Shown: positions 1-64,000 of the stretch, in pieces
Position numbering within the stretch: the first letter of the stretch is position 1
Layout of the letters: the number at the start of each line of letters is the position of its first letter
Assembly: GCA_023819145.1 (NCBI GenBank)
Contig: JAMWCW010000001.1
Span: 66,400 to 130,399 of the forward strand
DNA length: 64,000 nucleotides
Source of the DNA: Candidatus Omnitrophota bacterium
Lineage (GTDB): Bacteria > Omnitrophota > Gorgyraeia > DTHP01
Reading direction: 5' to 3'
Position numbers and translations under genes: made by a program
Notes under the pieces: generated by a model
The model's database searches: none
Seen by the model: the letters and a program-made list of their open reading frames with translations, nothing else
What the model was told of the DNA's origin: nothing

Positions 1-145
1 ATTAAGAAACCCGATGAAGTCTGGGAGTATGTATTTAACTGGAGTAAAGCGCGGGGCAAAATAACCCTTCAAGATAACCTTACGATGGGTCTTCCTTAGC
101 AATTCTTTCTTGTGAATTTTCTGTTGTTCCAGCCAGCACACATCC

Positions 146-174
146 TTGACGATAGCCGATAATTGTGGTATCTT
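146..174 (+). promoter_or_regulatory. sigma70-type promoter ccTTGACG-N17-TATCTT upstream of the 287 gene
   Basis: TTGACG at 146-151, a 17-nt spacer ending in TGg, TATCTT at 169-174. Confidence 0.4.
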
Positions 175-286
175 TAAAGAGGAAGCAATTGCAAGAATAA
201 AAATCTTGAATTGTTTTGTAAAAGTATACCCTGTTTGGGCGATTTTAAGCCGGTTATAAAATCTTTTTCTTAAAAATGGCTTAGCG

Positions 287-1210
287 GTGATGAAATTTAG
301 AAGAATGAAAATGGGGCTTGTTTTATATTTTGCTGTGGTATGGTCTTTTCTATCCGGTAGCTATCTTATCTTACCTCAAAAGAGCCAAATTATCTACGAT
401 AGGCTAAGTGCACGTAGAGTAAAAAGTGACTCTCGTTCAGATTACAATCTTACTTATTGTGCTCCTCAGTATTTTATTGATGGGATTAAAGAATTTATCC
501 CACCCTCTTATTACCCTATTGCTTGGCGGTTATATGAACATTTACGAACAGGTTATAGGGGGGAGCTGCTTTCTTCCGATTTAAGAACTGCATTTATCCA
601 ACTATTTAAGTATCATGGTATTAGGTCAATATTAGATTTGGGTTGTGGGAGGGGTAATTTTTTGTTTATGCTTCAACCTCTCGCTAAGGAAGCGGGGATA
701 GAACTGGTTGGTGTAGATTTAGAATTATCTCAAGATGTTAAAGAGAAAATGAGCAGGCTTGGTATTGAATTTTACGAGGGCGATTCCGAGGATTTAAGCG
801 AATTGGTGGGCAGGAGAAAATTTGACATTATTGTTGCGGCAGGAGTATTGGGGCAAGCTCAAATTTCTCTTTCTAAAGAAAATCTATCGCAGGCCCAAAA
901 GCAAAGCACGCATATTGCTCTTGCGGCAGTAGATGCATTAAGTAGTAATCCTTACGCAGTGTTTATTACCGCTTCAATATTCTCTTTTTTGTTTTTAGAA
1001 CGCAGTAAATTGGAAGAGATGGGTATTAGAATCGTTTATTGGAATAATGAAGAGATGAGGGTGAGAGAAGAGACGAGCTGGGATTCCATAGATGACCGCA
1101 TACGTGTTTGGTATGGGGAGAGATATTACGGGGAAGATTGTCCAAGTATTGGATTCTACAACCTATGGAACCAAAGCGCCAATGTTGCGGTTATGCAAAA
1201 ACGAAGATAG
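287..1210 (+). CDS. class I SAM-dependent methyltransferase with the N-terminal hydrophobic leader and RR motif
   Basis: Motif I is ILDLGCGRGNF, followed by VGVDLE. The start is GTG 287 or ATG 290. The leader reads GLVLYFAVVWSFLSGSYLIL, then SARRVKS with RR at nt 413-418. Confidence 0.7.
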   Translation: MMKFRRMKMGLVLYFAVVWSFLSGSYLILPQKSQIIYDRLSARRVKSDSRSDYNLTYCAPQYFIDGIKEFIPPSYYPIAWRLYEHLRTGYRGELLSSDLRTAFIQLFKYHGIRSILDLGCGRGNFLFMLQPLAKEAGIELVGVDLELSQDVKEKMSRLGIEFYEGDSEDLSELVGRRKFDIIVAAGVLGQAQISLSKENLSQAQKQSTHIALAAVDALSSNPYAVFITASIFSFLFLERSKLEEMGIRIVYWNNEEMRVREETSWDSIDDRIRVWYGERYYGEDCPSIGFYNLWNQSANVAVMQKRR

Positions 1211-1361
1211 AATCTAAAGGGAATTATTCTCTAAAAAAACATCTTAAATAGATTATGGCGTAGTTGCAGGGTTTTACTTAAAAAAAGTCTTCCCGACTAA
1301 CTGAGTTGTTGATAGTTCGTCTTTCTTAATTTTTGTTAAGATTAGAGGGGGGATTCTAACT

Positions 1362-2210
1362 TTATTTTTTGCCACGCTCGGCAAGGATTTTATCCCAGAC
1401 CTCTCTTTGATATTGAGTGAAAAGTTCGTAAAGTCTTGACTCTAAAACTTTTCTTTCCCCTTCTTCGCTCCATAGTCTATAACTTTCCGAACAGAGCTTA
1501 AAAGCAATCATTAAAAGCTCATATTTATAACCTAATACTTCTCTTAAACGCTGCTCCTCTTTTTTTAGAGATTCTTCTAATTTTTCGTAGTCAATATTTA
1601 TCGCTTCATAATCAATTAAATAACCATCCTCGCCGGTTTTAGGATTATAATTTTCTCCTTCAATCCAGTGTTTACCTACGCGTCCATCATCTGCTTGTAC
1701 TGTATCCCGCGTATAGTCTATACCCCAGCTTTTGAGCTTAGGTAAAAACGGGGGGAGGGGCCTATATTTTTCTGCTTCTCCTGTCCAGGGATTCTGTACC
1801 CATCCGGAAGGAGGAGAGTCTTCCCTTCCTTCTGCATATTGATAGATATAGCAACCATCTTGGTAAAGGGTAAGAATATAAGGGACGTTTCTTGCTGGCA
1901 CTTCTCCCGTTAAGAACCAGTATTCATTCAAAAGAGCGCAAATAAGATGAATTTTATCTCCCCCTTTTGACTTGGCAATTAACAATAAAGGAGGACTAAA
2001 TTTTACTCCTTTAAGTTCTTCTATCTCAATAAAATCAACCTGCCCAACGCGCCAATTATTTGCTGCTTCGCGTATTTCTTCGGTGGTGATAAACGAGGGA
2101 TGAGTTTTTATTCTGCGTAGAGAAGAATAAGAGAGAGGTTCTATAAAGATAAAAAGAGCGTTAAATAATAGACTAAGCAAAGATAAGAGTAATAAAATTC
2201 TTGTTCTCAT
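1362..2210 (-). CDS. hypothetical protein with the leader and RR motif
   Basis: I chose ATG 2210 because the track start at 2276 lies inside the divergent promoter. The N-terminus is MRTRILLLLSLLSLLFNALFIFIEPLSYSSLRRIKTHP, with RR at nt 2112-2117. I recognise no domain. Confidence 0.6.
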   Translation of the reverse strand: MRTRILLLLSLLSLLFNALFIFIEPLSYSSLRRIKTHPSFITTEEIREAANNWRVGQVDFIEIEELKGVKFSPPLLLIAKSKGGDKIHLICALLNEYWFLTGEVPARNVPYILTLYQDGCYIYQYAEGREDSPPSGWVQNPWTGEAEKYRPLPPFLPKLKSWGIDYTRDTVQADDGRVGKHWIEGENYNPKTGEDGYLIDYEAINIDYEKLEESLKKEEQRLREVLGYKYELLMIAFKLCSESYRLWSEEGERKVLESRLYELFTQYQREVWDKILAERGKK

Positions 2211-2226
2211 TTTTCTTCCCTGAGAA

Positions 2227-2255
2227 AATATAACACCTAATTTACCTAGCGTCAA
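2227..2255 (-). promoter_or_regulatory. minus-strand promoter cccTTGACG-N17-TATATT for the 1362-2210 gene
   Basis: The reverse complement of 2227-2258 reads cccTTGACGctaggtaaattaggtgtTATATT. The -35 is the complement of 2250-2255 and the -10 is the complement of 2227-2232. Confidence 0.5.
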
Positions 2256-2262
2256 GGGACAC

Positions 2263-2291
2263 TTGACGATTTGCAAAAAGCGTGTTATATT
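2263..2291 (+). promoter_or_regulatory. promoter TTGACG-N17-TATATT for the PGK gene (copy A of a duplicated cassette)
   Basis: TTGACG at 2263-2268 and TATATT at 2286-2291. The 29 nt at 2262-2290 are identical to 3915-3943. Confidence 0.6.
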
Positions 2292-2399
2292 TTAAACGAA
2301 ACTAAAATTCCTTTATCTAAGGATGCGGTAACTAATCTTTCCTTTAAGCTTAAATTTAGAACCCCTATAATTAAATACATAAAGAAGGTGTTTATACAA

Positions 2400-3785
2400 A
2401 TGTTATTGGTGAGGTTATTTTTGCTATTTGTTTTTGGTTTAGATGTATTATTTAATTTTTCTTCTTATTTATCTTGCCATAATTTTCTCTACGCATTACG
2501 CAGAAGTAAGCAAAGTAATATTTTTAGCTTAGGAATTGGTTCAAAGAAGACTATCGATGATTTGGGAGATATTTATGGCAAGGTTGTTTTAGTGAGGGTA
2601 GATTTTAATGTGCCTATTAAAGATGGACTTGTTTTAGACACCTATCGCTTAGAAAGAGCAAAAGAGACAATAGAAAATTTAACTAAGCGTGGTGCGAAGG
2701 TAGTTTTGATGTTTCATTTAGGCCGACCCAAAGGAAAGATTGTTCAAGAATATAGGATAGAACCGGTAATTGCTAAGTTTAGTGAAATGTTAGGCAAAGA
2801 GATTAAAATAGGTCCAGATGCCGTAGTAGGTGATGAATTAAGGGAGTTGGTTAGCAAGATGAATCCGGGGGAGGTAATTTCTTTACAGAATTTGCGTTTT
2901 CATTCCGGAGAAGAAAAACAAGATGAAGCCTTTGCGGAGGCAATTCTTAATTACACGAGGGCAGAGATTTACGTAAATGATGGGTCTGCCAATATGCACG
3001 GTAGCGACCAAGTGTCTGAAACTATCTTACCTCTCTTAATGCAGAGAAGAGGGCTTCCGACGGTTTTAGGAAAATTGGTGGTAGAAGAGTTTGGAATTCT
3101 GGAAAATTTTGTTAAGGGTGGTATAGATTTAGCCTTGTTTGGCGGTTCAAAATTTGAAAAGATTGAATCTATAAAGAATTTAGTGTCTAGTGGAAGAGTA
3201 AAAACTGTTTTTCTCTCGGGAGCAATGGCACACTTGTTCCTTAAAGCCAAAGGATTTGAATTAGGAAAGTCTAAAATTGACACAGAACTCGTGAGTGAAG
3301 CAGAAGAGATACTTGCTTTAGCCGAAAAGCGTGGCGTACGCATTGTGCTTCCTGTGGATGTGCGTTTAGATGATGGAAGTTTATTAGTTATTGCTGATAA
3401 AAAAGGAAATAAAATTGCTGATATACCGCCAGAAAGAGCCATTTGGGATATTGGAATTATTACTTTAAAAATGCTCAAAGACATGATGGAGATGATTCCT
3501 TCTTCAGGAAGAATAATTAGTAACGGCACCGCAGGATGGTTAGAAAAAGGTTTTCCTTTTGACTGGGGAACAAATGATATAAATAGAATGTTGATAAATC
3601 ATCCTGCAGAAAAATTAATTTTAGGAGGAGAAGGAGCTTTTGCTGCTTTGAATATGTTGGCTGAATATCAGGGAACACCTGAGCAGTTTAATATGACCAT
3701 TCTTACTGCAGGAGGAGCAGCACTTGCTTATCTAGCAGAAAGAGCGGATGAGCTTACGCCTTTTAATTATATTGATACGAAGTGA
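2400..3785 (+). CDS. pgk: phosphoglycerate kinase homologue with the leader and RR motif
   Basis: PGK motifs are VLVRVDFNVP and FHLGRPKG. The C-terminal motifs are divergent (LGGEGAFAA, LTAGGAALAYL). I chose ATG 2400, preceded by gaaggtg, because the track TTG 2271 lies inside the promoter. The leader is MLLVRLFLLFVFGLDVLFNF...YALRRSKQ. Confidence 0.8.
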   Translation: MLLVRLFLLFVFGLDVLFNFSSYLSCHNFLYALRRSKQSNIFSLGIGSKKTIDDLGDIYGKVVLVRVDFNVPIKDGLVLDTYRLERAKETIENLTKRGAKVVLMFHLGRPKGKIVQEYRIEPVIAKFSEMLGKEIKIGPDAVVGDELRELVSKMNPGEVISLQNLRFHSGEEKQDEAFAEAILNYTRAEIYVNDGSANMHGSDQVSETILPLLMQRRGLPTVLGKLVVEEFGILENFVKGGIDLALFGGSKFEKIESIKNLVSSGRVKTVFLSGAMAHLFLKAKGFELGKSKIDTELVSEAEEILALAEKRGVRIVLPVDVRLDDGSLLVIADKKGNKIADIPPERAIWDIGIITLKMLKDMMEMIPSSGRIISNGTAGWLEKGFPFDWGTNDINRMLINHPAEKLILGGEGAFAALNMLAEYQGTPEQFNMTILTAGGAALAYLAERADELTPFNYIDTK

Positions 3786-3793
3786 TAATGAGT

Positions 3794-3895
3794 CGTAATC
3801 CGTAAACCGTAATCGGTAATTTGTAATAAAAAATAACGAACTCAACGAAATAACCAACTAAACGAAAATAACGAAATTAACGAACACAACGAACA
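3794..3895. repeat. intergenic stuttered word array: 5 copies of NGTAAT, then about 7 copies of AACGAA
   Basis: The sequence reads cgtaat ccgtaa accgtaat cggtaat ttgtaat, then ataacgaac tcaacgaaa taaacgaaa ataacgaaa ttaacgaac acaacgaac. Confidence 0.6.
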
Positions 3896-3915
3896 AAATA
3901 TCATCAACGCAGCCC

Positions 3916-3944
3916 TTGACGATTTGCAAAAAGCGTGTTATATC
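3916..3944 (+). promoter_or_regulatory. promoter cccTTGACG-N17-TATATC (copy B), probable promoter of the 4188-18471 operon
   Basis: TTGACG at 3916-3921 and TATATC at 3939-3944. It is identical to copy A over 29 nt. Confidence 0.6.
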
Positions 3945-4187
3945 TTAATGTAGAAGAGAGGTACTTTATAAAACTTAAATTTCAATATCATAAATTAACT
4001 TTCTAGAATAAAAAGATGAGAGATTTTAATTATTTCTTTCTATTGGAAAGTGAAAAAATAGTTTCTCATTCTAAAGGGTATCAAGCCCTGATTAAAGCAT
4101 TGGAGCATGGTTTTGAAGGATTAGACAAGGAAATAGCCAAGAGGTTAATAAATTCCTATTTATATTTAAATGAAAGGAGGGAATGTA

Positions 4188-6611
4188 ATGAAAGGTTCTA
4201 AAATAAAATTTTTCTTAGTTTCTTTTTTGGTGCTTTCTTTTAGTTTTGGTTTTTCTTTTTCCGGTGATTCTTCTTTTTTATTGAGAAGACTCAGAAGTGT
4301 TCCTGTAGGTTATTTACCATCTTCAGGGATAGAAGTGGTAGATGCATTAGATGGTATGGTGAAGGTAGAGATGATTTTGCCTCAAACTTTTGAAGAGAAT
4401 CCGGCGTTAGTTCCGACATTATCGGCTTTTTTTCGTGCTTTAAGCTATAACCGCGATATAGAAATCTCAGCGATTGTATCTCCTGTTTCTGCGGAAGAGT
4501 TGGCTAGAGCCATTCAGTCAAATTATGCGTTAGGTCCGTGGAGAGGGGTTAATGTAAGTGCTGAAGGAAACACCTTAATTATAAGAGGAATGGATACAGA
4601 GGTAAGAATACCTGTTTCTACAAGTTCTACAAGATCCACCGGCGGAGCCGATGTTTCTATCTGTCTAGGAGATGTCTCCCGTGCTCCTTCGATTCTTTCC
4701 GGGAAAAGAGCGCTTTATTTTCCTGTAGGAAGCATAACAACGCAAGAAGGAATAACTGCTTTACCTGGTTCTATTGGAGAATGGGATAGTGCGGTGGTTA
4801 ATGTTTCGGAACTTACAGGTTTAGCAATAGCTTTACAAGCTCTGAGAGAAGAATTAGGAGGTTTTGGGATGGTGGGTAGAATAGATGTATTTTGTCCGGA
4901 AGGGGATATGACTATTGTGCCTTCGGCAAAAGAAGCCGATGTTTCTGATTACCTTTCTTCTTTAGGGATAACCTCCCCGGGAATGAGAGTAACTCTTCAT
5001 ACCACAAAAATATCCGGAGATATCAAAGGAGCAAGACTGGTAGGAATAGTAATTACTTTTCCCAGTAAAGTTACCAAAGAAGATTTAATAAAAATATTTG
5101 AAGCGCATCCTTTATTAGGAGTTGCTCCTGAAAAAGATTCTACTTCGGCAATGTTTACCAACCCCTATGAGACAAAACTTTTTTATCTCAATACCGGTAA
5201 GACTGTGGTAGACGAGCTAAAAGATGGTTCTACCATGATAACTCTGCGTGGTTGGGTAGGGGATTATTCTTACGCAGGAATGATGATTTCTGCCATCACT
5301 GAGGTGGGACAGCGTTTGTCGGAGTTAGGTATTCTTTCTACCCAGAAGGCAAGTGTAATCTATCCGGCAGTAGAGCATCCTAAAGTTCAAGTTCTTGCTC
5401 AACCGAAGAGAGTTATGGTCAATGGGGGAGGAGGGAGAATTGGAGTAAATATTTTGAGAAGTCTTATCGGAGATCCTAATTTTGATGTGGTGGCGGTTAA
5501 CGGAGTGCGTAGTGCCGAAGCCTTGCGTCAGGGATTACTTTATGACGAAATACTAGGTCCTACGCGGGCGGTAATAGAAACCGGCAAGCAGAAGTTATTG
5601 GACGGGAGAGAGATAGAGTTTGTGACTATAAATGGCCATAAAATATATGTGTTTAATGCCCGTGAAGATGAAGAAGTGCGTCAACTTCCGTTAGGTGATT
5701 TGGGGATTGAGTATGTTTTAGAAGCAAGTGGCAATTATACTCAAACAAAGGATTTTGAACCTTTCTTTCAAGCAGGAGCTAAATATGGCTTTATCAGCGC
5801 TCCCGCAAAAGATAAAACTACTCCAGAGATTGTTCCCGGTGTAAATCCTGAAACTTTTGTAGCGATGGCAAGAGAAGGACTATCTCAAGTGGTTTCTTTT
5901 GGTTCATGTACTACAAATAATGCTGCTCCTGCCATAAGAGCAGTGCTTGATCTTTTAGAAGCAAGAGGATTGCAAGTAGAAGAGCAATTAGAAAAAGTCA
6001 CTTTAGAGACAGTTCATGCAGTAACCCAGACCCAAGCACATCTTTTACCAATTCAAATCAGAGACCCAAATAAAGAGCCTGAGAGAGCAAGAGCAGGAGC
6101 ACTTAATATTGTAGTTTCTAGTACTGGTGCAGCTAAAGTTATTCCTAAAATCATTGAAGAAATTGACAAAATGGAGGGAATAGCTTTGCGCGTGGGCAAT
6201 CCTAATGGTTCGGAATCGCAGATTTCTTTCTATTTAGATGGTAAATCGCCCGTGACCAAGGAAGAAATAGTTGCTTATTTACAAGAAAGAGCGAGAACTG
6301 ACCTCTTTAATATTTTAAGAGTAAATACTGGAGAAAAATTAGATTCCCTAGCGATAAACGGTTCAGATATTACTTCCATTGTGGAAGCTTCAACGGTGAA
6401 AGTTACTCCTCGTTATAATGATAAAGGAGAATATGTTGGCGATATGATCGTGCTTAATACTTGGTATGATAACGAATGGAGTTATACTCAACAGTACTTA
6501 AGGGGAATTATTATGTTTACCCTATTACTGGAGAACCCTGGTTTAACCCCCGAAGAACTCTTGGTGCGTAGTGACAGATTGGGTGTACATGCCTATGCTC
6601 CTATCCCATAG
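4188..6611 (+). CDS. gap: GAPDH-like protein: leader with RR motif, an N-terminal module of about 400 aa (possibly a degenerate GAPDH catalytic-domain copy), then an intact GAPDH
   Basis: The RBS aggaggg precedes ATG 4188. The C-terminal half has NGGGGRIGVNILR (Rossmann), SCTTNNAAPA (catalytic Cys) and WYDNEWSYTQ. The leader is FFLVSFLVLSFSFGFSFSGDSSFLLRRLRS. Confidence 0.8.
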   Translation: MKGSKIKFFLVSFLVLSFSFGFSFSGDSSFLLRRLRSVPVGYLPSSGIEVVDALDGMVKVEMILPQTFEENPALVPTLSAFFRALSYNRDIEISAIVSPVSAEELARAIQSNYALGPWRGVNVSAEGNTLIIRGMDTEVRIPVSTSSTRSTGGADVSICLGDVSRAPSILSGKRALYFPVGSITTQEGITALPGSIGEWDSAVVNVSELTGLAIALQALREELGGFGMVGRIDVFCPEGDMTIVPSAKEADVSDYLSSLGITSPGMRVTLHTTKISGDIKGARLVGIVITFPSKVTKEDLIKIFEAHPLLGVAPEKDSTSAMFTNPYETKLFYLNTGKTVVDELKDGSTMITLRGWVGDYSYAGMMISAITEVGQRLSELGILSTQKASVIYPAVEHPKVQVLAQPKRVMVNGGGGRIGVNILRSLIGDPNFDVVAVNGVRSAEALRQGLLYDEILGPTRAVIETGKQKLLDGREIEFVTINGHKIYVFNAREDEEVRQLPLGDLGIEYVLEASGNYTQTKDFEPFFQAGAKYGFISAPAKDKTTPEIVPGVNPETFVAMAREGLSQVVSFGSCTTNNAAPAIRAVLDLLEARGLQVEEQLEKVTLETVHAVTQTQAHLLPIQIRDPNKEPERARAGALNIVVSSTGAAKVIPKIIEEIDKMEGIALRVGNPNGSESQISFYLDGKSPVTKEEIVAYLQERARTDLFNILRVNTGEKLDSLAINGSDITSIVEASTVKVTPRYNDKGEYVGDMIVLNTWYDNEWSYTQQYLRGIIMFTLLLENPGLTPEELLVRSDRLGVHAYAPIP

Positions 6612-6644
6612 AAAATAAGATTTATTCTCGCAAAAGGAGGAATT

Positions 6645-8798
6645 ATGCGGATAAGCAATTTAGTAAGAGTTATTTTTATTTTCTTTTCTGTTCAATTTTC
6701 TCTCTTTTCTGGTGAACTCCGGAATGGAGTAATCTTAATTTCTCGTCGGGCTAAGAATCAAGAATTTTTAATAGTGTCTCCCTTTCAAAAATTACTCTCT
6801 CTTTTAGGAAACGGATTACAAACTGGTCTTAACTTTGATGAAGGGATAGAACTTTTTCGCCAGATAGAGAGATTGCGCTTGTCTGTGGAGGAAACAGAAG
6901 ATTTTTATTCTTTTATAGCGAATAATCTTGTTGATTTTTTGGTAGTTTCAGAAAGGTCAGGAATTAGAATTGACCTTCTTGATATTCGCGACCTTTTCTC
7001 GGCAGCACAGAACTATGCTTTGGGGATAAGAAGAGATGAGTTGGGATTAAATAGGGGAGGAAGGGCTCTTTTAAATAAGATGTTAAGTGTTAAAGATATA
7101 AAAATCATTGGTGAACAGCTTTTAGAAGCACTTGACTCCTCTTTTAACAATGGCAGGATTGATAAAGCTAATTACCTGAAATATAGAGAGCGTCTTGAAA
7201 TTATTACTCTGATGGCTGGACTCTGGGCAACTTCACCAGTGAGTTCTAAGAGTATGCTTAGAGCTTTAGAAGGAGGAAATACCGCCATTATGGCCGCAAA
7301 TACCCAGATGTCGGTAAGTATTCCCGGACTTATGCTTGCTTCTTTAGAATTTGGAGCTCCCCTTATGTTTGAATCGGCAATGAGTGAAGTCAACCTGCAA
7401 GACCCAAATGACCCTGCGAAAATAGCTATTGGTTATATCGGTAGAAATCCCCAGGAATTTGCGGAAGTAGTAAGATACTATGCCTTTCTTTTAGGTTACG
7501 ACCTGCCTTATGCCATTCATGCTGACCACACCACAGTAAGTAAAGATACAGCGGAGGCAATTGACTATGCTAAAAGACTTAATCAAGCACAATTATCTGC
7601 AGGATATACCTCTTTTGCTATTGATCCTTCATCTCTTCCCGCAGTGAGAGAAGATACCCAGTTAAAAACGCTCAATGCCATGGAGGTGGAAGAGTTCTTG
7701 AGGCTTGGTTTTGATGAAAGTTTAGCAAAAACTTTAGCCGCGCGAGAATTTAAAAAATTAAAAGAACTCTCTTCTATTGAAGGAATAGACGAGAGAAAGA
7801 TCAATATTCTGATGGACTATATTGAGTCACAGATTCTAGTTGCAGTTTTGAATAAAATGGGGTATGAAGATTTGATGAGCATTCCACGTATGCCTGGAAC
7901 TATTGCCCGTGCCATTGTAGAGAACGGTCCGTTTACTTCCTTGGAAGAGCTAAAAGAAATTGATGGGCTGGGTGATGATGATATTTTCTATATTGAGGGA
8001 ATAGACAATGCGGTTCTTTTGTTTGATTATTTAAAGGCTTACTTAGATTTAAAGCGGATTATTGAGATAAATATAGAATTAGCAAAATTTATTCCTGAAG
8101 AGTTTGGTTTAGAGGTGGAAGTTGGTCATATTGGAAGAGTTGATCCACTGACGGGAGAGGCGGTGATGACTACTCCTTTAGAAGCGGTAGTTTTGATTGA
8201 AGCATTACAAAGATTTGGGATAAAACCACAGCTTTTGGCGGTAAATAATGGAACAAAACACGGAATTGTCTTCATTGGGGGTAAAGAGGTTCCTACGACT
8301 GTAGATGTAAAAAGAACCGATGAAATAGCGAGCGCTATAAGACCTTTAGGAGTTTCCCTTGCTCAGCACGGAACTACTGGTACGCCTTTTGAGGTTATAA
8401 AAGATCAACTTGCGGGAAATATCCTTAAAGCCAATGTAGGAACCGAGTGGCGGAGAACTGTTTTAAGAAGCATGCCTTTGGATTTATTCTATAGAATGGT
8501 AGAGTGGACAGTGGAAGAAGAAAAAAGGAAAGCTCCAGAGAAATTTTCTGGACTTCTTCCGGTAAGAAGTTATACACGTGAACAACTGCTAAGTTCAGAG
8601 TGTCCTTACTATGCTTTAATTATTGATCCTATAAAACGGGCAATAGGAGTTTTTAGAGCTGAAATTGATAATATTTCTGGTGAGGATTTGGATTTAATTG
8701 TAGAAACAACCCGCGAAGTAGCAAGAGAGTATTTTACTGCTTTTAATGCTCTAGAGAAAGTTTGGAAGATTGTAAAGTATTTGGGTTGGGGATGGTGA
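6645..8798 (+). CDS. fba: class II fructose/ketose-bisphosphate aldolase-like protein with the leader, the RR motif and an inserted helix-hairpin-helix module
   Basis: The RBS is aggagg. Aldolase motifs are IHADHTT, GYTSFAIDPSSLP, VEVGHIG, NNGTKHG and QHGTTGTP. The insert near aa 345-455 has LKELSSIEGIDERK and LEELKEIDGLGDDD. The leader ends ILISRRAKN. Confidence 0.7.
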   Translation: MRISNLVRVIFIFFSVQFSLFSGELRNGVILISRRAKNQEFLIVSPFQKLLSLLGNGLQTGLNFDEGIELFRQIERLRLSVEETEDFYSFIANNLVDFLVVSERSGIRIDLLDIRDLFSAAQNYALGIRRDELGLNRGGRALLNKMLSVKDIKIIGEQLLEALDSSFNNGRIDKANYLKYRERLEIITLMAGLWATSPVSSKSMLRALEGGNTAIMAANTQMSVSIPGLMLASLEFGAPLMFESAMSEVNLQDPNDPAKIAIGYIGRNPQEFAEVVRYYAFLLGYDLPYAIHADHTTVSKDTAEAIDYAKRLNQAQLSAGYTSFAIDPSSLPAVREDTQLKTLNAMEVEEFLRLGFDESLAKTLAAREFKKLKELSSIEGIDERKINILMDYIESQILVAVLNKMGYEDLMSIPRMPGTIARAIVENGPFTSLEELKEIDGLGDDDIFYIEGIDNAVLLFDYLKAYLDLKRIIEINIELAKFIPEEFGLEVEVGHIGRVDPLTGEAVMTTPLEAVVLIEALQRFGIKPQLLAVNNGTKHGIVFIGGKEVPTTVDVKRTDEIASAIRPLGVSLAQHGTTGTPFEVIKDQLAGNILKANVGTEWRRTVLRSMPLDLFYRMVEWTVEEEKRKAPEKFSGLLPVRSYTREQLLSSECPYYALIIDPIKRAIGVFRAEIDNISGEDLDLIVETTREVAREYFTAFNALEKVWKIVKYLGWGW

Positions 8799-8868
8799 GA
8801 TCTTATAATTCTTCTTAGTAATTGAAGTTGTCTAAAAATTATTTGCTACTAAAGGAGGGATTGTAGAG

Positions 8869-10407
8869 ATGAGAAAAATATTTTTAGTTCTTTCTTTTTG
8901 TTTATTGTTTTTTCTATTTTGTCCTTTAAATTATAATTCTCAAGAATATTTTTCTTTCCGTAGAATTCATCGTAATCTTTTAATCACTGACCCACAACTT
9001 TTAGATGAGGCATATTTGTTGAATATCCTCCATATTGGGGGTGGATTGGGTTCCATTGTAGTCGATGCTCGTAGCGGAGAGCATATTGCGAGATTGAGTA
9101 TCTCTGGGAAAAGAATTATTAGTCGTGATGGTTTTAGCGTGCAGGATATTTTAAAAGGGATAGAAGAAGGGCGATTCGTTACTGTTACTCATCAAGAATT
9201 AGTTCAGAGGGCTCTTGAACATAGAGAGAATTGTGTGCTTGTCTTTACAGGTGGTGGAGATTCTGCGGGTATAAATGCAGTAATCAGTTCTGCAGTCCAA
9301 GGATTAAAGAAATTGAAACCAGAAATGACTGTTTTGGGTTTAAGAAACGCAGGAGCCAGTCTGGTGGTTTCTCCGGAAGAATTTCCCGAACATCTTGTTC
9401 TGATAGATGAATTATACGCTGAAGATGTTGCGGAACAGGGCAGTACTTTTTTGGGCTCTTCAAGGTATAATCCTTTTAAGAAAGCAGAAGATATGGCAAA
9501 GACTCTGGAAAACATAAAGGGTTTTGGAGCGTGGATTTCTACAGGAGGAGATGATAATCTTAAGGTTGCCCAGAGATTATCCCAGGAAAATCCGGAAATG
9601 GTGGTTTTGGCTACTGCCAAAACCATCGATGGTGATGTGATGGTTAATGGAAGAGGAGTGCAATGTTTGGGATTTGATTCAGCAGCGAAGATGTATCGGG
9701 ACGAAATTTATTCTATTGCCCAGAGTGCCAAAGCTCATGGAGAGAAAGAACAACCGCTGGTAATTGTGGTTGAGGTGTTTGGAAGGGATTCCGGAAGGTT
9801 GGCTTTTGAATCGGCGCGCCCCGATGACTTTTCCGGATTGAATGCGGAGGAAATTCGGAGACAAGTTGACCTTGCAGGAACGATAATGATCGTTGTTCCT
9901 GAGGAGAAACATGCTGACGGGACTCAAGCGACCATTGATGAATTAGTAAAAAGGGCAGAGGAAATTATTGCCCGCGAAAATGCAGTGGTAATAGTTGTTG
10001 CTGAAGGTTATCGGCCAGGAGATATGCCGGATATTGTAAAAACTTCTTCTAAAACAGATGCCTACGGACACGTTCAACTTGCCGGCATTGGTTCCGCGCT
10101 TGTTCCGGTTTTAGAAAAAAGAATTCCTAAAGCAAAAGTAAGAACCTCTCTTCTTAACTATGAAGGAAGGGGAACGCTTCCCAGCGAATACGATGTTACA
10201 TTGGGTTATAAGATTGGTTGGGAAATGGCTGAACTAATAGCCCAAGGAGTGACGGGTGGAAGGTTTGTAGGATATTTCAATGAAATGGATGCCCGTTTTG
10301 AACTGCCGGTGGTGCTGGAATTGGTGAATATCTCTAACCAGAATACCTTAGAGCTTTATCCCCGTCAAATATTAGAGAGGAATAGGGTTTTGGTGCTTGA
10401 TAGGTAA
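8869..10407 (+). CDS. pfk: phosphofructokinase, PPi-type by sequence determinants, with the leader and RR motif
   Basis: The RBS is aggaggg. Motifs are FTGGGDSAGINAVI, TGGDDN (Asp at the position equivalent to E. coli 104) and AKTIDGD (Lys at the position equivalent to 124). The leader is IFLVLSFCLLFFLFCPL...FSFRRIHR. Confidence 0.8.
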   Translation: MRKIFLVLSFCLLFFLFCPLNYNSQEYFSFRRIHRNLLITDPQLLDEAYLLNILHIGGGLGSIVVDARSGEHIARLSISGKRIISRDGFSVQDILKGIEEGRFVTVTHQELVQRALEHRENCVLVFTGGGDSAGINAVISSAVQGLKKLKPEMTVLGLRNAGASLVVSPEEFPEHLVLIDELYAEDVAEQGSTFLGSSRYNPFKKAEDMAKTLENIKGFGAWISTGGDDNLKVAQRLSQENPEMVVLATAKTIDGDVMVNGRGVQCLGFDSAAKMYRDEIYSIAQSAKAHGEKEQPLVIVVEVFGRDSGRLAFESARPDDFSGLNAEEIRRQVDLAGTIMIVVPEEKHADGTQATIDELVKRAEEIIARENAVVIVVAEGYRPGDMPDIVKTSSKTDAYGHVQLAGIGSALVPVLEKRIPKAKVRTSLLNYEGRGTLPSEYDVTLGYKIGWEMAELIAQGVTGGRFVGYFNEMDARFELPVVLELVNISNQNTLELYPRQILERNRVLVLDR

Positions 10408-10461
10408 AGAGATAACTTATTTTATTTGGCATTTTTAAAACAAATAGGTTTCTGAGTATTT

Positions 10462-11253
10462 GTGCGATATTTAATAATAAGAAAAATAGTAATTATTTTA
10501 TTTTTTTTGGCTCTTTCTCAGACAATAGTATTTTCTCCGGTGTATGCTCGCAGAGTGAAGTGGTTTGGGGGTGAGTTATCACTTCTTCAAGAAAATAATT
10601 TTTTTGTAGGGCTGGAAGATAGTTTGAAAGAGTTTGTTATTAAATTCGAGGATGCCAGAGTAATAAAATCTATCTCTCAGCCAGAGCCATTAGAAGGGGA
10701 TGCCCCTTTTGATTCCGGAGAAAAGATAGTTACCTATAAAATTGAGGTTTTGACAGATAAAGGGGTTAGCAGTTTAGTAGTGAAATTGGTAAGTAGCAGA
10801 GAAGCAAAAAATTTCTTAACTGCTTCTTTAAGGGGTGTTTCTCCAGGTCCAGCGATTTTTGTAGAACAGGGGTGGGAGAACAGAAATGGCGTTAGCGAAG
10901 GTTATTTAATCTATCGGTTCTTTGAAGGAGTGAAGTTAAGCGAAATTTGTAATCAGGAACAGGCAATTGATATCCTAAAGAATAATCTTTGGATTATTGA
11001 AGAATTAGGTATTAAACTTGCGAATTTAAAGAAAGCAGGGGTAAAATATAGAGATTTTTTATATTATAATACGCTTATTGATTTAGAAAAGAGAGCTCTT
11101 GTGATTGTTGATTACGGTGATAGGCATTGCGCTGATCCCTTTATTCAGGTAAGAGATTGGTGGTTGCCTTTGATGTTCAATACTGAACCCGAGATATTAG
11201 AGAAAGTTATTAGTTTATTTGTAGAAGTTTATCAGAGAGAATTAAATAATTAA
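10462..11253 (+). CDS. protein-kinase-like fold protein (RIO/Kdo/APH-like) with the leader and RR motif
   Basis: YRDFLYYNTLI resembles the HRD..N catalytic loop and IVDYGD resembles DFG. The start is GTG with a weak RBS. The leader is IVIILFFLALSQTIVFSPVYARRVKW. Confidence 0.45.
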   Translation: MRYLIIRKIVIILFFLALSQTIVFSPVYARRVKWFGGELSLLQENNFFVGLEDSLKEFVIKFEDARVIKSISQPEPLEGDAPFDSGEKIVTYKIEVLTDKGVSSLVVKLVSSREAKNFLTASLRGVSPGPAIFVEQGWENRNGVSEGYLIYRFFEGVKLSEICNQEQAIDILKNNLWIIEELGIKLANLKKAGVKYRDFLYYNTLIDLEKRALVIVDYGDRHCADPFIQVRDWWLPLMFNTEPEILEKVISLFVEVYQRELNN

Positions 11254-11325
11254 TGAGATTTGCTACTCTTAAAGAAATTATCTTGCGGCGAGAAATGATC
11301 ACAATTTTAAGGGGGAGGAAGTGAT

Positions 11326-13551
11326 ATGGGTATGAGGAAAATATTCATATTTTGTTTTATTCTCATAAAATTTGCCATCTTTTCATTTTCTTTTAATTTT
11401 TCCTCTTTAGAAATTATTGCGCATCGCAGAACTAAAATTTCTCCTTTAGTAGCAAATCATGAGTCTGTAAGGAAAGTTTTAGTAGATATTTTCTACAGAG
11501 CAGCAGGATTTCAAGGGGCTTTGCGCAGCGGAACAGCACAAGAACGGCGAGATATTTTAAACCAACCTGAGGTAAAGCGCGCTGTTTCTTTGCTCCAATA
11601 TGGTTTGAGTTTAGGAAGTACAACTTTAAGAAATCAAGTGGCTTATCTTGCTGAACGTTTAGGGATAAGCGCGAATCCCGCAGTAAATATTGGAATCTAT
11701 CAGGGAGAAGCCGAAATTTTTGATATTCTGGGAAATATCTTTATGCCTGAGGGAGATGGTTTAGTCTTTTATCAAAAAGGAACTGATAATCCCGAAACTC
11801 TTTTTAAGCCTTTTTTGGCTCGCTATGGAGCCAAAATATTTGAATTTGACCCTTACTTCGTAGAGCGCAATTCTACTCCCTCCTATTCTACAGAATTAAG
11901 CGGTTTTGAAGCGCTGATTTCTTTAGCTATTCAAGAGGGACAAAATCCGCGTTTTATCTATCTTAGCGGAAAAGGTTTAACCGAAGCGCAAGCAAGAAGA
12001 ATTTATGCTTTGGCAGAAACTTACAATCTTATAATTATTGAGGATATTACCAACGCAAACCCTACAGATTATCTACTTTCTGCAAACGATTCTCAAGGGA
12101 GAGTAATTTCCATCGGAAATTTTGACAAGTATTTAGGGGCTGCAAATCCTTTAAGTTATGCCATTGCGGGAGAAGAGATTATGCGTCTTATGGAAATTGC
12201 TATTGGCGGGATAAGTCTTCATCCCAATGCTTTTATTCAGCCGATAGTCTCGGAAATTTTAGCCCAAAACGGTATACCTTTCTCGGTAAATGTTTCCTAT
12301 AAACCCATCACTCTTTCTGAGAGTGTAAAAGCAATTCTTGCTTCAACAGGTGCAGACCAGCGCTTAAAACCCTCCATCATTAGAGAAATTCTTAAAGGGG
12401 CAGTTTCGGATATGGTGCGTATGGGAGGAGGGGTTCCTGCCGAGGAGTTCTTCCCTTATGTGGAAATTGCCCAGATTATAGAAAATATGAGCCCTGAGGA
12501 ATGGGAAAAGGTAATGGCTGGGGACCCGGCGATTAATTTAGAGTTGCGCAGTGTTTTTTGCCGGTGGCTTGAAGAAAGAGGAATAAAAGCTGACCCCCGT
12601 CAGGTTTTGGTAACCAATGGGAGCCAGCAGGGTTTGGATTTATTGGGAAGATGGGTGGGAAAAGAAGGAGTTGTTTTTGCCGAATCTCCTACCTATGTAG
12701 GAATGATTACGGGAGTTGCTCCTTACGGAGGCCTTCCTTATGGTAGAAATATTCGGCATTGGGATTTACGCACACTCACTGGATTAGAGAATTTAGAGAA
12801 AGAAATTGAAGAGAACTATCGAGGTAAAAAAATTGTTTTATATGTTACACCAAACTTTGGTAATCCTCCTTCAGGGAATATGTGGACGATTAGCGAAAGA
12901 AGGAATCTTCTGGCTTTTGCCCAGAGGATGCGCTTAAAGGGATACGATTTGCATATTGTAGAAGATGATCCTTATGGAGAACTAAATTATACTGGTCAAA
13001 GAATTGTAGATATCAAAGAGTTGGATACAAACGGAACAGTAATTTATTTCAACTCCAATTCCAAAGTCTTTTCTCCGGGAATGCGTGTGGGGTACATTGT
13101 GGCTGATGAGAAAATAATTCATGAATTTGCTTCTCTTATGGATGAAGTAGGTTCTTTTGTTCCTACACTCCCCCAACTTATTATTACTAAGTTTATCGAG
13201 ACAGGAGCGATGGATAGACATATTGAATTTTTGATTGGTGAATATTCAAAACGTGCACGGGCAATGGAAGAAGCTTTAGAGGAATTTATGCCTGAAGGTG
13301 TAACCTGGACAAAACCTGAGGGAGGGTTATTTATTACTTTAACTGTTCCCTGGGATATAGATTTTATGGCCATGCTTGAGGAGGCCAAAAATTACGCGAT
13401 TCCCTTTAACTTTGTTCCGGGTATCGCCTTTAGTGTGGATGGCTCAAGTGCTCATAAAATTCGTCTTTGCTTTTCCACAGAGTCTGAAGAAAGAATAACC
13501 TTAGGTATTAAGGCTTTTGCGGAGTTGATAAAAAAACACCTTGGCCAATAG
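11326..13551 (+). CDS. tandem class I/II PLP-dependent aminotransferase-fold protein with the leader and RR motif
   Basis: The second half has LVTNGSQQGLDLL, YVTPNFGNPPSG, IVEDDPYGEL and NSNSKVFSPGMRVGY (PLP Lys). The first half parallels it (IYQGEAEIFDIL, IIIEDIT, GNFDKYLGAANPLSY). The leader ends SSLEIIAHRRTKI. Confidence 0.75.
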   Translation: MGMRKIFIFCFILIKFAIFSFSFNFSSLEIIAHRRTKISPLVANHESVRKVLVDIFYRAAGFQGALRSGTAQERRDILNQPEVKRAVSLLQYGLSLGSTTLRNQVAYLAERLGISANPAVNIGIYQGEAEIFDILGNIFMPEGDGLVFYQKGTDNPETLFKPFLARYGAKIFEFDPYFVERNSTPSYSTELSGFEALISLAIQEGQNPRFIYLSGKGLTEAQARRIYALAETYNLIIIEDITNANPTDYLLSANDSQGRVISIGNFDKYLGAANPLSYAIAGEEIMRLMEIAIGGISLHPNAFIQPIVSEILAQNGIPFSVNVSYKPITLSESVKAILASTGADQRLKPSIIREILKGAVSDMVRMGGGVPAEEFFPYVEIAQIIENMSPEEWEKVMAGDPAINLELRSVFCRWLEERGIKADPRQVLVTNGSQQGLDLLGRWVGKEGVVFAESPTYVGMITGVAPYGGLPYGRNIRHWDLRTLTGLENLEKEIEENYRGKKIVLYVTPNFGNPPSGNMWTISERRNLLAFAQRMRLKGYDLHIVEDDPYGELNYTGQRIVDIKELDTNGTVIYFNSNSKVFSPGMRVGYIVADEKIIHEFASLMDEVGSFVPTLPQLIITKFIETGAMDRHIEFLIGEYSKRARAMEEALEEFMPEGVTWTKPEGGLFITLTVPWDIDFMAMLEEAKNYAIPFNFVPGIAFSVDGSSAHKIRLCFSTESEERITLGIKAFAELIKKHLGQ

Positions 13552-13608
13552 ATTTTTTTGTAATATTTATATCTCCCTTTGGTTATAGATAATAGGGGGG
13601 CGAGAAAG

Positions 13609-14769
13609 ATGAAGAAATACTTAAGAATTAGAGGGATATTTATTTTAGTAGTATTTGTAGTATTTTTATTTACGCTTTTGATTCCTGTAAAACATTCCTT
13701 GGCTTATCCCAGGAGTTATCCTTATTTAGTTTCTAATTCATTACCAGCTTTTTCCGCGCGAGGGTTTAATGAAGCGCTCTTAGCGCGAGTTTTGCGCGAG
13801 ATTATCATTATCTATAAATTCTTGGCTCAAATCGAAAGGGTTCTTAATGAAAGAGGAGAAAATGATTTTCCATCTTTAGGTAGGGTCATCGGAGACAGAC
13901 CTCAGGAGAGAGAAAATTCCCAAAATACTCCCCCCAAAAGAAGTAATTTAAGGGAAGAACCTGCGGGTAACCGTCATCTAGACCCAGAAAATCCTTCGGC
14001 AAAACTACCAGAAGGGTCATCTTCGTCACCTGCTGGTTCTCTAGGAAAGATAAAGATTGCGATTATTGATATTGACTCTAAGCACGCCGCAGAAGTAAAG
14101 GCGGTAATGGAAGAGACAATTCGGCGTAAGAATCCCGGGGCAAAAGTAGAAATTCGTACCATTATTCTTCCTGGCAAATGGCAAAGGGATGGTTCTAAAG
14201 CGGTGGCTACCAGTGATATTTTAGACGCTTTTGCAGAAGCCAAAGCTTGGGGCGCAAAGGTAATCAATATGAGTATTGGTGCACAAGGAGGTGTAGACGG
14301 TATAGTGCTTAGTGCCTTACGCGACCTTTCTGAAAGTGGCATTCTGGTAGTAGCGGCATCAGGTAATGAAGGTAGTTATGATGCTTGGGGGCAAGCTGGC
14401 CGATATGTCTTATCAGTGGGGGTAAGAGGTGCACCTTATTCCAATACCGCTGATTTATATGTCGATTGGGGAGAGCTTCCACCTGGATTAGAAGGCACAT
14501 CTTTTGCTGCTCCGATTATTGCTGCGGAAGCGGCTTTAGCCTGGTTAGAAAACCCTTCCCTTAACTTGGCAAGTTTGCCTTCTCAATTAGGTTCACGGGA
14601 CACAGTTTATGCCCGGAGTAATCCTCCGCAAAGAAGTTCGCAGGGGTTTCACACTTCGGCAATAGAGTTTGTAAGGCCACCTGTTGTTTTTTATACGCCG
14701 GTGGAAGAAATGCCTTTTTACGAACAGAGTTTTTATTCGCCTGTTGGCTGTTTTCCGTCTTTTTGGTAA
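13609..14769 (+). CDS. membrane-anchored S8 subtilisin-like serine peptidase
   Basis: Motifs are IAIIDID (Asp), SKHAAEV (putative His), VINMSIG, VVAASGNEGS (oxyanion Asn) and GTSFAAPIIAAE (Ser). The N-terminal helix is IFILVVFVVFLFTLLI. AYPRSY occupies the position where neighbouring genes have RR. Confidence 0.7.
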   Translation: MKKYLRIRGIFILVVFVVFLFTLLIPVKHSLAYPRSYPYLVSNSLPAFSARGFNEALLARVLREIIIIYKFLAQIERVLNERGENDFPSLGRVIGDRPQERENSQNTPPKRSNLREEPAGNRHLDPENPSAKLPEGSSSSPAGSLGKIKIAIIDIDSKHAAEVKAVMEETIRRKNPGAKVEIRTIILPGKWQRDGSKAVATSDILDAFAEAKAWGAKVINMSIGAQGGVDGIVLSALRDLSESGILVVAASGNEGSYDAWGQAGRYVLSVGVRGAPYSNTADLYVDWGELPPGLEGTSFAAPIIAAEAALAWLENPSLNLASLPSQLGSRDTVYARSNPPQRSSQGFHTSAIEFVRPPVVFYTPVEEMPFYEQSFYSPVGCFPSFW

Positions 14770-14876
14770 TTTTTGTTTGTTTTCTTCTAAATAAAGGGGA
14801 CACTTACTACCGACTCTTCATTGGTTGTAAGAAAGTAAAAGATATTAAACTTGAATTCCGAGGAGGTATTATATAA

Positions 14877-16064
14877 ATGAAAAATAGTAGAGGAAAGATT
14901 TATGTTATGTTTTTGGGTTTGTTATTTTTCTTTCTTAACTCATTATTATATTTAGACTTATCTGCGGGATGCTCTTTCCGGCGAATCAAAACTCAACCTG
15001 CCAAAGAATCTGCGCTGGTGCTTTTTTTCCACGAATTAGGTAGAGAAGATATTTTTTTAGTGGGAGGAAAAGGGGCAAATTTGGGAGAACTTTCGCATAT
15101 TGCCGGGATAAGCGTTCCCGAGGGGTTTGTAGTTACCACCACCGCTTTTCAAAAATTTTTAGATGCCAACCCTGGATTACAAGATAAAATTATCAGGATT
15201 ATAAATAGTATAGATTGGGATACCCCTTCCAGTATAAACTCTGCTGCGGAAAAGATAAAAGAAGCGGTTTTGCGTGCGAACATGCCGCGAGAGATTATTG
15301 AGATGATTAAAGCAGGTTATGGCCATTTAGAAGAGATCTCCGGAATAAAGGATGTGCCCTGTGCTGTAAGAAGTTCGGGAGTTGCTGAGGATTCTCCTAA
15401 CTTTTCTTGGGCAGGTCAATTCCGCACTGAATTAAATCAGAGGGGAATATATCAGGTTTTAGAGGCGGTTAAATTAATCTGGGCAGAGTTGTATAATCCT
15501 GATGCCCTTACCTATGGACATCAGAATGGTATCGACCCGCGCAAATTTTCTATGGGAGTGGTAATTCAGCGGATGATAAATTCAGAGAAATCAGGAGTGG
15601 CTTTTGGACTGGAGTCCGATACAGGTTTTCGTGCCAATCCCGGAGGAATGGAAGGAGTTTTTTATATTGAAGGGGTTTATGGTTTAGGTGAAGGGATGGT
15701 GCAAAATATTCAAGAACCTGATGGATTTTTGGTAGTAAAGATGCCTAATGGTGAATTTAAAATTATTGAACGCATTTTCGGTTCCAAAAGAGAACAGATA
15801 GTTTATCGGTCTGGAATGAGTGGGACAGAGAAAACTTCGGTTCCCGAAGAATGGCGTCAGAGATGGGTTTTTTCAGAAGCAGAGGTGTTAGAGATTGCTC
15901 GTGCAGTTTTTGCCTTAAATAGCCACTATAATCATCCCCAGGATGTAGAATTTGCCTGGGAAGGAGGAAAACTATACATATTACAATCACGCAATGAGAC
16001 AGTTCATGCAGATAAACCAGTAGATTTAATTGAATGGAGAAAGTTTAGAATTAACCTTAAATGA
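14877..16064 (+). CDS. PEP synthase (pyruvate, water dikinase) N-terminal ATP-grasp module as a separate polypeptide, with the leader and RR motif
   Basis: VGGKGANLGELS is the PPDK_N signature. The protein ends after the nucleotide-binding domain. The leader is VMFLGLLFFFLNSLLYLDLSAGCSFRRIKTQP. Confidence 0.75.
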   Translation: MKNSRGKIYVMFLGLLFFFLNSLLYLDLSAGCSFRRIKTQPAKESALVLFFHELGREDIFLVGGKGANLGELSHIAGISVPEGFVVTTTAFQKFLDANPGLQDKIIRIINSIDWDTPSSINSAAEKIKEAVLRANMPREIIEMIKAGYGHLEEISGIKDVPCAVRSSGVAEDSPNFSWAGQFRTELNQRGIYQVLEAVKLIWAELYNPDALTYGHQNGIDPRKFSMGVVIQRMINSEKSGVAFGLESDTGFRANPGGMEGVFYIEGVYGLGEGMVQNIQEPDGFLVVKMPNGEFKIIERIFGSKREQIVYRSGMSGTEKTSVPEEWRQRWVFSEAEVLEIARAVFALNSHYNHPQDVEFAWEGGKLYILQSRNETVHADKPVDLIEWRKFRINLK

Positions 16065-16083
16065 AAAAAGGGGGAGATAAATA

Positions 16084-18471
16084 ATGAAGTGGTTACATGT
16101 TAAAATTTTTTGGAGTATTGCCTTTTTAATTATTGCCAGCCTACTTTATGTTGATAATCTTTTTATGTTTTCTTCTTTAGATTTTATTACAAGAAGAGTA
16201 TTAACTCCTTCTTATACAGATTCTCCTTCGGTTGAGGTTCCCTCCGGTTCTCCTAAAATAATTGCCCGTGGAGAAGGGGTAGGTGCTAAAGGAGCGGGGG
16301 TAGGACGAGTGGTTATCATTGATGAAAATAGTTCCATCCCTATTCGTGAGCAGGCAATGCGTGTGCGCGAAGGAGATGTACTTGTTGCTTATCGCACCGA
16401 TCCTTCTTTGGTGGATGCCATGCGCCGAGCAGGTTTGGTGATTACTGAAATTGGAGGGAAAAATTCTCATGCTGCGATTGTCGCTAGAGAATTTAATTTA
16501 AATGCGGTTATTGGTGTGCCCAATGCTACGCGTATTTTTGCTCAAGGGCAGGTAGTTACTGTTGATGCTGAGCATGGAGTCATTTATGCTGGAGCTTTGC
16601 CGCTTGAAGAAGATAGTGTTTCCTATCGCGTGAGTGAACTTCCGTCTACGAGCCCTGTAAAGATAGGGATACTTTCCTTTGATACTGCTCGGGTGAGAGC
16701 GATGTTTCCTTTGGGTTTGTATTCTGATTTTTACGGTATAGGGCTGATGCGTGCAGAGTTTGCTTTACAAAATATTGGCATCCATCCGTTAGCAATATTG
16801 GATTTTGATAGAGGTACGCTTAGAGATGCAAGGCTACAAACAGAAATTACGCAAAAAATCAAAGGCTATGCGAGTGCGCGAGACTATTACATCTCAAAAC
16901 TTTCTTCTGCAATATTTTCCAATTCGCTTATTCTACATGAGGGGCAAAAGGTTATTTACCGCACCACTGATTTTAAAACCAACGAATATGAAGATATGTT
17001 AGGAGGGGATGTTTACGAGCATAAAGAGCCCAACCCCATGATGGGCAATCGCGGTTTACAGCGAATGATTAGTCCTGAATACCGGGAAGCATTTGATATG
17101 GAACTCGAAGCATTTTTACTTGCCTGGAAAGATAATCCGGGAAAGATTTCTATCATGGTTCCTATGGTACGCACTCCCCAAGACCTTCTGACTTTTCGTC
17201 AAATTCTTGAGGGAAAAATAAGGAGTATGGGGCTCTCGGGTATGCCTGAGGTAGTAATGATGTATGAATTGCCCGCGAATGTTTTTCAGATAGAGGAATT
17301 TATTCACGCCGGTATAAATGGTATTTCCATTGGTTCAAATGACCTGACACAATTTATTCTGGCAGTAGACAGGGACAGTGGTTTATTTAGAGAAGGAGGT
17401 AGAGAAGAATATGATGCCGTAAATAGAGCAGTATTGCGTGCTATCGGCATCGGTATAACTTCTTCTAAAGCCCGCGGTGTAAAAACAGGTATTTGTGGGC
17501 AAGCGCCATCAGACCATCCAGATGTTTATCCTGCAATTCTTACTGCTTTAGGAATAGATTCTATAAGTGTTACTCCCGATGTGTTTCATAAAGTGGTAGA
17601 AGCAGTAGCCCAAGCACAACAAAATCCTTCTTTTGGGATGAGATACCTTTCGGGTTTAGATTTATTTTTAGGCTACGATACCCAGACTAATCCCAAACGA
17701 GAATTAAAGAAGATAATTAGTTCTGATGATATACTTCGGAGTATTGGCATTCATCCTTTAGCCTTACTTGCCTTTGACCGGGGAAGTAGTTTATTGAGTG
17801 ATACGGCGATAAGTAGGCAGATTGTTTCTTTTGCCGGAGAAGAAACTGCAGAACGGGCTTACTTTGACCGTGTATATAGGGCGGTAAAGAATGCTTTACT
17901 TATGGATGGAGAGGTAGTTTATAGAACAGGAAGTTTGCTCAGTACCGATTATAAAACGCTTGTGGGAGGAGATATTTTTGAAAAAGAAGAAGCAAATCCC
18001 TTATTGGGTGCGTTTGGAATGTACCGCCTGCTCAGATATGGTTCAGAAGATGGCGCTTTGAGTATGCGTGATATTTTTAACATAGAGATGGATGCAGTTT
18101 TAAAAGCTGTGCGGGATACCGGTAAAGTTATTCATTTAGAGTTAGATATGGTGCGCACTTTTGGAGAATTACAGGAGGCAGTTTCTGTGATTAATGAGGC
18201 AATACGCCGTACAGGGATTTCTCCAGATAAGGTGAAAATTGGTCTAAATGTTTCTACTCCGGCAAATGTTCTGCTTATTTCTGATTTTATTAACCAAGGG
18301 AGATTAAGTTTTGTGAGTATCGACGAAAAAAGGTTAGCCTGTTATCTTTTGGGGGTGGATTCCTTGAGTATGGTTAGCCCCGAGGCTATTGAACGAGCCC
18401 TATATATACCTCGTCAACTGGTTTATACAGCATTAGCTCAAAAGGGAATCCCTTTAGTTAACTCCCCCTAA
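16084..18471 (+). CDS. PEP synthase phospho-His swivel domain, an intact PEP/pyruvate TIM barrel and a degenerate second barrel, with the leader and RR motif
   Basis: Motifs are GGKNSHAAIVAREFNLNAVIGV, GLMRAEF, NPMMGNRG, GSNDLTQ and CGQAPSD. Residues 545-795 repeat the barrel with lost motifs (NPLLGAFG, SIDEKRLAC). The leader ends LDFITRRVLTP. Confidence 0.8.
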   Translation: MKWLHVKIFWSIAFLIIASLLYVDNLFMFSSLDFITRRVLTPSYTDSPSVEVPSGSPKIIARGEGVGAKGAGVGRVVIIDENSSIPIREQAMRVREGDVLVAYRTDPSLVDAMRRAGLVITEIGGKNSHAAIVAREFNLNAVIGVPNATRIFAQGQVVTVDAEHGVIYAGALPLEEDSVSYRVSELPSTSPVKIGILSFDTARVRAMFPLGLYSDFYGIGLMRAEFALQNIGIHPLAILDFDRGTLRDARLQTEITQKIKGYASARDYYISKLSSAIFSNSLILHEGQKVIYRTTDFKTNEYEDMLGGDVYEHKEPNPMMGNRGLQRMISPEYREAFDMELEAFLLAWKDNPGKISIMVPMVRTPQDLLTFRQILEGKIRSMGLSGMPEVVMMYELPANVFQIEEFIHAGINGISIGSNDLTQFILAVDRDSGLFREGGREEYDAVNRAVLRAIGIGITSSKARGVKTGICGQAPSDHPDVYPAILTALGIDSISVTPDVFHKVVEAVAQAQQNPSFGMRYLSGLDLFLGYDTQTNPKRELKKIISSDDILRSIGIHPLALLAFDRGSSLLSDTAISRQIVSFAGEETAERAYFDRVYRAVKNALLMDGEVVYRTGSLLSTDYKTLVGGDIFEKEEANPLLGAFGMYRLLRYGSEDGALSMRDIFNIEMDAVLKAVRDTGKVIHLELDMVRTFGELQEAVSVINEAIRRTGISPDKVKIGLNVSTPANVLLISDFINQGRLSFVSIDEKRLACYLLGVDSLSMVSPEAIERALYIPRQLVYTALAQKGIPLVNSP

Positions 18472-18480
18472 CCGGGAAAA

Positions 18481-18580
18481 ACCGACCCCACCTCGTAGGT
18501 GTCCTTTTCACTGTATTGTAAGTTGTTTTTATATGGATACTTATGTGGGACGATTTTGGCCACCTACGAGGTGGGCACGG
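18481..18580. repeat. REP-like inverted-repeat pair 1
   Basis: ACCGACCCCACCTCGTAGGTGTCC at 18481-18504 faces GGCCACCTACGAGGTGGGCACGG at 18558-18580. The cores are exact reverse complements (CCACCTCGTAGGTG and CACCTACGAGGTGG). Confidence 0.75.
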
Positions 18581-18948
18581 TTAGTTTTGGTTTGGGTGTG
18601 GGTTGAGGAAAGTAGATTTTGGGTTGAGGAGTTAGATTAAGGAAAAATAAAAAACAGAATAGAATGTTTTGAGGTGTAAAGAAAGTTTACCCCCACAATG
18701 ATAGAAGATGTCAGTGTAAGTAGATATTTATCAGTAACTTATGGATAGATGCTCTTAGAATGTAATTTTAATTTACTTTCTTATTTGCCTTATGAAAAAA
18801 GGAGGAAGATAAATTTTCTTGTTTTATAGTCGGAAAAATCTGTCTTTGGTGATTATCTAATATTCTGGCATAAATTTTGCTTACTCTAGTAACAGAAAAA
18901 ATGTCAGAATTAAAAATTGAAATAAGAAAATTTTTACCATCTCTGCCA

Positions 18949-18977
18949 TTGACGATAAGAGAAAGATGTGATATAAT
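18949..18977 (+). promoter_or_regulatory. promoter TTGACG-N17-TATAAT upstream of the 1378-aa gene
   Basis: TTGACG at 18949-18954, a 17-nt spacer ending in tgtga, TATAAT at 18972-18977. Confidence 0.55.
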
Positions 18978-19001
18978 TTATATAGAGAATAATAATAAAT
19001 A

Positions 19002-22000
19002 ATGAATAAAATAATAAAAATGATAAATATGGAAAAGAAGAGAAAATATATTCTTATCTTTTTGGGACTATTTTTGCTTATTAGTGCCTATGTAGAGGCA
19101 AAGGTGCGTACTCAAGTAATTCGCAATAGCCCCGTCCCGGAAAGAAATGTGGGAATTATTCCTGAGGCGCGTTCGGTAGAAGACTGGGCACGGGTGAGAA
19201 CTCAGGTTATAAAAGAAACAGAAAGGAGAAACCGTCAAATAGAGACCAGCCAGAATCTTCCCGATAAAATGGAAGATAGCCGGAGAGAGACAGAAGAGGA
19301 ACGCCTCAAATCCGCTTACAAAATAGAAAAAGATGCTCGGGAGATGAAACAAAAAATAGAGCAGGCTTCTCCCAATGAGGTGGTAGGAGAAAATCCCGAT
19401 GGGACAAAATGGTATCAATACTCAGGAAGATTTGACATCTTCAAGAACTGGATAAAAAACAAACTCAAAGAACTTGGCCTCTTGGATAAATGGAAGGGTG
19501 AAAGTTTTGAGGAATTAGTTCAAAAATATGGTAAAACCAATTTTGACCTCACCTTCAACAAAAAATCTTGGTCTTATTTTGGTAAGCGCTCCTCGACTCT
19601 GCAAACCACAGAATTTCAATTTAGTTTAACCAATCCCGAAGATAATTTTGAAAAATATATTCAGACGCGCTCGCGTCAATTAATCTGGGATAGCGCCAAT
19701 AATCGCGAGGCAGAAATTGTGCAACATACTATAACCGATGAGATAGAATGGGCAGGTAAGTTCTATGGCACGCCGGGAAAAACCGAACAAGGAAGGCAGA
19801 TGCTTTCTTCTCGCCAGAGAACTTGGGATGAGACCAGGGGAACTTATTCTGAGGTAAACCAGAGAAATGTCTATGAAGGGAATTTCCATATGCCCATTAA
19901 GACCATCCGCAAGGTCTTTGAATCGGGCTACGATACTAAAGGCAATTACTATGAACGCCGATACGAGATGACCCGTGAGAATATTGAATGGGCGTGGGTT
20001 GTTTCAAGTGACCCAATTTCTGGCGGAAGTTATGAAACAAAGAGCTTTGACCAGACGATGATTGATTATTCCACGCCTGATAAAAAGACAATTTCCCACC
20101 ATGAGTTTACTTATACTGATGATGGAGTTCCGGAAAGTCAATTGATTGTTAGCCGAGAAGTTGGTTTAGGGCTAAATCATATTTCAGTAAGTTTAGAAAG
20201 ATATCTTGACTACTACAAAGATGGTTCTTTGCGCCAAGGACTGAGTCTTGATCTCACTGGTGATTTTCCTGACGTATATACCGCCGTAAAAGAAGGAAGA
20301 ACTTTACAGAATTTAATCAATAATAAAGAAACAAAGTCGCAAATCGAAGCACAGTTGGGACGCAGTTTAAACTTGAACAATCCTCAAGATTTAAAAATCT
20401 ATACCGCTTATCTGAGGGAAGGATTGGGGGAAACAGCAAGAAAAATCAGTTTGAGTTTTGCCGAGAAGAAACACAATGACAAAGCATTCCTTGCCTGGGA
20501 AAAAGAGACAGTTGCCATTGAAGGAAAAGATGAAAATGGGAGCCTGATTAGTTCTAGCAGTGAAATAGAAAAAACTTATACCCAGTTCTTACCCTTTGGT
20601 CAACCCACAGAGATTGAGCAACTGATAAGAAGCGAAGCCACACCAAATGTAGAAACAAAATTAAAGATTTCTTTAAAATACAACAAGTATTGTCAGGTAA
20701 CTGAACAGAGAACCGAAACGCGAGAAACAAGCCTTGATGGCAAACTTAATAAACACACGATAAGCATAAAAGATAAAATTGTTTACAATGGTTTAGGACA
20801 GGAAATTTCCTATCGTGAGCGAGAAGAAGAATATGATATAGATGGAAAGCGCATTGGCAATCGTGAAACTTTAGTAAAAAATATTACCTATAATGAAGAT
20901 GGCTTGCAGACCGGTTACGAGATGCAGAGCATAACCAGAGGAATTGATACTCATGATGGAAGTATTTTTGAGATAATTACTGAAACAAAAGTGCGCGATA
21001 TCCGATATAATGAATTGGATATGCGTATATCCTGGAAGGAGATAAGTATAGATTTAAGCAGAAGCCCGGGATTAATTAGTGAGAGAATGTATCAGGTAAA
21101 GGCAATAGATGAATTTGGAAGAATTACGGAGATAGATATAAAAGAACACACTTATGGCACTGCTTCCGATGGAACCTCTCTAAATACTGAACGCACCATT
21201 AACCGCAAGATAAAATACAACTCTTTAGGTCAGGAAGAAGAGGCAATTGAGGAGGTAATTGAGAAGGCAAAGACCACTATCTCAACCATTAAATATGCCT
21301 ATGACCAGTATGGGAGAATTTCGCGCGAAGAAAGAAAAGTGCATGTAACGGGGAAAGATGGAGATAGCGAATTGGACTATACTTATACTCTATTGCGCTA
21401 TGGATTTGAGTACAATGATGCAGGACTTCTACAGAGATATAAGGCTAAAATCCGGAATGAATCTACAGCCGATATAGAAATAACTCAGGAGGTAGAGATT
21501 GGCTATGACAGTCTGGGAAGAGTAGATTATCAGAAGACTCAAGTCTGGGAAGATACGCGAAGCGGAGATAAGGCCTTACACAAATACACACTTACCGTAA
21601 GGGAAAACATTACCTATAATGAATTAGGATTAGAGACAGCTTATACTGAAACAGAGGAGGAATTTGATGAAGATGGAAAACGCATTGGCAATCGTAAGGT
21701 TAAGGTAAGTAACATTACTTATAATGAAGATGGTTTGCAGACTGGTTATGACATGGCGGTAATAGTAGAAGGGACTGATACCCATGACGGAAGTAGTTTT
21801 GAAACCTTTACCGAGATTAAAGTGCGCGATATTCGTTACAACAATTTAGGCATCCGCATTAGTTGGAGAGAAACCACCATAGATACAAGTAGGAGTCCAG
21901 GATTAACTACCGAAAGAAAATACGCGGTTACAGAGATAGATAGGTTTGGTAGACCTATAGAGCTTATAATCAATGAGCATGCTTATGGCTCTGCTTCTGA

Positions 22001-23138
22001 CGGGACAAGTTTAGATACCTTCCGCAAGATTACACGCCAGATAACCTACAATTCTTTAGGTCAGGAAGAGGAAATTACTGAAACCGTAGAAGAAGGGGCA
22101 AAGAAAACCACTTCCAAGATTAAGTACGAATACGATGAATGTGGCAGGATTAAATATGAAGAAAGAAATATTCATGTAGAGGGCGAAGAAGAGGGGGTTG
22201 AGTTGGATTATATTTCTACAATAAGGCGTTATGGATTTAAATACAATGATGCAGGGCTTGTACAGGGCTATACGGCAGAAATCTGGAACGAGTCCAGTCC
22301 CGACTTAGAAATAAAGCAGGAGGTAGAATTTGGCTATGACAGTCTGGGAAGAATAGACTATCAACGAAGCGAAACCTGGGAAAAGGGAATAAGTAAAAAG
22401 CGCGATAAACATGGTGAACCTACAGGCGAGGAAGAAGAGGTTGAACGGCATACAATTTCTGAGAAATATGATATCCAATATAATGAATTGGGCTTGGAAA
22501 CTTATTATAAAACCGATAGAAAAGAATACGAGGATGGAGAGTTAATCCGCGATGTTACCGAGACCACTTCGGGAATAAGGTATGATAGTAAGGGAAGAAT
22601 GACTGAATACACCACCCATAGAACTGGTCAAGAGAGATTCCTTGAAGACAGTGGAGAATATGGGGAATTAAAGAGTGTAAATATTACTACCCATATTTAC
22701 AACATTACCTATGTTGATGGTCTGGATTTAAGAAAATCCTGGAGAGAAGAAATTTCTGGTTATATAGGGGGACAGGAATTTAAGGCAAGCACCCGTCAAT
22801 ATGAAATCTTAGAATTTGACCGCTTTGGAGAAGTGGTAGATATAAATATTGAAGGAGATGGAGTGGAGGAGGAAAATTCTGCTCCTCAGATTGATACGCG
22901 GGGAACAACTTCTGGCCCAGAAGTTAATCAGACCACCAGACCTTACTCTCCGACAGGTTCAATAAAGACAACAAGTGTTCGTCGGGGACCAGTAAGAGGT
23001 TTAGGAGTGCGCGGAAAAAGTAGAACTTATGCAAAAAGACCTTCCGGAATAAGTCTTTTGAGTAGTGAATCCAGTCAGCGTAAGAAATTAGAAGAGGAAG
23101 CAGAATATATTACGCCAGATAAAGAAGAAGAAAAATAG
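19002..23138 (+). CDS. secreted YD/Rhs-type repeat protein, 1378 aa
   Basis: The signal peptide is ILIFLGLFLLISAYVEA/KV. YD-like motifs recur (ITYNEDGLQTGY, IKYAYDQYGRI, IGYDSLGRVDY, ITYNELGLETAY). The true start may be ATG 19029. Confidence 0.7.
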   Translation: MNKIIKMINMEKKRKYILIFLGLFLLISAYVEAKVRTQVIRNSPVPERNVGIIPEARSVEDWARVRTQVIKETERRNRQIETSQNLPDKMEDSRRETEEERLKSAYKIEKDAREMKQKIEQASPNEVVGENPDGTKWYQYSGRFDIFKNWIKNKLKELGLLDKWKGESFEELVQKYGKTNFDLTFNKKSWSYFGKRSSTLQTTEFQFSLTNPEDNFEKYIQTRSRQLIWDSANNREAEIVQHTITDEIEWAGKFYGTPGKTEQGRQMLSSRQRTWDETRGTYSEVNQRNVYEGNFHMPIKTIRKVFESGYDTKGNYYERRYEMTRENIEWAWVVSSDPISGGSYETKSFDQTMIDYSTPDKKTISHHEFTYTDDGVPESQLIVSREVGLGLNHISVSLERYLDYYKDGSLRQGLSLDLTGDFPDVYTAVKEGRTLQNLINNKETKSQIEAQLGRSLNLNNPQDLKIYTAYLREGLGETARKISLSFAEKKHNDKAFLAWEKETVAIEGKDENGSLISSSSEIEKTYTQFLPFGQPTEIEQLIRSEATPNVETKLKISLKYNKYCQVTEQRTETRETSLDGKLNKHTISIKDKIVYNGLGQEISYREREEEYDIDGKRIGNRETLVKNITYNEDGLQTGYEMQSITRGIDTHDGSIFEIITETKVRDIRYNELDMRISWKEISIDLSRSPGLISERMYQVKAIDEFGRITEIDIKEHTYGTASDGTSLNTERTINRKIKYNSLGQEEEAIEEVIEKAKTTISTIKYAYDQYGRISREERKVHVTGKDGDSELDYTYTLLRYGFEYNDAGLLQRYKAKIRNESTADIEITQEVEIGYDSLGRVDYQKTQVWEDTRSGDKALHKYTLTVRENITYNELGLETAYTETEEEFDEDGKRIGNRKVKVSNITYNEDGLQTGYDMAVIVEGTDTHDGSSFETFTEIKVRDIRYNNLGIRISWRETTIDTSRSPGLTTERKYAVTEIDRFGRPIELIINEHAYGSASDGTSLDTFRKITRQITYNSLGQEEEITETVEEGAKKTTSKIKYEYDECGRIKYEERNIHVEGEEEGVELDYISTIRRYGFKYNDAGLVQGYTAEIWNESSPDLEIKQEVEFGYDSLGRIDYQRSETWEKGISKKRDKHGEPTGEEEEVERHTISEKYDIQYNELGLETYYKTDRKEYEDGELIRDVTETTSGIRYDSKGRMTEYTTHRTGQERFLEDSGEYGELKSVNITTHIYNITYVDGLDLRKSWREEISGYIGGQEFKASTRQYEILEFDRFGEVVDINIEGDGVEEENSAPQIDTRGTTSGPEVNQTTRPYSPTGSIKTTSVRRGPVRGLGVRGKSRTYAKRPSGISLLSSESSQRKKLEEEAEYITPDKEEEK
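20778..22472 (+). repeat. in-frame tandem duplication inside the YD protein gene: an 831-nt unit (20778-21608), a second unit of 864 nt (21609-22472), and a decayed third copy at about 22473-22860
   Basis: gatggaaaRcgcattggcaatcgt and ataatgaagatggYttgcagacYggttaYgaSatg recur at 20841 and 21672, an offset of 831 nt. The protein units align over about 277 aa. Confidence 0.8.
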
Positions 23139-23395
23139 AAAAAAAATTACGGAGGATAACAAAAATCTTTCATTTTAAGTAATTGTAATTAAATAGTTTA
23201 AAAATTAATTTTATAAGCATGTAACTTAAGTTTACAATTATTAAACATTTTAGGGAGGAGAAAAAAGAGAGATAAAAAATGTAAATTTAATTATATTAAT
23301 TACTTATAAATGACGATGATTTTAGAGGAAAATTGGCATTAAACTTGCTTATATAAAGATGAAAAATTAAAATTTTGAAAAAAGGAGGGTAAAAA

Positions 23396-26300
23396 ATGAA
23401 AAAGACAAGATTTTTACTAAACCGGGCCGGGGGAATTTTAATACTTTTCTTAATTTTGGCTTTTACAAAGCCGGGAGAGGGATTATTTTTTACTGGTGAT
23501 GACCCTACTCAATACCATATGAGTACTGGATGCGGGATGTATGGTAATGGTTGTAATGCTTTTGGGGATCAAGAACGGCAAACTCCAGGCTTACTGAGGC
23601 AAATGAGTTCGTCACCGGCGTCTATTCAATTTAAGGACGGAATTCCAGTGACAGGGGATTCAGTGAGGTGGTCTCTTTTCGATCTGGATAATGATGGTAA
23701 TGTTGATTGTTATATAGATGAAAGTGGAAATAGATATTTAAAAACTATAACCTCAGATGGCATAATAACAGGTTATATTTTAGCAAAAAATCTTGAAAAT
23801 GGAGATTTAGATGTTCAAGTATATGGATATACTCAAACTTCAGGTTATTTTCCTATAATTCCTATAGAACCACTTGATCACACAGAACAGAATACTCAGG
23901 TAGTTGAAACACAATACCGTTTAGTGGCACATTTTAAAGTAGACCAAGCCGCTGGGCTTAATTCTTTAATAAAAGCTATTTTAGATGATACTCGCCTGCA
24001 ATCATTCCTTCAAAAATTTGATCCCAATATGAATAGTATGCTTAATGTGGGTGGCCAACAACTGAAGTTAGTTGAAAGTTTTACATATAACGATACAGAC
24101 TCTGAATGGAATAAAAATGACCAGGAGGAAAAATATTACTCCTCTATAAATGGATATTTAAAAAGGGAGGTAATTTCTGGAAAGGAATATTATTATGTCT
24201 ATAATTCCGACTATACCTTAGCTGCGCGCTATACAAAAGATACTAGTGGTGATATCACAAGCTTGACATTTATTACTCCTTCTGGAGGAGCTTTTGAGCG
24301 AGGTAAGTTAATTAGTGGGACTGAATATGAATTATCCGGGGCTTCCTTGGGGTATCTGAAGGGCTTATCGGAACTCTCGCTAAATATAAATAATATAGGT
24401 TCTTTAATGGAAAAATCTGCAATAATAGCGGGAACCTCATGGCTTAAGTTAGGCGAAAACCACTATTTTCAGCTTAAAAAAGGAACAATTGAGCAGGTAG
24501 TAACTGTAACTGTAGCAGACGATGGAAAATCTTCTTCTTTAACTTTGCAAAGGCTCAAATTGGAAGATGATAAATTGGTAGTAGTAAATGGTCAGTCAAT
24601 AACTGTTTCCAACGCGCTTTTAACTGGCAAGTTGCCAAGCGGATACTTAGATTCCTCAATTACTTCCCCTAAAGTCTTAGACCTTATTTTAAAAGGAGCC
24701 TCCATAGATTACACTCATCAGAGAATTTATTTTGATTATACAGGAAAGACTTATGCTTATGATGTTACTGGAGAAGGCTTACAGTATTATTATGTTTATT
24801 ATATGGGCGGAGGAAATACATTACCATTATTACAAATTTATGGTCCTGATACTAATATAACAACTGAAAACCCTGATTTAACTTTAACTGTGCCACAAGA
24901 ATTAAAAATCACTAATTTTACTTTTAATGTTAAAGGAACTAGCGCTACATTATCTTTCCAAGCAGATGGTAAAGAATACACATATAACCTTCCTACTAGT
25001 AAAAATGGTTCTTTTACCTTGAGTATTGATCCCCAAGCCACTGGTGCAGGGGTAATTGCACCTACTATTAAAATACTACCACCCGCATTAAGCGAGGAGC
25101 AAAAAAGATGGATTGCTAGTATTTTGGGTCTAGAAGACGATCCGGGTGGTCGAACAGCCGTACAACAATTGGATAATTTATTGGGAGATTCCCAAAATTA
25201 TTTTGTAACTGGTAATTATTTTGGGATTCAATCAGGAGAGAGTATTTTTATATTTAATACTTCCTCACTAAGTGCAGGTAGTAGATATCTTAAATTTGAT
25301 GGTAAAAATCTAATAATTAATGAGGGTACTACAACTATAACTATAGGAGATTTCGCTAAAGTTTTAAAGAGTCTAGGATTCTCTGCTTGGCTGGATGCTT
25401 TTAAATCTATGGAGGAAGATTCTCTGAGGACCCTTTTTGGACTAAATCCGAGCAATTCAGCCAATTTCACACTTGCCTTTGAGAAGATTATTACTGAGGC
25501 GCAGAAAGAGTTTTATAATTTCTCGTTTGAGAAAGACACAAGTGGTAGTAATTATTCGCCTAGGGGATATGCTAAGGCTATGTTGGATAATTCCCGATCT
25601 GTTGTTGTTGTTGAGTTTTATATTAGTGATGGGGATAGTTTCACCAAAGTTTTAGGATTTGATAGACCTACATTACTGCAAATATTAGATAGATCAGAAA
25701 CCTTTGAAGGCTTGTATGAAAAAGCTAAGGGATTTGTCAGGAATATTAGTTATGTAAAAAGGTTAGATGGAACTTATGTTTGGGTATGTAGTATAGGTAA
25801 TAAGTTTGTTCAATTTTATTCTATTGGAGGAGGAAGTGAATGGTGGGCATTGGCTGTTGATGCTACTGGTGATGTTACTGTATATGATAGCGGATGGGAG
25901 ATAAAATATACAATTGCTAAAATAGAGTTAGAATCGTCACCATCACCAAGCGTTGATTTAGTAAAAAGCCTAATTTTTGATGAGCAAACATTGCATCTTC
26001 TTCGGTTAAGTATAGAGCAAAGAGGAGACGGTGGTGTAACAGGTGTAACAATCCAAAGAAACAAAATAGAAGTGTGGGAACTGAAAAAAGCTTCGGCGAA
26101 TAGTAATGCGTTAAAGAGGATAGAAAAATTTACTTTGCTTGGAGAGGAATCTGTGGTAGCAGGAAGGGCGACCCCACTTGATCCAGAGCCAGTTATTGAA
26201 TTCGGCAGTAGAAAAATAAAGGAAATCCAATTTACCAATTTTGCGGGGATGGTAACCTTCGCTCGAGGAATTAGTTTTAAGACTCAGGGTGATAAAAGTT

Positions 26301-29300
26301 ATCTGATTTTAGGAGGAAAAATTTATGAGCTTTCTTTAGCAGAAGATGGATCAATCTTTACAATTAGCCAAACTCCTATTATTACGATTGAGCAACAAAC
26401 TTGGGAAGCAATAAGAACACTTATTGCTTACGAGCGGACAAATACTGGAAGTGTAACTGGCCCGAGTGCAATTGGCTGGGCTGATATTAGTATAGTAATA
26501 GAAAAAGAGGACAAAGTGTACTTTGAGGTGCCAGTGAAATCAATTGATGAGGGAAGATATGTATTGAGATTTGATAGTAAGGGACAATTAATTAAGAGAG
26601 ATGGTGCAGTATTGAGTTTTACTCCCACAGATTCAGATGAATCCCAAAAAGCAGAAAGCTTTAAAACATTTTTGCAAAATAATGTAGGCAATCTTCCTTT
26701 ATCTGCAGCAGGCAAAGCCTATGAGAGATTTTGTTCACAGTTGGCAATTGCTGGTGTGGCTAAAGTAGATTGGGAGATATTTCTTCGTAGCTGGAATGAA
26801 GGGGCAAAAACTCTTGAAGGCTTTAGTGACCCCGGATGGGGTGGGGGACTTAGTAGGAGCGAACTTATCGCGGCATTGGAGCTTAGTGATGAGCAGAAAC
26901 AACAGCAGTTGCGTAGAATTGAGGCTACAGATATAAATGGGTTTAATAAATATCTTTATATTGATGACAAGGGAAATATAGTTTATGTAGAAGAACTACC
27001 TGATCCCTCGAAAGGAAAATATAAAGGATATTTATTAAGGTATCAGTGGAATGATTCTGCTAATCCTCCGGAAGCGAATATTTCTGGAGTATTGGTAGGA
27101 GCTATGCAGCGTTCAACTTCACAAAATGTTTTATCACAAAATGTTTTATATGGAATAGTAGCAGAGGTTGATAATGGTGGGGGTTATGTAAAATTGAATG
27201 ATAAAGGATTTGAATTAAATTTAAATATTATATTTAAAGGTAATAACAAGGGGTATGAGAATCTTTTTGATTTTGAAACATACAAAATCGAAATCAAGGT
27301 TAGTAGAGTGGATAATACATTGACGCAGGTAGAAACAACGAATTGGGCTAATTCTAATGCGCAAAGATGGTATACGAGCTCTACCATTACTACAGTAGTA
27401 GGGCTACTGGAGGATGGGAAATTTGAAAAAAAGCGAGAAGAAAGGGTATTAAAAAATAATGAGGGGGAGCAAGAAACAATCACTTTTCCTGAATTTGATG
27501 GAAAAGGCAACCCCACTAAAAAACAGGTGCATTCTTTGAGGAAAGTCGATATTGAGGGTTGGGAATGGAGAGAGGATAATTATACAGAGACAGGAACTCT
27601 TAACAGTAATCAACAATGGGTGAGGAAAGGTTATGAACCTAATACTCAAAGGACAATTAAGCTAAGTAGAGGAAATGGGGATTATCTACAGCAGGAGTAC
27701 TCTATAGATGGAAATGGAAAAGCAATCAGATGTGTTATTGAGGAAAAAAGAGGTTCGGTAACTGCCAAAGTAGAAGAAGAAGTAGTAGGTGAAGGGGATT
27801 TATTATTCTTAGGAGAGAATACACAACTTACCTTGAATATTAATGGAGATAGGATAGATCCCAAAACAGGACAAACGGTAAGTGTAAGTGGCAATAATGT
27901 AGTAAGGTCTGTTTATGTATTTAAGGACGAAGAGGTGGCAGCACTTAAACAGCAGGGCTTAACCATAAGGGCTGGTATTCCTTATATCCTTGATAAATAT
28001 GAAGATGGTTCGTTTAGAATATATACCGCATTTGTAGAACAAACATATCTTGATGCACAAGGAAAACCTAAAGCGTATTATGTGGCTGGAGAATATGTAG
28101 GAACCCTTGGTTCAAAAAAAGCCAGTGACGGTGCCAGTGGCGGAGGCGGTGGAGGAGGTGGAGGAGGTGGAGGAGGTGGACCGGCAGGAAGTGACAAAAT
28201 TCCTCCTTCACAAATAGCTAATCAGGATACAGGAGAGATTGTTGGTGGTATGGAAGGGCAATTAGATGGTTTTGTGAAAAGAAGCTATCCTGAGAGAGTA
28301 GAGGAATTAGCTCATACTTATCGGGCAATGGGTCCGGGAATGAAGGAGAGAGCACTTTCTATAAACGATAGAGATAGTGCCAGAATATATCTATTGGGGA
28401 GATTTCTTTCCAGAGATAAAATTAAACAAGTTCTTTCGGTTCTTAAAAATAAGAATCTTTCTATTGAGGAAAAACGCGCTTTACTTAAGAAACTGGGGCT
28501 TTCGGATAAATTGCTTGACTTACTCCTTAATGGTGATGAAGAAGCATTAATTAAAGAAGCTCAAAAAATGCTCCTTAAGGATTTCGGGCTTTCTGATGAG
28601 GAGATTGAAGAATTCTTCAAGAGCAGTGATAAAAAAGGATATTTGCAGAAGAAAGGACTTTCTGATGAACGCATTGAGGCGGTAATGGAGATAACAGATT
28701 TAGAGAAGGCTCAAGAGGCAATCCTTAATCAGGAGGCAGTTTTGGAAGAGTTGCTCAGTGAGGAAGAGAAAGCACTTATGGAGGAGCTTTTTGCTTTGTT
28801 AGAGGAATATACCGGATTTATTAGTGATGAAGAGTATGCGGAATTAAGGGAGATTTTGGTAGATTTGGGGCTTTCTGAGGAGACCATAGATGATTTAATA
28901 GGTAAAAATGCGGATGAGTTTATGAATAGTCAGTTGCGGAATTGGGCAATGATGGATGAGAAAAATATTCTTGAATTGGCAAGGATGCTTTTCTTTGATG
29001 AAGACTTAAAGTTAGATAAATGGACTGCGGAGTTTATTGTAAAAGGTGATGAGTTTATGGTAAATGAGCTCTTAAGTAAAATTAGACAAGCAGTAAAAGA
29101 GTATCTTGAAGAGTATTGGGGTAAAGAGGTCAGTGAAGAAGAAGTTAAAGGTTTGGATGAGGCGACTAGAGAGAAAATTGCCGATGCTTTACTGCAAGCG
29201 ATAGGTAGAGGAGGACTTACGCTGGAAAATGCTTCTAAAAAAGTAAAGGAAATTCTTGCAGAGATTATCCCTTTGAAGGAAGCGAAAGAGGAGAAGAGCC

Positions 29301-29443
29301 CTATTCAGCCAGCACCTTCTCCGGAACCGTTACAGCCACAATCTCTTGCTGCGGTAAGTATTCAGGGTAACTGGAGGAGCAAAAATAATGATGATGATAT
29401 TCCGCGGTTGTTAAGAGAAAAAAATGAACTCAGAAGCAGATAG
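23396..29443 (+). CDS. giant secreted protein, 2015 aa: signal peptide, about 1580 aa of beta-rich region, a Gly14 hinge, then an acidic helical C-terminal domain with GLSD/E repeats
   Basis: The RBS aaggaggg precedes ATG 23396. The N-terminus is GGILILFLILAFT. I recognise no catalytic motif. Confidence 0.7.
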   Translation: MKKTRFLLNRAGGILILFLILAFTKPGEGLFFTGDDPTQYHMSTGCGMYGNGCNAFGDQERQTPGLLRQMSSSPASIQFKDGIPVTGDSVRWSLFDLDNDGNVDCYIDESGNRYLKTITSDGIITGYILAKNLENGDLDVQVYGYTQTSGYFPIIPIEPLDHTEQNTQVVETQYRLVAHFKVDQAAGLNSLIKAILDDTRLQSFLQKFDPNMNSMLNVGGQQLKLVESFTYNDTDSEWNKNDQEEKYYSSINGYLKREVISGKEYYYVYNSDYTLAARYTKDTSGDITSLTFITPSGGAFERGKLISGTEYELSGASLGYLKGLSELSLNINNIGSLMEKSAIIAGTSWLKLGENHYFQLKKGTIEQVVTVTVADDGKSSSLTLQRLKLEDDKLVVVNGQSITVSNALLTGKLPSGYLDSSITSPKVLDLILKGASIDYTHQRIYFDYTGKTYAYDVTGEGLQYYYVYYMGGGNTLPLLQIYGPDTNITTENPDLTLTVPQELKITNFTFNVKGTSATLSFQADGKEYTYNLPTSKNGSFTLSIDPQATGAGVIAPTIKILPPALSEEQKRWIASILGLEDDPGGRTAVQQLDNLLGDSQNYFVTGNYFGIQSGESIFIFNTSSLSAGSRYLKFDGKNLIINEGTTTITIGDFAKVLKSLGFSAWLDAFKSMEEDSLRTLFGLNPSNSANFTLAFEKIITEAQKEFYNFSFEKDTSGSNYSPRGYAKAMLDNSRSVVVVEFYISDGDSFTKVLGFDRPTLLQILDRSETFEGLYEKAKGFVRNISYVKRLDGTYVWVCSIGNKFVQFYSIGGGSEWWALAVDATGDVTVYDSGWEIKYTIAKIELESSPSPSVDLVKSLIFDEQTLHLLRLSIEQRGDGGVTGVTIQRNKIEVWELKKASANSNALKRIEKFTLLGEESVVAGRATPLDPEPVIEFGSRKIKEIQFTNFAGMVTFARGISFKTQGDKSYLILGGKIYELSLAEDGSIFTISQTPIITIEQQTWEAIRTLIAYERTNTGSVTGPSAIGWADISIVIEKEDKVYFEVPVKSIDEGRYVLRFDSKGQLIKRDGAVLSFTPTDSDESQKAESFKTFLQNNVGNLPLSAAGKAYERFCSQLAIAGVAKVDWEIFLRSWNEGAKTLEGFSDPGWGGGLSRSELIAALELSDEQKQQQLRRIEATDINGFNKYLYIDDKGNIVYVEELPDPSKGKYKGYLLRYQWNDSANPPEANISGVLVGAMQRSTSQNVLSQNVLYGIVAEVDNGGGYVKLNDKGFELNLNIIFKGNNKGYENLFDFETYKIEIKVSRVDNTLTQVETTNWANSNAQRWYTSSTITTVVGLLEDGKFEKKREERVLKNNEGEQETITFPEFDGKGNPTKKQVHSLRKVDIEGWEWREDNYTETGTLNSNQQWVRKGYEPNTQRTIKLSRGNGDYLQQEYSIDGNGKAIRCVIEEKRGSVTAKVEEEVVGEGDLLFLGENTQLTLNINGDRIDPKTGQTVSVSGNNVVRSVYVFKDEEVAALKQQGLTIRAGIPYILDKYEDGSFRIYTAFVEQTYLDAQGKPKAYYVAGEYVGTLGSKKASDGASGGGGGGGGGGGGGGPAGSDKIPPSQIANQDTGEIVGGMEGQLDGFVKRSYPERVEELAHTYRAMGPGMKERALSINDRDSARIYLLGRFLSRDKIKQVLSVLKNKNLSIEEKRALLKKLGLSDKLLDLLLNGDEEALIKEAQKMLLKDFGLSDEEIEEFFKSSDKKGYLQKKGLSDERIEAVMEITDLEKAQEAILNQEAVLEELLSEEEKALMEELFALLEEYTGFISDEEYAELREILVDLGLSEETIDDLIGKNADEFMNSQLRNWAMMDEKNILELARMLFFDEDLKLDKWTAEFIVKGDEFMVNELLSKIRQAVKEYLEEYWGKEVSEEEVKGLDEATREKIADALLQAIGRGGLTLENASKKVKEILAEIIPLKEAKEEKSPIQPAPSPEPLQPQSLAAVSIQGNWRSKNNDDDIPRLLREKNELRSR
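28139..28180 (+). repeat. coding GGN microsatellite encoding Gly14, with (ggtggagga) repeated about three times
   Basis: The sequence reads ggc gga ggc ggt gga gga ggt gga gga ggt gga gga ggt gga. Confidence 0.9.
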
Positions 29444-29474
29444 GTTAAACAAAAGTAATTAACCCCAAACCCCT

Positions 29475-29500
29475 GCCCACCGCGTAGGTGGGCATTTTTT
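29475..29500 (+). terminator. intrinsic terminator after the 2015-aa gene, formed by the left REP of pair 2
   Basis: The stem pairs GCCCACC (29475-29481) with GGTGGGC (29487-29493). The loop is GCGTA, followed by A and TTTTTT. Confidence 0.6.
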
Positions 29501-29501
29501 C

Positions 29502-29530
29502 TTGACATAAGCTTATAAATTTGCTATATT
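29502..29530 (+). promoter_or_regulatory. promoter TTGACA-N17-TATATT for the transposase gene, located between the two REPs of pair 2
   Basis: TTGACA at 29502-29507 and TATATT at 29525-29530. Confidence 0.55.
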
Positions 29531-29622
29531 TATTATAGAGTTTAAGGGACACCTACGCGGTGGGATAGGTTTTATTAATTATAGGAGAGTATAAAGAAGT
29601 TAACGAGAGTTAAGGAGAAAAA

Positions 29623-30276
29623 ATGAGAAAGAATTTTCTGGCAGTAGGAGAAATTTATCACGTGTTGAATAAAAGTATTGCGGGTTTTCAGATTTTTAAC
29701 GATGAAGATGAATATCAGCGAATGGCTGGGCTTTTTGCCTATTATCAAAAAGAGAATCCTCCAGTTAAGTTCTCTAAGTATTTAAATTCCAATAAAAAAG
29801 GTTCTGAGGGGGAGAATACAGGAAATAAATTAGTGGAAATTATCGCCTATTGTCTTATGCCTACCCATCTTCATCTCTTATTGAGACAGATGAAAGAAGA
29901 AGGGATTTCTCTTTTTATGGGAAATGTTTTAAATAGCTACACCCGCTATTTTAATACCCGACATAAGCGCAAAGGACCTCTCTGGGAGGGTAGATTTAAA
30001 AGAATTCAAGTAAAAACCGAGGAAAATTTATTGCACCTTACCCGCTATATCCATCTTAATCCGGTTACAGCGTATCTGGTGAACAAGCCCGAGGATTGGC
30101 TTTTTTCTTCTTATCGAGAGTATTTAGGTCAGGTTGATGGTAAGGAGAAAATTTGCAATTTTGAAGATTCTTTAGAGATAGGCCCTGACTATAAAGAATT
30201 TGTGGAAGATAGAATTTCTTACCAGAGAGAACTTGCTCAGATTAAAGATTTAATAGTTGAAAACCTCTCCACCTAA
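29623..30276 (+). CDS. REP-associated tyrosine transposase (RayT, IS200/IS605 TnpA-like Y1 HUH enzyme)
   Basis: The HUH motif is in CLMPTHLHLLLRQ. The Tyr helix is LLHLTRYIHLNPV. At 217 aa the size is typical. Confidence 0.8.
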   Translation: MRKNFLAVGEIYHVLNKSIAGFQIFNDEDEYQRMAGLFAYYQKENPPVKFSKYLNSNKKGSEGENTGNKLVEIIAYCLMPTHLHLLLRQMKEEGISLFMGNVLNSYTRYFNTRHKRKGPLWEGRFKRIQVKTEENLLHLTRYIHLNPVTAYLVNKPEDWLFSSYREYLGQVDGKEKICNFEDSLEIGPDYKEFVEDRISYQRELAQIKDLIVENLST

Positions 30277-30280
30277 ACCT

Positions 30281-30377
30281 TAGACCACCTCGTAGGTGTC
30301 CTAAATCGATGATTATAAGTGTAAGAAATTATGTAGCTTATGATGAAGGAAATAGACCACCTACGAGGTGGGTACGG
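30281..30377. repeat. REP-like inverted-repeat pair 3
   Basis: GACCACCTCGTAGGTGTCC at 30283-30301 faces GACCACCTACGAGGTGGGTACGG at 30355-30377. Confidence 0.75.
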
Positions 30378-30439
30378 TTTATAACGGTAGGAAAAGGAAG
30401 GAAGAAGAGGAAAGGTAAGTGAGAGGAGGAAAGAGGGAG

Positions 30440-30838
30440 ATGAAAAAAAGAATTCTGTTTTTGGGGATGGTTGGAGTATTATTGAGTTTTGTTTCTTGTG
30501 GAAAGGCAAAAGAGGAAGTTTACGAATCAGAGACAAAGGCAAGCGAAGAGGTGAAAATAGCTATGGTAGAGGAGGGAGAAATGGCCCAGAAACCTGAACT
30601 AAAATATGTGGAAGGAGAGCTTTTAGTAAAGTTTAAACCCGAAGTTTCTGCAGAAGAGATAATTACGATCCTCAAAGACGAATATCAATGCGAGATTATT
30701 GATATTATAAAAGGATTAGATGTTTACAGGATAAAAATGCCCAAAGGAAAAACTGTCCCCGAGATGGTGGAGTTATTGAGTAAAGATGAACGGGTGAAAT
30801 ACGCCGAACCTAACTATATCTATCGCTTACAGATGTAG
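30440..30838 (+). CDS. lipoprotein consisting only of a subtilase propeptide (I9/fervidolysin-type prodomain)-like domain
   Basis: The RBS gaggagg precedes ATG 30440. The lipobox is LLSFVSCG. GELLVKFKPEVSAEE...VKYAEPNYIYRL matches the S8 N-terminal prodomain pattern, and no protease domain follows. Confidence 0.55.
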   Translation: MKKRILFLGMVGVLLSFVSCGKAKEEVYESETKASEEVKIAMVEEGEMAQKPELKYVEGELLVKFKPEVSAEEIITILKDEYQCEIIDIIKGLDVYRIKMPKGKTVPEMVELLSKDERVKYAEPNYIYRLQM

Positions 30839-30895
30839 AGGTAAAACATGAGACGCAGTATAATCGCGAGAGATAAAGCGGAATTAGTGCGCAAA

Positions 30896-31612
30896 ATGAG
30901 GCTAAAATATTTATTTTCTTTTGGCGTAATCAGCGGGTTTGTTTTTTACTCTGGCTTGGCTTTCGCAGAGGAAAAAGCAGAAAAGCTTGAGGATTACAGC
31001 AAGTACGGTTATACCCTTAAATATAAAGACCCCAAGGTCTATACTACGCAACCGGGAGAAAAAGAATCTCCCTACCATCAGAAAGAACCCCAGCTTCCTC
31101 CCGCTTTAGAAGGCAGAACCAAATCGCCCCAATGGTCTAAACCAGAAAAGTTGCAAGAGGTTAAACCGGAAGAACTCTACATGCCTCCCTTGGAAGCAAT
31201 TTTAGGCTCATTACCACCTCCTCGCGAAGAGGAAAGCGTAGAAGAAAAGATTTTAACTAAAGAAGGGGAGATTTCCTTAGAGGCTTGGGGAGAAAAAGTA
31301 GAGTTAATGATTGAGGAAGTTCTGGGGAAAGAAGCTGAGGTGAAATTGGTAAGAGAAGGATTTTCTTTTACTACGCCGGTTACTCCCGTAGAGGAAGAAG
31401 AAGAAAAAGAAGTCCAAGAAAAACCTTCTACCTCCCTTTTCTCTGATACTTGGGAGATGCTTATCCAAGAAGGAAGGGTTACCCTTAAACCTTTAGGGAA
31501 AGTCTCACCCGAAGATTTAGAGAAAATTGCTGCTTATTTAGTAGACCTCTTAGGAAGGGGCGGAGAAATAACTAAGATAAGTCCGGAAGGAATTGAGGTT
31601 GAACTAAAATAG
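30896..31612 (+). CDS. secreted Glu/Pro-rich hypothetical protein
   Basis: The signal peptide is MRLKYLFSFGVISGFVFYSGLAFA/EE. The track start at 30848 is also possible. Confidence 0.5.
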   Translation: MRLKYLFSFGVISGFVFYSGLAFAEEKAEKLEDYSKYGYTLKYKDPKVYTTQPGEKESPYHQKEPQLPPALEGRTKSPQWSKPEKLQEVKPEELYMPPLEAILGSLPPPREEESVEEKILTKEGEISLEAWGEKVELMIEEVLGKEAEVKLVREGFSFTTPVTPVEEEEEKEVQEKPSTSLFSDTWEMLIQEGRVTLKPLGKVSPEDLEKIAAYLVDLLGRGGEITKISPEGIEVELK

Positions 31613-31762
31613 ATACTGTATCAAACCATATCAAGAAACTTTCTCGCTTATTTATTCCCAAATCTCACGAGAAAAGATAAACCGTATCAGAGCCGTGATA
31701 CGGTATTTAATTTCCTAAATTACCGAGCCACTCTCCATAAAGCAAGGGTATCAACTGTATCA
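31612..31762. promoter_or_regulatory. cluster of GATAC/GTATC half-sites upstream of the efflux operon
   Basis: GATACtGTATC is at 31612-31622. ACCGTATCA-gagccg-TGATACGGT is at 31681-31704. GGGTATCAACTGTATCA is at 31746-31762. Confidence 0.35.
31681..31715 (+). terminator. possible intrinsic terminator: a 9-bp perfect stem followed by a T-rich tail
   Basis: ACCGTATCA and TGATACGGT form the stem with a 6-nt loop, followed by atttaatttcc. It could instead be an operator. Confidence 0.3.
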
Positions 31763-31838
31763 TAATTCTTTAAAAACCCTTGCCAAAATCCCTGCCGAAA
31801 AAGATAAGAAAAAAATATAACCAAAATGATTTTTTTTC

Positions 31839-31867
31839 TTGACAAAAGTTCTTAATTATGATAAGGT
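31839..31867 (+). promoter_or_regulatory. possible promoter TTGACA-N17-TAAGGT with TGa extended -10, for the efflux operon
   Basis: TTGACA at 31839-31844. The track's TTG start codon is the -35 element. Confidence 0.3.
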
Positions 31868-31922
31868 TAAAACCCTGATACTGTTTGATATAGTTAAACC
31901 CCCTTTAAAACAGGAGGGAGAA

Positions 31923-34109
31923 ATGAAGAAAGGTTTATTAAGGAAAGGAACCTTCATCGGGTTTCTTTTTTTATTGTTCTGGACAAGTAAGGTGAAGGGA
32001 GAAAAACAGGAAAGGAGTTTGGATAGTATAGAGCTAAAAGAACGGAATGAAGGGATACGGTTGATTATCTTGACCGACCAACCAGTAGAATATTCAGTGT
32101 ATGAAACCGACCTTCCTCCACGGCTGATTGTTGACCTCATCGGTACAGATATTTATGCCCATTCTAGAGTACCTTCTCATCTTGTGGTAGATAAATCACA
32201 ACTTAGGGCGGTGAACTTGCGTTGGTATGGCAAGCCTCCAGAAAAAGAAGGAGAACGGGCAAAAGTAGATTTGATAGAGTTTTTGCTAAAGAAAAAAGTT
32301 AAATATAAAGTGCTTAAACAAAATAACCGGATTATCGTAGATTTGGATTTACCGGGTTTTGTGCCTACGAAAGAGATAACGGAGGAGAAAGAAGTAAAAA
32401 CCCCTTTAGTAAATTTAGAACCCAGATTTCTGGAAGAAACCGAGGGTTGGGAAAAATGGATGGACATTGCCCTTGCCAATTACAAACCACTCCATATCGC
32501 TTATGAACAGGTGGAACTGGCACAGATAAAGGTGCGCGAAGCAAGAAGAATGCTTTTCCCGATTACGGTGATTAAGGCTGGACGCACCCGCGGTGATACT
32601 TCCGTAAGGGATGTCAGTTTTACGGAACAATCCTTTGGGATTCAGATGGAACAACCCATTAGCCAGGGAGGAGAACTGCGTTATAAATTGGAACAGGCTC
32701 TGGTTAATATGGATATTGCTCAGCGCGAGTATGAGCGGATAAAGGCAGATTATATGCTGGAAGTGAAACGCGCCTATTACAATTTACTGATTTATATTAT
32801 GAATGCAAAAATTTATGAAGATATTTTTAAGGAAGCAAATGATTTTTTGGAAATGGCCAAAAACCACTATGAAAAGAAATTAATTACCCAGTTGGAATTC
32901 CTCAATGTCCAGTCCCTCTATAGCCAGATTAAATACCAGCTGGTGGCTGCCCAGAAAGACCGCACCTTGGCAGAGCTTACTTTCAAACAAGTGCTAAACT
33001 TAGACCCCACGGTTACGCTGGAGCTTGAAGGCTGGTTAAAATTTGAAAAGCTTAATTTACACTTAGAACGGTGCAAGGAAATTGCTTTTAAGAAGAGGCC
33101 AGAGTTATCCATTAATGAGTTGATTGTCCGCTTTAATGAGTTAGGACAGAAAGCAGCAGATTCCAAAGAGAAACTTAAAGTTAGTCTAAGCGGATATTTG
33201 GGCACTACGGGAAGTGCCTATGATACTGAAGAGTTAAAGATGAAATCTGACTGGTTTCTAGGGCTTAAACTGAGCAAGGCATTTGGAGGGAATACCTTAA
33301 ATACCTCCCTGGTCAAGGAAGAGACGGTTCCTCGGCTTTCTCTTTCCCAGGAAAAAACCGGGAGTATAAGCGCCTCTGCAGAGTTTAATCTCTTAGATGG
33401 ACTTAGTCGTTTATCAGAGAAAAAAGGAGCCAGCGTAGAATATCTGCGCGCGGTGAATGAATTGTGGGAGGTGAAAAAGACTGTGGAATCAGAAGTGGTC
33501 AGTTCTTTTAACGAGTATCAGAAAGCCCTTTATCAATTAGATAATGTCTGGGAACGTATCCAGTTTCAGAAGAAGCGCGTGGATGTGACGGAGGCGCGCT
33601 GGAAACTGAATGAGGCAGGTATTTCTGATGTGCTGGAAGCAAAGATTGCCCTTGCTTCGGAAAAAGCATATTACAATAATCTCTTAGCCAATTACTATGG
33701 GGCGTTGAGCACGCTTACAAAAGCGTGCGGTCTGTATAAATATGCGGAGTTGATTCAAGGAGCTTCTCCGGAAATATTCTGGCATCGGGTAGCGGGAACA
33801 GAGGAACTTGATTATACCCAACTGCATAAGGAAGTTTTTCTTCCTAAGGGCGAGAAAATAGTCAAAATTGAGGACCTTCCCGGAGGGAAAATTATTGCGG
33901 TAAATAACGAAAGTGGTTTTGCCATCATTAATCTCGGTCAGGACCAGGGTGTAAGAGAAGGAGCAGAGTTGTGGGTGTATCGCCGGAAGGAAAAGGTGGG
34001 AGTATTAAAAGTCAGTAAGACCAAAAATGCTACTTCTTCTTGTAGGATTGCCCGTGCGGAAGCAGGAGAGAAAATTAGATTAGGGGATGAAGTAAAGGTA
34101 ATACCTTAG
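31923..34109 (+). CDS. TolC-family outer membrane efflux protein with an N-terminal AMIN domain and a small extra C-terminal beta domain
   Basis: The RBS caggaggg precedes ATG 31923. The AMIN pattern is IRLIILTDQPVEYSVYETDLPPRLIVDLIG...NRIIVDL. A long two-repeat OEP-like helical region follows. The C-terminus reads GKIIAVNNESGFAIINLGQDQGVREGAELWVY. Confidence 0.65.
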   Translation: MKKGLLRKGTFIGFLFLLFWTSKVKGEKQERSLDSIELKERNEGIRLIILTDQPVEYSVYETDLPPRLIVDLIGTDIYAHSRVPSHLVVDKSQLRAVNLRWYGKPPEKEGERAKVDLIEFLLKKKVKYKVLKQNNRIIVDLDLPGFVPTKEITEEKEVKTPLVNLEPRFLEETEGWEKWMDIALANYKPLHIAYEQVELAQIKVREARRMLFPITVIKAGRTRGDTSVRDVSFTEQSFGIQMEQPISQGGELRYKLEQALVNMDIAQREYERIKADYMLEVKRAYYNLLIYIMNAKIYEDIFKEANDFLEMAKNHYEKKLITQLEFLNVQSLYSQIKYQLVAAQKDRTLAELTFKQVLNLDPTVTLELEGWLKFEKLNLHLERCKEIAFKKRPELSINELIVRFNELGQKAADSKEKLKVSLSGYLGTTGSAYDTEELKMKSDWFLGLKLSKAFGGNTLNTSLVKEETVPRLSLSQEKTGSISASAEFNLLDGLSRLSEKKGASVEYLRAVNELWEVKKTVESEVVSSFNEYQKALYQLDNVWERIQFQKKRVDVTEARWKLNEAGISDVLEAKIALASEKAYYNNLLANYYGALSTLTKACGLYKYAELIQGASPEIFWHRVAGTEELDYTQLHKEVFLPKGEKIVKIEDLPGGKIIAVNNESGFAIINLGQDQGVREGAELWVYRRKEKVGVLKVSKTKNATSSCRIARAEAGEKIRLGDEVKVIP

Positions 34110-34142
34110 GTAAAATCAAAAATTAGCAAAAGGAGGAGAAAA

Positions 34143-35411
34143 ATGGCAAAAATGTCTCCTAAGAATTTAAGGATTGTAATTTTGATACTTATGGTGGTGT
34201 TAGTGATGGTTTTAGCGAAGAAATTAGCCAAGCCACCTCCGCAACCCCCAAAAGGGAGGACTACTGCTACTAAGGTTAGTCCCAAACTTACGCGGGGCGC
34301 AGAAGTGAAAAAGGAAGAAAAAAAGAAGAAAAAAGAGGAAAAAGCACCTCAGATTCCTTCTGCCTTGGAACAATTGCTGATGGGCACGGGTGAGGCAGAG
34401 AAAATTCCCGTTAAAGTTTATAAAATCTCCCGCACCGATTTTCAGGATGAACTGCCCATTGTGGGAACAGTAAGGAGTATTCCGGAGATAGACCTGAAGT
34501 TTGAGATAAATGGCAGAGTGGCAGAAATCCGGTTTAAGGAAGGAGAGCGGGTGAAAAAAGGAGAGCTTATTGCCCGGTTAGACCAAAAAGATGCCCAGTT
34601 AGAACTCTCTTGGGCAGAGGCAAAATATAATGCGGCGTTAGCAGAGGCAGAAGCAGTAAAGAAACGTGCAGAGACTATTGAGAAATTGTATGAAGTAGGG
34701 GCAATTGTAGAAGCACGGGTGGAAGAAGCAAGAGCAGAAGTCAAAGCCTCAGAAGAAAGAGCCAAAGTAGCAAAGGCAGAAGTAGAATCGGCTAAATCAA
34801 GACTGGAAAAGACTAATCTCTATGCTTCTCAAAATGGGATTATGGGCCCCCGGGACCTAGATGTAGGAGAGTTTGTTACCCCCAATGAACGTTTGGGAAC
34901 GCTTTTTAGTGAAGAGAATACTTTTATTGAAGTGGGGGTGATTGAAAAAGATATAGGTAAAGTTCAGACGGGTCAGAGGGTCATTGTAAATGTTGACGCT
35001 TATCCCTATACTGATTTCTATGGAGTAGTAGAAAATATCTTTCCTAACTTAGAAGCACGTACCCGCACCTTGAATGTACGCATCAGACTTATAGAAACCA
35101 AAACGACGCTTCTTCCAGGAATGTTTGCCCGGACAAGGATTGTGGTCTATACGAAAAAGAATGCCTTGGTTGTTCCCAGCACCGCACTGTCAGTAGAAGG
35201 GAGAAGATATTTTGTTCCCGTTGTTAAGGATAATCGGGTAAGGAATAAAGAAGTGTTTACCGAGTATGCCACGTTAGACTATGCAGTGATTGCCCGTGGA
35301 TTGGAAGAAGGGGAATTGGTTATTGTTGAGACGCCGGGATTAAAGAAATTAAAAGACGGAACTCCTGTGGAGATTACCGAGACCCAAGAGAAATTGGCCT
35401 CGGGTAAATAG
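34143..35411 (+). CDS. RND efflux periplasmic adaptor (membrane fusion protein, HlyD family)
   Basis: It has an N-terminal TM, a coiled-coil hairpin (AEAKYNAALAEAEAVKKRAE...) and lipoyl/beta-barrel-like flanks. It sits between the TolC and RND genes. Confidence 0.75.
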   Translation: MAKMSPKNLRIVILILMVVLVMVLAKKLAKPPPQPPKGRTTATKVSPKLTRGAEVKKEEKKKKKEEKAPQIPSALEQLLMGTGEAEKIPVKVYKISRTDFQDELPIVGTVRSIPEIDLKFEINGRVAEIRFKEGERVKKGELIARLDQKDAQLELSWAEAKYNAALAEAEAVKKRAETIEKLYEVGAIVEARVEEARAEVKASEERAKVAKAEVESAKSRLEKTNLYASQNGIMGPRDLDVGEFVTPNERLGTLFSEENTFIEVGVIEKDIGKVQTGQRVIVNVDAYPYTDFYGVVENIFPNLEARTRTLNVRIRLIETKTTLLPGMFARTRIVVYTKKNALVVPSTALSVEGRRYFVPVVKDNRVRNKEVFTEYATLDYAVIARGLEEGELVIVETPGLKKLKDGTPVEITETQEKLASGK

Positions 35412-35470
35412 TATTTTTGGTTAAATAGTTAAATTGGTTAGATGGGTAAATAGTTAAAAGGTTAAATAGT
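35403..35470. repeat. intergenic stutter of four GGT(T)AAATAGT words
   Basis: The words are gggtaaatagt, ggttaaatagt, gggtaaatagt and ggttaaatagt, starting near 35403, 35419, 35445 and 35460. Confidence 0.6.
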
Positions 35471-35495
35471 CAATTAGTTGATTTAATTTGCGAAG

Positions 35496-38400
35496 ATGAG
35501 ATTACCTGAGTTTTCAGTAAGAAAGCCGGTTACGGTAACCATGATTTTTCTGGGAGTGGCGCTTTTAGGATACATTTCCTGGACAAGACTTCCCCAAGCA
35601 CTTTTTCCTGCCATTACTTATCCCCAGATTACAGTAGTTACCGTTTACGAAAACGCTGCTCCCGAAGAGGTAGAGATTCTTATCACCAAAGTTATTGAAG
35701 AGGTGGTAGGTACTGTACCTAATCTTAAACGCATTTCTTCTATCTCCAAAGAGGGTCTTTCCACAATTATTCTAGAATTTAACTGGGGAACCAATATGGA
35801 TTTGGCTTCTTTGGCAGTGCGGGAGAAAATTGATTTAATTAAAGAAAGACTTCCCTTAGGCGCGCAAGACCCGATTGTAATGAAATATAATCCTTTTGAA
35901 CTTCCGGTAGTGATTCTTTCGGTTACCGGACCAATCAGCCCTCTGGAATTACGCGAGGTCTGCCGTAAGGTAATCAAAGATGAAATAGAAAAAATTGAGG
36001 GTGTTGCCTCCGCAAACATTACCGGAGGATGGGAAAGGGAAATCATCGTGGAAGTTGACCAAGGAAGACTTTCCGCAAACGGAATTCCTATTTTGCGCAT
36101 TGTTAATGCCTTGAAGGAAACAAATTTTTCTTTTCCTGCAGGGACAATAAAGGAGACATTTTTTGAGTATCTGATTCGCACCATGGGAGAATTCGAAAGG
36201 GTTAATGAAGTAAAGAGTGTGGTAATCGAAGCAATGGAACCCAACCCACCAAAGACTCGTTACGAAATGTTCTTGCAGGAAAGAGAGAAGAAAGAAAAAG
36301 ATAGACGCCTGATTTCTCTTTCCGATTTAGCCACGGTAAGAGATGCTTGGAAGGAACAAACCTCCATCTCCCGCTACAACGGCAAAGACAATGTGACGGT
36401 TTCGGTAATGAAACAGGCGGATGCCAATGTTGTGCTTACCGCACGTAAGGTAAGAGAGGTTTTGGAGAAGATTAAAGATAGAATTCCTAAACAATTGAAT
36501 GTAGAAGTTATCTATGACCAGTCGGAATTTATCCGCGCTTCCATCCAGGATTTAAAGACAAATGCCTGGCAGGGAGGCGTGCTTGCCTTTTTAGTACTTT
36601 TGTTATTCTTGCGCGAGTTCCGTAGTTCTTTGATTATCAGTCTCTCCATACCTGTTTCCATTATGGCTGCGCTGTGCATGATGTATTTTCAGGGCATAAG
36701 TATCAATATGATGTCCCTAGGAGGATTGGCTTTAGGAGTGGGAATGATTGTAGATAATTCCATCGTTGTTTTGGAAAACATTTATCGTTATCGCAAACAG
36801 TATGGCAAAGGATTTAGGGAAGCAGTTATTTTGGGAGCAACCGAGATGGGCTCGGCAATTACCGGTTCGACATTGACTACCGTTGTCGTTTTTGTTCCCC
36901 TAATCTATGTGGTGGGAATTGCCGGGCAACTTTTCCGAGAAATGGCTTTGACCATTACCTACTCTTTGCTTATTTCTTTGGTTGTTGCTTTGACGCTTGT
37001 TCCTCGTCTGGCAGCAATAGGTAGCGAAAAAAAAGAGATAGAGATTAGTAAAGAGGTAAGGAAAAAAGAGCCAAAATTCTTCTTAAAGATCGGTAATGCC
37101 TATGCAAGACTAATTGCTATTTTTTTAAAATTTCGTTTTATAGGTCTTTTTCTCATTGGACTTGTTTTTATTTTGAGTATTGGGATGCTTGCTAAATCGG
37201 ACCGAGAATTGTTGCCCAAAATTGATGAGAGGCAGTTTGTTCTGAAATTAGAGATGCAGACCGGAACAAAATTAGAAGTAACCGACCGAATATGCCGAGA
37301 GGTGGAGAAAGCACTTTTAAGTATTCCCGATATAGAAGGCGTAAGTTTGGCTATCGGTTCTACACGTGAGGAAAGAACCGGTGAAGTGGTGGAGACGATG
37401 GGTTCGCACCAAGCACGCTTTGTTGTGAATTTAAAGAAAGTGAATCGCCGGGACCCTGGTTATCGCTCGACGCAAGAGATAATTAATGTTTTCCAGGAGG
37501 AATTGGCGCATGCAAATTTGGAAGGAGCGCGTCTGGAGTATATTTTGCAAGAAAGTGTGTTCAAGATGGCTTTTCAGGCAGGTAAACCCATAAGTTTAGA
37601 AATAAAAGGGCATGATTTAAAAACTCTGGAAGCAATTTCCAAAGATATGGAGAAAATGTTGCAAGGAATTTCTGGGGTTTATGGAGTTACTTCCTCACTC
37701 GCTCCTCCCCATCCTGAAACAAAAGTCAATGTTTTAAAAGATAAGGCAGCTTACTATAATCTCTCGGTAAACGATATCGCTATGTCTGCCCAAGTGGCTA
37801 TCAAAGGACATGTCGCCACCAAGTTTAAAGAAATGGGGCAGGAATATGATATAAGAGTGCGATTGAGGGAAGAGGACAGGAATGAGATGAATAAACTAAG
37901 GCAGATATTGATTCATTCTAATGCGCTTGATGTGGATATTCCGCTTTCTGATGTTGCCTATATTGTTTCCGGAACCGGTCCAAGTCAGATTGAAAGATTA
38001 GACCAGCAGAGAGTAATCGTCCTTTCTGCTAATATTTATAAACGTGGATTTGATAAAGTGGCGAAGGACATTGAATCTGCTTTATCCCGCTACAGGATAC
38101 CCGAGGGATTTACTATAAAGTTGGGAGGCGAGCGTAAGGATATGGAAGAATCTTTTAAATCATTGCGTTTTGCCCTTATCCTTTCACTTATTCTCAACTA
38201 TATGGTTATGGCTTCGGAATTCGAATCTTTATGGCAACCGTTTATTATTATGTTCAATCTTCCTCTATCAATAATCGGTGTTGCCTTGGCAATATTTTTC
38301 ACCCGTACCACTTTAAATTCGGTGGTGATTTTAGGAACGATTATGTTGGGAGGAATTGTGGTTAATAATGGAATTGTTTTAATCGAGACGATAAACAGCC

Positions 38401-39026
38401 TCCGTAAGGAAGGGATGGTTGTAGAGAAGGCTTTAATCCAGGCAGGATTACAGAGGGTGCGTCCGATTATGATGACCTCGTTGACTACAATATTGGGACT
38501 ACTTCCGCTTGCTTTGGGTTTAGGAGAGGGAGCTGAATTGCGTGCGCCGATGGCAATTACGGTTATTGGAGGGCTATTATCCGGAACATTCTTGACCCTT
38601 TTGGTGATTCCAGCTCTCTATTTAATCGTGTTTAGATTCTTTGCCCTCTTTAGAAAGAAGGAGGTTTTAGTAGAGATTGAGCCGCCGGAAATAATTCACG
38701 AAGGCGTAAAGCCCATTCCTGTAGAAATAACCCCGGAGGTAAAAATACTACCTGAGAAAGAAACAGTTCCTCAAATTTCCGGCATTCCTTTTGCCGAAGA
38801 GAAACTTCCTTTAGTGGAAGAGGAGAAACTCGGCGGATTGAACGAACGTCAGAAAAAGTTTTTAGCAGAGTTAAAGACAAAAATTCGTCTTACACGCAAA
38901 GATTATATTAAATTATTTAATGTTTCTATGCCCACTGCTGCACGGGATATTAAGATTTTGGTAGAAAAAGGTTTTATCCGTGCTAAAGGTCCTGCAGGAC
39001 CGGGGAGATGGTATGAACTGACATAA
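35496..39026 (+). CDS. RND (AcrB/HAE-type) efflux permease with a C-terminal linker and winged-HTH extension
   Basis: It has the typical RND N-terminus (FSVRKPVTVTMIFLGVALLG), 12-TM topology and two large loops. The extra tail at aa 1115-1176 reads LNERQKKFLAELKTKIRLTRKDYIKLFNVSMPTAARDIKILVEKGFIRAKG. Confidence 0.8.
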   Translation: MRLPEFSVRKPVTVTMIFLGVALLGYISWTRLPQALFPAITYPQITVVTVYENAAPEEVEILITKVIEEVVGTVPNLKRISSISKEGLSTIILEFNWGTNMDLASLAVREKIDLIKERLPLGAQDPIVMKYNPFELPVVILSVTGPISPLELREVCRKVIKDEIEKIEGVASANITGGWEREIIVEVDQGRLSANGIPILRIVNALKETNFSFPAGTIKETFFEYLIRTMGEFERVNEVKSVVIEAMEPNPPKTRYEMFLQEREKKEKDRRLISLSDLATVRDAWKEQTSISRYNGKDNVTVSVMKQADANVVLTARKVREVLEKIKDRIPKQLNVEVIYDQSEFIRASIQDLKTNAWQGGVLAFLVLLLFLREFRSSLIISLSIPVSIMAALCMMYFQGISINMMSLGGLALGVGMIVDNSIVVLENIYRYRKQYGKGFREAVILGATEMGSAITGSTLTTVVVFVPLIYVVGIAGQLFREMALTITYSLLISLVVALTLVPRLAAIGSEKKEIEISKEVRKKEPKFFLKIGNAYARLIAIFLKFRFIGLFLIGLVFILSIGMLAKSDRELLPKIDERQFVLKLEMQTGTKLEVTDRICREVEKALLSIPDIEGVSLAIGSTREERTGEVVETMGSHQARFVVNLKKVNRRDPGYRSTQEIINVFQEELAHANLEGARLEYILQESVFKMAFQAGKPISLEIKGHDLKTLEAISKDMEKMLQGISGVYGVTSSLAPPHPETKVNVLKDKAAYYNLSVNDIAMSAQVAIKGHVATKFKEMGQEYDIRVRLREEDRNEMNKLRQILIHSNALDVDIPLSDVAYIVSGTGPSQIERLDQQRVIVLSANIYKRGFDKVAKDIESALSRYRIPEGFTIKLGGERKDMEESFKSLRFALILSLILNYMVMASEFESLWQPFIIMFNLPLSIIGVALAIFFTRTTLNSVVILGTIMLGGIVVNNGIVLIETINSLRKEGMVVEKALIQAGLQRVRPIMMTSLTTILGLLPLALGLGEGAELRAPMAITVIGGLLSGTFLTLLVIPALYLIVFRFFALFRKKEVLVEIEPPEIIHEGVKPIPVEITPEVKILPEKETVPQISGIPFAEEKLPLVEEEKLGGLNERQKKFLAELKTKIRLTRKDYIKLFNVSMPTAARDIKILVEKGFIRAKGPAGPGRWYELT

Positions 39027-39096
39027 ATTCGAAGCACGAAATCCGAAGCTTGAAACAGGAAATTTAAAACTAGAAACTCTCGTTCCTTTGGGGCGA

Positions 39097-39172
39097 TGTA
39101 ATTTGTAAATCGTAAACCGTAATTCAGGAAAACGAACCCGAAGAACAGAACTGACTGAACGAGCTAACGAAC
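39097..39172. repeat. intergenic stutter sharing words with 3794-3895 (GTAAT/GTAAA array, then AACGAAC words)
   Basis: The sequence reads tgtaatttgtaaatcgtaaaccgtaattc, then aaacgaaccc, ctgaacgagctaacgaacc. The word cgtaaaccgtaat occurs in both arrays. Confidence 0.55.
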
Positions 39173-39196
39173 CAAAGGGAGTTAACATTAAGTAAA

Positions 39197-42100
39197 ATGA
39201 ATCTGCCAAAATTATCCATTCATCGGCCAGTTACTTTTACCATGGTTTTCTGGGGAATAATTCTTGTAGGCATAGTTTCCCTACAGCGTTTGCCTGTAGA
39301 GATGATGCCCAATGTAGCTTTTGAAGATATCTCCATAATTATTCAGATTCGAGGAGGAATTCCTCCTTCTGATGTAGAGATGCTGGTTACTAAGCCAGTG
39401 GAAGAGGCGGTTGGTGGTGTGAGTCACTTAAGGGAAATTATTTCTATCTCTGAGGAGGGAGAGTCGCGGGTGGTTTTAAGGTTTGAGCCCGGAACCAATA
39501 TGGATTTTGCCGCATTAGAGGTGAGAGAAAAATTTTCACGTATTGTTGATAAACTTCCCCGAGAAATTGAAAAGCCAGTGATTGCAAAATATCAAAAGAC
39601 TGATGTTCCAATAGTTATTCTTGCCGTTACCGGAATAGGTTATACTCCGGAAATTTTAAGACGCTTGGTAGATGAGAAGATAAAAGAGCGTTTTCAGCGT
39701 TTGGAAGGGGTGGCTAATGTGGAAGTAGTGGGAGGGAGAGAAAGGAAAATTCTCATTGAGGCAAGACAAGATGACTTACAGAGATACGGGATTCCCTTAG
39801 GCCGTGTGCTTAATATTTTAAATTTGAACAATCTTAATCTTCTGGCGGGAGAGATAAAGAGGGAAAGAGATAAATTTCTTATTCGCACGATGGGACAATA
39901 TGAAAATATTTCTGATATTGAGAATTTGGGAGTGGGGGTTTCTCATCAGGGTTCAGTAATCAGACTTAGAGATGTTGCTTTTGTGAAGGACTCTTTTCTT
40001 GAACCCATAGATTTGGCACGTGTGGATATCCAGCCGGTAGTTTCTTTGTATCTCCAGAAAGAATCAACTGCTAATACCGTTAAGGTAGTTGAATCGATAA
40101 AAAAAGAAATTGAAGAAACCCGCTTCATTATTCCTAAGGATATTGTAATGAAACTGACTTACAATCAAGCGGAGGCAATTCGTGATGCTATTTCTGCGGT
40201 AAAGAGTTCACTTTTCTGGGGAGGTATTTTGGCGATTATAGTACTTTTCTTTTTCTTGTGGGATTTGAAATCAACTTTAATTATTGGTATTTCTATTCCG
40301 GTTTCTGTCATCGCTACTTTTGCTTTTATGTTTTTTGCTAAACTTACTTTGAATGTTATGACTTTGAGTGGGCTTGCTTTAGGCATAGGGATGTTGGTGG
40401 ATAATTCTGTCGTGGTTTTGGATAATATTTTTAAAAAAAGAGAAGTCGGCCTTTCGCAGAAAAAGGCTGCAGAAGAGGGCAGTTCTGAAGTAACTTTGGC
40501 GATAACTGCTTCTACCCTTACCACGATCGTAGTTTTTTTGCCGATTGTTTTTGTAAATAAAGAGATTAGACTTCTGTATGTAGGGCTTTCCTTAACGGTG
40601 GTTTTTTCCCTGCTTGCCTCGTTGTTTGTGGCAATATCTTTTATACCGCTTTTGGGTTCGCGTTTAGTGATGCGTTCATACGGAAGGAAGATAGAAAATG
40701 TTCCCCGTGCGAGGAGATATTTTATAAAAATAAAGAAATTTTATCGAAACGCTTTAGCTAAAGCTCTCCATTTTCGTTATGCAATAGTGCTCGTTGCCTT
40801 CCTGCTTTTTATTTTTGCTCTCAAGATGGGGAAAAATTTAAAAACCGAGTTTATCGGAGTAACAGAACAAAATGAATTCACCATCCATGTGCAATTACCG
40901 GTGGGAGCGAAATTGGATGTTTCGGATAAGTGCGTAGAGCAGATAGAAAGGGTAGCCAAGGAGCTTCCTGAAGTCAGAACAATTTCTTCGCGCATTGAGC
41001 GCTGGTCTTCAAAAATATATGTAAGACTCTATCCTTTAGCCCAACGTGCAAGGTCTACCCAGGAGATTATTAATGAACTCCGTCCCAGAACTGAGGAGAT
41101 TGAACGTTACTATGATGCCTTCATCTATTTTGAAGAACCTCAGGAAGTAGGGACACGGGAAGTTTTTTTAGATGTGTTTGGTTATGATTATGAAGTATTG
41201 AAGAATCTTGCCATTGCTATGGCAAGTAAACTCCAGACAGTAAAAGGAATGACCGATGTCAAGATAAGAATGCGCGAAGGACGGCCAGAACTGCGATTAT
41301 TTATTGATAAAGAAAAAGCAGCTTCATTTGGGTTAAATATCGAAGATATTTCTACCACCATTCATGGACAGATGCGTGGTTTGCGTGCTACCTATTACCA
41401 TACGGAAGCAAAAGAGGTGGAAATAGTAGTGCGTCTTCATGAAGACGACCGTCGGCGGTTTAAAGATTTACATCGTCTTATTCTTACCTCTCGCGATGGA
41501 AATAGTGTTTATCTTAACCAGATTGCGAATTTTCGTTTTGATATCGGTCCGAGTGAAATCTGGCGCAAGAATAAACAGAGGATGGTTCAGGTGAGTGGAA
41601 GCAGAGGTTCTATGTCTTTGAAAGAAGCGGGTGAGAAAATTAAAGAGGCCTTAAAGAGCGTGGAATTTCCCAAAGACTATTTTTATCGCTTTGGTGGTGA
41701 TTATGAGAAAATGTTGAAAAATCAGAAAGAATTTACTTTTGCTATATTTTTAACTTTATTTTTGGTATACTTAGTAATGGCTTGTTTATTTGAGTCATAT
41801 GCTCAACCGTTAATTATTATGATGACAGTTCCTTTGGCAGCGATTGGTGTGGTTTCTATAATGCGAATTACGGATACTTCTATAAATATTGGCGCGCTGA
41901 TTGGATTTATGATGTTAGGGGGAATTGTGGTGAACAACGCCATAGTTTTAATTGATTTTATTAATTTAAAATTGCAAAATAAGAAGCATAAAAGGTATAA
42001 TTTACTCAAAGCTTTGATTTTTGCGGGAGAGGATAGGTTGCGTCCGATACTTATGACTACCATTACTACTTTATTGGGACTTACGCCGATGGCCCTTGAC

Positions 42101-42295
42101 CGTTCGGAGTCCGCAAGTCTCTGGTCTCCTCTAGCGATTACCGTTATGGGAGGTTTGACAAGTTCTACTTTTTTGACCCTTTTTATTATTCCCAGCTTAT
42201 TCTTGATTTTTGAAGACATAAAGAAATTTATATTGGCAGTTGTAATTGAAAGAAAGCCTTTGCTGAGTCTGAAACTTCTGCGAAGGACTACATAA
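39197..42295 (+). CDS. second RND efflux permease
   Basis: The N-terminus is LSIHRPVTFTMVFWGIILVG. The architecture is the RND 12-TM type, at 1032 aa. Confidence 0.8.
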   Translation: MNLPKLSIHRPVTFTMVFWGIILVGIVSLQRLPVEMMPNVAFEDISIIIQIRGGIPPSDVEMLVTKPVEEAVGGVSHLREIISISEEGESRVVLRFEPGTNMDFAALEVREKFSRIVDKLPREIEKPVIAKYQKTDVPIVILAVTGIGYTPEILRRLVDEKIKERFQRLEGVANVEVVGGRERKILIEARQDDLQRYGIPLGRVLNILNLNNLNLLAGEIKRERDKFLIRTMGQYENISDIENLGVGVSHQGSVIRLRDVAFVKDSFLEPIDLARVDIQPVVSLYLQKESTANTVKVVESIKKEIEETRFIIPKDIVMKLTYNQAEAIRDAISAVKSSLFWGGILAIIVLFFFLWDLKSTLIIGISIPVSVIATFAFMFFAKLTLNVMTLSGLALGIGMLVDNSVVVLDNIFKKREVGLSQKKAAEEGSSEVTLAITASTLTTIVVFLPIVFVNKEIRLLYVGLSLTVVFSLLASLFVAISFIPLLGSRLVMRSYGRKIENVPRARRYFIKIKKFYRNALAKALHFRYAIVLVAFLLFIFALKMGKNLKTEFIGVTEQNEFTIHVQLPVGAKLDVSDKCVEQIERVAKELPEVRTISSRIERWSSKIYVRLYPLAQRARSTQEIINELRPRTEEIERYYDAFIYFEEPQEVGTREVFLDVFGYDYEVLKNLAIAMASKLQTVKGMTDVKIRMREGRPELRLFIDKEKAASFGLNIEDISTTIHGQMRGLRATYYHTEAKEVEIVVRLHEDDRRRFKDLHRLILTSRDGNSVYLNQIANFRFDIGPSEIWRKNKQRMVQVSGSRGSMSLKEAGEKIKEALKSVEFPKDYFYRFGGDYEKMLKNQKEFTFAIFLTLFLVYLVMACLFESYAQPLIIMMTVPLAAIGVVSIMRITDTSINIGALIGFMMLGGIVVNNAIVLIDFINLKLQNKKHKRYNLLKALIFAGEDRLRPILMTTITTLLGLTPMALDRSESASLWSPLAITVMGGLTSSTFLTLFIIPSLFLIFEDIKKFILAVVIERKPLLSLKLLRRTT

Positions 42296-42349
42296 TAAAT
42301 AACAATAGTTTAAATATATAACAATTTAGCAGTTTAACAATTTAAGACG

Positions 42350-43564
42350 ATGAGGCAAATTTTTCGCACACTCTTAACTGCGGTGTTTGTGCTTTTACTT
42401 TTTGTAATGGCTATTGCCTTATTTTATCTTGCTTCGGAAAAAAGAAAAATTACCAATCAATATAATAAAGACCGTGAATTGTGGACCATTAGAAATAACG
42501 CCTTACGGGAGAGCCTTAAGAAGAGTGAGGAAGATATCTTGAATTTAAAGAAAGAGTTGGAAGGTTTAAATGTTGAGTTAAAAAAGGCTAACGATGAATT
42601 AAGTGCATTGAGGTTGAGTTATGAAAATTTGAACAAAGAAAATCTTTCGCTCAATCAGAAAATCAATGTTTATTCGAGAGAAAGGGAAGGGCTTCTGCAA
42701 AAAATTGCACGTCTAGAACAGGATTTACGCATGGTTCAAAACACAAAAGCCCCACAAGAGGAATCTTGGGCGACTCTTTTGAAAGAAAAGGTTGATTTAC
42801 AGATGCGCATAAATGAGGTAGAAGAAAAACTTAAAAATAACCGTTTATTGATTACCCAATTGGAGACAGAACGGAGGAAGTTGGGAGAGCGTTTAAGCGG
42901 GGTTCAACTGGATAAGATTGGCATAGAGAAGAATCTTGGAAGTGGTGGGACTACCAAATCAACTTCTCCCCGTGATATATTGAAGGCAAATTTAGAAAAA
43001 GAAAATATGGAGCAGAAGTTAGCAGACTTGGCAATAGAGAAGGATAATTTGGAAGAGCGGATTATTTCCTTAAAAGAAGAAGTAGATAAAGCCGATGCAG
43101 AGAGAGATGTCCTTAATACCCAGATAGAACGTATAAATCAATTATTGGAAGAGAAGTTAAGCCAGATAAATAAAGTAAGAGAAGAATTGGAAAGTGCGCT
43201 TAAGGAAGCAAAACGCATAGCTCTTGCAGGAACTTCTCCTGTAGAACTCCCTCCGGTGGTAGTAAAGAAAGGAATAGCAGAAGGGACTCAGAAATTACCT
43301 CCGCCACCACGCATTCCTCCTCCCAGAACCGAACAGGCGAATATAGTTTTAGTTAACGAAAAATACAATTTCGTGATTATAAATGTGGGTAAAAGCGAAG
43401 GGGTTGTAGAAGGTATGCTTTTTGACCTCTATGAAAATAAAGAGAACATTGGGCAGATAAAGATAAAAGAAGTCAGAGAAAGACTTTCTGCAGGTGAGAT
43501 TGTAGAATTGAAAAAAGGTAAGAGCATAAAATCTGAAACCACTCTGGCAATATACTCTCCTTGA
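42350..43564 (+). CDS. membrane-anchored coiled-coil protein with the same small C-terminal beta domain as the TolC-like protein
   Basis: It has an N-terminal TM (LLTAVFVLLLFVMAIALFYLAS) and heptad-rich E/K/L sequence. The C-terminus ANIVLVNEKYNFVIINVGKSEGVVEGMLFDLY parallels the end of the 31923 protein. Confidence 0.6.
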   Translation: MRQIFRTLLTAVFVLLLFVMAIALFYLASEKRKITNQYNKDRELWTIRNNALRESLKKSEEDILNLKKELEGLNVELKKANDELSALRLSYENLNKENLSLNQKINVYSREREGLLQKIARLEQDLRMVQNTKAPQEESWATLLKEKVDLQMRINEVEEKLKNNRLLITQLETERRKLGERLSGVQLDKIGIEKNLGSGGTTKSTSPRDILKANLEKENMEQKLADLAIEKDNLEERIISLKEEVDKADAERDVLNTQIERINQLLEEKLSQINKVREELESALKEAKRIALAGTSPVELPPVVVKKGIAEGTQKLPPPPRIPPPRTEQANIVLVNEKYNFVIINVGKSEGVVEGMLFDLYENKENIGQIKIKEVRERLSAGEIVELKKGKSIKSETTLAIYSP

Positions 43565-43700
43565 TATTCTCTTCTGTAACCCGAAATAATGCAAAGAGTT
43601 ATATTTTCTTGCTATTATACGCGTTTTTAATCTAATAAAATTTTTGCAATCAATTTCTTCATCTACCGTTATAAATTTGGAGCACAATTACAATAATTAC

Positions 43701-43728
43701 TTGACAAATATAGAAATTTCAAGATAAT
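43701..43728 (+). promoter_or_regulatory. promoter TTGACA-N16-GATAAT upstream of the MscS gene
   Basis: TTGACA at 43701-43706 and GATAAT at 43723-43728. Confidence 0.5.
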
Positions 43729-43824
43729 CCCTTTTAAGGAAGGGATAATTTATTAGAATAAGCTGTTGTAAAGAATAGTAATACTGTTTCCACCAGATGT
43801 TTTCTTTTGGTTTAGTAAAGGGAG

Positions 43825-44865
43825 GTGATTATTTTGCAGAAGACATATGAGGTTTTATTGCCGGTAGTTATTTTCTTTTTTATCTTTATTCTTGGTTACA
43901 TCGTCAGGAAGTTAATCTTAAATAGATTGACCAAGTGGACAGAAAAGACCAGAACCAGCATCGATGATATTATCGTTTCTTCTATTAAAGGGCCGTTTAT
44001 TATCTGGTGCATTATGTTGGCAGTTTATTCAGCGTTCAAATTTTCTCATTTCTCAGACGAGGTAGTAACTTTTATCGGTAAGGCGCTTCTTTCTTTAGGG
44101 ATTTTATCAGTAACGCTGGTTATCGCAGGTATTGCGACGCGGATAATTAAGCAATATTCTTCAGAAAAAGAAGGAGGATTACCTCTTCCTTCACTTACAG
44201 AGAATATTGTGCGGATAGTAATCTTAGGGATAGGCATACTTGTAATATTGAACAATCTTGGGATATCGATTACCCCGCTTCTTACTGCTTTGGGTATTGG
44301 GGGGCTCGCAGTTGCTTTAGCGCTTCAGGACACACTTTCCAATCTCTTTGCGGGATTTTACATTTCTTTTACTCACCAGATTAGCGTTGGAGATTTTGTA
44401 AAATTGGAATCAGGTGATGAGGGTTATGTCTTAGATATTGGCTGGCGTGCCACAAGAATAAGAATGCTACCCAATAATGTAATTATTATTCCCAATAGTA
44501 AACTGGCGCAGTCTATAATTACCAATTATTATCTTCCGGATAAAGAAATGGCAGTGTTAGTTCCTGTAGGTGTGCATTATAGTAGCGACTTAGATAAGGT
44601 AGAAGAGATAACTATTGAAGTAGCCAAGGAGGTAATGCGTGAAGTAGAGGGAGGGGTTCCAGAGTTTGAACCTTTTATAAGGTATCATACTTTTAATGAT
44701 TTCAGTATAAATTTCAATGTAATCTTAAGAACAAAAGAGGTTGTAAATCAGCATTTAATTAGACATGAATTTATTAAAAGATTGCACAAACGATATAAAA
44801 AAGAGAAAATTGTAATTCCCTATCCCATAAGGGCAATAAATTACGAACAGGAAAAAACAGGGTAA
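43825..44865 (+). CDS. mechanosensitive ion channel, MscS family
   Basis: The pore helix and beta domain read ALQDTLSNLFAGFYISFTHQISVGDFV. The real start may be TTG 43834, 8 nt after agggagg. Confidence 0.75.
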   Translation: MIILQKTYEVLLPVVIFFFIFILGYIVRKLILNRLTKWTEKTRTSIDDIIVSSIKGPFIIWCIMLAVYSAFKFSHFSDEVVTFIGKALLSLGILSVTLVIAGIATRIIKQYSSEKEGGLPLPSLTENIVRIVILGIGILVILNNLGISITPLLTALGIGGLAVALALQDTLSNLFAGFYISFTHQISVGDFVKLESGDEGYVLDIGWRATRIRMLPNNVIIIPNSKLAQSIITNYYLPDKEMAVLVPVGVHYSSDLDKVEEITIEVAKEVMREVEGGVPEFEPFIRYHTFNDFSINFNVILRTKEVVNQHLIRHEFIKRLHKRYKKEKIVIPYPIRAINYEQEKTG

Positions 44866-44882
44866 TAAGGAAAGAAAACATT

Positions 44883-46358
44883 ATGTGGACAAAAGAGAGT
44901 TTAGAAGAGTTGATTAAGACGCGACTGGAAGATTATCTTTTGATTGTAGTTTCTAATCGTGAACCCTATGTGCATACTCTGAAAAAAGGAAAAGTTGTTT
45001 GTCAGAAAGGTGCCGGAGGAGTGATCACTGCTTTAGACCCCGTCATGCGGACATGTAAAGGAATCTGGATTGCCCAAGCCTCTGGTGAAGCCGATAGGAA
45101 AGTAGCCGATAGAGAAGGGAAAGTTAAAGTTCCTCCCGAAGAACCTTTGTATGAATTAAAAAGAGTCTGGTTAAGCAAGGAAGAAGATGAGGGATATTAT
45201 TATGGTTTTTCTAATGAAGCCCTCTGGCCCCTTTGCCATATGGCTTTTATCCGACCTATCTTTAGAGAATCAGATTGGGAGTATTACAAGAAAGTTAATG
45301 AGAAATTTGCCAAAGCAGTACTTGAAGAGACAAAGGGTAAAAAAGCATTTGTTTGGATTCAGGATTATCATCTGGCACTTTTACCTAAATATCTTAAAGA
45401 GGCGCAGTCTAACATTATTACAGCACACTTCTGGCATATCCCTTGGCCCGGTCCTGATGTTTTTAGAATTGCTCCTCACCGTCAGGAGATATTAGAGGGA
45501 CTGCTTGCCAATGACCTCCTCGGTTTCCATATTCGTTATAATTGCGATAATTTCTTGGGTTGTGTAGATAGAGAGCTGGAAGCAAAGATTGACCGTGAAA
45601 GATATTCGGTAATTAAAGGTGGACACGAAACCCTTATAAGACCTTATCCCATAAGCGTAGATTTTCTTGATATTGCCCGAAAAGCTGATTTCCAAGAAGT
45701 GCAGGAACTAATAGGACAACTGCGGGAAGAATTTTCACTTAATTATGAGTTTGTCTGTTTGGGACTTGATCGGATAGATTATACAAAAGGGATTCCTGAA
45801 AGATTACAAGCGGTGGGAAGATTTCTGGATAAATATCCCCAGTATCGGGAAAGGTTTGTCTTTATACAAATGGGAGAAATTTCCCGTTTGCATATTCCCC
45901 AATATAAGCTCCTGAATGATGAACTTAATGCTTTGGTAGAGAAGATAAACTGGAAATATGCTACTGAATATTGGTCACCTATCGTTTTAGTAAGAAGACA
46001 TTTAAGCTATCCGGAACTGCTCGCTTTTTATCGTTTAGGTAACCTCTGTATTGTTTCCTCCTTGCATGATGGGATGAATTTAGTTTCTAAGGAATTTGTA
46101 TCCGCAAGAGTTGATTTGGATGGGGTTTTACTCTTAAGTCAATTTACGGGAGCAGCCAGAGAACTTACAGATAGTATTTTAATCAATCCCTACGATACCG
46201 AAGAATTTGCCGATAAAATCTATCAAGCAGTTAATTTATCTCGGGAGGAGAGAGAAAAAAGAATGTTAAAGATGCGTAAAATTGTAGAGTTTAATAATAT
46301 CTATCGCTGGGCAGGGAAAGTGATTTCTGAACTTTTAAAATTTGAGTTTAAGGAATGA
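44883..46358 (+). CDS. otsA: alpha,alpha-trehalose-phosphate synthase (GT20)
   Basis: Motifs are YYYGFSNEALWPLCH and WIQDYHL, followed by LGLDRIDYTKGI. Confidence 0.85.
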   Translation: MWTKESLEELIKTRLEDYLLIVVSNREPYVHTLKKGKVVCQKGAGGVITALDPVMRTCKGIWIAQASGEADRKVADREGKVKVPPEEPLYELKRVWLSKEEDEGYYYGFSNEALWPLCHMAFIRPIFRESDWEYYKKVNEKFAKAVLEETKGKKAFVWIQDYHLALLPKYLKEAQSNIITAHFWHIPWPGPDVFRIAPHRQEILEGLLANDLLGFHIRYNCDNFLGCVDRELEAKIDRERYSVIKGGHETLIRPYPISVDFLDIARKADFQEVQELIGQLREEFSLNYEFVCLGLDRIDYTKGIPERLQAVGRFLDKYPQYRERFVFIQMGEISRLHIPQYKLLNDELNALVEKINWKYATEYWSPIVLVRRHLSYPELLAFYRLGNLCIVSSLHDGMNLVSKEFVSARVDLDGVLLLSQFTGAARELTDSILINPYDTEEFADKIYQAVNLSREEREKRMLKMRKIVEFNNIYRWAGKVISELLKFEFKE

Positions 46359-47131
46359 AACATTTGGTTAGACACTGGGAAGAGATAAGAGGGATAATAA
46401 AGGACAAAAAGGTTTTTATTTTTCTTGACTACGACGGCACGCTTGCTCCTATTGTAAATACTCCTCAAGAAGCAAAATTGTCTTTGGAAATCAGGGCATC
46501 GCTCCTTAAATTAGTTAAAAAATCCAATTTTAGTCTGGCGGTTATTAGCGGAAGAGAATTGAGGGAAATAAAACAGAGAGTGAATATAAAAGGAATAGTT
46601 TATGCCGGGAATCACGGATTAGAGATAGAAGGGAAGGGAGTAAATTTTAAAGGTTTGGTTTCAGATGATTACCGAAAACTCTTGAAAGAGATTAAGCGGC
46701 GTTTATTAAAAATATTTGCCTCTTTTAAAGGGGTAATAGTTGAAGATAAAGGATTGAGTATAAGTATCCATTATCGCCTTGCAGAGAAGAGTAGAATACC
46801 TTTAATAAAGAAAGAAATTGAGCGGGTTGTAAAGCGATTAAAGGCAAGAAGGAATGTAGAGTTAAAAGAAGGGAAGATGGTTAAAGAGATAATGCCAAAG
46901 GTTAAATGGGATAAAGGCAAGGCAGTTAAGTGGATTCTTGCTAATAAAAAGGGTAATTACTTTCCGATTTATATTGGCGATGATAAAACCGACGAAGATG
47001 CTTTTCGGGTAGTTAGAAAAAAGGGAATTTCTATTTATGTAGGAAAGCCCAAAAGGAGTTTTGCGGAGTATTTTCTATACGATACCCAAGAAGTAAATAA
47101 ATTTTTGAATAAACTTTTATGGTTGAACTAA
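46355..47131 (+). CDS. otsB: trehalose-phosphate phosphatase (HAD family)
   Basis: Motifs are FLDYDGTLAPI, SGR and GDDKTDEDAF. There is a 4-nt ATGA overlap with otsA. Confidence 0.8.
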   Translation: MKHLVRHWEEIRGIIKDKKVFIFLDYDGTLAPIVNTPQEAKLSLEIRASLLKLVKKSNFSLAVISGRELREIKQRVNIKGIVYAGNHGLEIEGKGVNFKGLVSDDYRKLLKEIKRRLLKIFASFKGVIVEDKGLSISIHYRLAEKSRIPLIKKEIERVVKRLKARRNVELKEGKMVKEIMPKVKWDKGKAVKWILANKKGNYFPIYIGDDKTDEDAFRVVRKKGISIYVGKPKRSFAEYFLYDTQEVNKFLNKLLWLN

Positions 47132-47790
47132 CGAGAGCAAAAGAACCATTTAGATTCTATACACGTTTGCATCTGACGGAACTTACTGGTTTTAGGGCGG
47201 TGAACCTTTCACAATTATTAGAGTTGATTAAAGAAATCCCAGGTTCTGCTATCTATCATCATACCCATAGATTCCTGCAACAACATCTTTATCTCTCTCC
47301 CGAACCACCTAATGATTTTGCATACTGGGTGAGAGAATTTCTGGGAGAGGATGAATTAGGAGAAAAACTTGCGAGCATCGATACCTTAGAATTTTCTACC
47401 ATCCGTGCTTTAAGAGAGAAGATAATAGAAATGGTTGAAGTTTATCTTAAGGAGAAACCACGTGCAAGATTGAAGTTTGCTAATGAGGGAGAAGAATTTC
47501 ATTTTGTTAAATCCGTAAGTTTCATCCTCCCTACTCCTTACATTGCCTATGACCTTAAAGAATTTGTAGAAATTATAAAGAAAATTACTATAGATTCCAT
47601 ATACTTTCATATTTTTGAAGCACGTTTACGTCTGGAGAAGGGCAGAAACGATTTTTCTTACTGGATAGAGACCTCGTTGGGAGATAGAGAATTAGCTGAA
47701 GAGATTTCTCAATTTGATCCTTATACAAGGACTCTTGAAGAATTAAGAAAAACTCTCATAAGGATAATTGAAAAGAGAATTAAAATTTAG
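47119..47790 (+). CDS. conserved hypothetical protein made of two repeats of about 100 aa
   Basis: The internal repeat pairs ...IPGSAIYHHTHRF...NDFAYWVREFLGEDELGEKLASID with ...ITIDSIYFHIFEA...NDFSYWIETSLGDRELAEEISQFD. It overlaps otsB by 13 nt. Confidence 0.55.
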   Translation: MVELTRAKEPFRFYTRLHLTELTGFRAVNLSQLLELIKEIPGSAIYHHTHRFLQQHLYLSPEPPNDFAYWVREFLGEDELGEKLASIDTLEFSTIRALREKIIEMVEVYLKEKPRARLKFANEGEEFHFVKSVSFILPTPYIAYDLKEFVEIIKKITIDSIYFHIFEARLRLEKGRNDFSYWIETSLGDRELAEEISQFDPYTRTLEELRKTLIRIIEKRIKI

Positions 47791-47807
47791 AGTTTAGTAT
47801 TTTATAA

Positions 47808-49025
47808 ATGGCAATGGAAAAATTAGAAGCATATATTCCTATTGTGGGAGAATCGGTAATCAATGACCTGCGTCTTCTTGCCAAAAGTCTTAAAGGGAGA
47901 GTTATCCAGAACATAAATTCTACTGCTGTTGGAGGAGGAGTAGCAGAAATTTTAACGCGGATGGTACCTCTTTTGAAGGAGCTCGGCATAGATGCACGAT
48001 GGGATTTAATAAAAGGAGGAGAAGATTTTTTTACCGTAACCAAGAAATTTCACAATGTCTTGCATGGAAGAAAAGAAGAGGTTACCGACAGAGATTTTGA
48101 GATTTTCCTTAAGACAAGTGAAGAAAACATTAAAGAGGTTAATATTGATGGAGACATTATCTTTATTCACGACCCTCAGCCAATTGCCTTGGTAGAGAAG
48201 AAAGGAAATAATAAGTGGCTTTGGCGTTGTCATATTGATGTCTCGCGCCCTGACCTTAAAGTCTGGGATTTTTTAAAAAGATATATTGTAAATTATGACG
48301 CCTGTATTTTTTCTGCTCCTGCTTTTTCCCAGCCTTTGCCTATACGACAATTTCTCATTGCACCCTCTATTGATCCTTTAAGCGATAAAAATAAGGATTT
48401 GCCTCAAGAAATAATTGATTCGGTTCTGAGAAAATATAACATTCCTCAGGATAAGCCGATAATTACCCAGATTTCTCGTTTCGACCGTTTAAAAGACCCT
48501 TTGGGAGTTATTGAGGCATATAGACTGGTTAAAAAATATAATGAGTGTAGACTTATTTTAGCCGGAGGTTTGGCTACCGATGATCCGGAAGGATTGAAAG
48601 TTTATGATGAGCTAAAAGAAAAAGCAGGCAAAGACCCATGTATCCATATTTTGCTTTTGCCTCATTCGGATATCACGGTGAACGCTCTACAAAGGGCTTC
48701 TGACATAATTATTCAAAAATCTCTCCGGGAAGGATTTGGTTTAACAGTAGCCGAGGCGCTTTGGAAAGCAAAGCCAACAGTTGCTTCAGCGGTAGGAGGT
48801 ATTCCTTTACAGATTAAACATAAATATTCTGGTCTTTTGTGCCATTCTGTAGAAGGTGCAGCTTTTGCTCTGAAACAACTATTGAATAGTCCTGATTATG
48901 CAAAGAAACTGGGAGAAAATGGGAAGGAGCATATAAGACAGAATTTTCTTTTGACTCGTCATCTACGCGACTATATGTTGCTTTTTCTTTCGCTTTATCA
49001 TCAGGAAGACATCGTTTATCTTTAA
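47808..49025 (+). CDS. GT4 glycosyltransferase, TreT (trehalose glycosyltransferring synthase)-like
   Basis: The N-terminus NSTAVGGGVAEILTRMVPLLKELGIDARW and FFTVTKKFHNVLHG recall TreT. The C-terminal GT-B motif is SLREGFGLTVAEALWK. Confidence 0.55.
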   Translation: MAMEKLEAYIPIVGESVINDLRLLAKSLKGRVIQNINSTAVGGGVAEILTRMVPLLKELGIDARWDLIKGGEDFFTVTKKFHNVLHGRKEEVTDRDFEIFLKTSEENIKEVNIDGDIIFIHDPQPIALVEKKGNNKWLWRCHIDVSRPDLKVWDFLKRYIVNYDACIFSAPAFSQPLPIRQFLIAPSIDPLSDKNKDLPQEIIDSVLRKYNIPQDKPIITQISRFDRLKDPLGVIEAYRLVKKYNECRLILAGGLATDDPEGLKVYDELKEKAGKDPCIHILLLPHSDITVNALQRASDIIIQKSLREGFGLTVAEALWKAKPTVASAVGGIPLQIKHKYSGLLCHSVEGAAFALKQLLNSPDYAKKLGENGKEHIRQNFLLTRHLRDYMLLFLSLYHQEDIVYL

Positions 49026-49152
49026 AAATTACACTCATCGGTAAAAAATCGGTTTTTTCGTAATTGTTTAGCAAAGTTTATTAGGCAATAACCAATAGGA
49101 CTAAGCTAACATGCTAAACAAACGAACGTACTTATAAAATTTATAATTTTTC

Positions 49153-49180
49153 TTGACATATACATAAAATTATTGATAAT
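49153..49180 (+). promoter_or_regulatory. promoter TTGACA-N16-GATAAT
   Basis: TTGACA at 49153-49158 and GATAAT at 49175-49180. Confidence 0.5.
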
Positions 49181-49206
49181 TAATACTGCCCAAGAAAGGA
49201 GGAGAG

Positions 49207-49659
49207 ATGAAGAATTGTATAATGCTGATAGTGGTAGCTGGTTTTTTATTCTCAGGTTGTGCCACCTCTTCTAAACAAATGGATTTAGAAACGCAGAGAT
49301 TACGGACCCAGATTGGAACACTTGAACAACAGCTTAAAGATAGTGAGAAAGAAATCGAAATTTTGGAGATCCAGTTAGAAAGAGAGAGACAGACGCGAAG
49401 AAATTTAGAAAGGCAGATATTAGCGGAGAAGTCAAAGTTAGCGGATTTTCAGACTTTACCCCGACCTTCGGTGAGAAATATTCAAGAGGCATTACGCAAA
49501 GCAGGTTTTTATGATGGGGCGGTGGATGGGAAATTGGGCCCTAAGACCAAAGAGGCGATTAAGAATTTTCAGAGAAGTAGAGGATTGCAAGTAGATGGCA
49601 TCGTAGGGAAAGCAACTTGGAGAGAATTAGCAAAATATTTAACTGATAAACAGAAATAA
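49207..49659 (+). CDS. lipoprotein with a coiled coil and a C-terminal peptidoglycan-binding (PG_binding_1) domain
   Basis: The RBS is aggagg and the lipobox is LFSGC. The PG-binding region reads ALRKAGFYDGAVDGKLGPKTKEAIKNFQRSRGLQVDGIVG. Confidence 0.7.
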   Translation: MKNCIMLIVVAGFLFSGCATSSKQMDLETQRLRTQIGTLEQQLKDSEKEIEILEIQLERERQTRRNLERQILAEKSKLADFQTLPRPSVRNIQEALRKAGFYDGAVDGKLGPKTKEAIKNFQRSRGLQVDGIVGKATWRELAKYLTDKQK

Positions 49660-49744
49660 CCCCCTGTTATTCCTTTCTATCATCCTTCCATTTTAATTGC
49701 TAAGAGCACTCTCTTTTGTTATATTATTTTTCGCAAAAAGGCAA

Positions 49745-50758
49745 ATGAAAACTAAGCTCTTCAAGATAAACCCTCGTAAGATAGAAATTGATAAAATTAG
49801 AAAAGCAGCCCAGATAATAAAAAAAGGAGGTCTGGTTGCTTTTCCTACAGAGACTGTTTATGGTTTGGGTGCGGATGCTTTTAATAAGCAAGCGATAACC
49901 AAAATTTTTAGAGTAAAGAAACGTCCTTTTAATGACCCGCTGATCGTGCATATTGCAGATAAAAAAGATGTTTTTAAAGTTGCTGATAAAATAGATAAAA
50001 CAGTCTGTAAGATTATAGAGCAATTCTGGCCGGGGCCATTAACGGTAATTTTAAAGAAAGCCAAAGATATTCCCAAAATAGCCACTGCAAACTTAGAGAC
50101 AATAGCTATAAGAATGCCTGCTCATTCAGTTGCTTTGAGTTTGATAAAAGAAGCAAAGACTCCTCTAGTTGCTCCCAGCGCTAATCTCTTTGGAAAGCTT
50201 TCACCTACAACAGCAGAAGATGTTTTGGAAGATTTGAGAGGGAAAATAGACTTAGTCCTTGATGCGGGAAAAACGGTTGTGGGGATAGAGTCCACTATTT
50301 TAGACCTCACGCGGCGACCTTTTTCCGTATTACGTTTCGGAGGAGTTTCTTTAGAAGAACTTAAAAGAGTAATTCCTGAATTTAGGTTGTATAAAGAAAA
50401 AGAGATTCTTGCTCCGGGGATGTTTATACGCCATTATTCCCCTCGGGCAAAGTTGATTGTGGTAGAGGAAGGCAAAGGACAAATAGGGAAGGTTAAGAAA
50501 ATGGTTTATAAATTTTTGCGGGAAAGGAAGAAAGTAGGGATAATGGCGAAGGCAGAACACCGGTCTCAATATCGCAACTTTAAAGTAAAATTTCTGGGAA
50601 GAGGCAATGATTTTTCTTCCTGCGCAAGCAATCTTTTTGCTCTATTGCGTGAGTTTGATAGAGAGAAATTTGAGATAATTATTGCCGAAGGCGTTAAAGA
50701 AAAGGGTTTGGGCAGGGCAATTATGGAGAGATTAAGAAAGGCTCAAGGAGATGGTTAA
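49745..50758 (+). CDS. tsaC: L-threonylcarbamoyladenylate synthase (YrdC domain plus Sua5 C-terminal domain)
   Basis: Motifs are GGLVAFPTETVYGLGADA and PSANLFG, with a Sua5-type tail. I prefer ATG 49745 over the TTG at 49697. Confidence 0.8.
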   Translation: MKTKLFKINPRKIEIDKIRKAAQIIKKGGLVAFPTETVYGLGADAFNKQAITKIFRVKKRPFNDPLIVHIADKKDVFKVADKIDKTVCKIIEQFWPGPLTVILKKAKDIPKIATANLETIAIRMPAHSVALSLIKEAKTPLVAPSANLFGKLSPTTAEDVLEDLRGKIDLVLDAGKTVVGIESTILDLTRRPFSVLRFGGVSLEELKRVIPEFRLYKEKEILAPGMFIRHYSPRAKLIVVEEGKGQIGKVKKMVYKFLRERKKVGIMAKAEHRSQYRNFKVKFLGRGNDFSSCASNLFALLREFDREKFEIIIAEGVKEKGLGRAIMERLRKAQGDG

Positions 50759-51431
50759 TCTTTTTTTATTTTTAACGATTTTTTTCTTTAGTACCGATAT
50801 TAATGCCGAAGATTTTTCCTTAGCAAGAGAAAGAATGGTTAAAGAGCAGATTGAAATAAGAGGAATAAAAAACCCTCGACTTTTGGAGGTAATGCGTAAA
50901 GTAGAAAGACACCTTTTTGTTCCTTCTTCCTATAGAATGTTTGCTTATGAAGATAGCCCCCTTCCCATCGGTTTTGGACAAACTATTTCTCAGCCGTATA
51001 TTGTGGCTTTAATGACAGAATTATTGGATTTAAAGGGTACGGAAAAGGTCTTAGAAATTGGGACTGGATCCGGTTATCAGGCAGCAATTTTAGCAGAGCT
51101 CGCCAAAGAAGTTTACACCATAGAAATCATCAAACCCTTGGCAGAGAAAGCAGAGGAGTTGCTTAAAGATTTGGGTTACGCTAATATCTTTGTAAAATAT
51201 GGAGACGGATTTTTAGGTTGGCCAGATAAAGCCCCTTTTGAGGCAATAATTGTAACCTGTGCACCTCCAGAGATTCCTCCTCCTCTAATTGAGCAGTTAG
51301 TGGAAGGAGGAAGATTGGTTATTCCCGTTGGAGAAGACTGGCAGATTTTAAAGCGCGTAGAAAAGAGAGAAGGGAAGGTTTTTATAAAGGATATTATCCC
51401 GGTGATTTTTGTTCCCATGATGAGAGATTGA
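50751..51431 (+). CDS. pcm: protein-L-isoaspartate O-methyltransferase, with a possible signal peptide
   Basis: Motifs are QTISQPYIVALM and VLEIGTGSGYQAAILAEL. The N-terminus MVNLFLFLTIFFFSTDINAE is hydrophobic. Confidence 0.8.
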   Translation: MVNLFLFLTIFFFSTDINAEDFSLARERMVKEQIEIRGIKNPRLLEVMRKVERHLFVPSSYRMFAYEDSPLPIGFGQTISQPYIVALMTELLDLKGTEKVLEIGTGSGYQAAILAELAKEVYTIEIIKPLAEKAEELLKDLGYANIFVKYGDGFLGWPDKAPFEAIIVTCAPPEIPPPLIEQLVEGGRLVIPVGEDWQILKRVEKREGKVFIKDIIPVIFVPMMRD

Positions 51432-53686
51432 TGAAAAAGAAATTGATTCTTTCTTTAATGGTGTTGGGTTTAAGCGGAATAATAGCCGAAGTTTTACTTT
51501 TGCGGGAACTTTTGATAATTTTTTATGGTAATGAGTTAACCATTGGAATAATTCTAGCTAACTGGTTAATTCTTGAGGCGATAGGAGCATACTTACTGGG
51601 TAAGAACATAGAGCATATTTTGCGAAAATTAGAAGGCTTTGTGGGGTTGGAGGTTATTTTTTCTCTCTCTTTTCCTTGGGCTATTTATCTTACGCGCATT
51701 ATCAGAGATGTTTTTGGAATTGTTCCGGGTGTTGGGCTGGGTTTGGGTCCAGTTTTTTTGTTTTCTTTTTTGGTACTTTTCCCTGTTAGCGTGTCTCACG
51801 GAGCGCTTTTTACCTTCGGGTGTAGAATTTTTTCTCTGCATGTGCAGCCGGAAGCGAAAGGAATCGGGAGAGTTTATGTTTATGAAACGATAGGAACTAT
51901 TCTTGGCGGTTTGATTTTTACCTATTTTTTAATTCCTTATCTACATTCTTTTCAGATTGCGTTCAGTATAACTTTAATAAATTTTTTGCTCTGTGTTTTA
52001 CTATTAGGAAAATTCTGGGATAAAGGTAGGACTTTAACGAGTAAAACTTTAGGGTTAGTTGTTGCCATTTTATGTTTTATCAATATTATCTTATTTACAG
52101 GAGAGGTGGAAAAGATTCATCGTTATTCTATCCGCAGACAATGGAAGGAGTATGAAGTTAAATATTATCAAAATACATTCTTTGGTAATATAGTGGTGGC
52201 AGAAAAGGAAAATGCGCTTACTTTCTTTTTTAACGGTTTACCTCTGGTTGACTTATCATCTCCGGATGTTTATTCGGTGGAGGAGTTTGCACATTTTTCT
52301 CTGCTTTCTCACGAGGCACCAAGGGATGTTCTGGTTATTGGTAAAGGAGCAGGAGGATTAATTAATGAGTTACTTAAACATTCAGTCAAAAGTATTGATT
52401 ACGTAGAGATTGACCCCCTATTTTTAAAGGCTCTTAAGAAATTTTCTAATTCGCTTATTGCAGAAGAACTTAATAATCCTCGAGTAAATATTATCTCTCT
52501 CGATGGCAGATTTTTTATTAAGAGAACAGATAAAAAATATGATTTGATTCTTGTGGGTATTATTAATCCCTGGGACTTACAGAGCAATCGTTATTTTACC
52601 CAAGAATTTTTCTCTTTGGCAAAGCGGAGTTTAAAAGATAAAGGTATTTTAGCCTTTCGTCTTCCCAGCTTGCCCCGGGCGATTTTAAATTTGAAAGAAC
52701 TCAGGGAACTCAATGGTTCAATTCTCTTTGCCTTAGAGAAGGTATATAGATGCACAAGAGTAATTCCCGGTGATGGGAATAATCTTTTTCTTGCTTCGAC
52801 GAGTAAAGAGATTACGTTGATTGATTCTAAATTGTTTATAGAGAGGATGAAGGATAGAAGAATTGCCACTTCGTTGCTTATCCCTCCCTATGTTGAATAT
52901 AGATTAGAGCCATGGTGGTATAATAATTTCTTTAATTCTCTTAAGGATGCTCCTCTTAATCTTAACAAGGACTTTAAACCCATAGCTACATTTTATAGCC
53001 TTGCCTACTGGAATGCGCTTTTTTCACCCTATTTATTAGGAATTTCACGGGGAATAGATAAAACAATTCTTTTTACGGGAATCTTTCTTCTTTGTTCTTT
53101 TGTGGTGGTATTACTATCCAGAAGAATTCGTTTAAGCATTCCCTATTCTGTTTTAACTACTGGTTTTTCGGGAATGCTTTTTAATTTAGTCTTGATTTTC
53201 GTCTTTCAGATAGTCTACGGATATGTCTTTCACTGGATAGGTTTTTTAATCACTTCTTTCATGGGAGGTGTAGCGTTTGGAGGTTTTCTTATGACAGAAA
53301 ATTTAGAAAAGATTAAAAGAGACCGTTTCTGGTTTCTGAATACAGAACTATCTCTTATCTTATTTTCAATAATCCTTCCTTTTATTTTCTTTATTATCCA
53401 CAATTTTTCAAATAATCCATTTGTTTTTCTTCTTACCGCTTTCCTTGCGGGGATATTTATCGGAGTGCAGTTTCCTTTAGCTAATAAGATCTATCTGAAT
53501 AATTGTCCTGATTTGAGTAAGACCGCTGGTTTACTTTATGGTGCGGATTTAGTAGGAGGTTGGTTTGCAGGAATATGTGGGGGGATTTTAATCTTACCTC
53601 TTTTGGGAGTTTATGGGACCTTTATGGTAATTTTTATACTTAAATTAGCTAGCTTCACTATATTCTTCTTTAGCCGGAGGTTTTGA
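51428..53686 (+). CDS. polytopic membrane protein fused to a spermidine synthase-like (aminopropyltransferase fold) domain
   Basis: It has multiple TM helices at both ends. The central region reads VLVIGKGAGGLINELLKH..VKSIDYVEIDP...YDLILVG. Confidence 0.65.
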   Translation: MMKKKLILSLMVLGLSGIIAEVLLLRELLIIFYGNELTIGIILANWLILEAIGAYLLGKNIEHILRKLEGFVGLEVIFSLSFPWAIYLTRIIRDVFGIVPGVGLGLGPVFLFSFLVLFPVSVSHGALFTFGCRIFSLHVQPEAKGIGRVYVYETIGTILGGLIFTYFLIPYLHSFQIAFSITLINFLLCVLLLGKFWDKGRTLTSKTLGLVVAILCFINIILFTGEVEKIHRYSIRRQWKEYEVKYYQNTFFGNIVVAEKENALTFFFNGLPLVDLSSPDVYSVEEFAHFSLLSHEAPRDVLVIGKGAGGLINELLKHSVKSIDYVEIDPLFLKALKKFSNSLIAEELNNPRVNIISLDGRFFIKRTDKKYDLILVGIINPWDLQSNRYFTQEFFSLAKRSLKDKGILAFRLPSLPRAILNLKELRELNGSILFALEKVYRCTRVIPGDGNNLFLASTSKEITLIDSKLFIERMKDRRIATSLLIPPYVEYRLEPWWYNNFFNSLKDAPLNLNKDFKPIATFYSLAYWNALFSPYLLGISRGIDKTILFTGIFLLCSFVVVLLSRRIRLSIPYSVLTTGFSGMLFNLVLIFVFQIVYGYVFHWIGFLITSFMGGVAFGGFLMTENLEKIKRDRFWFLNTELSLILFSIILPFIFFIIHNFSNNPFVFLLTAFLAGIFIGVQFPLANKIYLNNCPDLSKTAGLLYGADLVGGWFAGICGGILILPLLGVYGTFMVIFILKLASFTIFFFSRRF

Positions 53687-53687
53687 T

Positions 53688-54602
53688 TTGTTTAGAAAAA
53701 AAATAAAACTTTTTTCTTTAATCATCTTCTTTTCAGCGGTTATTTATTTTTCATACCTTACCTATACTAAAATCGAGCGCATAATAAGAGAAAAAGAACT
53801 GTTTAGAAAAAGGGAACTCGCCTGGACAGAACTAAGAAAAGATTTAGGAAATAAATTGAAAGAGTTCAAAGGAAAGGTAGGGATATTGATCAAAGATTTA
53901 GAGACAAACTGGGTAATTTCTTTTAATGAGGAACTTTCTTTTCCTGCAGCAAGTTTGATAAAAGTGCCCATTATGCTTGCCTGTTTTTCTGCGGTTGAAG
54001 AAGGAAGAATGAAATTTGAAGATACTGTAAAATTAAAAAATTCTGATAAAACTTCCGGCTCGGGAATATTAAAAAACTTACCCGCGGGAAAAATCTTTAA
54101 TATTGAACGCCTCGTTGAACTTATGATTACCGTGAGTGATAATACAGCTACTAATATACTGATAGAGAAATTAGGTTTTGAATACTTAAACAATTATTTT
54201 AATAAAATTGGGTTAAGAAACACTACTCTTGTACGGAGGATGATGGATTTTCGCGAGCGTAAAAAAGGAGTAGATAACTTTACTACCGCAAAAGATATGG
54301 CTTGTGTTTTTGAAAAGATTTATCGTAAACAGAAGGTAAAGGCAAATTTTGCCGATAAATCTCTTGGTTTTCTGGAGGCGCAGAAATATCGTGATCGCAT
54401 TCCTTCAAAACTACCTCCCGAAATAAAAGTAGCGCATAAAACAGGGTTAGAACGAGGTGTATGTCATGATACAGGGATAGTTTTTGGACCTAAAGGAGAT
54501 TTTCTTATTGTAGTTTTGACAGAAGGTGCAGAGGCAAAGAATGCTAAGGAATTTATTGCCGATGTCTCTTTTCGTGTCTACAGCTATTACCTTAAATTTT
54601 AG
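53688..54602 (+). CDS. class A beta-lactamase-related serine hydrolase
   Basis: The SxxK motif is in FPAASLIKVP, SDN is in VSDNTATN and KTG is in HKTGL. The start is TTG, 7 nt after ggagg. Confidence 0.7.
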   Translation: MFRKKIKLFSLIIFFSAVIYFSYLTYTKIERIIREKELFRKRELAWTELRKDLGNKLKEFKGKVGILIKDLETNWVISFNEELSFPAASLIKVPIMLACFSAVEEGRMKFEDTVKLKNSDKTSGSGILKNLPAGKIFNIERLVELMITVSDNTATNILIEKLGFEYLNNYFNKIGLRNTTLVRRMMDFRERKKGVDNFTTAKDMACVFEKIYRKQKVKANFADKSLGFLEAQKYRDRIPSKLPPEIKVAHKTGLERGVCHDTGIVFGPKGDFLIVVLTEGAEAKNAKEFIADVSFRVYSYYLKF

Positions 54603-54625
54603 AATTTAAATATGGAAAATAAAAC

Positions 54626-54654
54626 TTGACAAAAACAATTGAATAAAATAAAAT
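54626..54654 (+). promoter_or_regulatory. promoter TTGACA-N17-TAAAAT
   Basis: TTGACA at 54626-54631 and TAAAAT at 54649-54654. Confidence 0.45.
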
Positions 54655-54697
54655 AATTTTATAAAATCCTTTAAAATTATAAAAGGAGGGAAGAATA

Positions 54698-55969
54698 ATG
54701 GAGAGAAAATTTATTTTTCTTTTAATTTTATGTTTTTTTATAATTGGTTGCGGAAAGAAAGAGACAAGAGAATCTATACCCACCATTAAAGTAGCCTTTT
54801 GGGGTACTCCTGAAGAGGTAGAGATTATAGAGAATATCATTCTACCTTGGCAAAAGGAGCATCCGCAAATAAAAGTAGAATTACAACACTCCCCTTTTGC
54901 CGGTTATGTGAATAAGATTCTAACACGGATTGCTGGTGGCGCTCCACCTGATGTGATATGTGCCGAGGCAAATCTTTTTGTAAGTTTATGGAATAAAGGG
55001 ATATTTTTAAATCTTAGTCCTTTTCTCGAGAAAGAAATAGGCTTTTCTATAAAAGATTTCTTTCCCGAAGTAGTCAATCGTTTTACTGTGGAGGGGAAGG
55101 TCTATGGTATTCCTCGGGACACCGCTCCCTTTGCTTGCGTTTATTACAACAAGAAGATTTTTGACGAGAAGAATGTTTCCTATCCTACTGATGATTGGAG
55201 TTGGCAGGATTTATTAGAAAAAGCAAAAGCCCTTACTGAATATGATGAACAAGGGAGAGCCCTCTGTTATGGTTTTTACGGCTGGGCTTGGCAGAATTTT
55301 ATCTATTCTAACGGAGGTGCTCTTGTAGATAATGTAGAAAAACCTACTCTTTGTCTTCTGGACCGTCCTGAATCTATTGAGGGTTTAGAATTTTATGTCG
55401 ATTTAATTCATAAGTATAAAGTTTCTCCTACACCTACTGCTCTCATAAACTTGGGGATGGGGGTCCAGATGATGTTTATGACCGGAAGGCTAGCAATGTT
55501 TTCTTCAGGAATCTGGGAGACCCCTATTTTAAGAAAAGCAAAAGATTTTGATTGGGATGTGGTAATGTTTCCCAAAGGGCCAAAAGGCATCAGGGGGTTT
55601 GGAACAGGAGGGAGTGCCTATGGAATTTTGAAAACAACGAAATATCCTAAAGAAGCTTGGGAGGTAGTAAAGGCACTTACTAATGAAAGAGCCCAGACAA
55701 TTCTCGCAGATTCCGGACTCGCTCAGCCGGCGAATCGGAAAATAGCAGAGAGTGAACATTTTGCTTTGGATGAGAAGTTACCAAAGAATAAGAAAATGCT
55801 TAACGAAGCAGTAAAATATATTTCTTACGAACCTTTTCATGGCCGTTGGAGGGAGATTAATGAGTTGTATATTGTGCCTGAACTTGATATGGTTTTTAAT
55901 GGACAGAAGAGTGTACGGGAAGCGATTGCTAAGATTGTTCCCGATATAAATAAGTTATTGAAACAATAA
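54698..55969 (+). CDS. ABC transporter extracellular solute (sugar)-binding lipoprotein
   Basis: The RBS is aggaggg and the lipobox is FFIIGCG. The N-terminus is family-1 SBP-like (IKVAFWGTPEEVE...WQKEHPQIKVE). Confidence 0.7.
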   Translation: MERKFIFLLILCFFIIGCGKKETRESIPTIKVAFWGTPEEVEIIENIILPWQKEHPQIKVELQHSPFAGYVNKILTRIAGGAPPDVICAEANLFVSLWNKGIFLNLSPFLEKEIGFSIKDFFPEVVNRFTVEGKVYGIPRDTAPFACVYYNKKIFDEKNVSYPTDDWSWQDLLEKAKALTEYDEQGRALCYGFYGWAWQNFIYSNGGALVDNVEKPTLCLLDRPESIEGLEFYVDLIHKYKVSPTPTALINLGMGVQMMFMTGRLAMFSSGIWETPILRKAKDFDWDVVMFPKGPKGIRGFGTGGSAYGILKTTKYPKEAWEVVKALTNERAQTILADSGLAQPANRKIAESEHFALDEKLPKNKKMLNEAVKYISYEPFHGRWREINELYIVPELDMVFNGQKSVREAIAKIVPDINKLLKQ

Positions 55970-55987
55970 AAAAGAGGAGGTGGGAAA

Positions 55988-57190
55988 ATGGCGGAAGAAA
56001 TTTTTGGTGAAGAAATAATGAGCGACCGTGAAAGGAAGAACTGGGTAATTCTGGATTTGATTCGGCGTAAGGGACCAATTACCCGAACCGAAATTTCTAA
56101 GGAAACACAGCTTAATATAGTGACAGTTTCCAACTATATTAATAGTTATATTCAAAAAGGATTGGTTTTAGAAGGGGGGCTTGATGTTTCCAGCGGTGGT
56201 CGAAGACCGGTGATGGTAGAGCTTAATCCCAAGGCGGGATTTGTTGTTGGTGTCGGTCTTGACCTTTTTAATATTATAGGGCTTACTACTGATCTTCAGG
56301 CAAATGTCTTGGTTAAGGTAAAGAAACCTCGTCCTGTTGGTTCCGAGGATATGGTTATAGACAATATCGTAGATTTGGTAGATGAGTTAATGAAGAAATC
56401 TGAATTGGAACCCTCCAAGATTAAGGGTTTAGGAGTAGGCATTCCCGGAATAATAGACCGCCGAGTAGGGACAATTCGCTGGCCAAATCAGATGGGAAGT
56501 ATTTATATTTCTACTTTGAAGAGTCTATTGGAACAGAAATTTGGCATTCCTACCTTTATCGAGAATGATGCCACTGTTGCCGCCTGCGGAGAAAGAGAAC
56601 TGGAATTGGAAACAGGAGTCCAGAATCTTATATTTATGTATTCGGGAGTAGGTTCGGGGATTATTATTAATGGTCAGGTTTACCGTGGAGCAAGTGGATG
56701 TGCGGGAGAACTGGGGATTGCTAATTTTACCGAAGATGAGAAACATAAATGGGGTGGTATGGCACGTTGGGAAGCAGATTTGGGCTTAACAACGCGGGCA
56801 ATAGAAGCGATTAAGAAAGGAGAAAAGACACGGATTTTTGATCTGGCCAATGGAGATGTAAATAAGATTACCATGAAAACCGTGGTGGAAGCAGCCAAAG
56901 AAGGCGATGCATTAGCTGATAAATTGGTAGAAGAGGCGGGTATAGAACTGGGTATACGTATTGCCTACTTGGTTAACTTTCTCAATCCTGAAGTAGTGGT
57001 AATCGGAGGAGGGATTGAACGTGCGGGGGCAGTGCTTCTCGATGCTATAAAACGCACGGTGAGAGCAAGAGCGTTTGAAGAAATGGCAAATGTTGTGCGT
57101 ATTGTCCCTACCCAGTTGGGAGAAGATTCGGTTGCTATGGGTGCAGTAAGTTTGGTAATTCAAGAAATCTTTACCCATGTGATGCTTTAA
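55988..57190 (+). CDS. ROK family transcriptional regulator (wHTH plus sugar-kinase fold)
   Basis: The N-terminal HTH reads ILDLIRRKGPITRTEISKETQLNIVTVSNYI. ROK motifs are GVGIPGIID, ENDATVAACGE and GSGIIINGQVYRGASGCAGELG. Confidence 0.75.
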   Translation: MAEEIFGEEIMSDRERKNWVILDLIRRKGPITRTEISKETQLNIVTVSNYINSYIQKGLVLEGGLDVSSGGRRPVMVELNPKAGFVVGVGLDLFNIIGLTTDLQANVLVKVKKPRPVGSEDMVIDNIVDLVDELMKKSELEPSKIKGLGVGIPGIIDRRVGTIRWPNQMGSIYISTLKSLLEQKFGIPTFIENDATVAACGERELELETGVQNLIFMYSGVGSGIIINGQVYRGASGCAGELGIANFTEDEKHKWGGMARWEADLGLTTRAIEAIKKGEKTRIFDLANGDVNKITMKTVVEAAKEGDALADKLVEEAGIELGIRIAYLVNFLNPEVVVIGGGIERAGAVLLDAIKRTVRARAFEEMANVVRIVPTQLGEDSVAMGAVSLVIQEIFTHVML

Positions 57191-57230
57191 ATTCTAAAAG
57201 AATAAAGACACATAGAGAAGAAACAAAAGA

Positions 57231-57425
57231 ATGGAATGTACCCAAAAGAAAAATTTGGATTTTTGCACTTGCACTTACGAACCCTGTCCTCGTAAAGGCA
57301 AGTGCTGTGAATGTATAATCTATCATCGAAACAAGGGGCAACTTCCCGGATGTCTTTTCCCACCCCAGGCAGAGAAATCTTACGACCGTTCTCTGAAAGC
57401 ATTCATCTCTGCGTTTAAGAAATAG
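57231..57425 (+). CDS. small Cys-rich protein, 64 aa
   Basis: The Cys pattern is C-x8-CxC-x4-C-x5-CCxC...C (MECTQKKNLDFCTCTYEPCPRKGKCCECIIYH). The RBS is weak. Confidence 0.45.
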   Translation: MECTQKKNLDFCTCTYEPCPRKGKCCECIIYHRNKGQLPGCLFPPQAEKSYDRSLKAFISAFKK

Positions 57426-57434
57426 AGGGGAATT

Positions 57435-57854
57435 ATGGAAAGCAAAGATAATGGTTTAATTGAAATGGAACTTTTTAGAATCCAGATAGATGAAAATAGA
57501 GGAGAACAGGTGATTGTTCTCAAGGAAAAAAATGGCACACGCACTATGCCCATTGTTATTGGCATTGTGGAAGCTACAGCCATAAAGATGAAAATCGGTG
57601 GTTTTTCGCCTCCTCGTCCTTTGACGCACGATTTACTTAATAATACTATTAAGGAACTGGATGCCCATTTAGAACGGATTGTGGTAGAAAAACTTGAGGA
57701 TAATATTTTTTATGCTAAGCTTGTAATCCGAGATTATGTGGGTAATTTTAGAGAAGTTGATGCCCGTCCATCCGACTCTATTGCTTTAGCCCTCCGTGCC
57801 AATGCTCCTATCTTTGTACGCAACGAAGTTTTAGAAAAATTGAAGCTTACATGA
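57435..57854 (+). CDS. bifunctional nuclease (BFN/DUF151) family protein
   Basis: Motifs are MPIVIGIVEATAI, PPRPLTHDLL and DARPSDSIALALR. Confidence 0.7.
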   Translation: MESKDNGLIEMELFRIQIDENRGEQVIVLKEKNGTRTMPIVIGIVEATAIKMKIGGFSPPRPLTHDLLNNTIKELDAHLERIVVEKLEDNIFYAKLVIRDYVGNFREVDARPSDSIALALRANAPIFVRNEVLEKLKLT

Positions 57855-58897
57855 ACACCTTTGAATTTCAAGCTACAGGTATTGGGAGTTTAGGACACGT
57901 TAATTACCAGGAAGCGGTTTCTTTTGTATTAGACCTTTTTCCCGAAATTCCTTTTTGGGTTCAGCTTCCCCAGCGCTGTTTCCGAGAGAATATGTATGTT
58001 CAATTTAGTGAAGGTATTCCTGGTATTGTAGTTAAGGAAGAAGAGAGGAAGGTCTATGTTGATACACGGAAAATAACTGAAGAGGACTTGTCCAATATCT
58101 ACGAGCATTATCTTGGAGGCAAGAATGATTTTTTTGGGATAAGCAAAGAATACGCGGAGGGATTTTATGAGTTTATTGAACAGCTAAGAGCAAAAAAGAT
58201 TTCTTGCTCTTTCCTAAAAGGTCAGATTATCGGACCGATTAGTTTTATGCTTACGGTCACCGACGATTCTAAAAAACCGCTTATCTATCAGGAACAAATT
58301 GCAGACTCAATTCTTAAAATTCTTACAATGAAAGCCAGATGGCAAGTAAGAAGATTAAAAGAGATTGCTCAAAGGGTAATTATTTTCGTTGATGAGCCGT
58401 ATTTAGTTTCTCTCGGTTCAGGTTATGTGAATTTAGACTTTCGGGATGTTTTGAAGAATCTTGATGAAATGATTGAGGGTATTCGGCAGGAAAATGCCTT
58501 GGTGGGGATTCACTGCTGTGGGAATACCGATTGGGGATTGTTAACTCAGACAAAAACTGATATCATAAGTTTCGATGCTTATAATTTTAGCGAATCAATT
58601 TTAGTGTATTCTGAAGCGATAAATATTTTTATGAAACGAGGGGGGGTAATTGCTTGGGGAATAGTTCCTACGGACTCTGACGTGGAAAAACTCAGCTCTA
58701 AGGAGTTATTTAAGAAATTTATGGAAACAGTAGAAATACTTGTTTCCAAGGGATTAAATAGAGAGTTGATTTATAAGCAGTCAATAATTACTCCCGGCTG
58801 TGGTTTAGGAAGCTTTTCCTCAGAGAAAGGAGAGGTTGTTCTCCGCGCTACTTGTGAATTATCTCGTAAGTTAAGAAAAGAATTGTTTTTCAGGTAG
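57851..58897 (+). CDS. cobalamin-independent methionine synthase catalytic-domain-like (MetE-C/URO-D superfamily) protein
   Basis: IFVDEPYL, IHCCGN and ITPGCGLG resemble the MetE C-terminal Zn/substrate motifs. There is a 4-nt overlap with the upstream gene. Confidence 0.45.
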   Translation: MNTFEFQATGIGSLGHVNYQEAVSFVLDLFPEIPFWVQLPQRCFRENMYVQFSEGIPGIVVKEEERKVYVDTRKITEEDLSNIYEHYLGGKNDFFGISKEYAEGFYEFIEQLRAKKISCSFLKGQIIGPISFMLTVTDDSKKPLIYQEQIADSILKILTMKARWQVRRLKEIAQRVIIFVDEPYLVSLGSGYVNLDFRDVLKNLDEMIEGIRQENALVGIHCCGNTDWGLLTQTKTDIISFDAYNFSESILVYSEAINIFMKRGGVIAWGIVPTDSDVEKLSSKELFKKFMETVEILVSKGLNRELIYKQSIITPGCGLGSFSSEKGEVVLRATCELSRKLRKELFFR

Positions 58898-58899
58898 TT

Positions 58900-60069
58900 A
58901 TGAAATTTAATAAGCCTCTTACGCGCAGAAACTTCATAAAAAAAACCTGCCTCTTTTGCTTAAGTTTGGGGTTTTCCGGTCTCATAAAGTCTCTCCTCAA
59001 AGAAAAATTTGTCTTTGGAGATATCCTGCTTCGTCAGGGAATGCGGGAGGCAATGTTTTATGATGTTATAGATACGGAGACGGTGCAGTGTCATTTATGT
59101 CCACGTAATTGCACATTGACAAACGGTCAGCGCAGTTTCTGTCGTGTAAGGGAACCCGAGAAGGGTAAACTTTATAGTTTAGTTTATGGGCTTGCTTGTG
59201 CGGTGCATGTTGACCCGATAGAGAAAAAACCCATATTTCATATGCTTCCCGGAACGAGTTCCTTTTCTATAGCTACGGTAGGTTGCAATCTCCGTTGTAA
59301 GTTCTGTCAGAACTGGACAATTTCGCAGGTTAAGCCAGAGGAAGTTGACTACCTATATTTACCGCCACTGGAGGTTATTAAAATGGCTGAGGAAAAAAAA
59401 TGTGCATCCATTGCCTATACTTATACAGAACCAACTATCTTCTATGAGTATATGCTTGATACCGCAAAACTCGCTAAAGAAAAAAATATAAAAAATATTT
59501 ATGTCACCGCTGGCTATATTAATCCCCAGCCCGCAAGACTTTTAGCTAAATATATTGATGCGGCAAACATTGACCTTAAGGCATATGATGATGAGTATCT
59601 CCAAAATATCTGTGCCCAGAGACTCGAGCCTCTTCTTGAAGCAATAAAGTTGTTTAAGGATTTAGGAGGCTGGGTAGAGATTACTAACTTAATTCTTCCC
59701 ACATTGAATGACAAAATGGAAAAAATTCGCCAAATGTGCTACTGGATAAAGAAGAATTTAGGTGCGGATACCCCTATACATTTTTCAAGATTTTCTCCAA
59801 TGTATAAGATGGTTCATTTACCTTCTACACCAGTTTCTACCTTGGAGGAGGCAAGAAGGGTAGCCATGGAGGTTGGGCTTAACTATGTTTATATCGGAAA
59901 TGCTCCCGGACATCCCGGAGAACATACCTACTGTCCGGGATGTAAAAAAATACTTATCGAAAGAAAAGGATTTTTTCTAACCCAATATAATTTAAATAAA
60001 AATAGATGTAAATATTGCAAGTGCGAGATTGCCGGAATCTGGCCTGAAAAATATTCTTTAGTTGATTAG
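58900..60069 (+). CDS. amrS: AmmeMemoRadiSam system radical SAM enzyme with a Tat-type N-terminus
   Basis: Motifs are CHLCPRNCTLTNGQRSFCRVR, DPIEKKPIFH and GCNLRCKFCQNW. The N-terminus is LTRRNFIKKTCLFCLSLGFSG. Confidence 0.8.
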   Translation: MKFNKPLTRRNFIKKTCLFCLSLGFSGLIKSLLKEKFVFGDILLRQGMREAMFYDVIDTETVQCHLCPRNCTLTNGQRSFCRVREPEKGKLYSLVYGLACAVHVDPIEKKPIFHMLPGTSSFSIATVGCNLRCKFCQNWTISQVKPEEVDYLYLPPLEVIKMAEEKKCASIAYTYTEPTIFYEYMLDTAKLAKEKNIKNIYVTAGYINPQPARLLAKYIDAANIDLKAYDDEYLQNICAQRLEPLLEAIKLFKDLGGWVEITNLILPTLNDKMEKIRQMCYWIKKNLGADTPIHFSRFSPMYKMVHLPSTPVSTLEEARRVAMEVGLNYVYIGNAPGHPGEHTYCPGCKKILIERKGFFLTQYNLNKNRCKYCKCEIAGIWPEKYSLVD

Positions 60070-60080
60070 AGGTTCATCCC

Positions 60081-60109
60081 TTGACGCTCTCCTAAGAATA
60101 TGCTATCTT
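60081..60109 (+). promoter_or_regulatory. promoter cccTTGACG-N17-TATCTT for the 60162 gene
   Basis: TTGACG at 60081-60086 and TATCTT at 60104-60109. Confidence 0.5.
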
Positions 60110-60161
60110 TTATATTAGAGAGATTAAATTACTTTTTAAATTAAAATAAAAAGGTGTTTTT

Positions 60162-61886
60162 ATGATGAATAAGAAAAAATTATGTATCACAATTGTATTT
60201 TTAACTTTATTCTTATCAGCTGGAGATATCTGTTTTGCCCGTCGAATACCCTCATATTTTAGTCTTTCGCAAATTCTTAACGCGGCGTATGTTCGAGGAT
60301 ATCTTACCCCAGAAGAGATAACTGCCCTGTATCGAAGATCTTCCGGAAAGGCAGATTTAACAGATATGCAAGGTGAGGTCAAACTTGCCATCTTACTTGA
60401 TGGGAGGTCTCTTCCTGTCAGGGTTTATGGCGGATATATCGATGTGGGACAAGACAGATTCGTTATTCAGATTAAAGGGGAAGAAGAAACAGGTTTATAT
60501 AATGAAATTATTTTCCAAGAAGGAAATGCAGGAAAACCTTTTGTTATAAATCTAAGGACCGGCGGGACCATCAGCATGGAAGAGAAAGACGAAAAAAGAG
60601 GAACAGCAAGAGATGGGCTTAAATCAGAATTACCATATATCCAGGTTGGTTCTACGAGGTGGGATTCCAGCCAGATTGGCGGAGAAGAACTGCTTACCTT
60701 AGTAAATTGTGTTTCACGGGTATTGGATTTAGGTATGGTTCCTTTGATTACGCATGGGACTGATACGATGGAGATCACCGCATTTATTCTCAGTCTTTTG
60801 TTTCCTAATAGATTTATGGTTATGACCGGTGCTTTTGATGCTGCCAACACTCCCGGAGGAGACGCTCCTATTAATTTTAGGTCTTCCCAGCAATTAGCCG
60901 AAAGTGGTAATGTTCCAGCACATCTCTATGTAGTGATGAACAATAAAATTCATTTGGGCTCACGGCTGGTGAAAGTAGGGACGTCTAAAGAATATGGATT
61001 TTTAAGTTATGGTGGCCATATTGGAGAAATAGATGAAAACGGTGTGATTCGGTTTAATAACTCTTTTCTGGTTGAAGAAAAGAGTTTTTCCTCCACTATA
61101 CTTGACCCCACAAAATACGGAATTTCTGATACGGTGTTATTTTATAGTAACGCTTACTTACCACTTATTGCTATCAAGACACTAACCACACAATTAATCA
61201 CCAAAAAGGAATCTGGTGGAAGACCGGGTTTAGTTATAGAAGGAAGTCTCCCCCCAGGAAGCGAACCTTTCTTGGATATGCTTTTTCAGAGAGGTATTCC
61301 CGTATTTGTAGAGGATGTTAATCAGGAAATTACAGGCGTTTTTAAAATCCCCGATTGGCTTAGTCCTTTGCAGGCTTGGGCAAAACTCAGTTTATTGCTC
61401 AATCAATTTGAGAACGAGGTGATACCAGATTTAATGCTTTTAGATATAGCTGGAGAAAAGGTTTATCACGATTATCTGTGGATAAAAAAGGCAGAAGAAG
61501 TGTCTCGACCTTACAGTGAAAGGATTCCTCGTCAGAAAATCAGCGGAAATTTCTATTCTAATGCAGGGAGAGCAGTGAGTTTTGTTTTGACCTTTCCTGG
61601 CTCAATGTCAAAAGCAGTTTTGAAATCAGAGATAGATAGACTTTTGGCAACACCTGCCCAAGAAAAGATTCTTGTAATTGAAGGCGCAGGAAATGGTAAT
61701 GTTGACTTGCAGTTAAACGATTTGCTAAGCTTTGCGCTGAATAAAGGTATTAAAGTTGTAGTAATTGCCCGTCCAGTTACAGGCAGAGCAGATCTAAGCT
61801 ATGATGTAGCACTTAAATTAGATTCCCGCTGTATACATGCGGATGGTTTGGGTAGGGACTATTTGTTGAGCTTACTTGAGCCATAG
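60162..61886 (+). CDS. L-asparaginase/glutaminase-fold protein with extra C-terminal asparaginase-C-like modules, the leader and the RR motif
   Basis: Motifs are TGGTIS, LITHGTDTME, MVMTGAFD and later VIEGAGNGNV...GIKVVVIARPVTGRAD. The leader is LCITIVFLTLFLSAGDICFARRIPS, with RR at nt 60240-60245. Confidence 0.65.
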   Translation: MMNKKKLCITIVFLTLFLSAGDICFARRIPSYFSLSQILNAAYVRGYLTPEEITALYRRSSGKADLTDMQGEVKLAILLDGRSLPVRVYGGYIDVGQDRFVIQIKGEEETGLYNEIIFQEGNAGKPFVINLRTGGTISMEEKDEKRGTARDGLKSELPYIQVGSTRWDSSQIGGEELLTLVNCVSRVLDLGMVPLITHGTDTMEITAFILSLLFPNRFMVMTGAFDAANTPGGDAPINFRSSQQLAESGNVPAHLYVVMNNKIHLGSRLVKVGTSKEYGFLSYGGHIGEIDENGVIRFNNSFLVEEKSFSSTILDPTKYGISDTVLFYSNAYLPLIAIKTLTTQLITKKESGGRPGLVIEGSLPPGSEPFLDMLFQRGIPVFVEDVNQEITGVFKIPDWLSPLQAWAKLSLLLNQFENEVIPDLMLLDIAGEKVYHDYLWIKKAEEVSRPYSERIPRQKISGNFYSNAGRAVSFVLTFPGSMSKAVLKSEIDRLLATPAQEKILVIEGAGNGNVDLQLNDLLSFALNKGIKVVVIARPVTGRADLSYDVALKLDSRCIHADGLGRDYLLSLLEP

Positions 61887-62010
61887 GGAATTAAAATCCT
61901 TCTAATTACTTTTTCATTGCTTATTATCCCACGGAGTGAACCTCTGATTCTTTTCTAGATTTTAGATAAATTTGTACGGAATTAGTAGAGAACTATTAAA
62001 TTTAATTTCC

Positions 62011-62039
62011 TTGACAAGCAGTCAGATAAGTTCTAAAAT
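62011..62039 (+). promoter_or_regulatory. promoter TTGACA-N17-TAAAAT
   Basis: TTGACA at 62011-62016 and TAAAAT at 62034-62039. Confidence 0.45.
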
Positions 62040-62078
62040 ATTCCCCAATTATTGTGAAAAAAATCACAAATTTATAAA

Positions 62079-63134
62079 ATGCCTCTATACTATTTCCCCA
62101 GAGCCAAGTGTTTAGAATTCTTATCTCTTTTAGAGAAAGAATATGAGCTTTATCTCCCTTCGGTAATAGAAGGTAAAGGTATATCTTGCGAATTCGGTTA
62201 CAATTTACCGATAACCGATTTCACACTGGTGAAATACTCATCTTCTAAAGAATCCGATTTATTCTTTAATTCTTATCGAACCGTAGAGCCTTTAAAAACA
62301 TTTTTTACTTTTCCTAAAGAAAAACTTGTTTCTAAGAAAGAAAAATTTGCCATTTTGGGAGTTAAAAATTGCGATTTATTCTCTTTAAAAATTCAGGATT
62401 ATGTTTTTTTAGAAGGAATAGTTTCTGACCCTTTCTACCGAGCGAGGAGAGAAAACTCTTTAATTATCTCTGGAGATTGCACTGCTTTTAAAGAAGTATG
62501 TTTCTGTTTGTCTTTGGAAATAAATCCCTATCCTGGGGATGGTTTTGATATAAACCTCTCTCCTTTAGAAGACGGTTTTTTGGTAGAGGCGGGTTCTTTA
62601 AAAGGTGAAGAGATAATTAAGAAAGGTAAAGGCATTTTTTCCTTAGCGCAAAATGAACAGATTGCCAAACGGATTGAAAACAGAGAGGCTTTTAAGAAGA
62701 GTTTGGATAAACATATTCAATTCCATAATATTCCTAAAAAAGAGGTTCTGCAAAAAATAGTCAAAGATGGATTTAGTTCTTCTTTATGGCAGGAAGAAGC
62801 TCTCCGTTGTGTAGAATGTGGAGGATGTAATTTATCTTGTCCCACTTGTCACTGTTTTTTACTGGCTGAAGATAGATTTGGTAATGCGCACGAAAAGGTG
62901 CGCCTCTGGGATGCCTGTCTTTATGCCAATTTTGCTAGGGTAGCAGGGGGAGCTAACCCTTTGCGTTATCGTTATCAACGTTTGCGTAATCGCTATTTGA
63001 AAAAATTTGATTTTTTCCCGGAGAATATTTCTTTGTTTGCCTGTTCTGGCTGTGGAAGGTGTATTGAGGTTTGTCCGGCAAAGATTGACATCAGGAAAAA
63101 TCTAAAAGAATTAAGTGTAAGGTGTAAAGTATAA
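62079..63134 (+). CDS. 4Fe-4S dicluster protein, AsrA / sulfhydrogenase-beta-like
   Basis: The cluster motifs are CVECGGCNLSCPTCHC and CSGCGRCIEVCP. Confidence 0.6.
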   Translation: MPLYYFPRAKCLEFLSLLEKEYELYLPSVIEGKGISCEFGYNLPITDFTLVKYSSSKESDLFFNSYRTVEPLKTFFTFPKEKLVSKKEKFAILGVKNCDLFSLKIQDYVFLEGIVSDPFYRARRENSLIISGDCTAFKEVCFCLSLEINPYPGDGFDINLSPLEDGFLVEAGSLKGEEIIKKGKGIFSLAQNEQIAKRIENREAFKKSLDKHIQFHNIPKKEVLQKIVKDGFSSSLWQEEALRCVECGGCNLSCPTCHCFLLAEDRFGNAHEKVRLWDACLYANFARVAGGANPLRYRYQRLRNRYLKKFDFFPENISLFACSGCGRCIEVCPAKIDIRKNLKELSVRCKV

Positions 63135-63203
63135 AGTATGTATGATTTTTTTTGAATAAGCGGGAATTTATATCCTGTATATTTCATATTGAATAATACT
63201 AAG

Positions 63204-64000
63204 ATGGATAATCCTTATCAACCTCTAAAAGCAACTTTAGAAACGATAATCACGGAAACGCCGAATATTAAAACTTTTGTGATGAAACCGGAAAAAGATT
63301 TTTCTTTTAAAACAGGGCAGTTTATTGAAGTTTCTTTTCCTGGTTTTGGAGAGGGACCTTTTACTCCCTCCTCTGACCCAGAGGTTAAGAATAGATTAGA
63401 AGTAACAATTATGAATGTCGGGAGACTTACTTCTAAACTCCATAGCCTTAGTGGGGGAGAGGTATTGGGGATACGTGGACCATATGGCAAAGGTTATCCT
63501 TTGGATAAATTTGTGGATAAGGACGTTTTAATAGTTGGTGGAGGAGTGGGACTTGCTCCTTTACGCTCTCTGCTTTTTGCCCTTTTTTCTGATATTAAGA
63601 GGTATAATAAAGTCATCTTGCGTTACGGAGCCCGTTCTCCCCAAGATATTGTTTATAAAAATTCTCTTCCCGAATGGGGCAAAAGAGAAAAAGTAGATGT
63701 TTTGGTTACTGTAGATGTCGGAGATAATAGTTGGAAAGGGAATGTGGGTTTGGTCACTTCTATCCTCAAAGATTTGCCTTTGGAGATAAGTAGGGCGGTA
63801 GCGGTTGTTTGTGGGCCACCGATAATGATGAAGTTTGTTACCTTGAAATTAGTGGATTTGGGTTTTGGTGCTCAGGATATCTATCTTTCAATGGAAAAGA
63901 ATATGTCCTGTGGTTTGGGAAAATGTGGGCATTGTCGACTGGGAAAATACTATGTCTGTCGCGATGGTCCGGTGTTTACCTATCAAGAGATGAAGGATAT
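63204..64000 (+). CDS. FAD/NAD(P)-binding plus 2Fe-2S oxidoreductase subunit (AsrB / PyrK / sulfhydrogenase-gamma-like), 3' end cut by the window
   Basis: ATG 63204 opens a frame that runs to the window end. It encodes FKTGQFIEVSFPGFGEGPF, LIVGGGVGLAPL and CGLGKCGHCRLGKYYVCRDGPVF. It is missing from the ORF track because it has no stop codon. Confidence 0.7.
   Translation, partial: MDNPYQPLKATLETIITETPNIKTFVMKPEKDFSFKTGQFIEVSFPGFGEGPFTPSSDPEVKNRLEVTIMNVGRLTSKLHSLSGGEVLGIRGPYGKGYPLDKFVDKDVLIVGGGVGLAPLRSLLFALFSDIKRYNKVILRYGARSPQDIVYKNSLPEWGKREKVDVLVTVDVGDNSWKGNVGLVTSILKDLPLEISRAVAVVCGPPIMMKFVTLKLVDLGFGAQDIYLSMEKNMSCGLGKCGHCRLGKYYVCRDGPVFTYQEMKD

Follow-up and report, generated by a model that had tools for sequence, protein, structure and literature searches.

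The window considered here, a 64,000-nucleotide stretch of DNA from Candidatus Omnitrophota bacterium (GCA_023819145.1 JAMWCW010000001.1:66400-130399), carries a gene for a 1378-aa protein that is predicted to be secreted and to contain a long array of beta-hairpins. The gene, its promoter, the parts of its product and its two conserved neighbours are as follows (positions are counted from the first nucleotide of the window).

13579..14769, plus strand: S8 subtilase gene, a conserved neighbour; two PpsA-like genes lie between it and the gene for the 1378-aa protein
18949..18977, plus strand: sigma-70-like promoter match, TTGACG-17 nt-TATAAT with an extended -10 TG (11/12 matches)
19002..23138, plus strand: coding sequence of the 1378-aa YD-like beta-hairpin protein, from the ORF call and homolog alignment
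19002..19100, plus strand: predicted Sec-type signal peptide, aa 1-33 (basic n-region, hydrophobic core YILIFLGLFLLISAY, then V-E-A|K)
19101..19370, plus strand: N-terminal charged region, aa 34-123 (predicted model, pLDDT <60 over most of the region)
19101..19121, plus strand: first motif copy, KVRTQVI, aa 34-40, in a low-confidence, probably disordered segment
19191..19211, plus strand: second motif copy, RVRTQVI, aa 64-70, near the N-terminal end of the first predicted helix (aa 59-83)
19374..20561, plus strand: family-specific N-terminal part of the predicted beta-hairpin array, aa 125-520 (model pLDDT 75-94)
20562..20777, plus strand: partial repeat unit, aa 521-592, corresponding to the C-terminal part of a unit (z ~8 against unit 1; unit HMM positions 165-276)
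20778..21608, plus strand: repeat unit 1, 277 aa, aa 593-869, with 16 predicted beta-strands
21609..22472, plus strand: repeat unit 2, 288 aa, aa 870-1157 (61% aa and 67% nt identity with unit 1)
22473..22871, plus strand: partial third unit, aa 1158-1290, covering the first ~124 unit positions (~30% identity, z ~11)
22872..23135, plus strand: C-terminal tail, 88 aa, rich in S/T/R/G/P/K with an acidic end, predicted to be disordered (pLDDT <50 at the tail start)
23396..29443, plus strand: gene for a 2015-aa secreted protein whose fold has no known match, a conserved neighbour downstream of the gene for the 1378-aa protein

Gene boundaries, promoter and N-terminus

The open reading frame called at 19002-23138 in the initial annotation is real, and its product is identical to the NCBI MAG protein NC818_00260 of Candidatus Omnitrophica; the exact protein was found on one contig only. 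Homologs align from Met10 (nt 19029), suggesting that the true start of the coding sequence may be at 19029. The TTGACG promoter that had been proposed for the gene also holds, as the match (TTGACG-17-TGaTATAAT) is the best site within 18400-23500, a region in which the overall count of sigma-70-like promoter-type sites is not above that of shuffled sequences. An Rfam scan of the locus gave chance-level matches only. The signal peptide with a YVEA/K site that had been predicted earlier corresponds to a genuine signal-peptide-like N-terminus, in which a basic stretch is followed by the hydrophobic core and VEA|K. This layout is kept in 7/7 homologs, and cleavage by signal peptidase would fall at VEA|K.

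The charged region that follows the putative cleavage site is modelled as a disordered stretch and two long helices (aa 59-83 and 98-121). It contains the doubled heptapeptide noted in the initial annotation, KVRTQVI and RVRTQVI, and this doubling is non-random: the two copies are identical at 6/7 positions, a level reached by 7/2000 shuffles of the N-terminal region. Their DNA is identical at only 15/27 positions. The proposal that KVRTQVI is related to the RR tag did not survive. The tag defines a leader family in which an RR doublet lies 3-15 residues past the N-terminal hydrophobic core, as it does in eleven proteins of the window. No RR doublet is present just after the core of the 1378-aa protein, where VEA|KV follows directly and KVRTQVI thus abuts the core, and none occurs at the tag position among its 7 homologs. 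The first 90 residues contain a single RR, at aa 75-76, which is 41 residues further along the chain and not conserved in the homologs. When a position-specific matrix built from 17 tags was scored over 18,890 sites, true sites reached 18-31 bits and the best non-tag site 11 bits, whereas the two KVRTQVI sites scored -14.6 and -1.3 bits (ranks 3383 and 101 of 18,890); with the downstream matrix columns only, they ranked 346 and 88. The motif is moreover conserved in only 4/7 homologs and missing from 3/7. Kinship with the RR tag was rejected on the spacing and the matrix test.

Repeat units and predicted fold

The limits previously given for the two long repeat units (20778-21608 and 21609-22472) were exactly confirmed. 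The decayed third copy reported with them is real as a partial copy, and a further partial copy precedes unit 1. The initial annotation had read long identical DNA runs as a sign of recent duplication and possible copy-number variation, a reading that the sequences do not support. The longest exact run between units 1 and 2 measures 23 nt, and only four more are as long as 14-15 nt. When the units are aligned as nucleotides they agree at 75% of the non-gap columns, and when they are codon-aligned at 67%; identity at third codon positions is ~50%. Identity is 79% between orthologous units, taken from the 1378-aa protein and a 72%-identical homolog, and 61-65% between paralogous units, which indicates from sequence comparison that the tandem duplication of the 277-aa module is ancient and older than the split from that ortholog. 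Recent duplication with copy-number variation was rejected on this divergence and on the comparison of orthologs with paralogs. Among distant family members, unit number differs from 1 to 2 full units, plus partial ones.

AlphaFold2 models of the protein were built on a 7-sequence alignment. The model of aa 560-1300 (pLDDT 90.8, pTM 0.82) consists of 41 consecutive long strands, and in the N-terminal model the hairpin array is already running from aa ~125, with a three-helix insert at aa 425-475 (nt 20274-20426). Positions 1-420 of the family profile match family members alone. Nearly all turns of the predicted hairpins are of the [YF][ND]xxG type, and the strands are ~2x the length of classical YD strands. 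The sheet is hydrophilic on both faces: the overall charged fraction is 32%, and even the more hydrophobic face is 27% charged. The mature part from aa ~125 to ~1290 would form one continuous antiparallel sheet of ~65 strands of 10-20 residues, joined by [Y/F]-[N/D]-x-x-G turns, in a protein that is probably Sec-exported and soluble. Such a sheet would have grown through the ancient tandem duplication of the 16-strand, 277-aa module, each module presumably adding about one turn to a barrel-curved sheet with the overall shape of a spiral.

Relation to YD shells and alternative readings

Known YD shells serve as containers for toxins (Rhs and Tc) or as the scaffold of the animal teneurins. The initial annotation had called the product a YD/Rhs-like secreted protein, and this description stands at a remote level only. 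The Pfam profile PF05593 (RHS_repeat, cut-off 22 bits) did not match the whole protein and reached 11 bits (E 0.62) on unit 2 alone, in contrast to the positive control, E. coli RhsA, with 14 repeats at E 1.5e-68. No significant match to the protein came from Pfam, NCBIfam, PHROGs or PADLOC, so that by standard profiles (Pfam, NCBIfam) the YD/Rhs assignment failed, and the family profile found no sequence match in the PDB. The remote likeness comes from structure and from profile-profile comparison. YD shells (Rhs, Tc toxin, teneurin) are the exclusive top matches of the model in a Foldseek search of the PDB, filling ranks 1-9 (E 8e-16 to 3.5e-6). A profile of 43 units aligned by hhalign to E. 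coli RhsA within its YD-repeat region (score 38-40, probability 29-37%), whereas 11 controls (reversed and shuffled RhsA, BtuB, TamA, TamB and two unrelated window proteins) scored 11-21 with probabilities of at most 0.6%, and the 7-sequence family alignment gave only a local YxYDxxGR match to RhsA (probability 1.4%). The hhalign signal to the YD repeats of RhsA appears weak but specific. Structure prediction, to which the initial annotation had looked for a beta-encapsulation shell, thus returned an uninterrupted hairpin array with YD shells on top, but global superposition on those shells fails (TM 0.10-0.16).

Like the shells of T6SS Rhs proteins (8qja/8qjb, Tse15), TcB-TcC and YenB/RHS2, the 1378-aa protein is predicted to form a long uninterrupted antiparallel hairpin sheet, with Y-[D/N]-x-x-G turns, hydrophilic faces and a similar overall size. 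It differs from them in its wider strands, its 16-strand super-repeat and its Sec signal peptide, and it has no N-terminal plug/clade domain, aspartyl-protease cleavage motif, toxin or immunity gene. The cleavage motif of Rhs proteins is DP(I/L)GXXGGX5YX8D(P/S)XG(L/W) (PMC11461821). As the initial annotation had observed, the Rhs core is missing: neither PxxxxDPxG[LW] nor DPxG[LW] was found in the 1378-aa protein, the core motif is likewise missing from all 7 family members and all 27 distant relatives, and neither the PF03527 RHS core nor a toxin domain was detected in the protein. The basic, Ser/Arg-rich tail described there is likewise present. It is of low complexity, ends in ...ITPDKEEEK, is conserved in composition and only weakly in sequence, and is absent in P0006. 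A variable C-terminal toxin with its immunity gene was not found in the place taken by this tail and the following gene for the 2015-aa protein. The YD shell of mouse teneurin-2 (9g2f; Foldseek E 3e-11, TM 0.16) would resemble the 1378-aa protein in being a YD-type sheet that serves as a structural or adhesive extracellular module and not as a delivered toxin. Teneurins, however, belong to the type II membrane proteins of eukaryotes, and the 1378-aa protein has no counterpart of their EGF, NHL and Tox-GHH parts. WapA of Bacillus subtilis is a wall-associated YD-repeat protein that has a Sec signal peptide rather than using the T6SS. Its RHS repeats are canonical, it has an Rhs core, and it ends in a tRNase toxin that is paired with an immunity protein. 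The 1378-aa protein would share with WapA the YD-type sheet and the signal peptide but has none of these canonical repeats, core, toxin or immunity protein.

The absence of an Rhs core autoprotease motif and of a toxin domain suggests that the protein most likely serves as a shell or scaffold, either on the cell or outside it, and not as a toxin container; from the predicted fold and the neighbouring genes, a structural or adhesive role would be the most likely one. The reading that is, on balance, somewhat favoured is that of a divergent, toxin-less relative of YD sheets, Sec-exported, grown by old duplication and acting as a structural shell or scaffold jointly with the subtilase and the giant neighbour. 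That it is instead a true Rhs/Tc-type toxin cocoon, whose shell encapsulates and delivers its own basic 88-aa tail or a partner protein with the giant neighbour acting as a TcA-like component, is improbable. Its best structural matches are toxin cocoons, the giant secreted-protein gene is a conserved neighbour, and Omnitrophota are thought to be host-dependent or predatory according to PMC10066038 and bioRxiv 10.1101/2023.11.21.568195. Against a cocoon, however, are the absence of a cleavage motif, PF03527 core or toxin domain throughout the 7 family members and 27 distant relatives, the nature of the tail, the absence of a small immunity-like gene after the 1378-aa gene, a Sec signal peptide that is atypical of T6SS or Tc cargo, and a downstream giant protein without a Pfam or PDB match. 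An open, extended beta-ribbon that never closes, forming a fibrous adhesin or surface-layer-like sheet and providing the cell surface with a long, rigid spacer or adhesin, is doubtful though not far-fetched: it would agree with the very low TM-scores to closed cocoons, the doubled strand length, the hydrophilic character of both faces, as in single-layer sheets, and the presence of repeat relatives in giant proteins of up to 7965 aa, which are typical of adhesins.

A very large outer-membrane beta-barrel, porin- or usher-like or made of several barrels, is highly unlikely. Known barrels (TonB-dependent receptors, porins, Omp85) have ~3x fewer strands, and the 1378-aa protein has no hydrophobic belt. 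Its charged fraction contrasts with 20-22% in BtuB, TamA and TamB, and a cleanly hydrophobic face is seen in only 2.3% of alternate-face windows. As its C-terminus is a disordered acidic tail, it has no C-terminal aromatic beta-signal; Foldseek places barrels far below YD shells, and OmpA_membrane (Pfam) stays below its cut-off. The least probable reading is an AsmA/TamB-like beta-taco that spans the periplasm from an uncleaved N-terminal helix anchor and transfers lipid to the outer membrane. The protein does have a hydrophobic helix near its N-terminus and, beyond it, a continuous predicted beta-sheet of over 1100 residues, and its size is similar to that of TamB and YhdP. However, Pfam gave no match, hhalign against TamB returned a probability of 0.1%, and cleanly hydrophobic faces amount to 14.1% in TamB. 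Both the barrel and the TamB-like reading were rejected on composition and controls. More speculative than the toxin-less shell or scaffold, and unlikely as a whole, is an undescribed YD-sheet architecture with wide strands, in which 16-strand modules are the turns of a tube and their number determines its length, and which with the subtilase and the giant protein forms an extracellular contact or attack apparatus of host-dependent Omnitrophota, with a related repeat in giant Elusimicrobiota proteins. If true, this apparatus would be a Tc-toxin-like or teneurin-like system made from parts that no curated profile recognises.

Family distribution and neighbouring genes

The family is tiny, with 29 relatives among 1.84 billion representatives. 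In GTDB it occurs in 3/185,579 species genomes, all Omnitrophota, and in every case in which the organism is named by the source, full-length members come from Omnitrophota. Nine distant relatives scanned with Pfam showed no informative domain. A toxin-less, Sec-exported version with wide strands would widen the known range of the YD fold, and the 16-strand modules would suggest how module number tunes shell size. The immediate impact is modest, since this is a single hypothetical protein family.

In three other genomes (L001, L005 and L006) the S8 subtilase gene immediately precedes the homolog; in the window, two inserted genes separate it from the gene for the 1378-aa protein. A gene for a large secreted protein comes next downstream in the window and in L001, L003 and L005, but not in L006. 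No T6SS VgrG/PAAR or TcA Pfam domains were found in the 17 neighbouring ORFs scanned, and none among the genes called in L001, L003, L005 and L006. The adjacency of the three genes suggests that their products work together, possibly in the envelope or at the surface through which Omnitrophota contact their hosts. Omnitrophota are ultra-small and probably host-dependent and, to our knowledge, have almost no characterised surface proteins, making the 1378-aa protein, the subtilase and the giant neighbour a concrete candidate for studying host contact. The 2015-aa protein itself has no Pfam match, and a PDB search with it matched only scFv linkers, through a poly-Gly run. Synteny with the giant downstream protein appears partly supported by sequence comparison: between the 2015-aa protein and its L001 counterpart the middle is not conserved, but the N-terminal 83 aa and the C-terminal ~430 aa are.

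Predicted fold and family of the YD-like protein

The open reading frame at 19002..23138 (+ strand) encodes a protein of 1378 aa, as initially annotated, and the product is identical to hypothetical protein NC818_00260 of a Candidatus Omnitrophica MAG. At the N-terminus, basic residues precede a hydrophobic core of 15 residues and the sequence V-E-A/K, a layout of basic stretch, core and predicted cleavage site common to 7/7 homologs. Translation may actually start at 19029 since the homolog alignments begin at Met10. The claimed promoter holds as a sequence match (TTGACG-17-TGaTATAAT, 18949-18977, 11/12) and is the top site of the region, where the total count of promoter-like sites is not above that of shuffled sequences.

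The protein was described as YD/Rhs-like. Pfam RHS_repeat does not match the whole protein (unit 2 alone reaches 11 bits, E 0.62), while the positive control, Escherichia coli RhsA, is matched at E 1.5e-68. Scans of NCBIfam, PHROGs and PADLOC and a sequence search of the PDB also returned no match. The family comprises 7 proteins at 90% clustering, has 29 matches among 1.84 billion representatives, and is carried by 3 of 185,579 GTDB species genomes, all Omnitrophota. Distant relatives are limited to the repeat region and sit in uncharacterised proteins as long as 7965 aa; a Pfam scan of nine found no informative domain. Ten were looked up, and the three with an organism name are all Elusimicrobiota MAGs.

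Residues 560-1300 are predicted to form 41 consecutive long beta-strands (pLDDT 90.8, pTM 0.82), with 16 strands per unit and turns that are nearly all [Y/F]-[N/D]-x-x-G. The model of residues 34-602 (pLDDT 76.6) has a disordered start that holds the first KVRTQVI-type motif, two helices and, beginning near residue 125, the same hairpin array, interrupted at residues 425-475 by an insert of three helices. Foldseek against the PDB returned only YD shells (the beta-sheet shells of Rhs effectors, Tc toxins and teneurins) at ranks 1-9, including an Rhs core (E 8e-16), teneurin-2, a Tc holotoxin and YenB/RHS2, but with TM-scores of only 0.10-0.16. A profile of 43 unit copies aligned to the YD-repeat region of RhsA with scores of 38-40 (probability 29-37%), compared to 11-21 for 11 controls. 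The YD/Rhs assignment is supported at a remote level, by the predicted local fold and a weak RhsA profile signal, and not by RHS_repeat. We conclude that the model depicts a very divergent YD-type hairpin sheet, YD-like in local structure, whose predicted global packing either is unlike that of known cocoons or cannot be superposed on it.

No Rhs core cleavage motif (as defined in PMC11461821), toxin domain or immunity gene is present, and a true toxin cocoon is a weaker explanation. The protein is a toxin-less, profile-invisible YD-type protein. The sheet is hydrophilic on both faces, with 32% charged residues. Other weaker explanations are an open fibrous ribbon, a barrel in the outer membrane and a lipid bridge of the TamB kind. 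Most likely, the protein would be exported by Sec and would form a soluble, strongly curved YD-like sheet, whose length would depend on how many 16-strand modules it contains; its role would be that of a structural shell, a scaffold or an adhesin. It might be processed by, or work jointly with, the neighboring subtilase and giant protein. Both the class of fold and the layout of the secretion signal have computational support; we infer the spiral shape and the function.

Repeat units and the KVRTQVI motif

The feature originally reported is real, yet was misread in part. The two units do run from 20778 to 21608 and from 21609 to 22472, and further partial copies lie at aa 1158-1290 (30% identity, z ~11) and ahead of unit 1 (z ~8). 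The duplication had been called recent, which the sequence contradicts: the longest exact run between units 1 and 2 is just 23 nt. As DNA the two units match at 75% of the non-gap columns in a nucleotide alignment and at 67% of positions in a codon alignment, with 61% protein identity and ~50% third-position identity. Each unit is 79% identical to the matching unit of P0002, a 72%-identical ortholog, whereas paralogous comparisons that include the query units give 61-65%, so the duplication is older than the split of the two lineages. The units of P0002 itself (L001, a related Omnitrophota locus, 10001-14203) are 70% identical in amino acids and 62% identical at third codon positions; the values for the window protein are 61% and 50%. 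The difference hints at some gene conversion or at slower divergence in the P0002 lineage.

Two full units are present in the query, P0002 and P0035, one full and one truncated unit in P0003, P0004 and P0005, and a single unit in P0006 and P0007. The suggested copy-number variation therefore applies over deep time, as modular evolution, and is no evidence of variation at present.

The doubled heptapeptide is genuine, as its copies are identical at 6/7 positions, a level reached by 7/2000 shuffles; the underlying DNA is identical at only 15/27 positions. The motif is recognisable in the four closest homologs (e.g. GVSTQVV/EIRTQVK and RVRTQIT/KARIQIK) and is absent from P0005, P0006 and P0007. 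The RR tag to which it had been linked is also real: 11 window proteins carry an RR doublet 3-15 residues past an N-terminal hydrophobic helix, with additional examples in related loci. The proposed kinship between the two fails. Where the tag would lie the query lacks an RR doublet, its motif sits right against the hydrophobic core, and the conserved core is TQ[VI] versus RR[IV]K in the tag. With a matrix built from 17 tags, scores are 18-31 bits for true sites, 11 for the best non-tag site, and -14.6 and -1.3 for the two KVRTQVI sites. The query does not belong to the RR-tag group, and the link is refuted by the test proposed with the original observation, a resemblance lost in a family-wide alignment.

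Neighboring genes and a hairpin element

Features of the window around the YD-like gene
287-18471: RR-tagged enzymes, among them a methyltransferase, PGK, GAPDH, class II FBP aldolase, PFK, an aminotransferase and a PpsA split into a PPDK_N half and a PEP-utilizer half
14877-18471: PpsA-like pair (PPDK_N; PEP-utilizers and PEP-utilizers_C), between subtilase and YD-like gene in the window genome only
18486-18576, 29475-29565, 30283-30373: three copies of a hairpin element
23396-29443: 2015-aa protein with a signal peptide, a 15-glycine run and a C-terminal part of ~430 aa that is helical and rich in E/K
29623-30276: IS200-like Y1 transposase gene, a hairpin copy on either side
31839-42295: downstream of the YD-like gene, TolC-like OEP gene that includes an AMIN domain, HlyD-family adaptor gene, then two ~1100-aa proteins
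60162-61886: asparaginase with the same helix and RR-tag pattern

Nearly all genes upstream of the YD-like gene (287-18471) encode normally cytoplasmic enzymes with an added N-terminal hydrophobic helix. An RR[IV]K-like tag follows the helix by 3-15 residues in each of them, and two further genomes of Omnitrophota show both the tag and the order of the genes (L001 4427-8477; L006 1401-8299). This glycolytic cluster, which looks more unusual than the YD-like gene, terminates with an S8 subtilase. One idea is that the enzymes form a membrane-anchored glycolytic metabolon, and another that the tag is a dibasic site processed by the subtilase.

In L001, L005 and L006 the YD-like homolog comes immediately after the subtilase gene; in the window the two PpsA-like genes alone intervene, which by comparison looks like an insertion or rearrangement. 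The window and L001 subtilases are 55% identical and keep the Ser motif GTSFAAP. The subtilase (13579-14769 in the window, with homologs in L001, L005 and L006) matches the Pfam profile across just ~90 residues. The classical DTG and HGT motifs are missing, IIDID..KHA, NMSIG and GTSFAAP are kept, and the enzyme may be unusual but active; 4/4 orthologs begin with a hydrophobic helix and carry no RR tag.

A large secreted-protein gene lies 3' of the YD-like gene in the window, L001, L003 and L005 but not L006. Conservation is limited to the ends in the one alignable pair, window and L001: the C-terminal ~430 aa are 59-62% identical, and the ~1500 aa in the middle show no relationship. Between samples, the L001 and L002 versions also differ in length (1310 aa versus 1338 aa). 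The 2015-aa protein has no match in Pfam, PHROGs or PADLOC, and its PDB matches were rejected as poly-Gly linker artefacts. The genes at 31839-42295 are syntenic with L001 and appear to be an ordinary efflux operon, the ~1100-aa proteins presumably being RND pumps.

The hairpin element is ~90-110 nt long with 15-bp arms (CCCACCTCGTAGGTG / CACCTACGAGGTGGG) and an RNA fold of -53 kcal/mol (z -5.1). Six arm matches were found versus 0.06 expected, and one copy carries a compensatory arm change. Together with the Y1 transposase, which is syntenic in L001, the hairpin looks like a REP/REPIN element with a RAYT-type transposase.

Follow-up and report, generated by a model that had tools for sequence, protein, structure and literature searches.

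Sequence comparisons indicate that the 2015-aa protein described here belongs to a family in which head and tail types have been exchanged independently among lineages, at the Gly-rich linker every time. The gene lies in the window, the whole 64,000-nucleotide stretch of Candidatus Omnitrophota DNA that was analysed (Table 1). Head and tail swapping at the linker suggests a putative variable cell-surface or host-contact protein. The preferred explanation, with a probability of roughly 0.55, is an exported, modular and probably envelope-docked protein, the exposed head of which is swapped by recombination.

Table 1. Features of the gene, its product and the downstream neighbourhood, in window coordinates.
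Feature	Position	Strand	Basis or remark
Ribosome-binding site AGGAGG	23383-23388	+	Read from sequence; 7 nt before ATG 23396
ORF	23396-29443	+	Single open frame, 2015 aa
Leader, aa 1-30, MKKTRFLLNRAGGILILFLILAFTKPGEG	23396-23485	+	Hydrophobicity; kept in L001, P0003, P0004
N-box, aa 45-66, GC..(6-7 aa)..NGCNAFGDQ..RQTP	23528-23593	+	Two conserved Cys
Variable centre, type A, ~1515 aa	23594-28138	+	Beta-rich, no family match
Single DxDxDGxxD loop, D96-D104, DLDNDGNVD	23681-23707	+	Read from sequence
Type A homology to P0002/P0006 centre, aa ~375-1560	24518-28075	+	hhalign, BLASTP
Pre-linker module, aa ~1329-1545	27380-28030	+	Predicted long beta-hairpin stack
Gly14 linker, aa 1582-1595, (GGAGGAGGT)x4.3	28139-28180	+	Head/tail junction
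Tail start, low confidence, likely disordered	28181-28342	+	pLDDT <50, tail residues 1-46
Acidic all-alpha tail core, aa ~1650-1957, type alpha	28343-29266	+	
Four h-x-x-h-G-L-S-[DE]-E helix-turn-helix units	28496-28878	+	Motif and tail model
Best-conserved tail block, aa 1838-1903, NADEFMNSQLRNWAMMDEKNILELAR...DKWTAEFIVKGDEFMVNELLSKIRQAVKEY	28907-29104	+	Family alignment
Short basic C-terminal helix, DDIPRLLREKNELRSR	29396-29440	+	Predicted helix 406-419 of tail
Terminator-like hairpin and T-run	29474-29504	+	Eight pairs (six G-C), then TTTTTT; directly 3′ of stop
Conserved downstream neighbourhood	30419-42295	+	Pfam, NCBIfam; order kept across lineages
Standalone subtilisin-propeptide (Fervidolysin_NPro-like) lipoprotein	30419-30838	+	Pfam/NCBIfam
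~254-aa protein (the ~240-aa protein of the cluster), no assigned identity	30848-31612	+	
TolC-like outer-membrane protein, AMIN-like N-terminal extension	31839-34109	+	Pfam/NCBIfam
Membrane-fusion protein	34143-35411	+	Pfam/NCBIfam
RND pumps	35496-39026 and 39197-42295	+	Pfam/NCBIfam

When 1.84 billion protein representatives were searched exhaustively with the tail (phmmer), five relatives emerged, and a sixth came from a metagenome scan. The family is small, unannotated and confined to Omnitrophota-like bacteria (nanobacteria), and in all relatives the tail is C-terminal and follows a Gly/Ser-rich linker. It comprises seven members in total, six of them full-length and all derived from metagenomes, a size and origin that count against the preferred explanation. 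Each full-length member starts with a leader, continues with a large beta-rich centre and a Gly-rich linker, and ends in an acidic all-alpha tail of ~400 aa, in which helix-turn-helix 'GLSDEE' units accompany a conserved core; there is one gene copy per locus. The initial annotation had proposed a head, a flexible linker and a helical tail, and this layout recurs in six of six full-length members and agrees with the all-alpha tail model.

Four centre types were distinguished: type A in the window protein and P0002 (99.7%), type B in L001 and P0003 (100%), type C in P0004 and type D in P0005. Tails fall into types alpha to delta, and the combinations observed are A+alpha, B+alpha, B+beta and C+beta. 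Between the window and L001, DNA similarity running in from the upstream gene ends at 23481 and returns exactly at 28139; between L001 and L003, it stops where the Gly tract ends. L002 and L003 are 94% identical to approximately codon 21, have centres (4.4 and 2.5 kb) that are unrelated to each other, and are 92% identical from the linker on. Breakpoints thus lie inside linker-coding DNA in all three of the informative pairwise DNA comparisons. Tail identity is 66% for window-L001, 32% for window-L003, 31% for L001-L003 and 91% for L002-L003, while the TolC-like, membrane-fusion and propeptide lipoprotein gene products of the same genomes are 71-84% identical in the three window/L001/L003 pairs; for flanking genes in general, identity is 76-86%. 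As judged from dN/dS estimates of ~0.11 (0.39 in the close pair), the tail is shown to be under purifying selection.

The 2015-aa ORF and its N-terminal hydrophobic leader, both described in the initial annotation, are borne out by ORF reading and hydropathy. Residues 6-24 form the sole strongly hydrophobic 19-mer of the whole protein (Kyte-Doolittle 2.04; runner-up 1.16), and residues 1-30 fit a predicted Sec signal peptide or signal anchor. A hydrophobic leader is present in every full-length member, including P0002 after upstream extension of its start, and from the alignments the leader forms the 5′ boundary of the swapped region. The N-box is kept in the window protein, L001 and L003 (81% DNA identity between window positions 23530-23588 and L003) and is missing from L002.

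It is proposed that the leader takes the protein over the inner membrane and that the tail docks it to a cell-envelope partner, or assembles it there. The poly-Gly segment would act as a flexible tether, and the centre as an outward-facing interaction surface for host, prey or substrate contact, or as a phage or grazer target. Homologous recombination at crossover sites in leader and linker/tail DNA would keep the centre diverse, and slippage of the GGN repeat would tune tether length and nothing more.

The centre is rich in Gly (9.4%), Ser (8.0%), Thr (7.5%), Asn (5.5%) and Tyr (4.9%). An earlier statement that it holds no recognisable motif agrees with scans of the protein against Pfam, NCBIfam, PHROGs and PADLOC, none of which matched a family. 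A word-index homology search with the centre returned no relatives, and self-BLAST found no internal repeats. The centre is unrelated to those of L001, P0003, P0004 and P0005. Its type A match was obtained with hhalign (99.7% probability, E 2e-25) and BLASTP (30% identity over 771 columns, E 4e-64), the latter continuing through the linker into the tail. DxDxDGxxD is a calcium-binding-type motif, and from this motif the single loop of the window protein may bind calcium; similar DGNG loops occur in P0002. The structural model of the centre has a mean pLDDT of 40 and reaches 70-87 solely in the pre-linker module, which is partly common to P0002 and P0004 as conserved alignment blocks. Foldseek searches with this module gave weak Rhs/teneurin-type matches, which are a lead only. 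Because the centre is so poorly modelled, an 'adhesin-like' label rests on composition and analogy.

Divergent centres might also be expected of an unexposed structural protein of the periplasm or envelope, in which the centre has drifted under weakened constraint, with gene conversion now and then, rather than under selection for diversity. The leader is of Sec type only, and Pfam and NCBIfam scans recognised no outer-membrane translocation or sorting signal, as would suit such a protein. However, the centres are unrelated rather than simply diverged, vary in length (~650-1500 aa) and show a pattern of sharing at odds with phylogeny; the breakpoints are sharp and recurrent; the neighbouring genes show ordinary conservation; and an Fn3/Ig/PKD surface-type protein adjoins the family gene in L001. 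An unexposed structural role is rather unlikely.

The tail contains 14.5% Glu, 14.0% Leu and 9.3% Lys, with a net charge of -30. A conserved (I/M/V)-P-P motif comes just after the linker, and four members share ATTCCTCCT. Modelling gives an all-alpha tail, with pLDDT ~90 across residues 55-360 (~300 residues); comparison of this confident model with solved folds gave no match, and no tail relatives of known function were found by structure or sequence. Four GLS[DE] words, at aa 1701, 1731, 1754 and 1825, each lie in the loop immediately preceding a predicted helix, and a count of four was reached in none of 20000 shuffles. The corresponding DNA word GGRCTTTCKGA lies at 28496, 28586, 28655 and 28868, against a chance expectation of ~0.11 across the whole window; one further, unrelated match lies on the minus strand at 33518. 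The initial annotation counted four repeats correctly but placed the DNA words 2-3 nt too early, and the Lys or Leu that it gave before GLS[DE] needs widening to Lys, Leu or Phe, since one unit reads D-F-G-L-S-D-E. The units are conserved in L001 and number 2-5 in the other full-length members, with ~9 in P0002. Eight tail columns are invariant across all seven members, three of which (A283, E284 and I286) lie within the best-conserved block and belong to the motif (K/S/E)-(W/F)-x-A-E-x-I. The basic C-terminal helix comes after a Pro-rich spacer; the last 35 aa of the protein have a pI of 10, and a ...DDILRLLEER...-like end is also present in P0003, P0004, P0001 and L001.

The tail repeat, (F/Y)L.KKGL(S/T)DEEI..h, looks like one half of the three-helix bundle of Pex14_N (PF04695), namely helix 2-turn-helix 3. 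Scores summed over repeats are 46 bits for P0002, 32.5 for P0005 and 11.3 for the window protein, against a cutoff of 23.2. Membership in this domain family was rejected, as only profile positions 23-45 of 46 were matched, which points to a shared capping motif.

The tails of close relatives are 32% identical as against ~80% for flanking genes, which counts against a docking tail: such divergence fits poorly with docking on a conserved partner, unless the partner co-varies. By analogy with the modularity of colicins and pyocins, or with adhesins fused to effectors in predatory or epibiotic bacteria, the tail might instead be the active module, delivered to or acting on another cell, and the centre the receptor-binding, host-range part. 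Heads and tails reassort independently, as bacteriocin modules do; the tail fold matches nothing known, which leaves room for an activity; and host-dependent lifestyles have been proposed for the phylum (PMC10066038). Nevertheless, a bacteriocin- or effector-like role is distinctly unlikely: the next gene is a transposase-like ORF or an S8 peptidase rather than a small immunity-like gene, Pfam, NCBIfam and PADLOC matched no toxin, enzyme or defence-system family, and the modelled tail has the look of a helical scaffold made of repeats rather than of a catalytic fold.

The preferred explanation, a docked protein with a swapped head, has partial parallels among known systems. Dockerin-bearing cellulosomal proteins combine a variable module, a Gly/Pro/Thr linker and a conserved C-terminal module that docks onto a cell-bound partner. 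By analogy, the window protein would share with them a signal peptide, interchangeable modules, a flexible low-complexity linker and a repeated helix-loop-helix C-terminal module. However, a dockerin spans ~70 aa compared with ~400 aa for the window tail, which has neither a dockerin Pfam match nor paired calcium-binding loops, and no cohesin-like partner for the tail was identified. Type V autotransporters and type IX cargo likewise have a Sec leader, a large variable passenger, a linker and a family-defining C-terminal domain, but that domain is a beta-barrel or beta-sandwich, whereas the window tail is acidic and all-alpha. No Pfam or NCBIfam model of either system matches.

In Clostridioides difficile slpA, Campylobacter fetus sap and the flagellin central domain, an exposed region is swapped between strains by recombination in conserved flanks. 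The resemblance, again one of analogy, would be that the swapped exposed region lies between or beside conserved parts for anchoring or assembly; in the window family, by contrast, the putative anchor is itself polymorphic. Pfam and NCBIfam scans found no SLH, S-layer or flagellin signature. The chimeric fibre proteins of Bdellovibrio bacteriovorus reportedly share a scaffold, vary in their C-terminal tips for prey recognition and occur as many paralogues per genome. They too form a modular family, in a predator (Nat Microbiol 2024, PMC10769870); the window family differs in having one copy per locus and a central variable part, and homology between the two was not detected. VARTIG proteins of Thermococcales, for which roles in conflict or self/non-self recognition have been proposed, are also large exported proteins at a conserved locus with one region replaced by inter-lineage recombination (Makarova et al. 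2021, PMC8416519). They are archaeal Ig-domain proteins with a variable C-terminus and variable downstream genes, whereas the window family has orphan domains, variation in both head and tail, and conserved downstream genes.

Omnitrophota giant ORFs exceed 20 kb and often encode many transmembrane helices; for many of the products, export or membrane anchoring is predicted, and a role in cell-cell contact has been proposed (Seymour et al. 2023, PMC10066038; West-Roberts et al. 2023, bioRxiv 10.1101/2023.11.21.568195). The window gene is likewise large, poorly annotated and poorly conserved, and comes from the same phylum. At 6 kb, with one leader, a distinct conserved tail and no sequence relationship found to those proteins, it falls outside the published >20-kb class (PMC10066038); the initial annotation had likened it to large ORFs reported in host-dependent or predatory nanobacteria.

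The terminator-like hairpin contains the palindrome CCACCGCGTAGGTGG at 29477-29491 and doubles as one arm of a REP-like doublet. The first gene downstream of family members encodes either an S8 peptidase, missing at the window, L001 and L003 loci, or a REP-associated tyrosine-transposase-like protein. The downstream gene order of the window recurs at the L001, L003, L004/L089 and L005-7 loci, and the cluster follows the gene in all five lineages with downstream sequence. Neither this cluster nor the head/tail reassortment featured in the initial annotation, which suggested a tie to the leader regulon, with just the 'YD' protein gene in between. The 'YD' reading is not supported: that neighbour matched no RHS/YD model in Pfam or NCBIfam, showed no profile similarity to the centre of the 2015-aa protein, and adjoins the gene only in the window and L001, being absent from the upstream sequence available for more distant relatives.

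A functional tie between the gene and the downstream cluster may exist, although it is weakened by the terminator and a promoter-like site between them. The protein might then be cargo or a partner of the S8 peptidase, propeptide lipoprotein, ~240-aa protein, TolC-like/AMIN, membrane-fusion and RND machinery, which would process it, with the linker as a possible site, and would also export or anchor it; such a role would be compatible with the preferred explanation. The order is kept in five lineages with tails 25-34% and flanking genes 36-55% identical, and the TolC-like protein is unusual in being extended N-terminally by ~300 aa, which match AMIN weakly. Such a role is nonetheless improbable, given the strength of the intervening hairpin and the promoter-like site, the three loci without S8 peptidase, and another Omnitrophota locus (L012), where the propeptide gene occurs but the large gene does not. 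Nor are RND systems known to export proteins.

Tandem Repeats Finder placed the linker repeat at 28142-28180 (period 9, 4.3 copies, 96% matches, unit GGAGGAGGT), in keeping with the Gly14 hinge and near-perfect 9-nt repeat noted previously. In the closest ortholog, L001, the linker is Gly16 and is built from an 18-nt unit; the remaining members have repeat-free, mixed G/S/A/N/P linkers. Neither an invariant tract nor a known adhesin or S-layer family was found. The tract had also been called slippage-prone, which suits the difference in length, but a 9-nt, in-frame unit means that slippage alters linker length alone and gives no on/off switching. On the best reading, the Gly tract serves both as flexible linker and as crossover joint, and not as a phase switch. 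A contingency gene, in which slippage would switch or markedly alter expression, could draw on the near-perfect tandem repeat and its differing length among relatives, but is highly improbable with units of 9 and 18 nt that stay in frame, a tract 4.7 kb inside the ORF and non-repetitive linkers in other members. Chimeric assembly at the low-complexity GGN tract is conceivable for a family known from metagenome assemblies throughout, yet is just as implausible, because the flanks of each contig are collinear and consistently diverged, so that an artefact would need two precise mis-joins per contig; moreover, GGN tract sequences differ among lineages, identical copies of P0005 came from 8 contigs, and of P0006 from 5, in different samples, and the combinations are seen in four independent data sets.

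The large protein comprises a leader, a long centre (the head), a glycine linker and a C-terminal tail. Its sole strongly hydrophobic stretch spans residues 6–24, so a Sec-type leader or signal anchor is predicted and other membrane segments are absent. A single DxDxDGxxD loop lies at residues 96–104, and an N-box (residues 45–66, with two Cys) is common to three members of the family described below. The Gly14 tract occupies residues 1582–1595 and is encoded by 4.3 copies of GGAGGAGGT with 96% matches. The final 420 residues are rich in Glu (14.5%), Leu (14.0%) and Lys (9.3%), with a net charge of -30 and a pI of about 4.7. They carry four GLS[DE] words, at residues 1701, 1731, 1754 and 1825, a count equalled in 0 of 20000 shuffles, and the DNA word GGRCTTTCKGA recurs where about 0.11 occurrences are expected within the window. 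The ORF, glycine tract, GLS[DE] tail and DNA word proposed in the initial annotation were all confirmed, its coordinates for the DNA word being 2–3 nt off.

Positions of the large gene, its internal features and neighbouring elements in the window
Feature	Position	Strand	Remarks
PPDK/PEP-synthase-like pair	14877-18471	+	split: PPDK_N, then PEP-utilizers
CCACCKCGTAGGTGG inverted pair	18488-18574		copies 72 nt apart
Promoter-like site	18949-18977		strong; near upstream gene
Upstream secreted protein gene	19002-23138	+	1378 aa
Internal duplication in upstream gene	20811-21553 and 21603-22382		about 780 nt
Ribosome-binding site AGGAGG	7 nt 5' of large gene ATG		
Large gene ORF	23396-29443	+	intact, 2015 aa, 6048 nt
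Gly14 tract	28139-28180		
GGRCTTTCKGA	28496, 28586, 28655, 28868		
Terminator-like hairpin	29474-29494		plus T-run; after large gene's stop codon
CCACCKCGTAGGTGG inverted pair	29477-29563		copies 72 nt apart
Promoter-like site	29502-29530		strong; 3' of the hairpin
Transposase-like ORF	29623-30276	+	IS200/Y1-type
CCACCKCGTAGGTGG inverted pair	30285-30371		copies 72 nt apart
Propeptide lipoprotein gene	30419-30838	+	Fervidolysin_NPro-like
TolC-like protein gene	31839-34109	+	756 aa
First RND permease gene	35496-39026	+	
Helix-turn-helix domain of RND permease	roughly 38840-39023		last about 60 aa, in frame

No test established membership of a named family for the large protein. Neither the whole protein nor segments of 400–880 aa gave a significant Pfam, NCBIfam, PHROGs or PADLOC match, exact look-up returned no identical entries in public collections for the window proteins, and a genome collection queried with the large protein yielded no relatives. 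Word-index searches with the full protein, a two-sequence tail alignment or the centre alone, each drawing 8000 word-sharing candidates that may have been crowded with low-complexity words, produced no relatives among the matches listed. This null result was superseded by an exhaustive phmmer search with the tail alone against 1.84 billion representative proteins, which yielded five matches: P0001 (312 aa, a fragment), P0002 (1717 aa), P0003 (1275 aa), P0004 (1935 aa) and P0005 (1071 aa). A metagenome scan added one syntenic locus, L001. P0003 belongs to a metagenome-assembled genome of Candidatus Omnitrophota, where it is entered as hypothetical, and the flanking genes of the window are 76–86% identical to those of that genome. 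A genome scan with the downstream propeptide lipoprotein found its closest matches in Omnitrophota genomes (74%, 60% and 49%) and no further members of the large-protein family. The window is accordingly assigned to an Omnitrophota bacterium. No second tail or paralogue was seen in the window or in the other loci examined.

The new family is recognised by a leader, a variable centre, a Gly-rich linker and a GLSDEE/KWTAEFIV tail, the latter captured in a profile from alignment A2. The large protein has an A2-profile tail, a Gly-rich linker preceding it and a large, leader-bearing N-terminal region. In all full-length members the leader is hydrophobic (in P0002 only once the start is moved to an in-frame upstream Met) and is followed by a centre of about 650–1500 aa and then by the C-terminal tail, the two joined through a Gly/Ser-rich linker. 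These sequence comparisons place the large protein, modular in build and predicted to be exported, in an orphan family of Omnitrophota.

Only seven members of this family are known, a caveat on the mosaic reading below. For the window compared with L001 (its closest syntenic relative), the window compared with L003 (a related locus), and L001 compared with L003, respectively, amino acid identities were 77, 84 and 78% for the TolC-like protein, 80, 79 and 76% for the membrane-fusion protein, and 71, 76 and 74% for the propeptide lipoprotein. The corresponding values for the tail were 66, 32 and 31%, and the tails of L003 and a further locus, L002, are 91% identical; the tail is itself polymorphic, which is a further caveat. 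Centre and tail types occur as A+alpha in the window, B+alpha in L001, B+beta in L003 and C+beta in L002.

DNA comparisons locate the boundaries of these modules. Similarity between the window and L001 runs from the upstream gene to position 23481, gives way to unrelated sequence, and returns exactly at 28139, the first Gly codon. L001 and L003 are similar across the centre, and their similarity ends where the Gly tract ends. L002 and L003 share 94% identity to about codon 21, have unrelated centres of 4.4 and 2.5 kb, and are 92% identical from the linker on. In all three independent comparisons, head and tail thus meet within linker DNA; at the 5′ end, the swapped region begins in the leader or just after it. 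Taken together, the alignments indicate that head and tail modules have assorted independently of each other, the joins lying at the linker. The large protein is rated a probable mosaic exported protein assembled from orphan domains.

The rival explanations weighed were that the product is a bacteriocin-like effector, a purely periplasmic protein or cargo of the neighbouring machinery, that the gene is phase-variable, and that the mosaic is an assembly artefact. The linker bears on the last two. L001 carries Gly16 at the matching site, built from an 18-nt unit where the window has a 9-nt unit, and other members carry mixed linkers such as GSGGGAGGGGGGNGGSG or GVGSGSGSSGTGNG. Given this variation among members, the linker is a conserved feature with drifting length and sequence. 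The initial annotation regarded the Gly tract as prone to slippage. The repeat is real, and tandem duplication expanded the linker in two lineages, in frame each time; a phase-variable contingency locus was rejected on the unit lengths of 9 nt (window) and 18 nt (L001), which keep the frame, and on the position of the tract deep inside the ORF. The poly-Gly tract is more likely a module boundary and crossover site than a slippage hotspot. Assembly chimerism is unlikely, as both flanks of every contig are collinear, the GGN tracts differ in sequence, and P0005 and P0006 (a further related protein) are identical on 8 and 5 contigs.

Profile comparison divides the centres into four unrelated types. 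Type A is shared by the window and P0002 (99.7% probability, with 30% identity running on into the tail) and type B by L001 and P0003 (100% probability); P0004 represents type C and P0005 type D. Self-comparison of the window centre found no internal repeats. An AlphaFold2 model of residues 375–1574 was poor (mean pLDDT 40), apart from about 215 residues (about 1329–1545) predicted as stacked long beta hairpins with pLDDT 70–87. In a Foldseek search with this model, teneurin-like and T6SS Rhs proteins ranked first, mixed with DDB1 propellers, at probabilities of at most 0.54 and TM-scores of 0.06–0.08. Because the model failed outside the 215-residue region, these matches were not counted as evidence of membership, and the possible Rhs/teneurin resemblance is a lead only. 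The centre, searched as 500-aa segments, matched no RHS/YD model (PF05593/TIGR01643-type) even at E up to 5; a loose YD-like pattern, with 5 occurrences against 1.0 expected, is a hint only.

The tail was modelled with AlphaFold2 from a six-sequence alignment (pTM 0.68). Tail residues 55–360 reached a pLDDT of about 90, and the model contains 24 helices and no strands; confidence is low in the first 46 residues and in a Pro-rich stretch at 368–404, and a short basic helix closes the protein. Each GLS[DE] word sits in a turn directly before a helix and would thus serve as the helix N-cap in one of a series of helix-turn-helix repeats. Such units number four in the window, two to five in other full-length members and about nine in P0002. 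The sole recurrent family signal in the tails is the second half of the 46-residue Pex14_N profile (PF04695). Membership of that three-helix-bundle domain was rejected for the window tail, whose match covers profile positions 26–45 and reaches 11.3 bits where the cutoff is 23.2; P0002 and P0005 pass the cutoff only through summed half-domain repeats. The likeness to Pex14_N amounts to a motif in common and does not make the tail a member of that family. Against PDB sequences, the tail matched only myosin light chains and a designed helical protein, at chance level. The tail is under purifying selection (pN 0.22 and pS 0.72 between the window and L001; dN/dS 0.39 between L002 and L003). The model suggests a new all-alpha domain, for which no structural relative was found.

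Several known classes of large or exported protein were considered and rejected. A polymorphic toxin system does not fit, as the largest variable part is the central body, not a short C-terminal tip, no toxin or immunity family is matched, and what lies downstream is an S8 peptidase or a conserved transposase-like ORF. A Type I secreted RTX adhesin, of the class with GGxGxD nonapeptide repeats, is disfavoured by the presence of a leader, the absence of a HemolysinCabind match and neighbouring transporters that are RND pumps, not ABC transporters. For a Type V autotransporter, the tail is predicted to be all-alpha and not a C-terminal beta-barrel, and an autotransporter Pfam match is absent. 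Type IX CTD, PEP-CTERM and LPXTG sorting signals gave no NCBIfam or Pfam match; unlike the hydrophobic or beta-sandwich ends of such proteins, the C-terminus is a predicted basic amphipathic helix without a hydrophobic segment. An SLH-anchored S-layer protein was rejected for want of an SLH match in Pfam or NCBIfam, and a phage, tail-fibre or defence origin because nothing was found in viral contigs, phage genomes, PHROGs, a viral structure library or PADLOC. Rfam and tRNA scans over the window were empty. The gene, at 6048 nt, also falls outside the published class of Omnitrophota giant ORFs, defined as >20 kb (PMC10066038).

In a mosaic exported protein of this kind, the tail may dock or assemble the protein in the envelope, and the head, predicted to be an exposed interaction surface, would be kept diverse by recombination. 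The Gly tract would serve both as a tether and as common sequence at which crossover can take place. By analogy, the layout may work like that of dockerin-bearing secreted proteins and of passenger-plus-C-terminal-domain secreted proteins, and the evolutionary behaviour resembles that of cassette-variable surface proteins and the archaeal VARTIG module (PMC8416519).

The locus is small and well delimited, with a recognisable signature and a conserved genomic address. Together with head/tail exchange at a fixed joint, these properties make it a tractable strain-level marker of surface diversity and a candidate determinant of partner specificity. The phylum Omnitrophota consists of nanobacteria that are abundant and uncultured, and the host-dependent or predatory lifestyle proposed for them is supported largely by pili and huge uninterpretable ORFs. 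A far-reaching proposal, improbable at roughly one chance in eight, is that the locus sets host or prey range, or self/non-self recognition, in an ultra-small and possibly epibiotic or predatory bacterium, an outward-facing head and a cell-side tail being swapped independently among lineages at the poly-Gly-coded joint and the tail plugging into an adjoining new envelope apparatus. If so, the apparatus receiving the orphan helical tail would consist of the AMIN-extended TolC-like protein, membrane-fusion protein, RND pumps, standalone subtilisin propeptide and ~240-aa protein, and the downstream cluster would give diderm cells a new way to display very large proteins at their surface. Within this enigmatic phylum, the mosaic pattern is clear and open to test, and the function of the protein is inferred.

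The large gene precedes one conserved gene set in 5/5 lineages with visible downstream sequence. The first position is taken by an S8 peptidase, except in the window group, where a REP-associated tyrosine-transposase-like ORF stands there; a standalone Fervidolysin-propeptide-like lipoprotein and a ~240-aa protein follow, then a long TolC-like protein that weakly matches AMIN, a membrane-fusion protein and RND pumps. Conservation of the standalone subtilisin-propeptide lipoprotein extends across loci of Omnitrophota. In L004, L005 and L010 (related loci) a short subtilisin-like gene comes before it, with a Pfam Peptidase_S8 match in the first two and no Pfam match in L010; the peptidase is missing from this position in the window, L001 and L003. 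The TolC-like protein is unusually long (relatives, 726–842 aa), its N-terminal extension of about 200–300 aa bearing the AMIN-domain matches. The first RND permease ends in a DeoR/HTH_24-type helix-turn-helix domain; in L003 this domain follows a stop codon as an ORF of its own (67 aa), owing either to gene fusion or to a difference in the stop codon. At 14161–17136, L001 encodes an extra 991-aa Fn3/Y_Y_Y/Ig/PKD protein, absent from the window, between the large gene and the transposase-like ORF, a further sign of a variable surface-protein island at this spot.

The upstream secreted protein, labelled 'YD' in the initial annotation, matches no RHS/YD model. A functional pairing with the large protein finds no support: the two genes adjoin only in the window and L001, the upstream protein was not in the upstream sequence of other family loci examined, and profile comparison shows no likeness between it and the centre. 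At 72% identity to its L001 ortholog, it is ordinarily conserved, unlike the adjoining large protein. No terminator was seen between the two genes.

The palindrome CCACCKCGTAGGTGG occurs in six copies in the window, with none expected by chance, forming three inverted pairs that look like REPIN doublets in sequence. Two pairs flank the transposase-like ORF (NCBIfam E 1e-18, below cutoff), and one arm also serves as the terminator of the large gene. This ORF is kept at the equivalent place in L001 and L003 and so looks domesticated, not recently mobile. The split pyruvate-phosphate-dikinase/PEP-synthase-like pair is absent at the corresponding place in L001. Across the 64 kb of the window, all plausible genes lie on the + strand; each 2-kb bin has a positive GC skew, and the GC content is about 38%.

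Follow-up and report, generated by a model that had tools for sequence, protein, structure and literature searches.

Our analysis supports the view that the gene starting at position 60162 of the window (the whole 64,000-nt stretch of Omnitrophota DNA analyzed here) is a true dispersed member of a family of leader-bearing genes, with its own promoter and ~40 kb from the main leader-bearing block. The Omnitrophota are widespread, tiny, uncultured bacteria for which predatory or parasitic lifestyles are suspected. The reading that we favor, with a probability of roughly 0.6, is that positions 60053 to 62005 form a monocistronic cassette, that a targeting module with an Arg-Arg pair (the RR leader) tags an extra set of enzymes, the asparaginase-like one included, and that the TTGACG form of the −35 hexamer is a trait of one sub-clade.

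Under this reading, a sigma-70-type promoter and a Shine-Dalgarno site would drive synthesis of a 574-aa, three-domain (N, degenerate C-like, and C) asparaginase-family protein, the first ~30 residues of which would serve as a clade-specific targeting module consisting of a Sec-type signal peptide and an invariant Arg-Arg. The module may direct export of the extra enzymes from the cytoplasm, as far as the envelope or farther, and the Arg-Arg may serve in a second step of sorting or processing, with the co-encoded S8 subtilase as a possible protease. The tagged enzymes would coexist with the canonical leaderless copies found in relatives, the asparaginase-like enzyme being part of the tagged set, while TTGACG would be a derived state compatible either with common regulation or with promoter copying and shared descent. 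The sequence anatomy, the conservation of the leader, the limits of the cassette, and the promoter statistics are shown below; export of the tagged proteins, cleavage at the Arg-Arg, and co-regulation are what we infer from these patterns.

The cassette and its asparaginase-family product

Table 1. Positions, in the window, of the cassette, its parts, and the loci compared with it (promoters are predicted)
Feature	Positions	Strand	Remark
Cassette (promoter, gene, and terminator-like site), 1.95 kb	60053..62005	+	Missing from syntenic L121 (blastn)
−35 hexamer TTGACG, ccc directly 5′	60081..60086	+	Sequence read
Extended −10, TG plus one base plus TATCTT; spacer of 17 nt from −35	60102..60109	+	Sequence read
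Shine-Dalgarno-like AAGGTG, 5 nt 5′ of the ATG (60162)	60151..60156	+	Read directly
CDS, 574 aa, leader-bearing, divergent asparaginase/glutaminase-family protein	60162..61886	+	
Leader, aa 1-32: MMNKKK (n-region), LCITIVFLTLFLSAG (hydrophobic core), DICFA, RR, IPSY	60162..60257	+	
Asparaginase N-terminal catalytic domain, aa 131-299	60552..61058	+	TGGT, HGTDT, conserved Lys
Asparaginase C-terminal-type domain, aa 504-557	61671..61832	+	
Weak terminator-like hairpin, then T-rich tail	61932..61956	+	
TTGACA-N17-TAAAAT promoter of the non-leader Fer4_22 operon, cc flank	62011..62039	+	Contrast case; kept in relatives
TTGACG-type promoter, leader-bearing methyltransferase gene (287-1210)	146..174	+	
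TTGACG-type promoter, leader-bearing gene 1362-2210 (minus strand)	2227..2255	−	
TTGACG-type promoter, leader-bearing PGK-like gene	2263..2291	+	
TTGACG-type promoter (−10 TATATC), main block	3916..3944	+	Near-identical copy of the 2263 promoter
Main leader block: GAPDH-, FBA-, PFK-, kinase-like, aminotransferase-, PPDK_N-, and PEP-utiliser-like genes	4188..18471	+	
TTGACG-type promoter, 1378-aa protein with variant leader (VRTQVI)	18949..18977	+	

The limits of the cassette (Table 1) emerge from a blastn comparison with the syntenic locus L121, in which window positions 53812 to 60052 correspond to 469 to 6682 and window positions 62006 to 63097 to 6702 to 7802. In L121, the Fer4_22 gene starts 54 nt after the radical-SAM gene, and the asparaginase cassette is absent between them. 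An imperfect inverted repeat of 19 nt flanks the cassette, in a region where chance matches of 9 to 16 nt are plentiful. An earlier note on this DNA had described the gene as sitting among unrelated housekeeping genes, and the identities of its neighbors (a BFN nuclease, a radical-SAM protein, Fer4_22, and an FAD/NAD oxidoreductase) agree with this. The same note had read cccTTGACG-N17-TATCTT ahead of the gene; this sequence is indeed present at 60081 to 60109, and to it can be added the TG of an extended −10. Measured against the sigma-70 consensus, the predicted promoter matches at 5/6 positions of the −35 and 4/6 of the −10, with a 17-nt spacer and the TG present, and the inferred 5′ untranslated region is ~45 nt long, with transcription expected to start near 60116 to 60118. 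A scan of the whole window with Rfam returned no RNA family.

The translated protein begins with MMNKKKLCITIVFLTLFLSAGDICFARRIPS. Its Pfam match to Asparaginase N (E=6e-24; 85 bits versus a gathering cutoff of 22.5) qualifies it for the PF00710 superfamily; the match to Asparaginase_C is weaker, and an additional, degenerate C-like domain separates the N and C domains. The TGGT motif (catalytic Thr), the HGTDT motif (Thr-Asp), and the Lys align with those of solved asparaginases. Judged from its sequence, the protein belongs to the asparaginase/glutaminase family and is probably catalytically competent. With the bacterial type I/II L-asparaginases (PF00710/PF17763) it has in common the N-terminal catalytic domain, the TGGT, HGTDT, and Lys elements, and a C domain with GxGNG. 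However, those enzymes are ~330 aa long, whereas the 60162 protein has 574 aa, with an extra region of ~100 aa after the leader and the inserted degenerate C-like domain, and it falls short of the NCBIfam cutoffs for type I/II asparaginases (57.9 versus 260.5 for TIGR00519 and 53.8 versus 314.3 for TIGR00520).

This long architecture is rare, being found in only ~10 proteins among 1.8 billion representatives in an exhaustive HMMER search. The closest homologs recovered by a word-indexed search, a metagenome locus scan, and HMMER against the 1.8 billion representatives were only 30 to 37% identical and were without the Arg-Arg, and none of these searches found a leader-bearing ortholog. Three distant homologs (P0045, P0046, and P0002) have ordinary signal peptides without the pair. 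An AlphaFold model built from a two-sequence alignment had a mean pLDDT of 39.5, which was too low for a fold search.

A leader shared by unrelated enzymes

We defined the RR leader family by a basic n-region, an uncharged core of ~10 to 19 aa, and an Arg-Arg at about residues 27 to 42; the motif itself reads hydrophobic-R-R-[V/I/A/T]-[K/R/H], with the pair 5 to 25 residues after the core. Eleven genes of the window, distributed over six separate transcription units, carry such a leader, while the window's other signal-peptide and lipoprotein genes do not. Where leaders were tabulated with their codons (from the window, L002, L004, and L005), the pair was present in 30 of 30, encoded by differing Arg codons, and a basic residue (K/R/H) stood two positions past it in 25. 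The median net charge of the n-region is +2, and the hydrophobic core has a median length of 13 aa. Outside these loci, the motif is also found on all block genes of L008, L009, L010, L029, and L031, and syntenic blocks with every gene tagged occur in at least eight other Omnitrophota lineages. PFK orthologs retain the leader down to ~33 to 36% identity; the CPR and Altiarchaeota homologs are without it. There is one leader per polypeptide, such that the FBA-PFK fusion of L008 has no internal leader left at its junction.

The tagged proteins are extra, long, low-lysine paralogs of PFK, FBA, TIM, GAPDH, PGK, a split PPDK, FBPase, an aminotransferase, and others, with a median Lys fraction of 0.049 versus 0.086 in other proteins (p=1.5e-4). 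Canonical forms exist alongside them in relatives: the Ca. Saelkia MAG encodes PfkA, Gap, and Pgk of canonical length besides the long genes of the L010 contig (PMC8542988, Table S5), and L119 has a canonical gap-pgk-tpi-secG operon. The 60162 protein is likewise enlarged, divergent, and lysine poor (574 aa; Lys fraction, 0.052, a value as low as which is found in only 1 of 25 non-leader proteins).

The leader that the earlier note had attributed to the 60162 protein is there, with a basic n-region (net charge, +3), a core of 15 aa, and Arg-Arg at residues 27 and 28 (codons CGT CGA, 60240 to 60245). Its context, F-A-R-R-I (residues 25 to 29), conforms to the family both at −1 (hydrophobic or small) and directly after the pair (V/I/A/T), and a leave-one-out matrix of the remaining leaders gives the motif 8.8 bits (P of ~0.003 versus random 35-aa stretches). 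Within the family, this score ranks 6 of 47, among the lowest 15%. Two positions after the pair there is Pro (RRIP) rather than K/R/H, the sole Pro among 30 leaders, and the distance of 5 aa from core to Arg-Arg is the family's shortest. The 60162 protein is a weak member of the RR leader family.

An all-against-all BLASTP comparison of the leader proteins found no shared domain downstream of the leader. The leader was not detected by NCBIfam or Pfam models, including the NCBIfam models of sorting signals, and we found no mention of it in the Omnitrophota literature searched. A mobile DNA module comprising promoter plus leader was considered and rejected because the 5′ regions have no DNA similarity (apart from those at 2263 and 3916) and the Arg codons vary. 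The occurrence of the leader on the window genes and in the syntenic blocks, with 60162 as a separate cassette, therefore supports its interpretation as a conserved, portable N-terminal module of a dispersed family. The earlier contention that the leader is no quirk of a single operon is thus upheld by the six transcription units of the window and the orthologous blocks of at least eight lineages.

TTGACG promoters and the question of a regulon

The pattern TTGACG-N16-18-TAnnnT occurs eight times in the window versus 1.1 expected, a number reached in 0 of 100 shuffles. Five of the eight exact TTGACG matches lie between genes and face leader-bearing genes, as does the variant at 3916, whose −10 is TATATC. 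All six leader promoters of the window have TTGACG at −35, and all six other TTGAC-type promoters have TTGACA (Fisher p=0.002), although the six leader promoters are not independent, since those at 2263 and 3916 are near-identical copies (97% over 34 nt and 80% over 55 nt). This pair aside, the six 5′ regions have no common DNA beyond the consensus positions. The two groups also differ at the −10, which begins TAT in the leader promoters and mostly TAA in the others, and in the upstream flanks, which are C-rich versus T-rich.

The earlier note had proposed a search for co-occurrence of TTGACG promoters with leader-bearing ORFs, and this co-occurrence holds in the window (6/6 versus 0/6) and extends to the sister genomes L004 and L005, where five TTGACG promoters lie upstream of orthologous leader genes. 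As for the features said to be shared by 60162 and the main block, the −35 variant is common to all six leader promoters of the window, but the flanking CCC proved to be generic: the Fer4_22 promoter, which is of the TTGACA type, also has a cc or ccc flank in the window (62011) and in L121, L002, and L009, and we rejected this flank as a signature of leader promoters. Between the main-block promoter (3916) and the GAPDH-like gene there is a small ORF that is not similar to the one found at the equivalent place in L004; it is for this reason probably not a gene.

In the distant lineages L002, L008, L009, L010, and L029, the same leader blocks lie behind TTGACA promoters; the G was therefore derived in one sub-clade and is not part of the leader system. 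Position 6 is the least informative of the sigma-70 −35 hexamer. At the orthologous Fer4_22 promoter, the −35 A is kept in 7 lineages. Of the suggestion that leader and promoter together define a genome-wide regulon or family, the family survives, whereas TTGACG as a trait of the leader system does not. A regulon of leader genes within this sub-clade is, on the strength of these sequence patterns, plausible but unproven.

A real, if somewhat less than even, possibility is that the shared TTGACG reflects promoter copying and sub-clade descent, with no regulatory code, and that these are simply strong housekeeping promoters of an ordinary type. Such a history would readily produce the 2263/3916 pair (97% over 34 nt) and the G-type promoters of L004 and L005, which are orthologous to those of the window, and it accords with the use of TTGACA plus an extended −10 ahead of the same blocks in distant lineages. 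Moreover, a gene for a regulator or an alternative sigma factor is not evident within the window. Copying and descent fit less well with the remaining 5′ regions, which are unlike one another beyond the consensus positions, and with the location of the 60081 promoter inside an independently placed cassette. The split of 6:0 versus 0:6, taken with the differences in the −10 and the flanks, would also be hard to obtain by descent alone.

Likely destination of the tagged proteins

In its basic n-region, core, and short conserved motif, which could direct a second step, the RR leader resembles Sec signals that carry a sorting motif (the lipobox, YSIRK, and the Bacteroidetes lipoprotein export signal), and like them it is portable across unrelated protein families and present once per polypeptide. 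However, its motif matches none of these three, and it has no lipobox Cys. In the 60162 leader, [LVI][ASTVI][GAS]C does not occur (in FLSAGDIC, SAG is not immediately followed by Cys); lipoboxes are present on other genes of the window (30419, 49207, and 54698). Like Tat signal peptides, the leader has an invariant Arg-Arg as part of an N-terminal targeting region, and in both cases the proteins that carry it are cofactor-containing enzymes. However, Tat signals have S/T-R-R-x-F-L-K before the hydrophobic region, whereas in the RR leader the pair follows it and there is no second hydrophobic stretch; Tat identity for the 60162 leader was rejected on the position of its pair. The neighboring radical-SAM protein has a canonical Tat-like signal, with TRRNFIK before the hydrophobic region.

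Another parallel is with leader removal by S8 subtilases (the LanP enzymes NisP and EpiP, the dibasic-cleaving kexin and furin, and the mycosin of T7SS), in that an S8 subtilase is encoded within the main leader block. Arg-Arg followed by V/I resembles the LanP and kexin sites, which are cleaved after Arg. The block subtilase (13609 to 14769) has its own signal peptide, without the RR motif; it is present in the window and in L005 and absent from the sampled leader blocks of other lineages. Its Ser and Asn motifs can be aligned to solved subtilases, but its catalytic Asp and His cannot.

We think it unlikely that the leader, rather than acting as an export signal, stays uncleaved and anchors the protein in the membrane by its N terminus. 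An anchor would suit the Arg-Arg and further basic residue that follow the hydrophobic segment in 25/30 leaders, the dependence of these enzymes on ATP, NAD, or PLP, and the single leader per polypeptide; in addition, the authors of the preprint on Omnitrophota giant genes themselves warn that an error in topology may lie behind the prediction of glycolytic domains as extracellular (10.1101/2023.11.21.568195). However, the N-terminal flank is positive too (median net charge, +2), the core, with a median of 13 aa, is short and leads into a polar stretch rich in Ser, Tyr, Gly, and Pro, as in signal peptides, and the pair lies 5 to 25 residues past the core, away from the membrane interface. The block also includes an S8 protease of the secreted type, which has a signal peptide of its own, and the FBA-like protein has an HhH domain of the ComEA/PsbU-like kind, which is usually extracytoplasmic. 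As counterpoints to export, it is difficult to explain why enzymes that depend on NAD, ATP, or PLP would be placed outside the cytoplasm, and two Arg residues past a hydrophobic helix would also suit an anchor facing the cytoplasm.

A bolder extension, which we regard as doubtful, would combine all of these elements in one clade of Omnitrophota: a second, dedicated, extracytoplasmic set of glycolytic and amino-acid-converting enzymes, marked by a new RR signal, perhaps cut by the S8 protease, expressed from a joint promoter class, and representing unbundled modules of the giant proteins. The set would comprise PFK, FBA, TIM, GAPDH, PGK, PPDK, FBPase, the aminotransferase, and the asparaginase-like enzyme, placed in the envelope or else inside or on an attached host cell. 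Omnitrophota giant proteins with TIM, FBPase, FBA, PPDK, and S8 peptidase domains are predicted to be extracellular (10.1101/2023.11.21.568195). These proteins ("Archaeovorins"; West-Roberts et al., 2023 preprint) resemble the leader set in their enzyme domains, membrane or signal association, and S8 peptidases, but each is one polypeptide of at least 5,000 aa, whereas the leader set consists of separate genes for 260- to 810-aa proteins, in an operon and with their own leaders. In one giant protein from another MAG (P0064; 5,503 aa), a PPDK-like (PEP-utilizers_C) module is fused to an asparaginase-like one; its modules are separated by [KR]SELR motifs, and its one hydrophobic segment is N-terminal.

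Asparaginases of type II are as a rule periplasmic, and many periplasmic asparaginases carry ordinary signal peptides. That 60162 is just such an enzyme, with a generic Sec signal, a chance Arg-Arg, and a sigma-70 consensus promoter, unrelated to the block, would agree with the plain signal peptides of P0002, P0045, and P0046, with the missing basic residue at +3 and low in-family motif score, and with loose promoter scans barely above shuffles (24 sites versus 17 expected), but we consider it quite improbable given the motif score against chance, the low lysine content, the −35 G common to all other leader promoters and to no TTGAC-type non-leader promoter, the asparaginase-PPDK fusion in the giant protein, and the length, extra N-terminal region, duplicated C-like domain, and poor NCBIfam score (58 versus 260 bits) of the protein.

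On the reading that we favor, the asparaginase-like cassette illustrates that a newly placed gene can be equipped with both the tag and a promoter of the matching type, which is what would be expected of a modular targeting and expression system and not of an accident in one operon. Should the RR leader prove to be a genuine sorting signal, it would provide a simple sequence rule with which to list the proteins that are put outside the cytoplasm in these bacteria. That list would include a near-complete extra glycolytic set together with amino-acid-converting enzymes, and it would tie the puzzling metabolic domains of the giant proteins to genes of ordinary size that can be expressed and assayed.

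Anatomy and genomic setting of the 60162 cassette

The stretch 60070-60161, read directly, contains ...catcccTTGACGctctcctaagaatatgcTATCTT..., followed by AAGGTG and then by the ATG at 60162. The TTGACG-N17-TATCTT promoter that an earlier note had placed ahead of this asparaginase-family gene is present, and it carries in addition the TG of an extended -10 element. The promoter and gene are flanked by the two 19-nt arms of an imperfect inverted repeat (60065-60083 and 61930-61948; 79% complementary), the right arm overlapping the terminator-like hairpin of the cassette; this repeat may have arisen by chance.

Promoters, leader-bearing genes, and parts of the 60162 cassette, in window positions
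Feature	Position	Strand	Basis or location
-35, TTGACG	60081-60086	+	sequence reading
TG of extended -10	60102-60103	+	sequence reading
-10, TATCTT	60104-60109	+	17-nt spacer after -35
ORF, 574 aa, N-terminus MMNKKKLCITIVFLTLFLSAGDICFARRIPS	60162-61886	+	translation
Weak terminator-like site	61932	+	hairpin, then T-rich tail
Leader-gene TTGACG promoters	146, 2255(-), 2263, 3916, 18949, 60081		intergenic
Non-leader TTGAC-type promoters, all TTGACA	29502, 31839, 43701, 49153, 54626, 62011		intergenic
Leader genes	287; 1362(-); PGK-like; GAPDH-, FBA-, PFK-, kinase-like, aminotransferase-, PPDK_N-, PEP-utiliser-like; 60162

The window comes from a Candidatus Omnitrophica MAG. From 53812 to 64000, it is collinear with a syntenic relative (L121, GCA_023818555.1) at ~74% nucleotide identity, and both share the order beta-lactamase, SBP, ROK, DUF6485, BFN, 346-aa gene, radical SAM, Fer4_22, and FAD/NAD oxidoreductase. 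In the relative, Fer4_22 follows the radical-SAM gene after 54 nt, and window positions 60053-62005 have no counterpart there; the promoter, gene, and weak terminator-like site thus form a 1.95-kb indel, which lies just upstream of the conserved Fer4_22 TTGACA promoter. We favor a gain of the cassette in this lineage because it has no close homolog elsewhere, the polarity being unproven. In three further relatives (L002, L009, and L010), a whole leader block fills the same slot, directly upstream of the orthologous Fer4_22 (45% identity). A second indel relative to L121, at 51426-53811, encodes a membrane protein of 752 aa (51428-53686) that includes a spermidine-synthase domain, and at this site L121 has PCMT followed directly by the beta-lactamase-like gene. 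Elsewhere in the window, REP-like palindromes (core CCACCTACGAGGTGG) are paired at 18466-18596, right after the main block of leader-bearing genes, and at 29467-29573 and 30285-30388. The latter two pairs flank a gene (29623-30276) with a Y1_Tnp (IS200-like) domain, an arrangement that would be expected of a REP-associated tyrosine transposase.

In Pfam, the 60162 protein matches the asparaginase N-terminal domain at aa 131-299 (E=6e-24) and, less strongly, Asparaginase_C at aa 504-557; alignment with solved asparaginases and the homolog P0002 shows TGGT, HGTDT, and the conserved Lys to be present. It scores far below both the type I and the type II NCBIfam asparaginase cutoffs, and the alignment reveals ~100 extra aa beyond the leader as well as a second C-like domain that is degenerate. 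An exhaustive search found only ~10 homologs of this long architecture (30-37% identity); the signal peptide is of the ordinary kind in some of them, and the Arg-Arg (RR) motif is absent from all.

TTGACG promoters and leader-bearing genes

The window contains 8 matches to TTGACG-N16-18-TAnnnT where 1.1 would be expected, and none of 100 shuffles gives as many as 8. Five of the eight sites are intergenic and directed at leader-bearing genes, the other three lying within coding sequence; a sixth leader-gene promoter, with the -10 TATATC, is the intergenic one at 3916. In all six leader-gene promoters, the -10 is of the TAT type and TG stands at -15/-14, whereas the six non-leader promoters have mostly TAA-type -10 elements and T-rich upstream flanks. 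The co-occurrence of TTGACG promoters with leader-bearing ORFs proposed in the earlier note thus holds within the window: among intergenic TTGAC-type promoters, the split is 6:0 versus 0:6 (Fisher p=0.002; p=0.005 once duplicated and divergent promoters are collapsed). The CCC flank, taken there as a further shared mark, does not discriminate, since the Fer4_22 TTGACA promoter has cc/ccc in the window, L121, L002, and L009. The 2255(-) and 2263(+) promoters stand back to back (2225-2293), with -35 boxes 5 nt apart in a 32-nt imperfect palindrome.

In the sister contigs L004 and L005, the orthologous promoters conserve TTGACG; in L002, L008, L009, L010, and L029, the leader blocks have TTGACA promoters with an extended -10; and the Fer4_22 promoter retains TTGACA in seven lineages. 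From this distribution, the -35 G is a derived feature of one sub-clade, common to nonhomologous leader-gene promoters, including that of the separately placed cassette. The shared G fits a common regulatory input of the leader genes, a regulon being an unproven hypothesis. The G fits promoter copying as well: a second copy of the 2263 promoter lies at 3916 (3915-3969; 55 nt at 80% identity, with a 34-nt core at 97%).

The RR leader as a proposed sorting signal

Eleven window genes encode the leader, a basic n-region and a hydrophobic core with Arg-Arg further on, which is absent from the window's lipoproteins and its TolC-, MFP-, and other signal-bearing proteins. When 30 leaders from the window and three related contigs were aligned on RR, the motif was present in all 30, preceded mostly by L/A/F and followed by V/I/A/T (26/30) and then K/R/H (25/30). 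The Arg codons range freely over CGN and AGR, which places the constraint on the peptide and not the DNA. Across 44 leaders, a median n-region net charge of +2, a median core of 13 aa, and RR at residues 27-42 are signal-peptide dimensions. The RR leader is found on every syntenic-block gene in L002, L004/L006, L005/L007, L008, L009, L010 (Ca. Saelkia tenebricola, contig 490801), L029, and L031, and these blocks bring TIM, an FBA-PFK fusion, and a GlpX-type FBPase into the repertoire. At the fusion junction (...GWGW-ESPYAVY-ITDQALLDEANL...) the PFK leader is gone, so that each polypeptide bears a single leader, the pattern that a signal for targeting or anchoring would give. In PFK-like orthologs, the motif is kept down to ~33-36% identity; PFK-like relatives in Gracilibacteria, Peregrinibacteria, and Altiarchaeota are without it. 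A PFK-like subfamily with a ~100-aa N-terminal extension (...ERLSATRMSVL...) occurs in Omnitrophota, Gracilibacteria, Peregrinibacteria, Peribacteria, and Altiarchaeota MAGs (L011-L033), its copies outside the leader-bearing Omnitrophota lineages having no leader.

The leader fits the definition of neither a Tat signal nor a lipobox; the radical-SAM protein (58900-60069) offers an in-window contrast, with a canonical Tat-type N-terminus (TRRNFIK ahead of a hydrophobic stretch). No Pfam or NCBIfam model matches the leader, text searches found no description of it in Omnitrophota papers, and the most fitting label for it is a new form of N-terminal sorting signal on an unusual cargo set. On the best-supported reading, a Sec-type export signal comes first and a conserved dibasic motif for sorting or processing comes after it, with the tagged enzymes acting outside the cytoplasm. 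A candidate processing enzyme is the S8 subtilase encoded in the main block (13609-14769; L005 14908-16050), which has a signal peptide without RR (window, AYPRSYP; L005, AYQPGVYP); against solved subtilases, its Ser (GTSFAAP) and Asn motifs can be aligned and its Asp and His cannot. The chief alternative is a membrane anchor that faces the cytoplasm and has RR as a positive-inside determinant; such an anchor would suit the enzymes' cofactor needs better than export. Downstream of the main block, a 1378-aa repeat protein (19002-23138; L005 16525-20736) with a TTGACG promoter carries a different conserved post-signal motif twice (A-K-VRTQVI-RNSP and A-R-VRTQVI-KE).

The RR motif of 60162 scores 8.8 bits (leave-one-out matrix), rank 6 of 47 and low for the family, and outscores 99.7% of random 35-aa stretches. 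It has Pro at +3, where the family is usually basic, and the shortest core-to-RR spacing. Composition (Lys fraction 0.052, within the leader set), promoter type, and domain associations support its membership.

An extra enzyme set and its giant relatives

Judged from canonical copies in relatives, the leader enzymes appear to be an extra set beside the housekeeping pathway: the Saelkia MAG has PfkA (960 nt), Gap (1011 nt), and Pgk (1182 nt) on other contigs, with contig 490801 carrying the long PFK-like and GAPDH-like ones (PMC8542988, Table S5), and L119 has a canonical gap-pgk-tpi-secG operon. Leader proteins are poorer in Lys than others (median fraction 0.049 versus 0.086; Mann-Whitney p=1.5e-4) and richer in Gly. 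The window encodes a pyruvate phosphate dikinase / PEP synthase in two pieces, a PPDK_N gene (14877-16064) and a PEP-utilizers plus PEP-utilizers_C gene (16084-18471), each with its own RR leader. In the FBA-like leader protein (6645-8798), a helix-hairpin-helix domain of the ComEA/PsbU type (aa 402-445) is inserted before the aldolase domain.

An asparaginase-like module homologous to 60162 lies at residues 4590-4915 of the 5,503-aa P0064, which has a PEP-utiliser domain as well and after which comes a PilZ gene. P0064 (L117 6001-22512) has just one N-terminal hydrophobic segment; [KR]SELR occurs in it nine times, at module boundaries and once directly ahead of the asparaginase-like module, and these motifs look like polyprotein processing sites. 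Omnitrophota giant proteins contain TIM, GPI, FBPase, PGM, FBA, and PPDK domains, predicted to be extracellular with the authors' own caveat and accompanied by S8 and C39 peptidase domains (preprint 10.1101/2023.11.21.568195). Very long "glycolytic" genes are listed for other Omnitrophota MAGs, among them Ca. Aceula lacicola with a Pgk of 8,058 nt and Ca. Kaelpia aquatica with a Gap of 2,607 nt (PMC8542988, Table S5), and show that enlarged or fused enzyme paralogs are widespread in the phylum. The leader genes of the window resemble giant-protein modules in unbundled form. The anatomy of 60162 is solid, and this gene, moderately interesting by itself, is a useful handle on the larger phenomenon.
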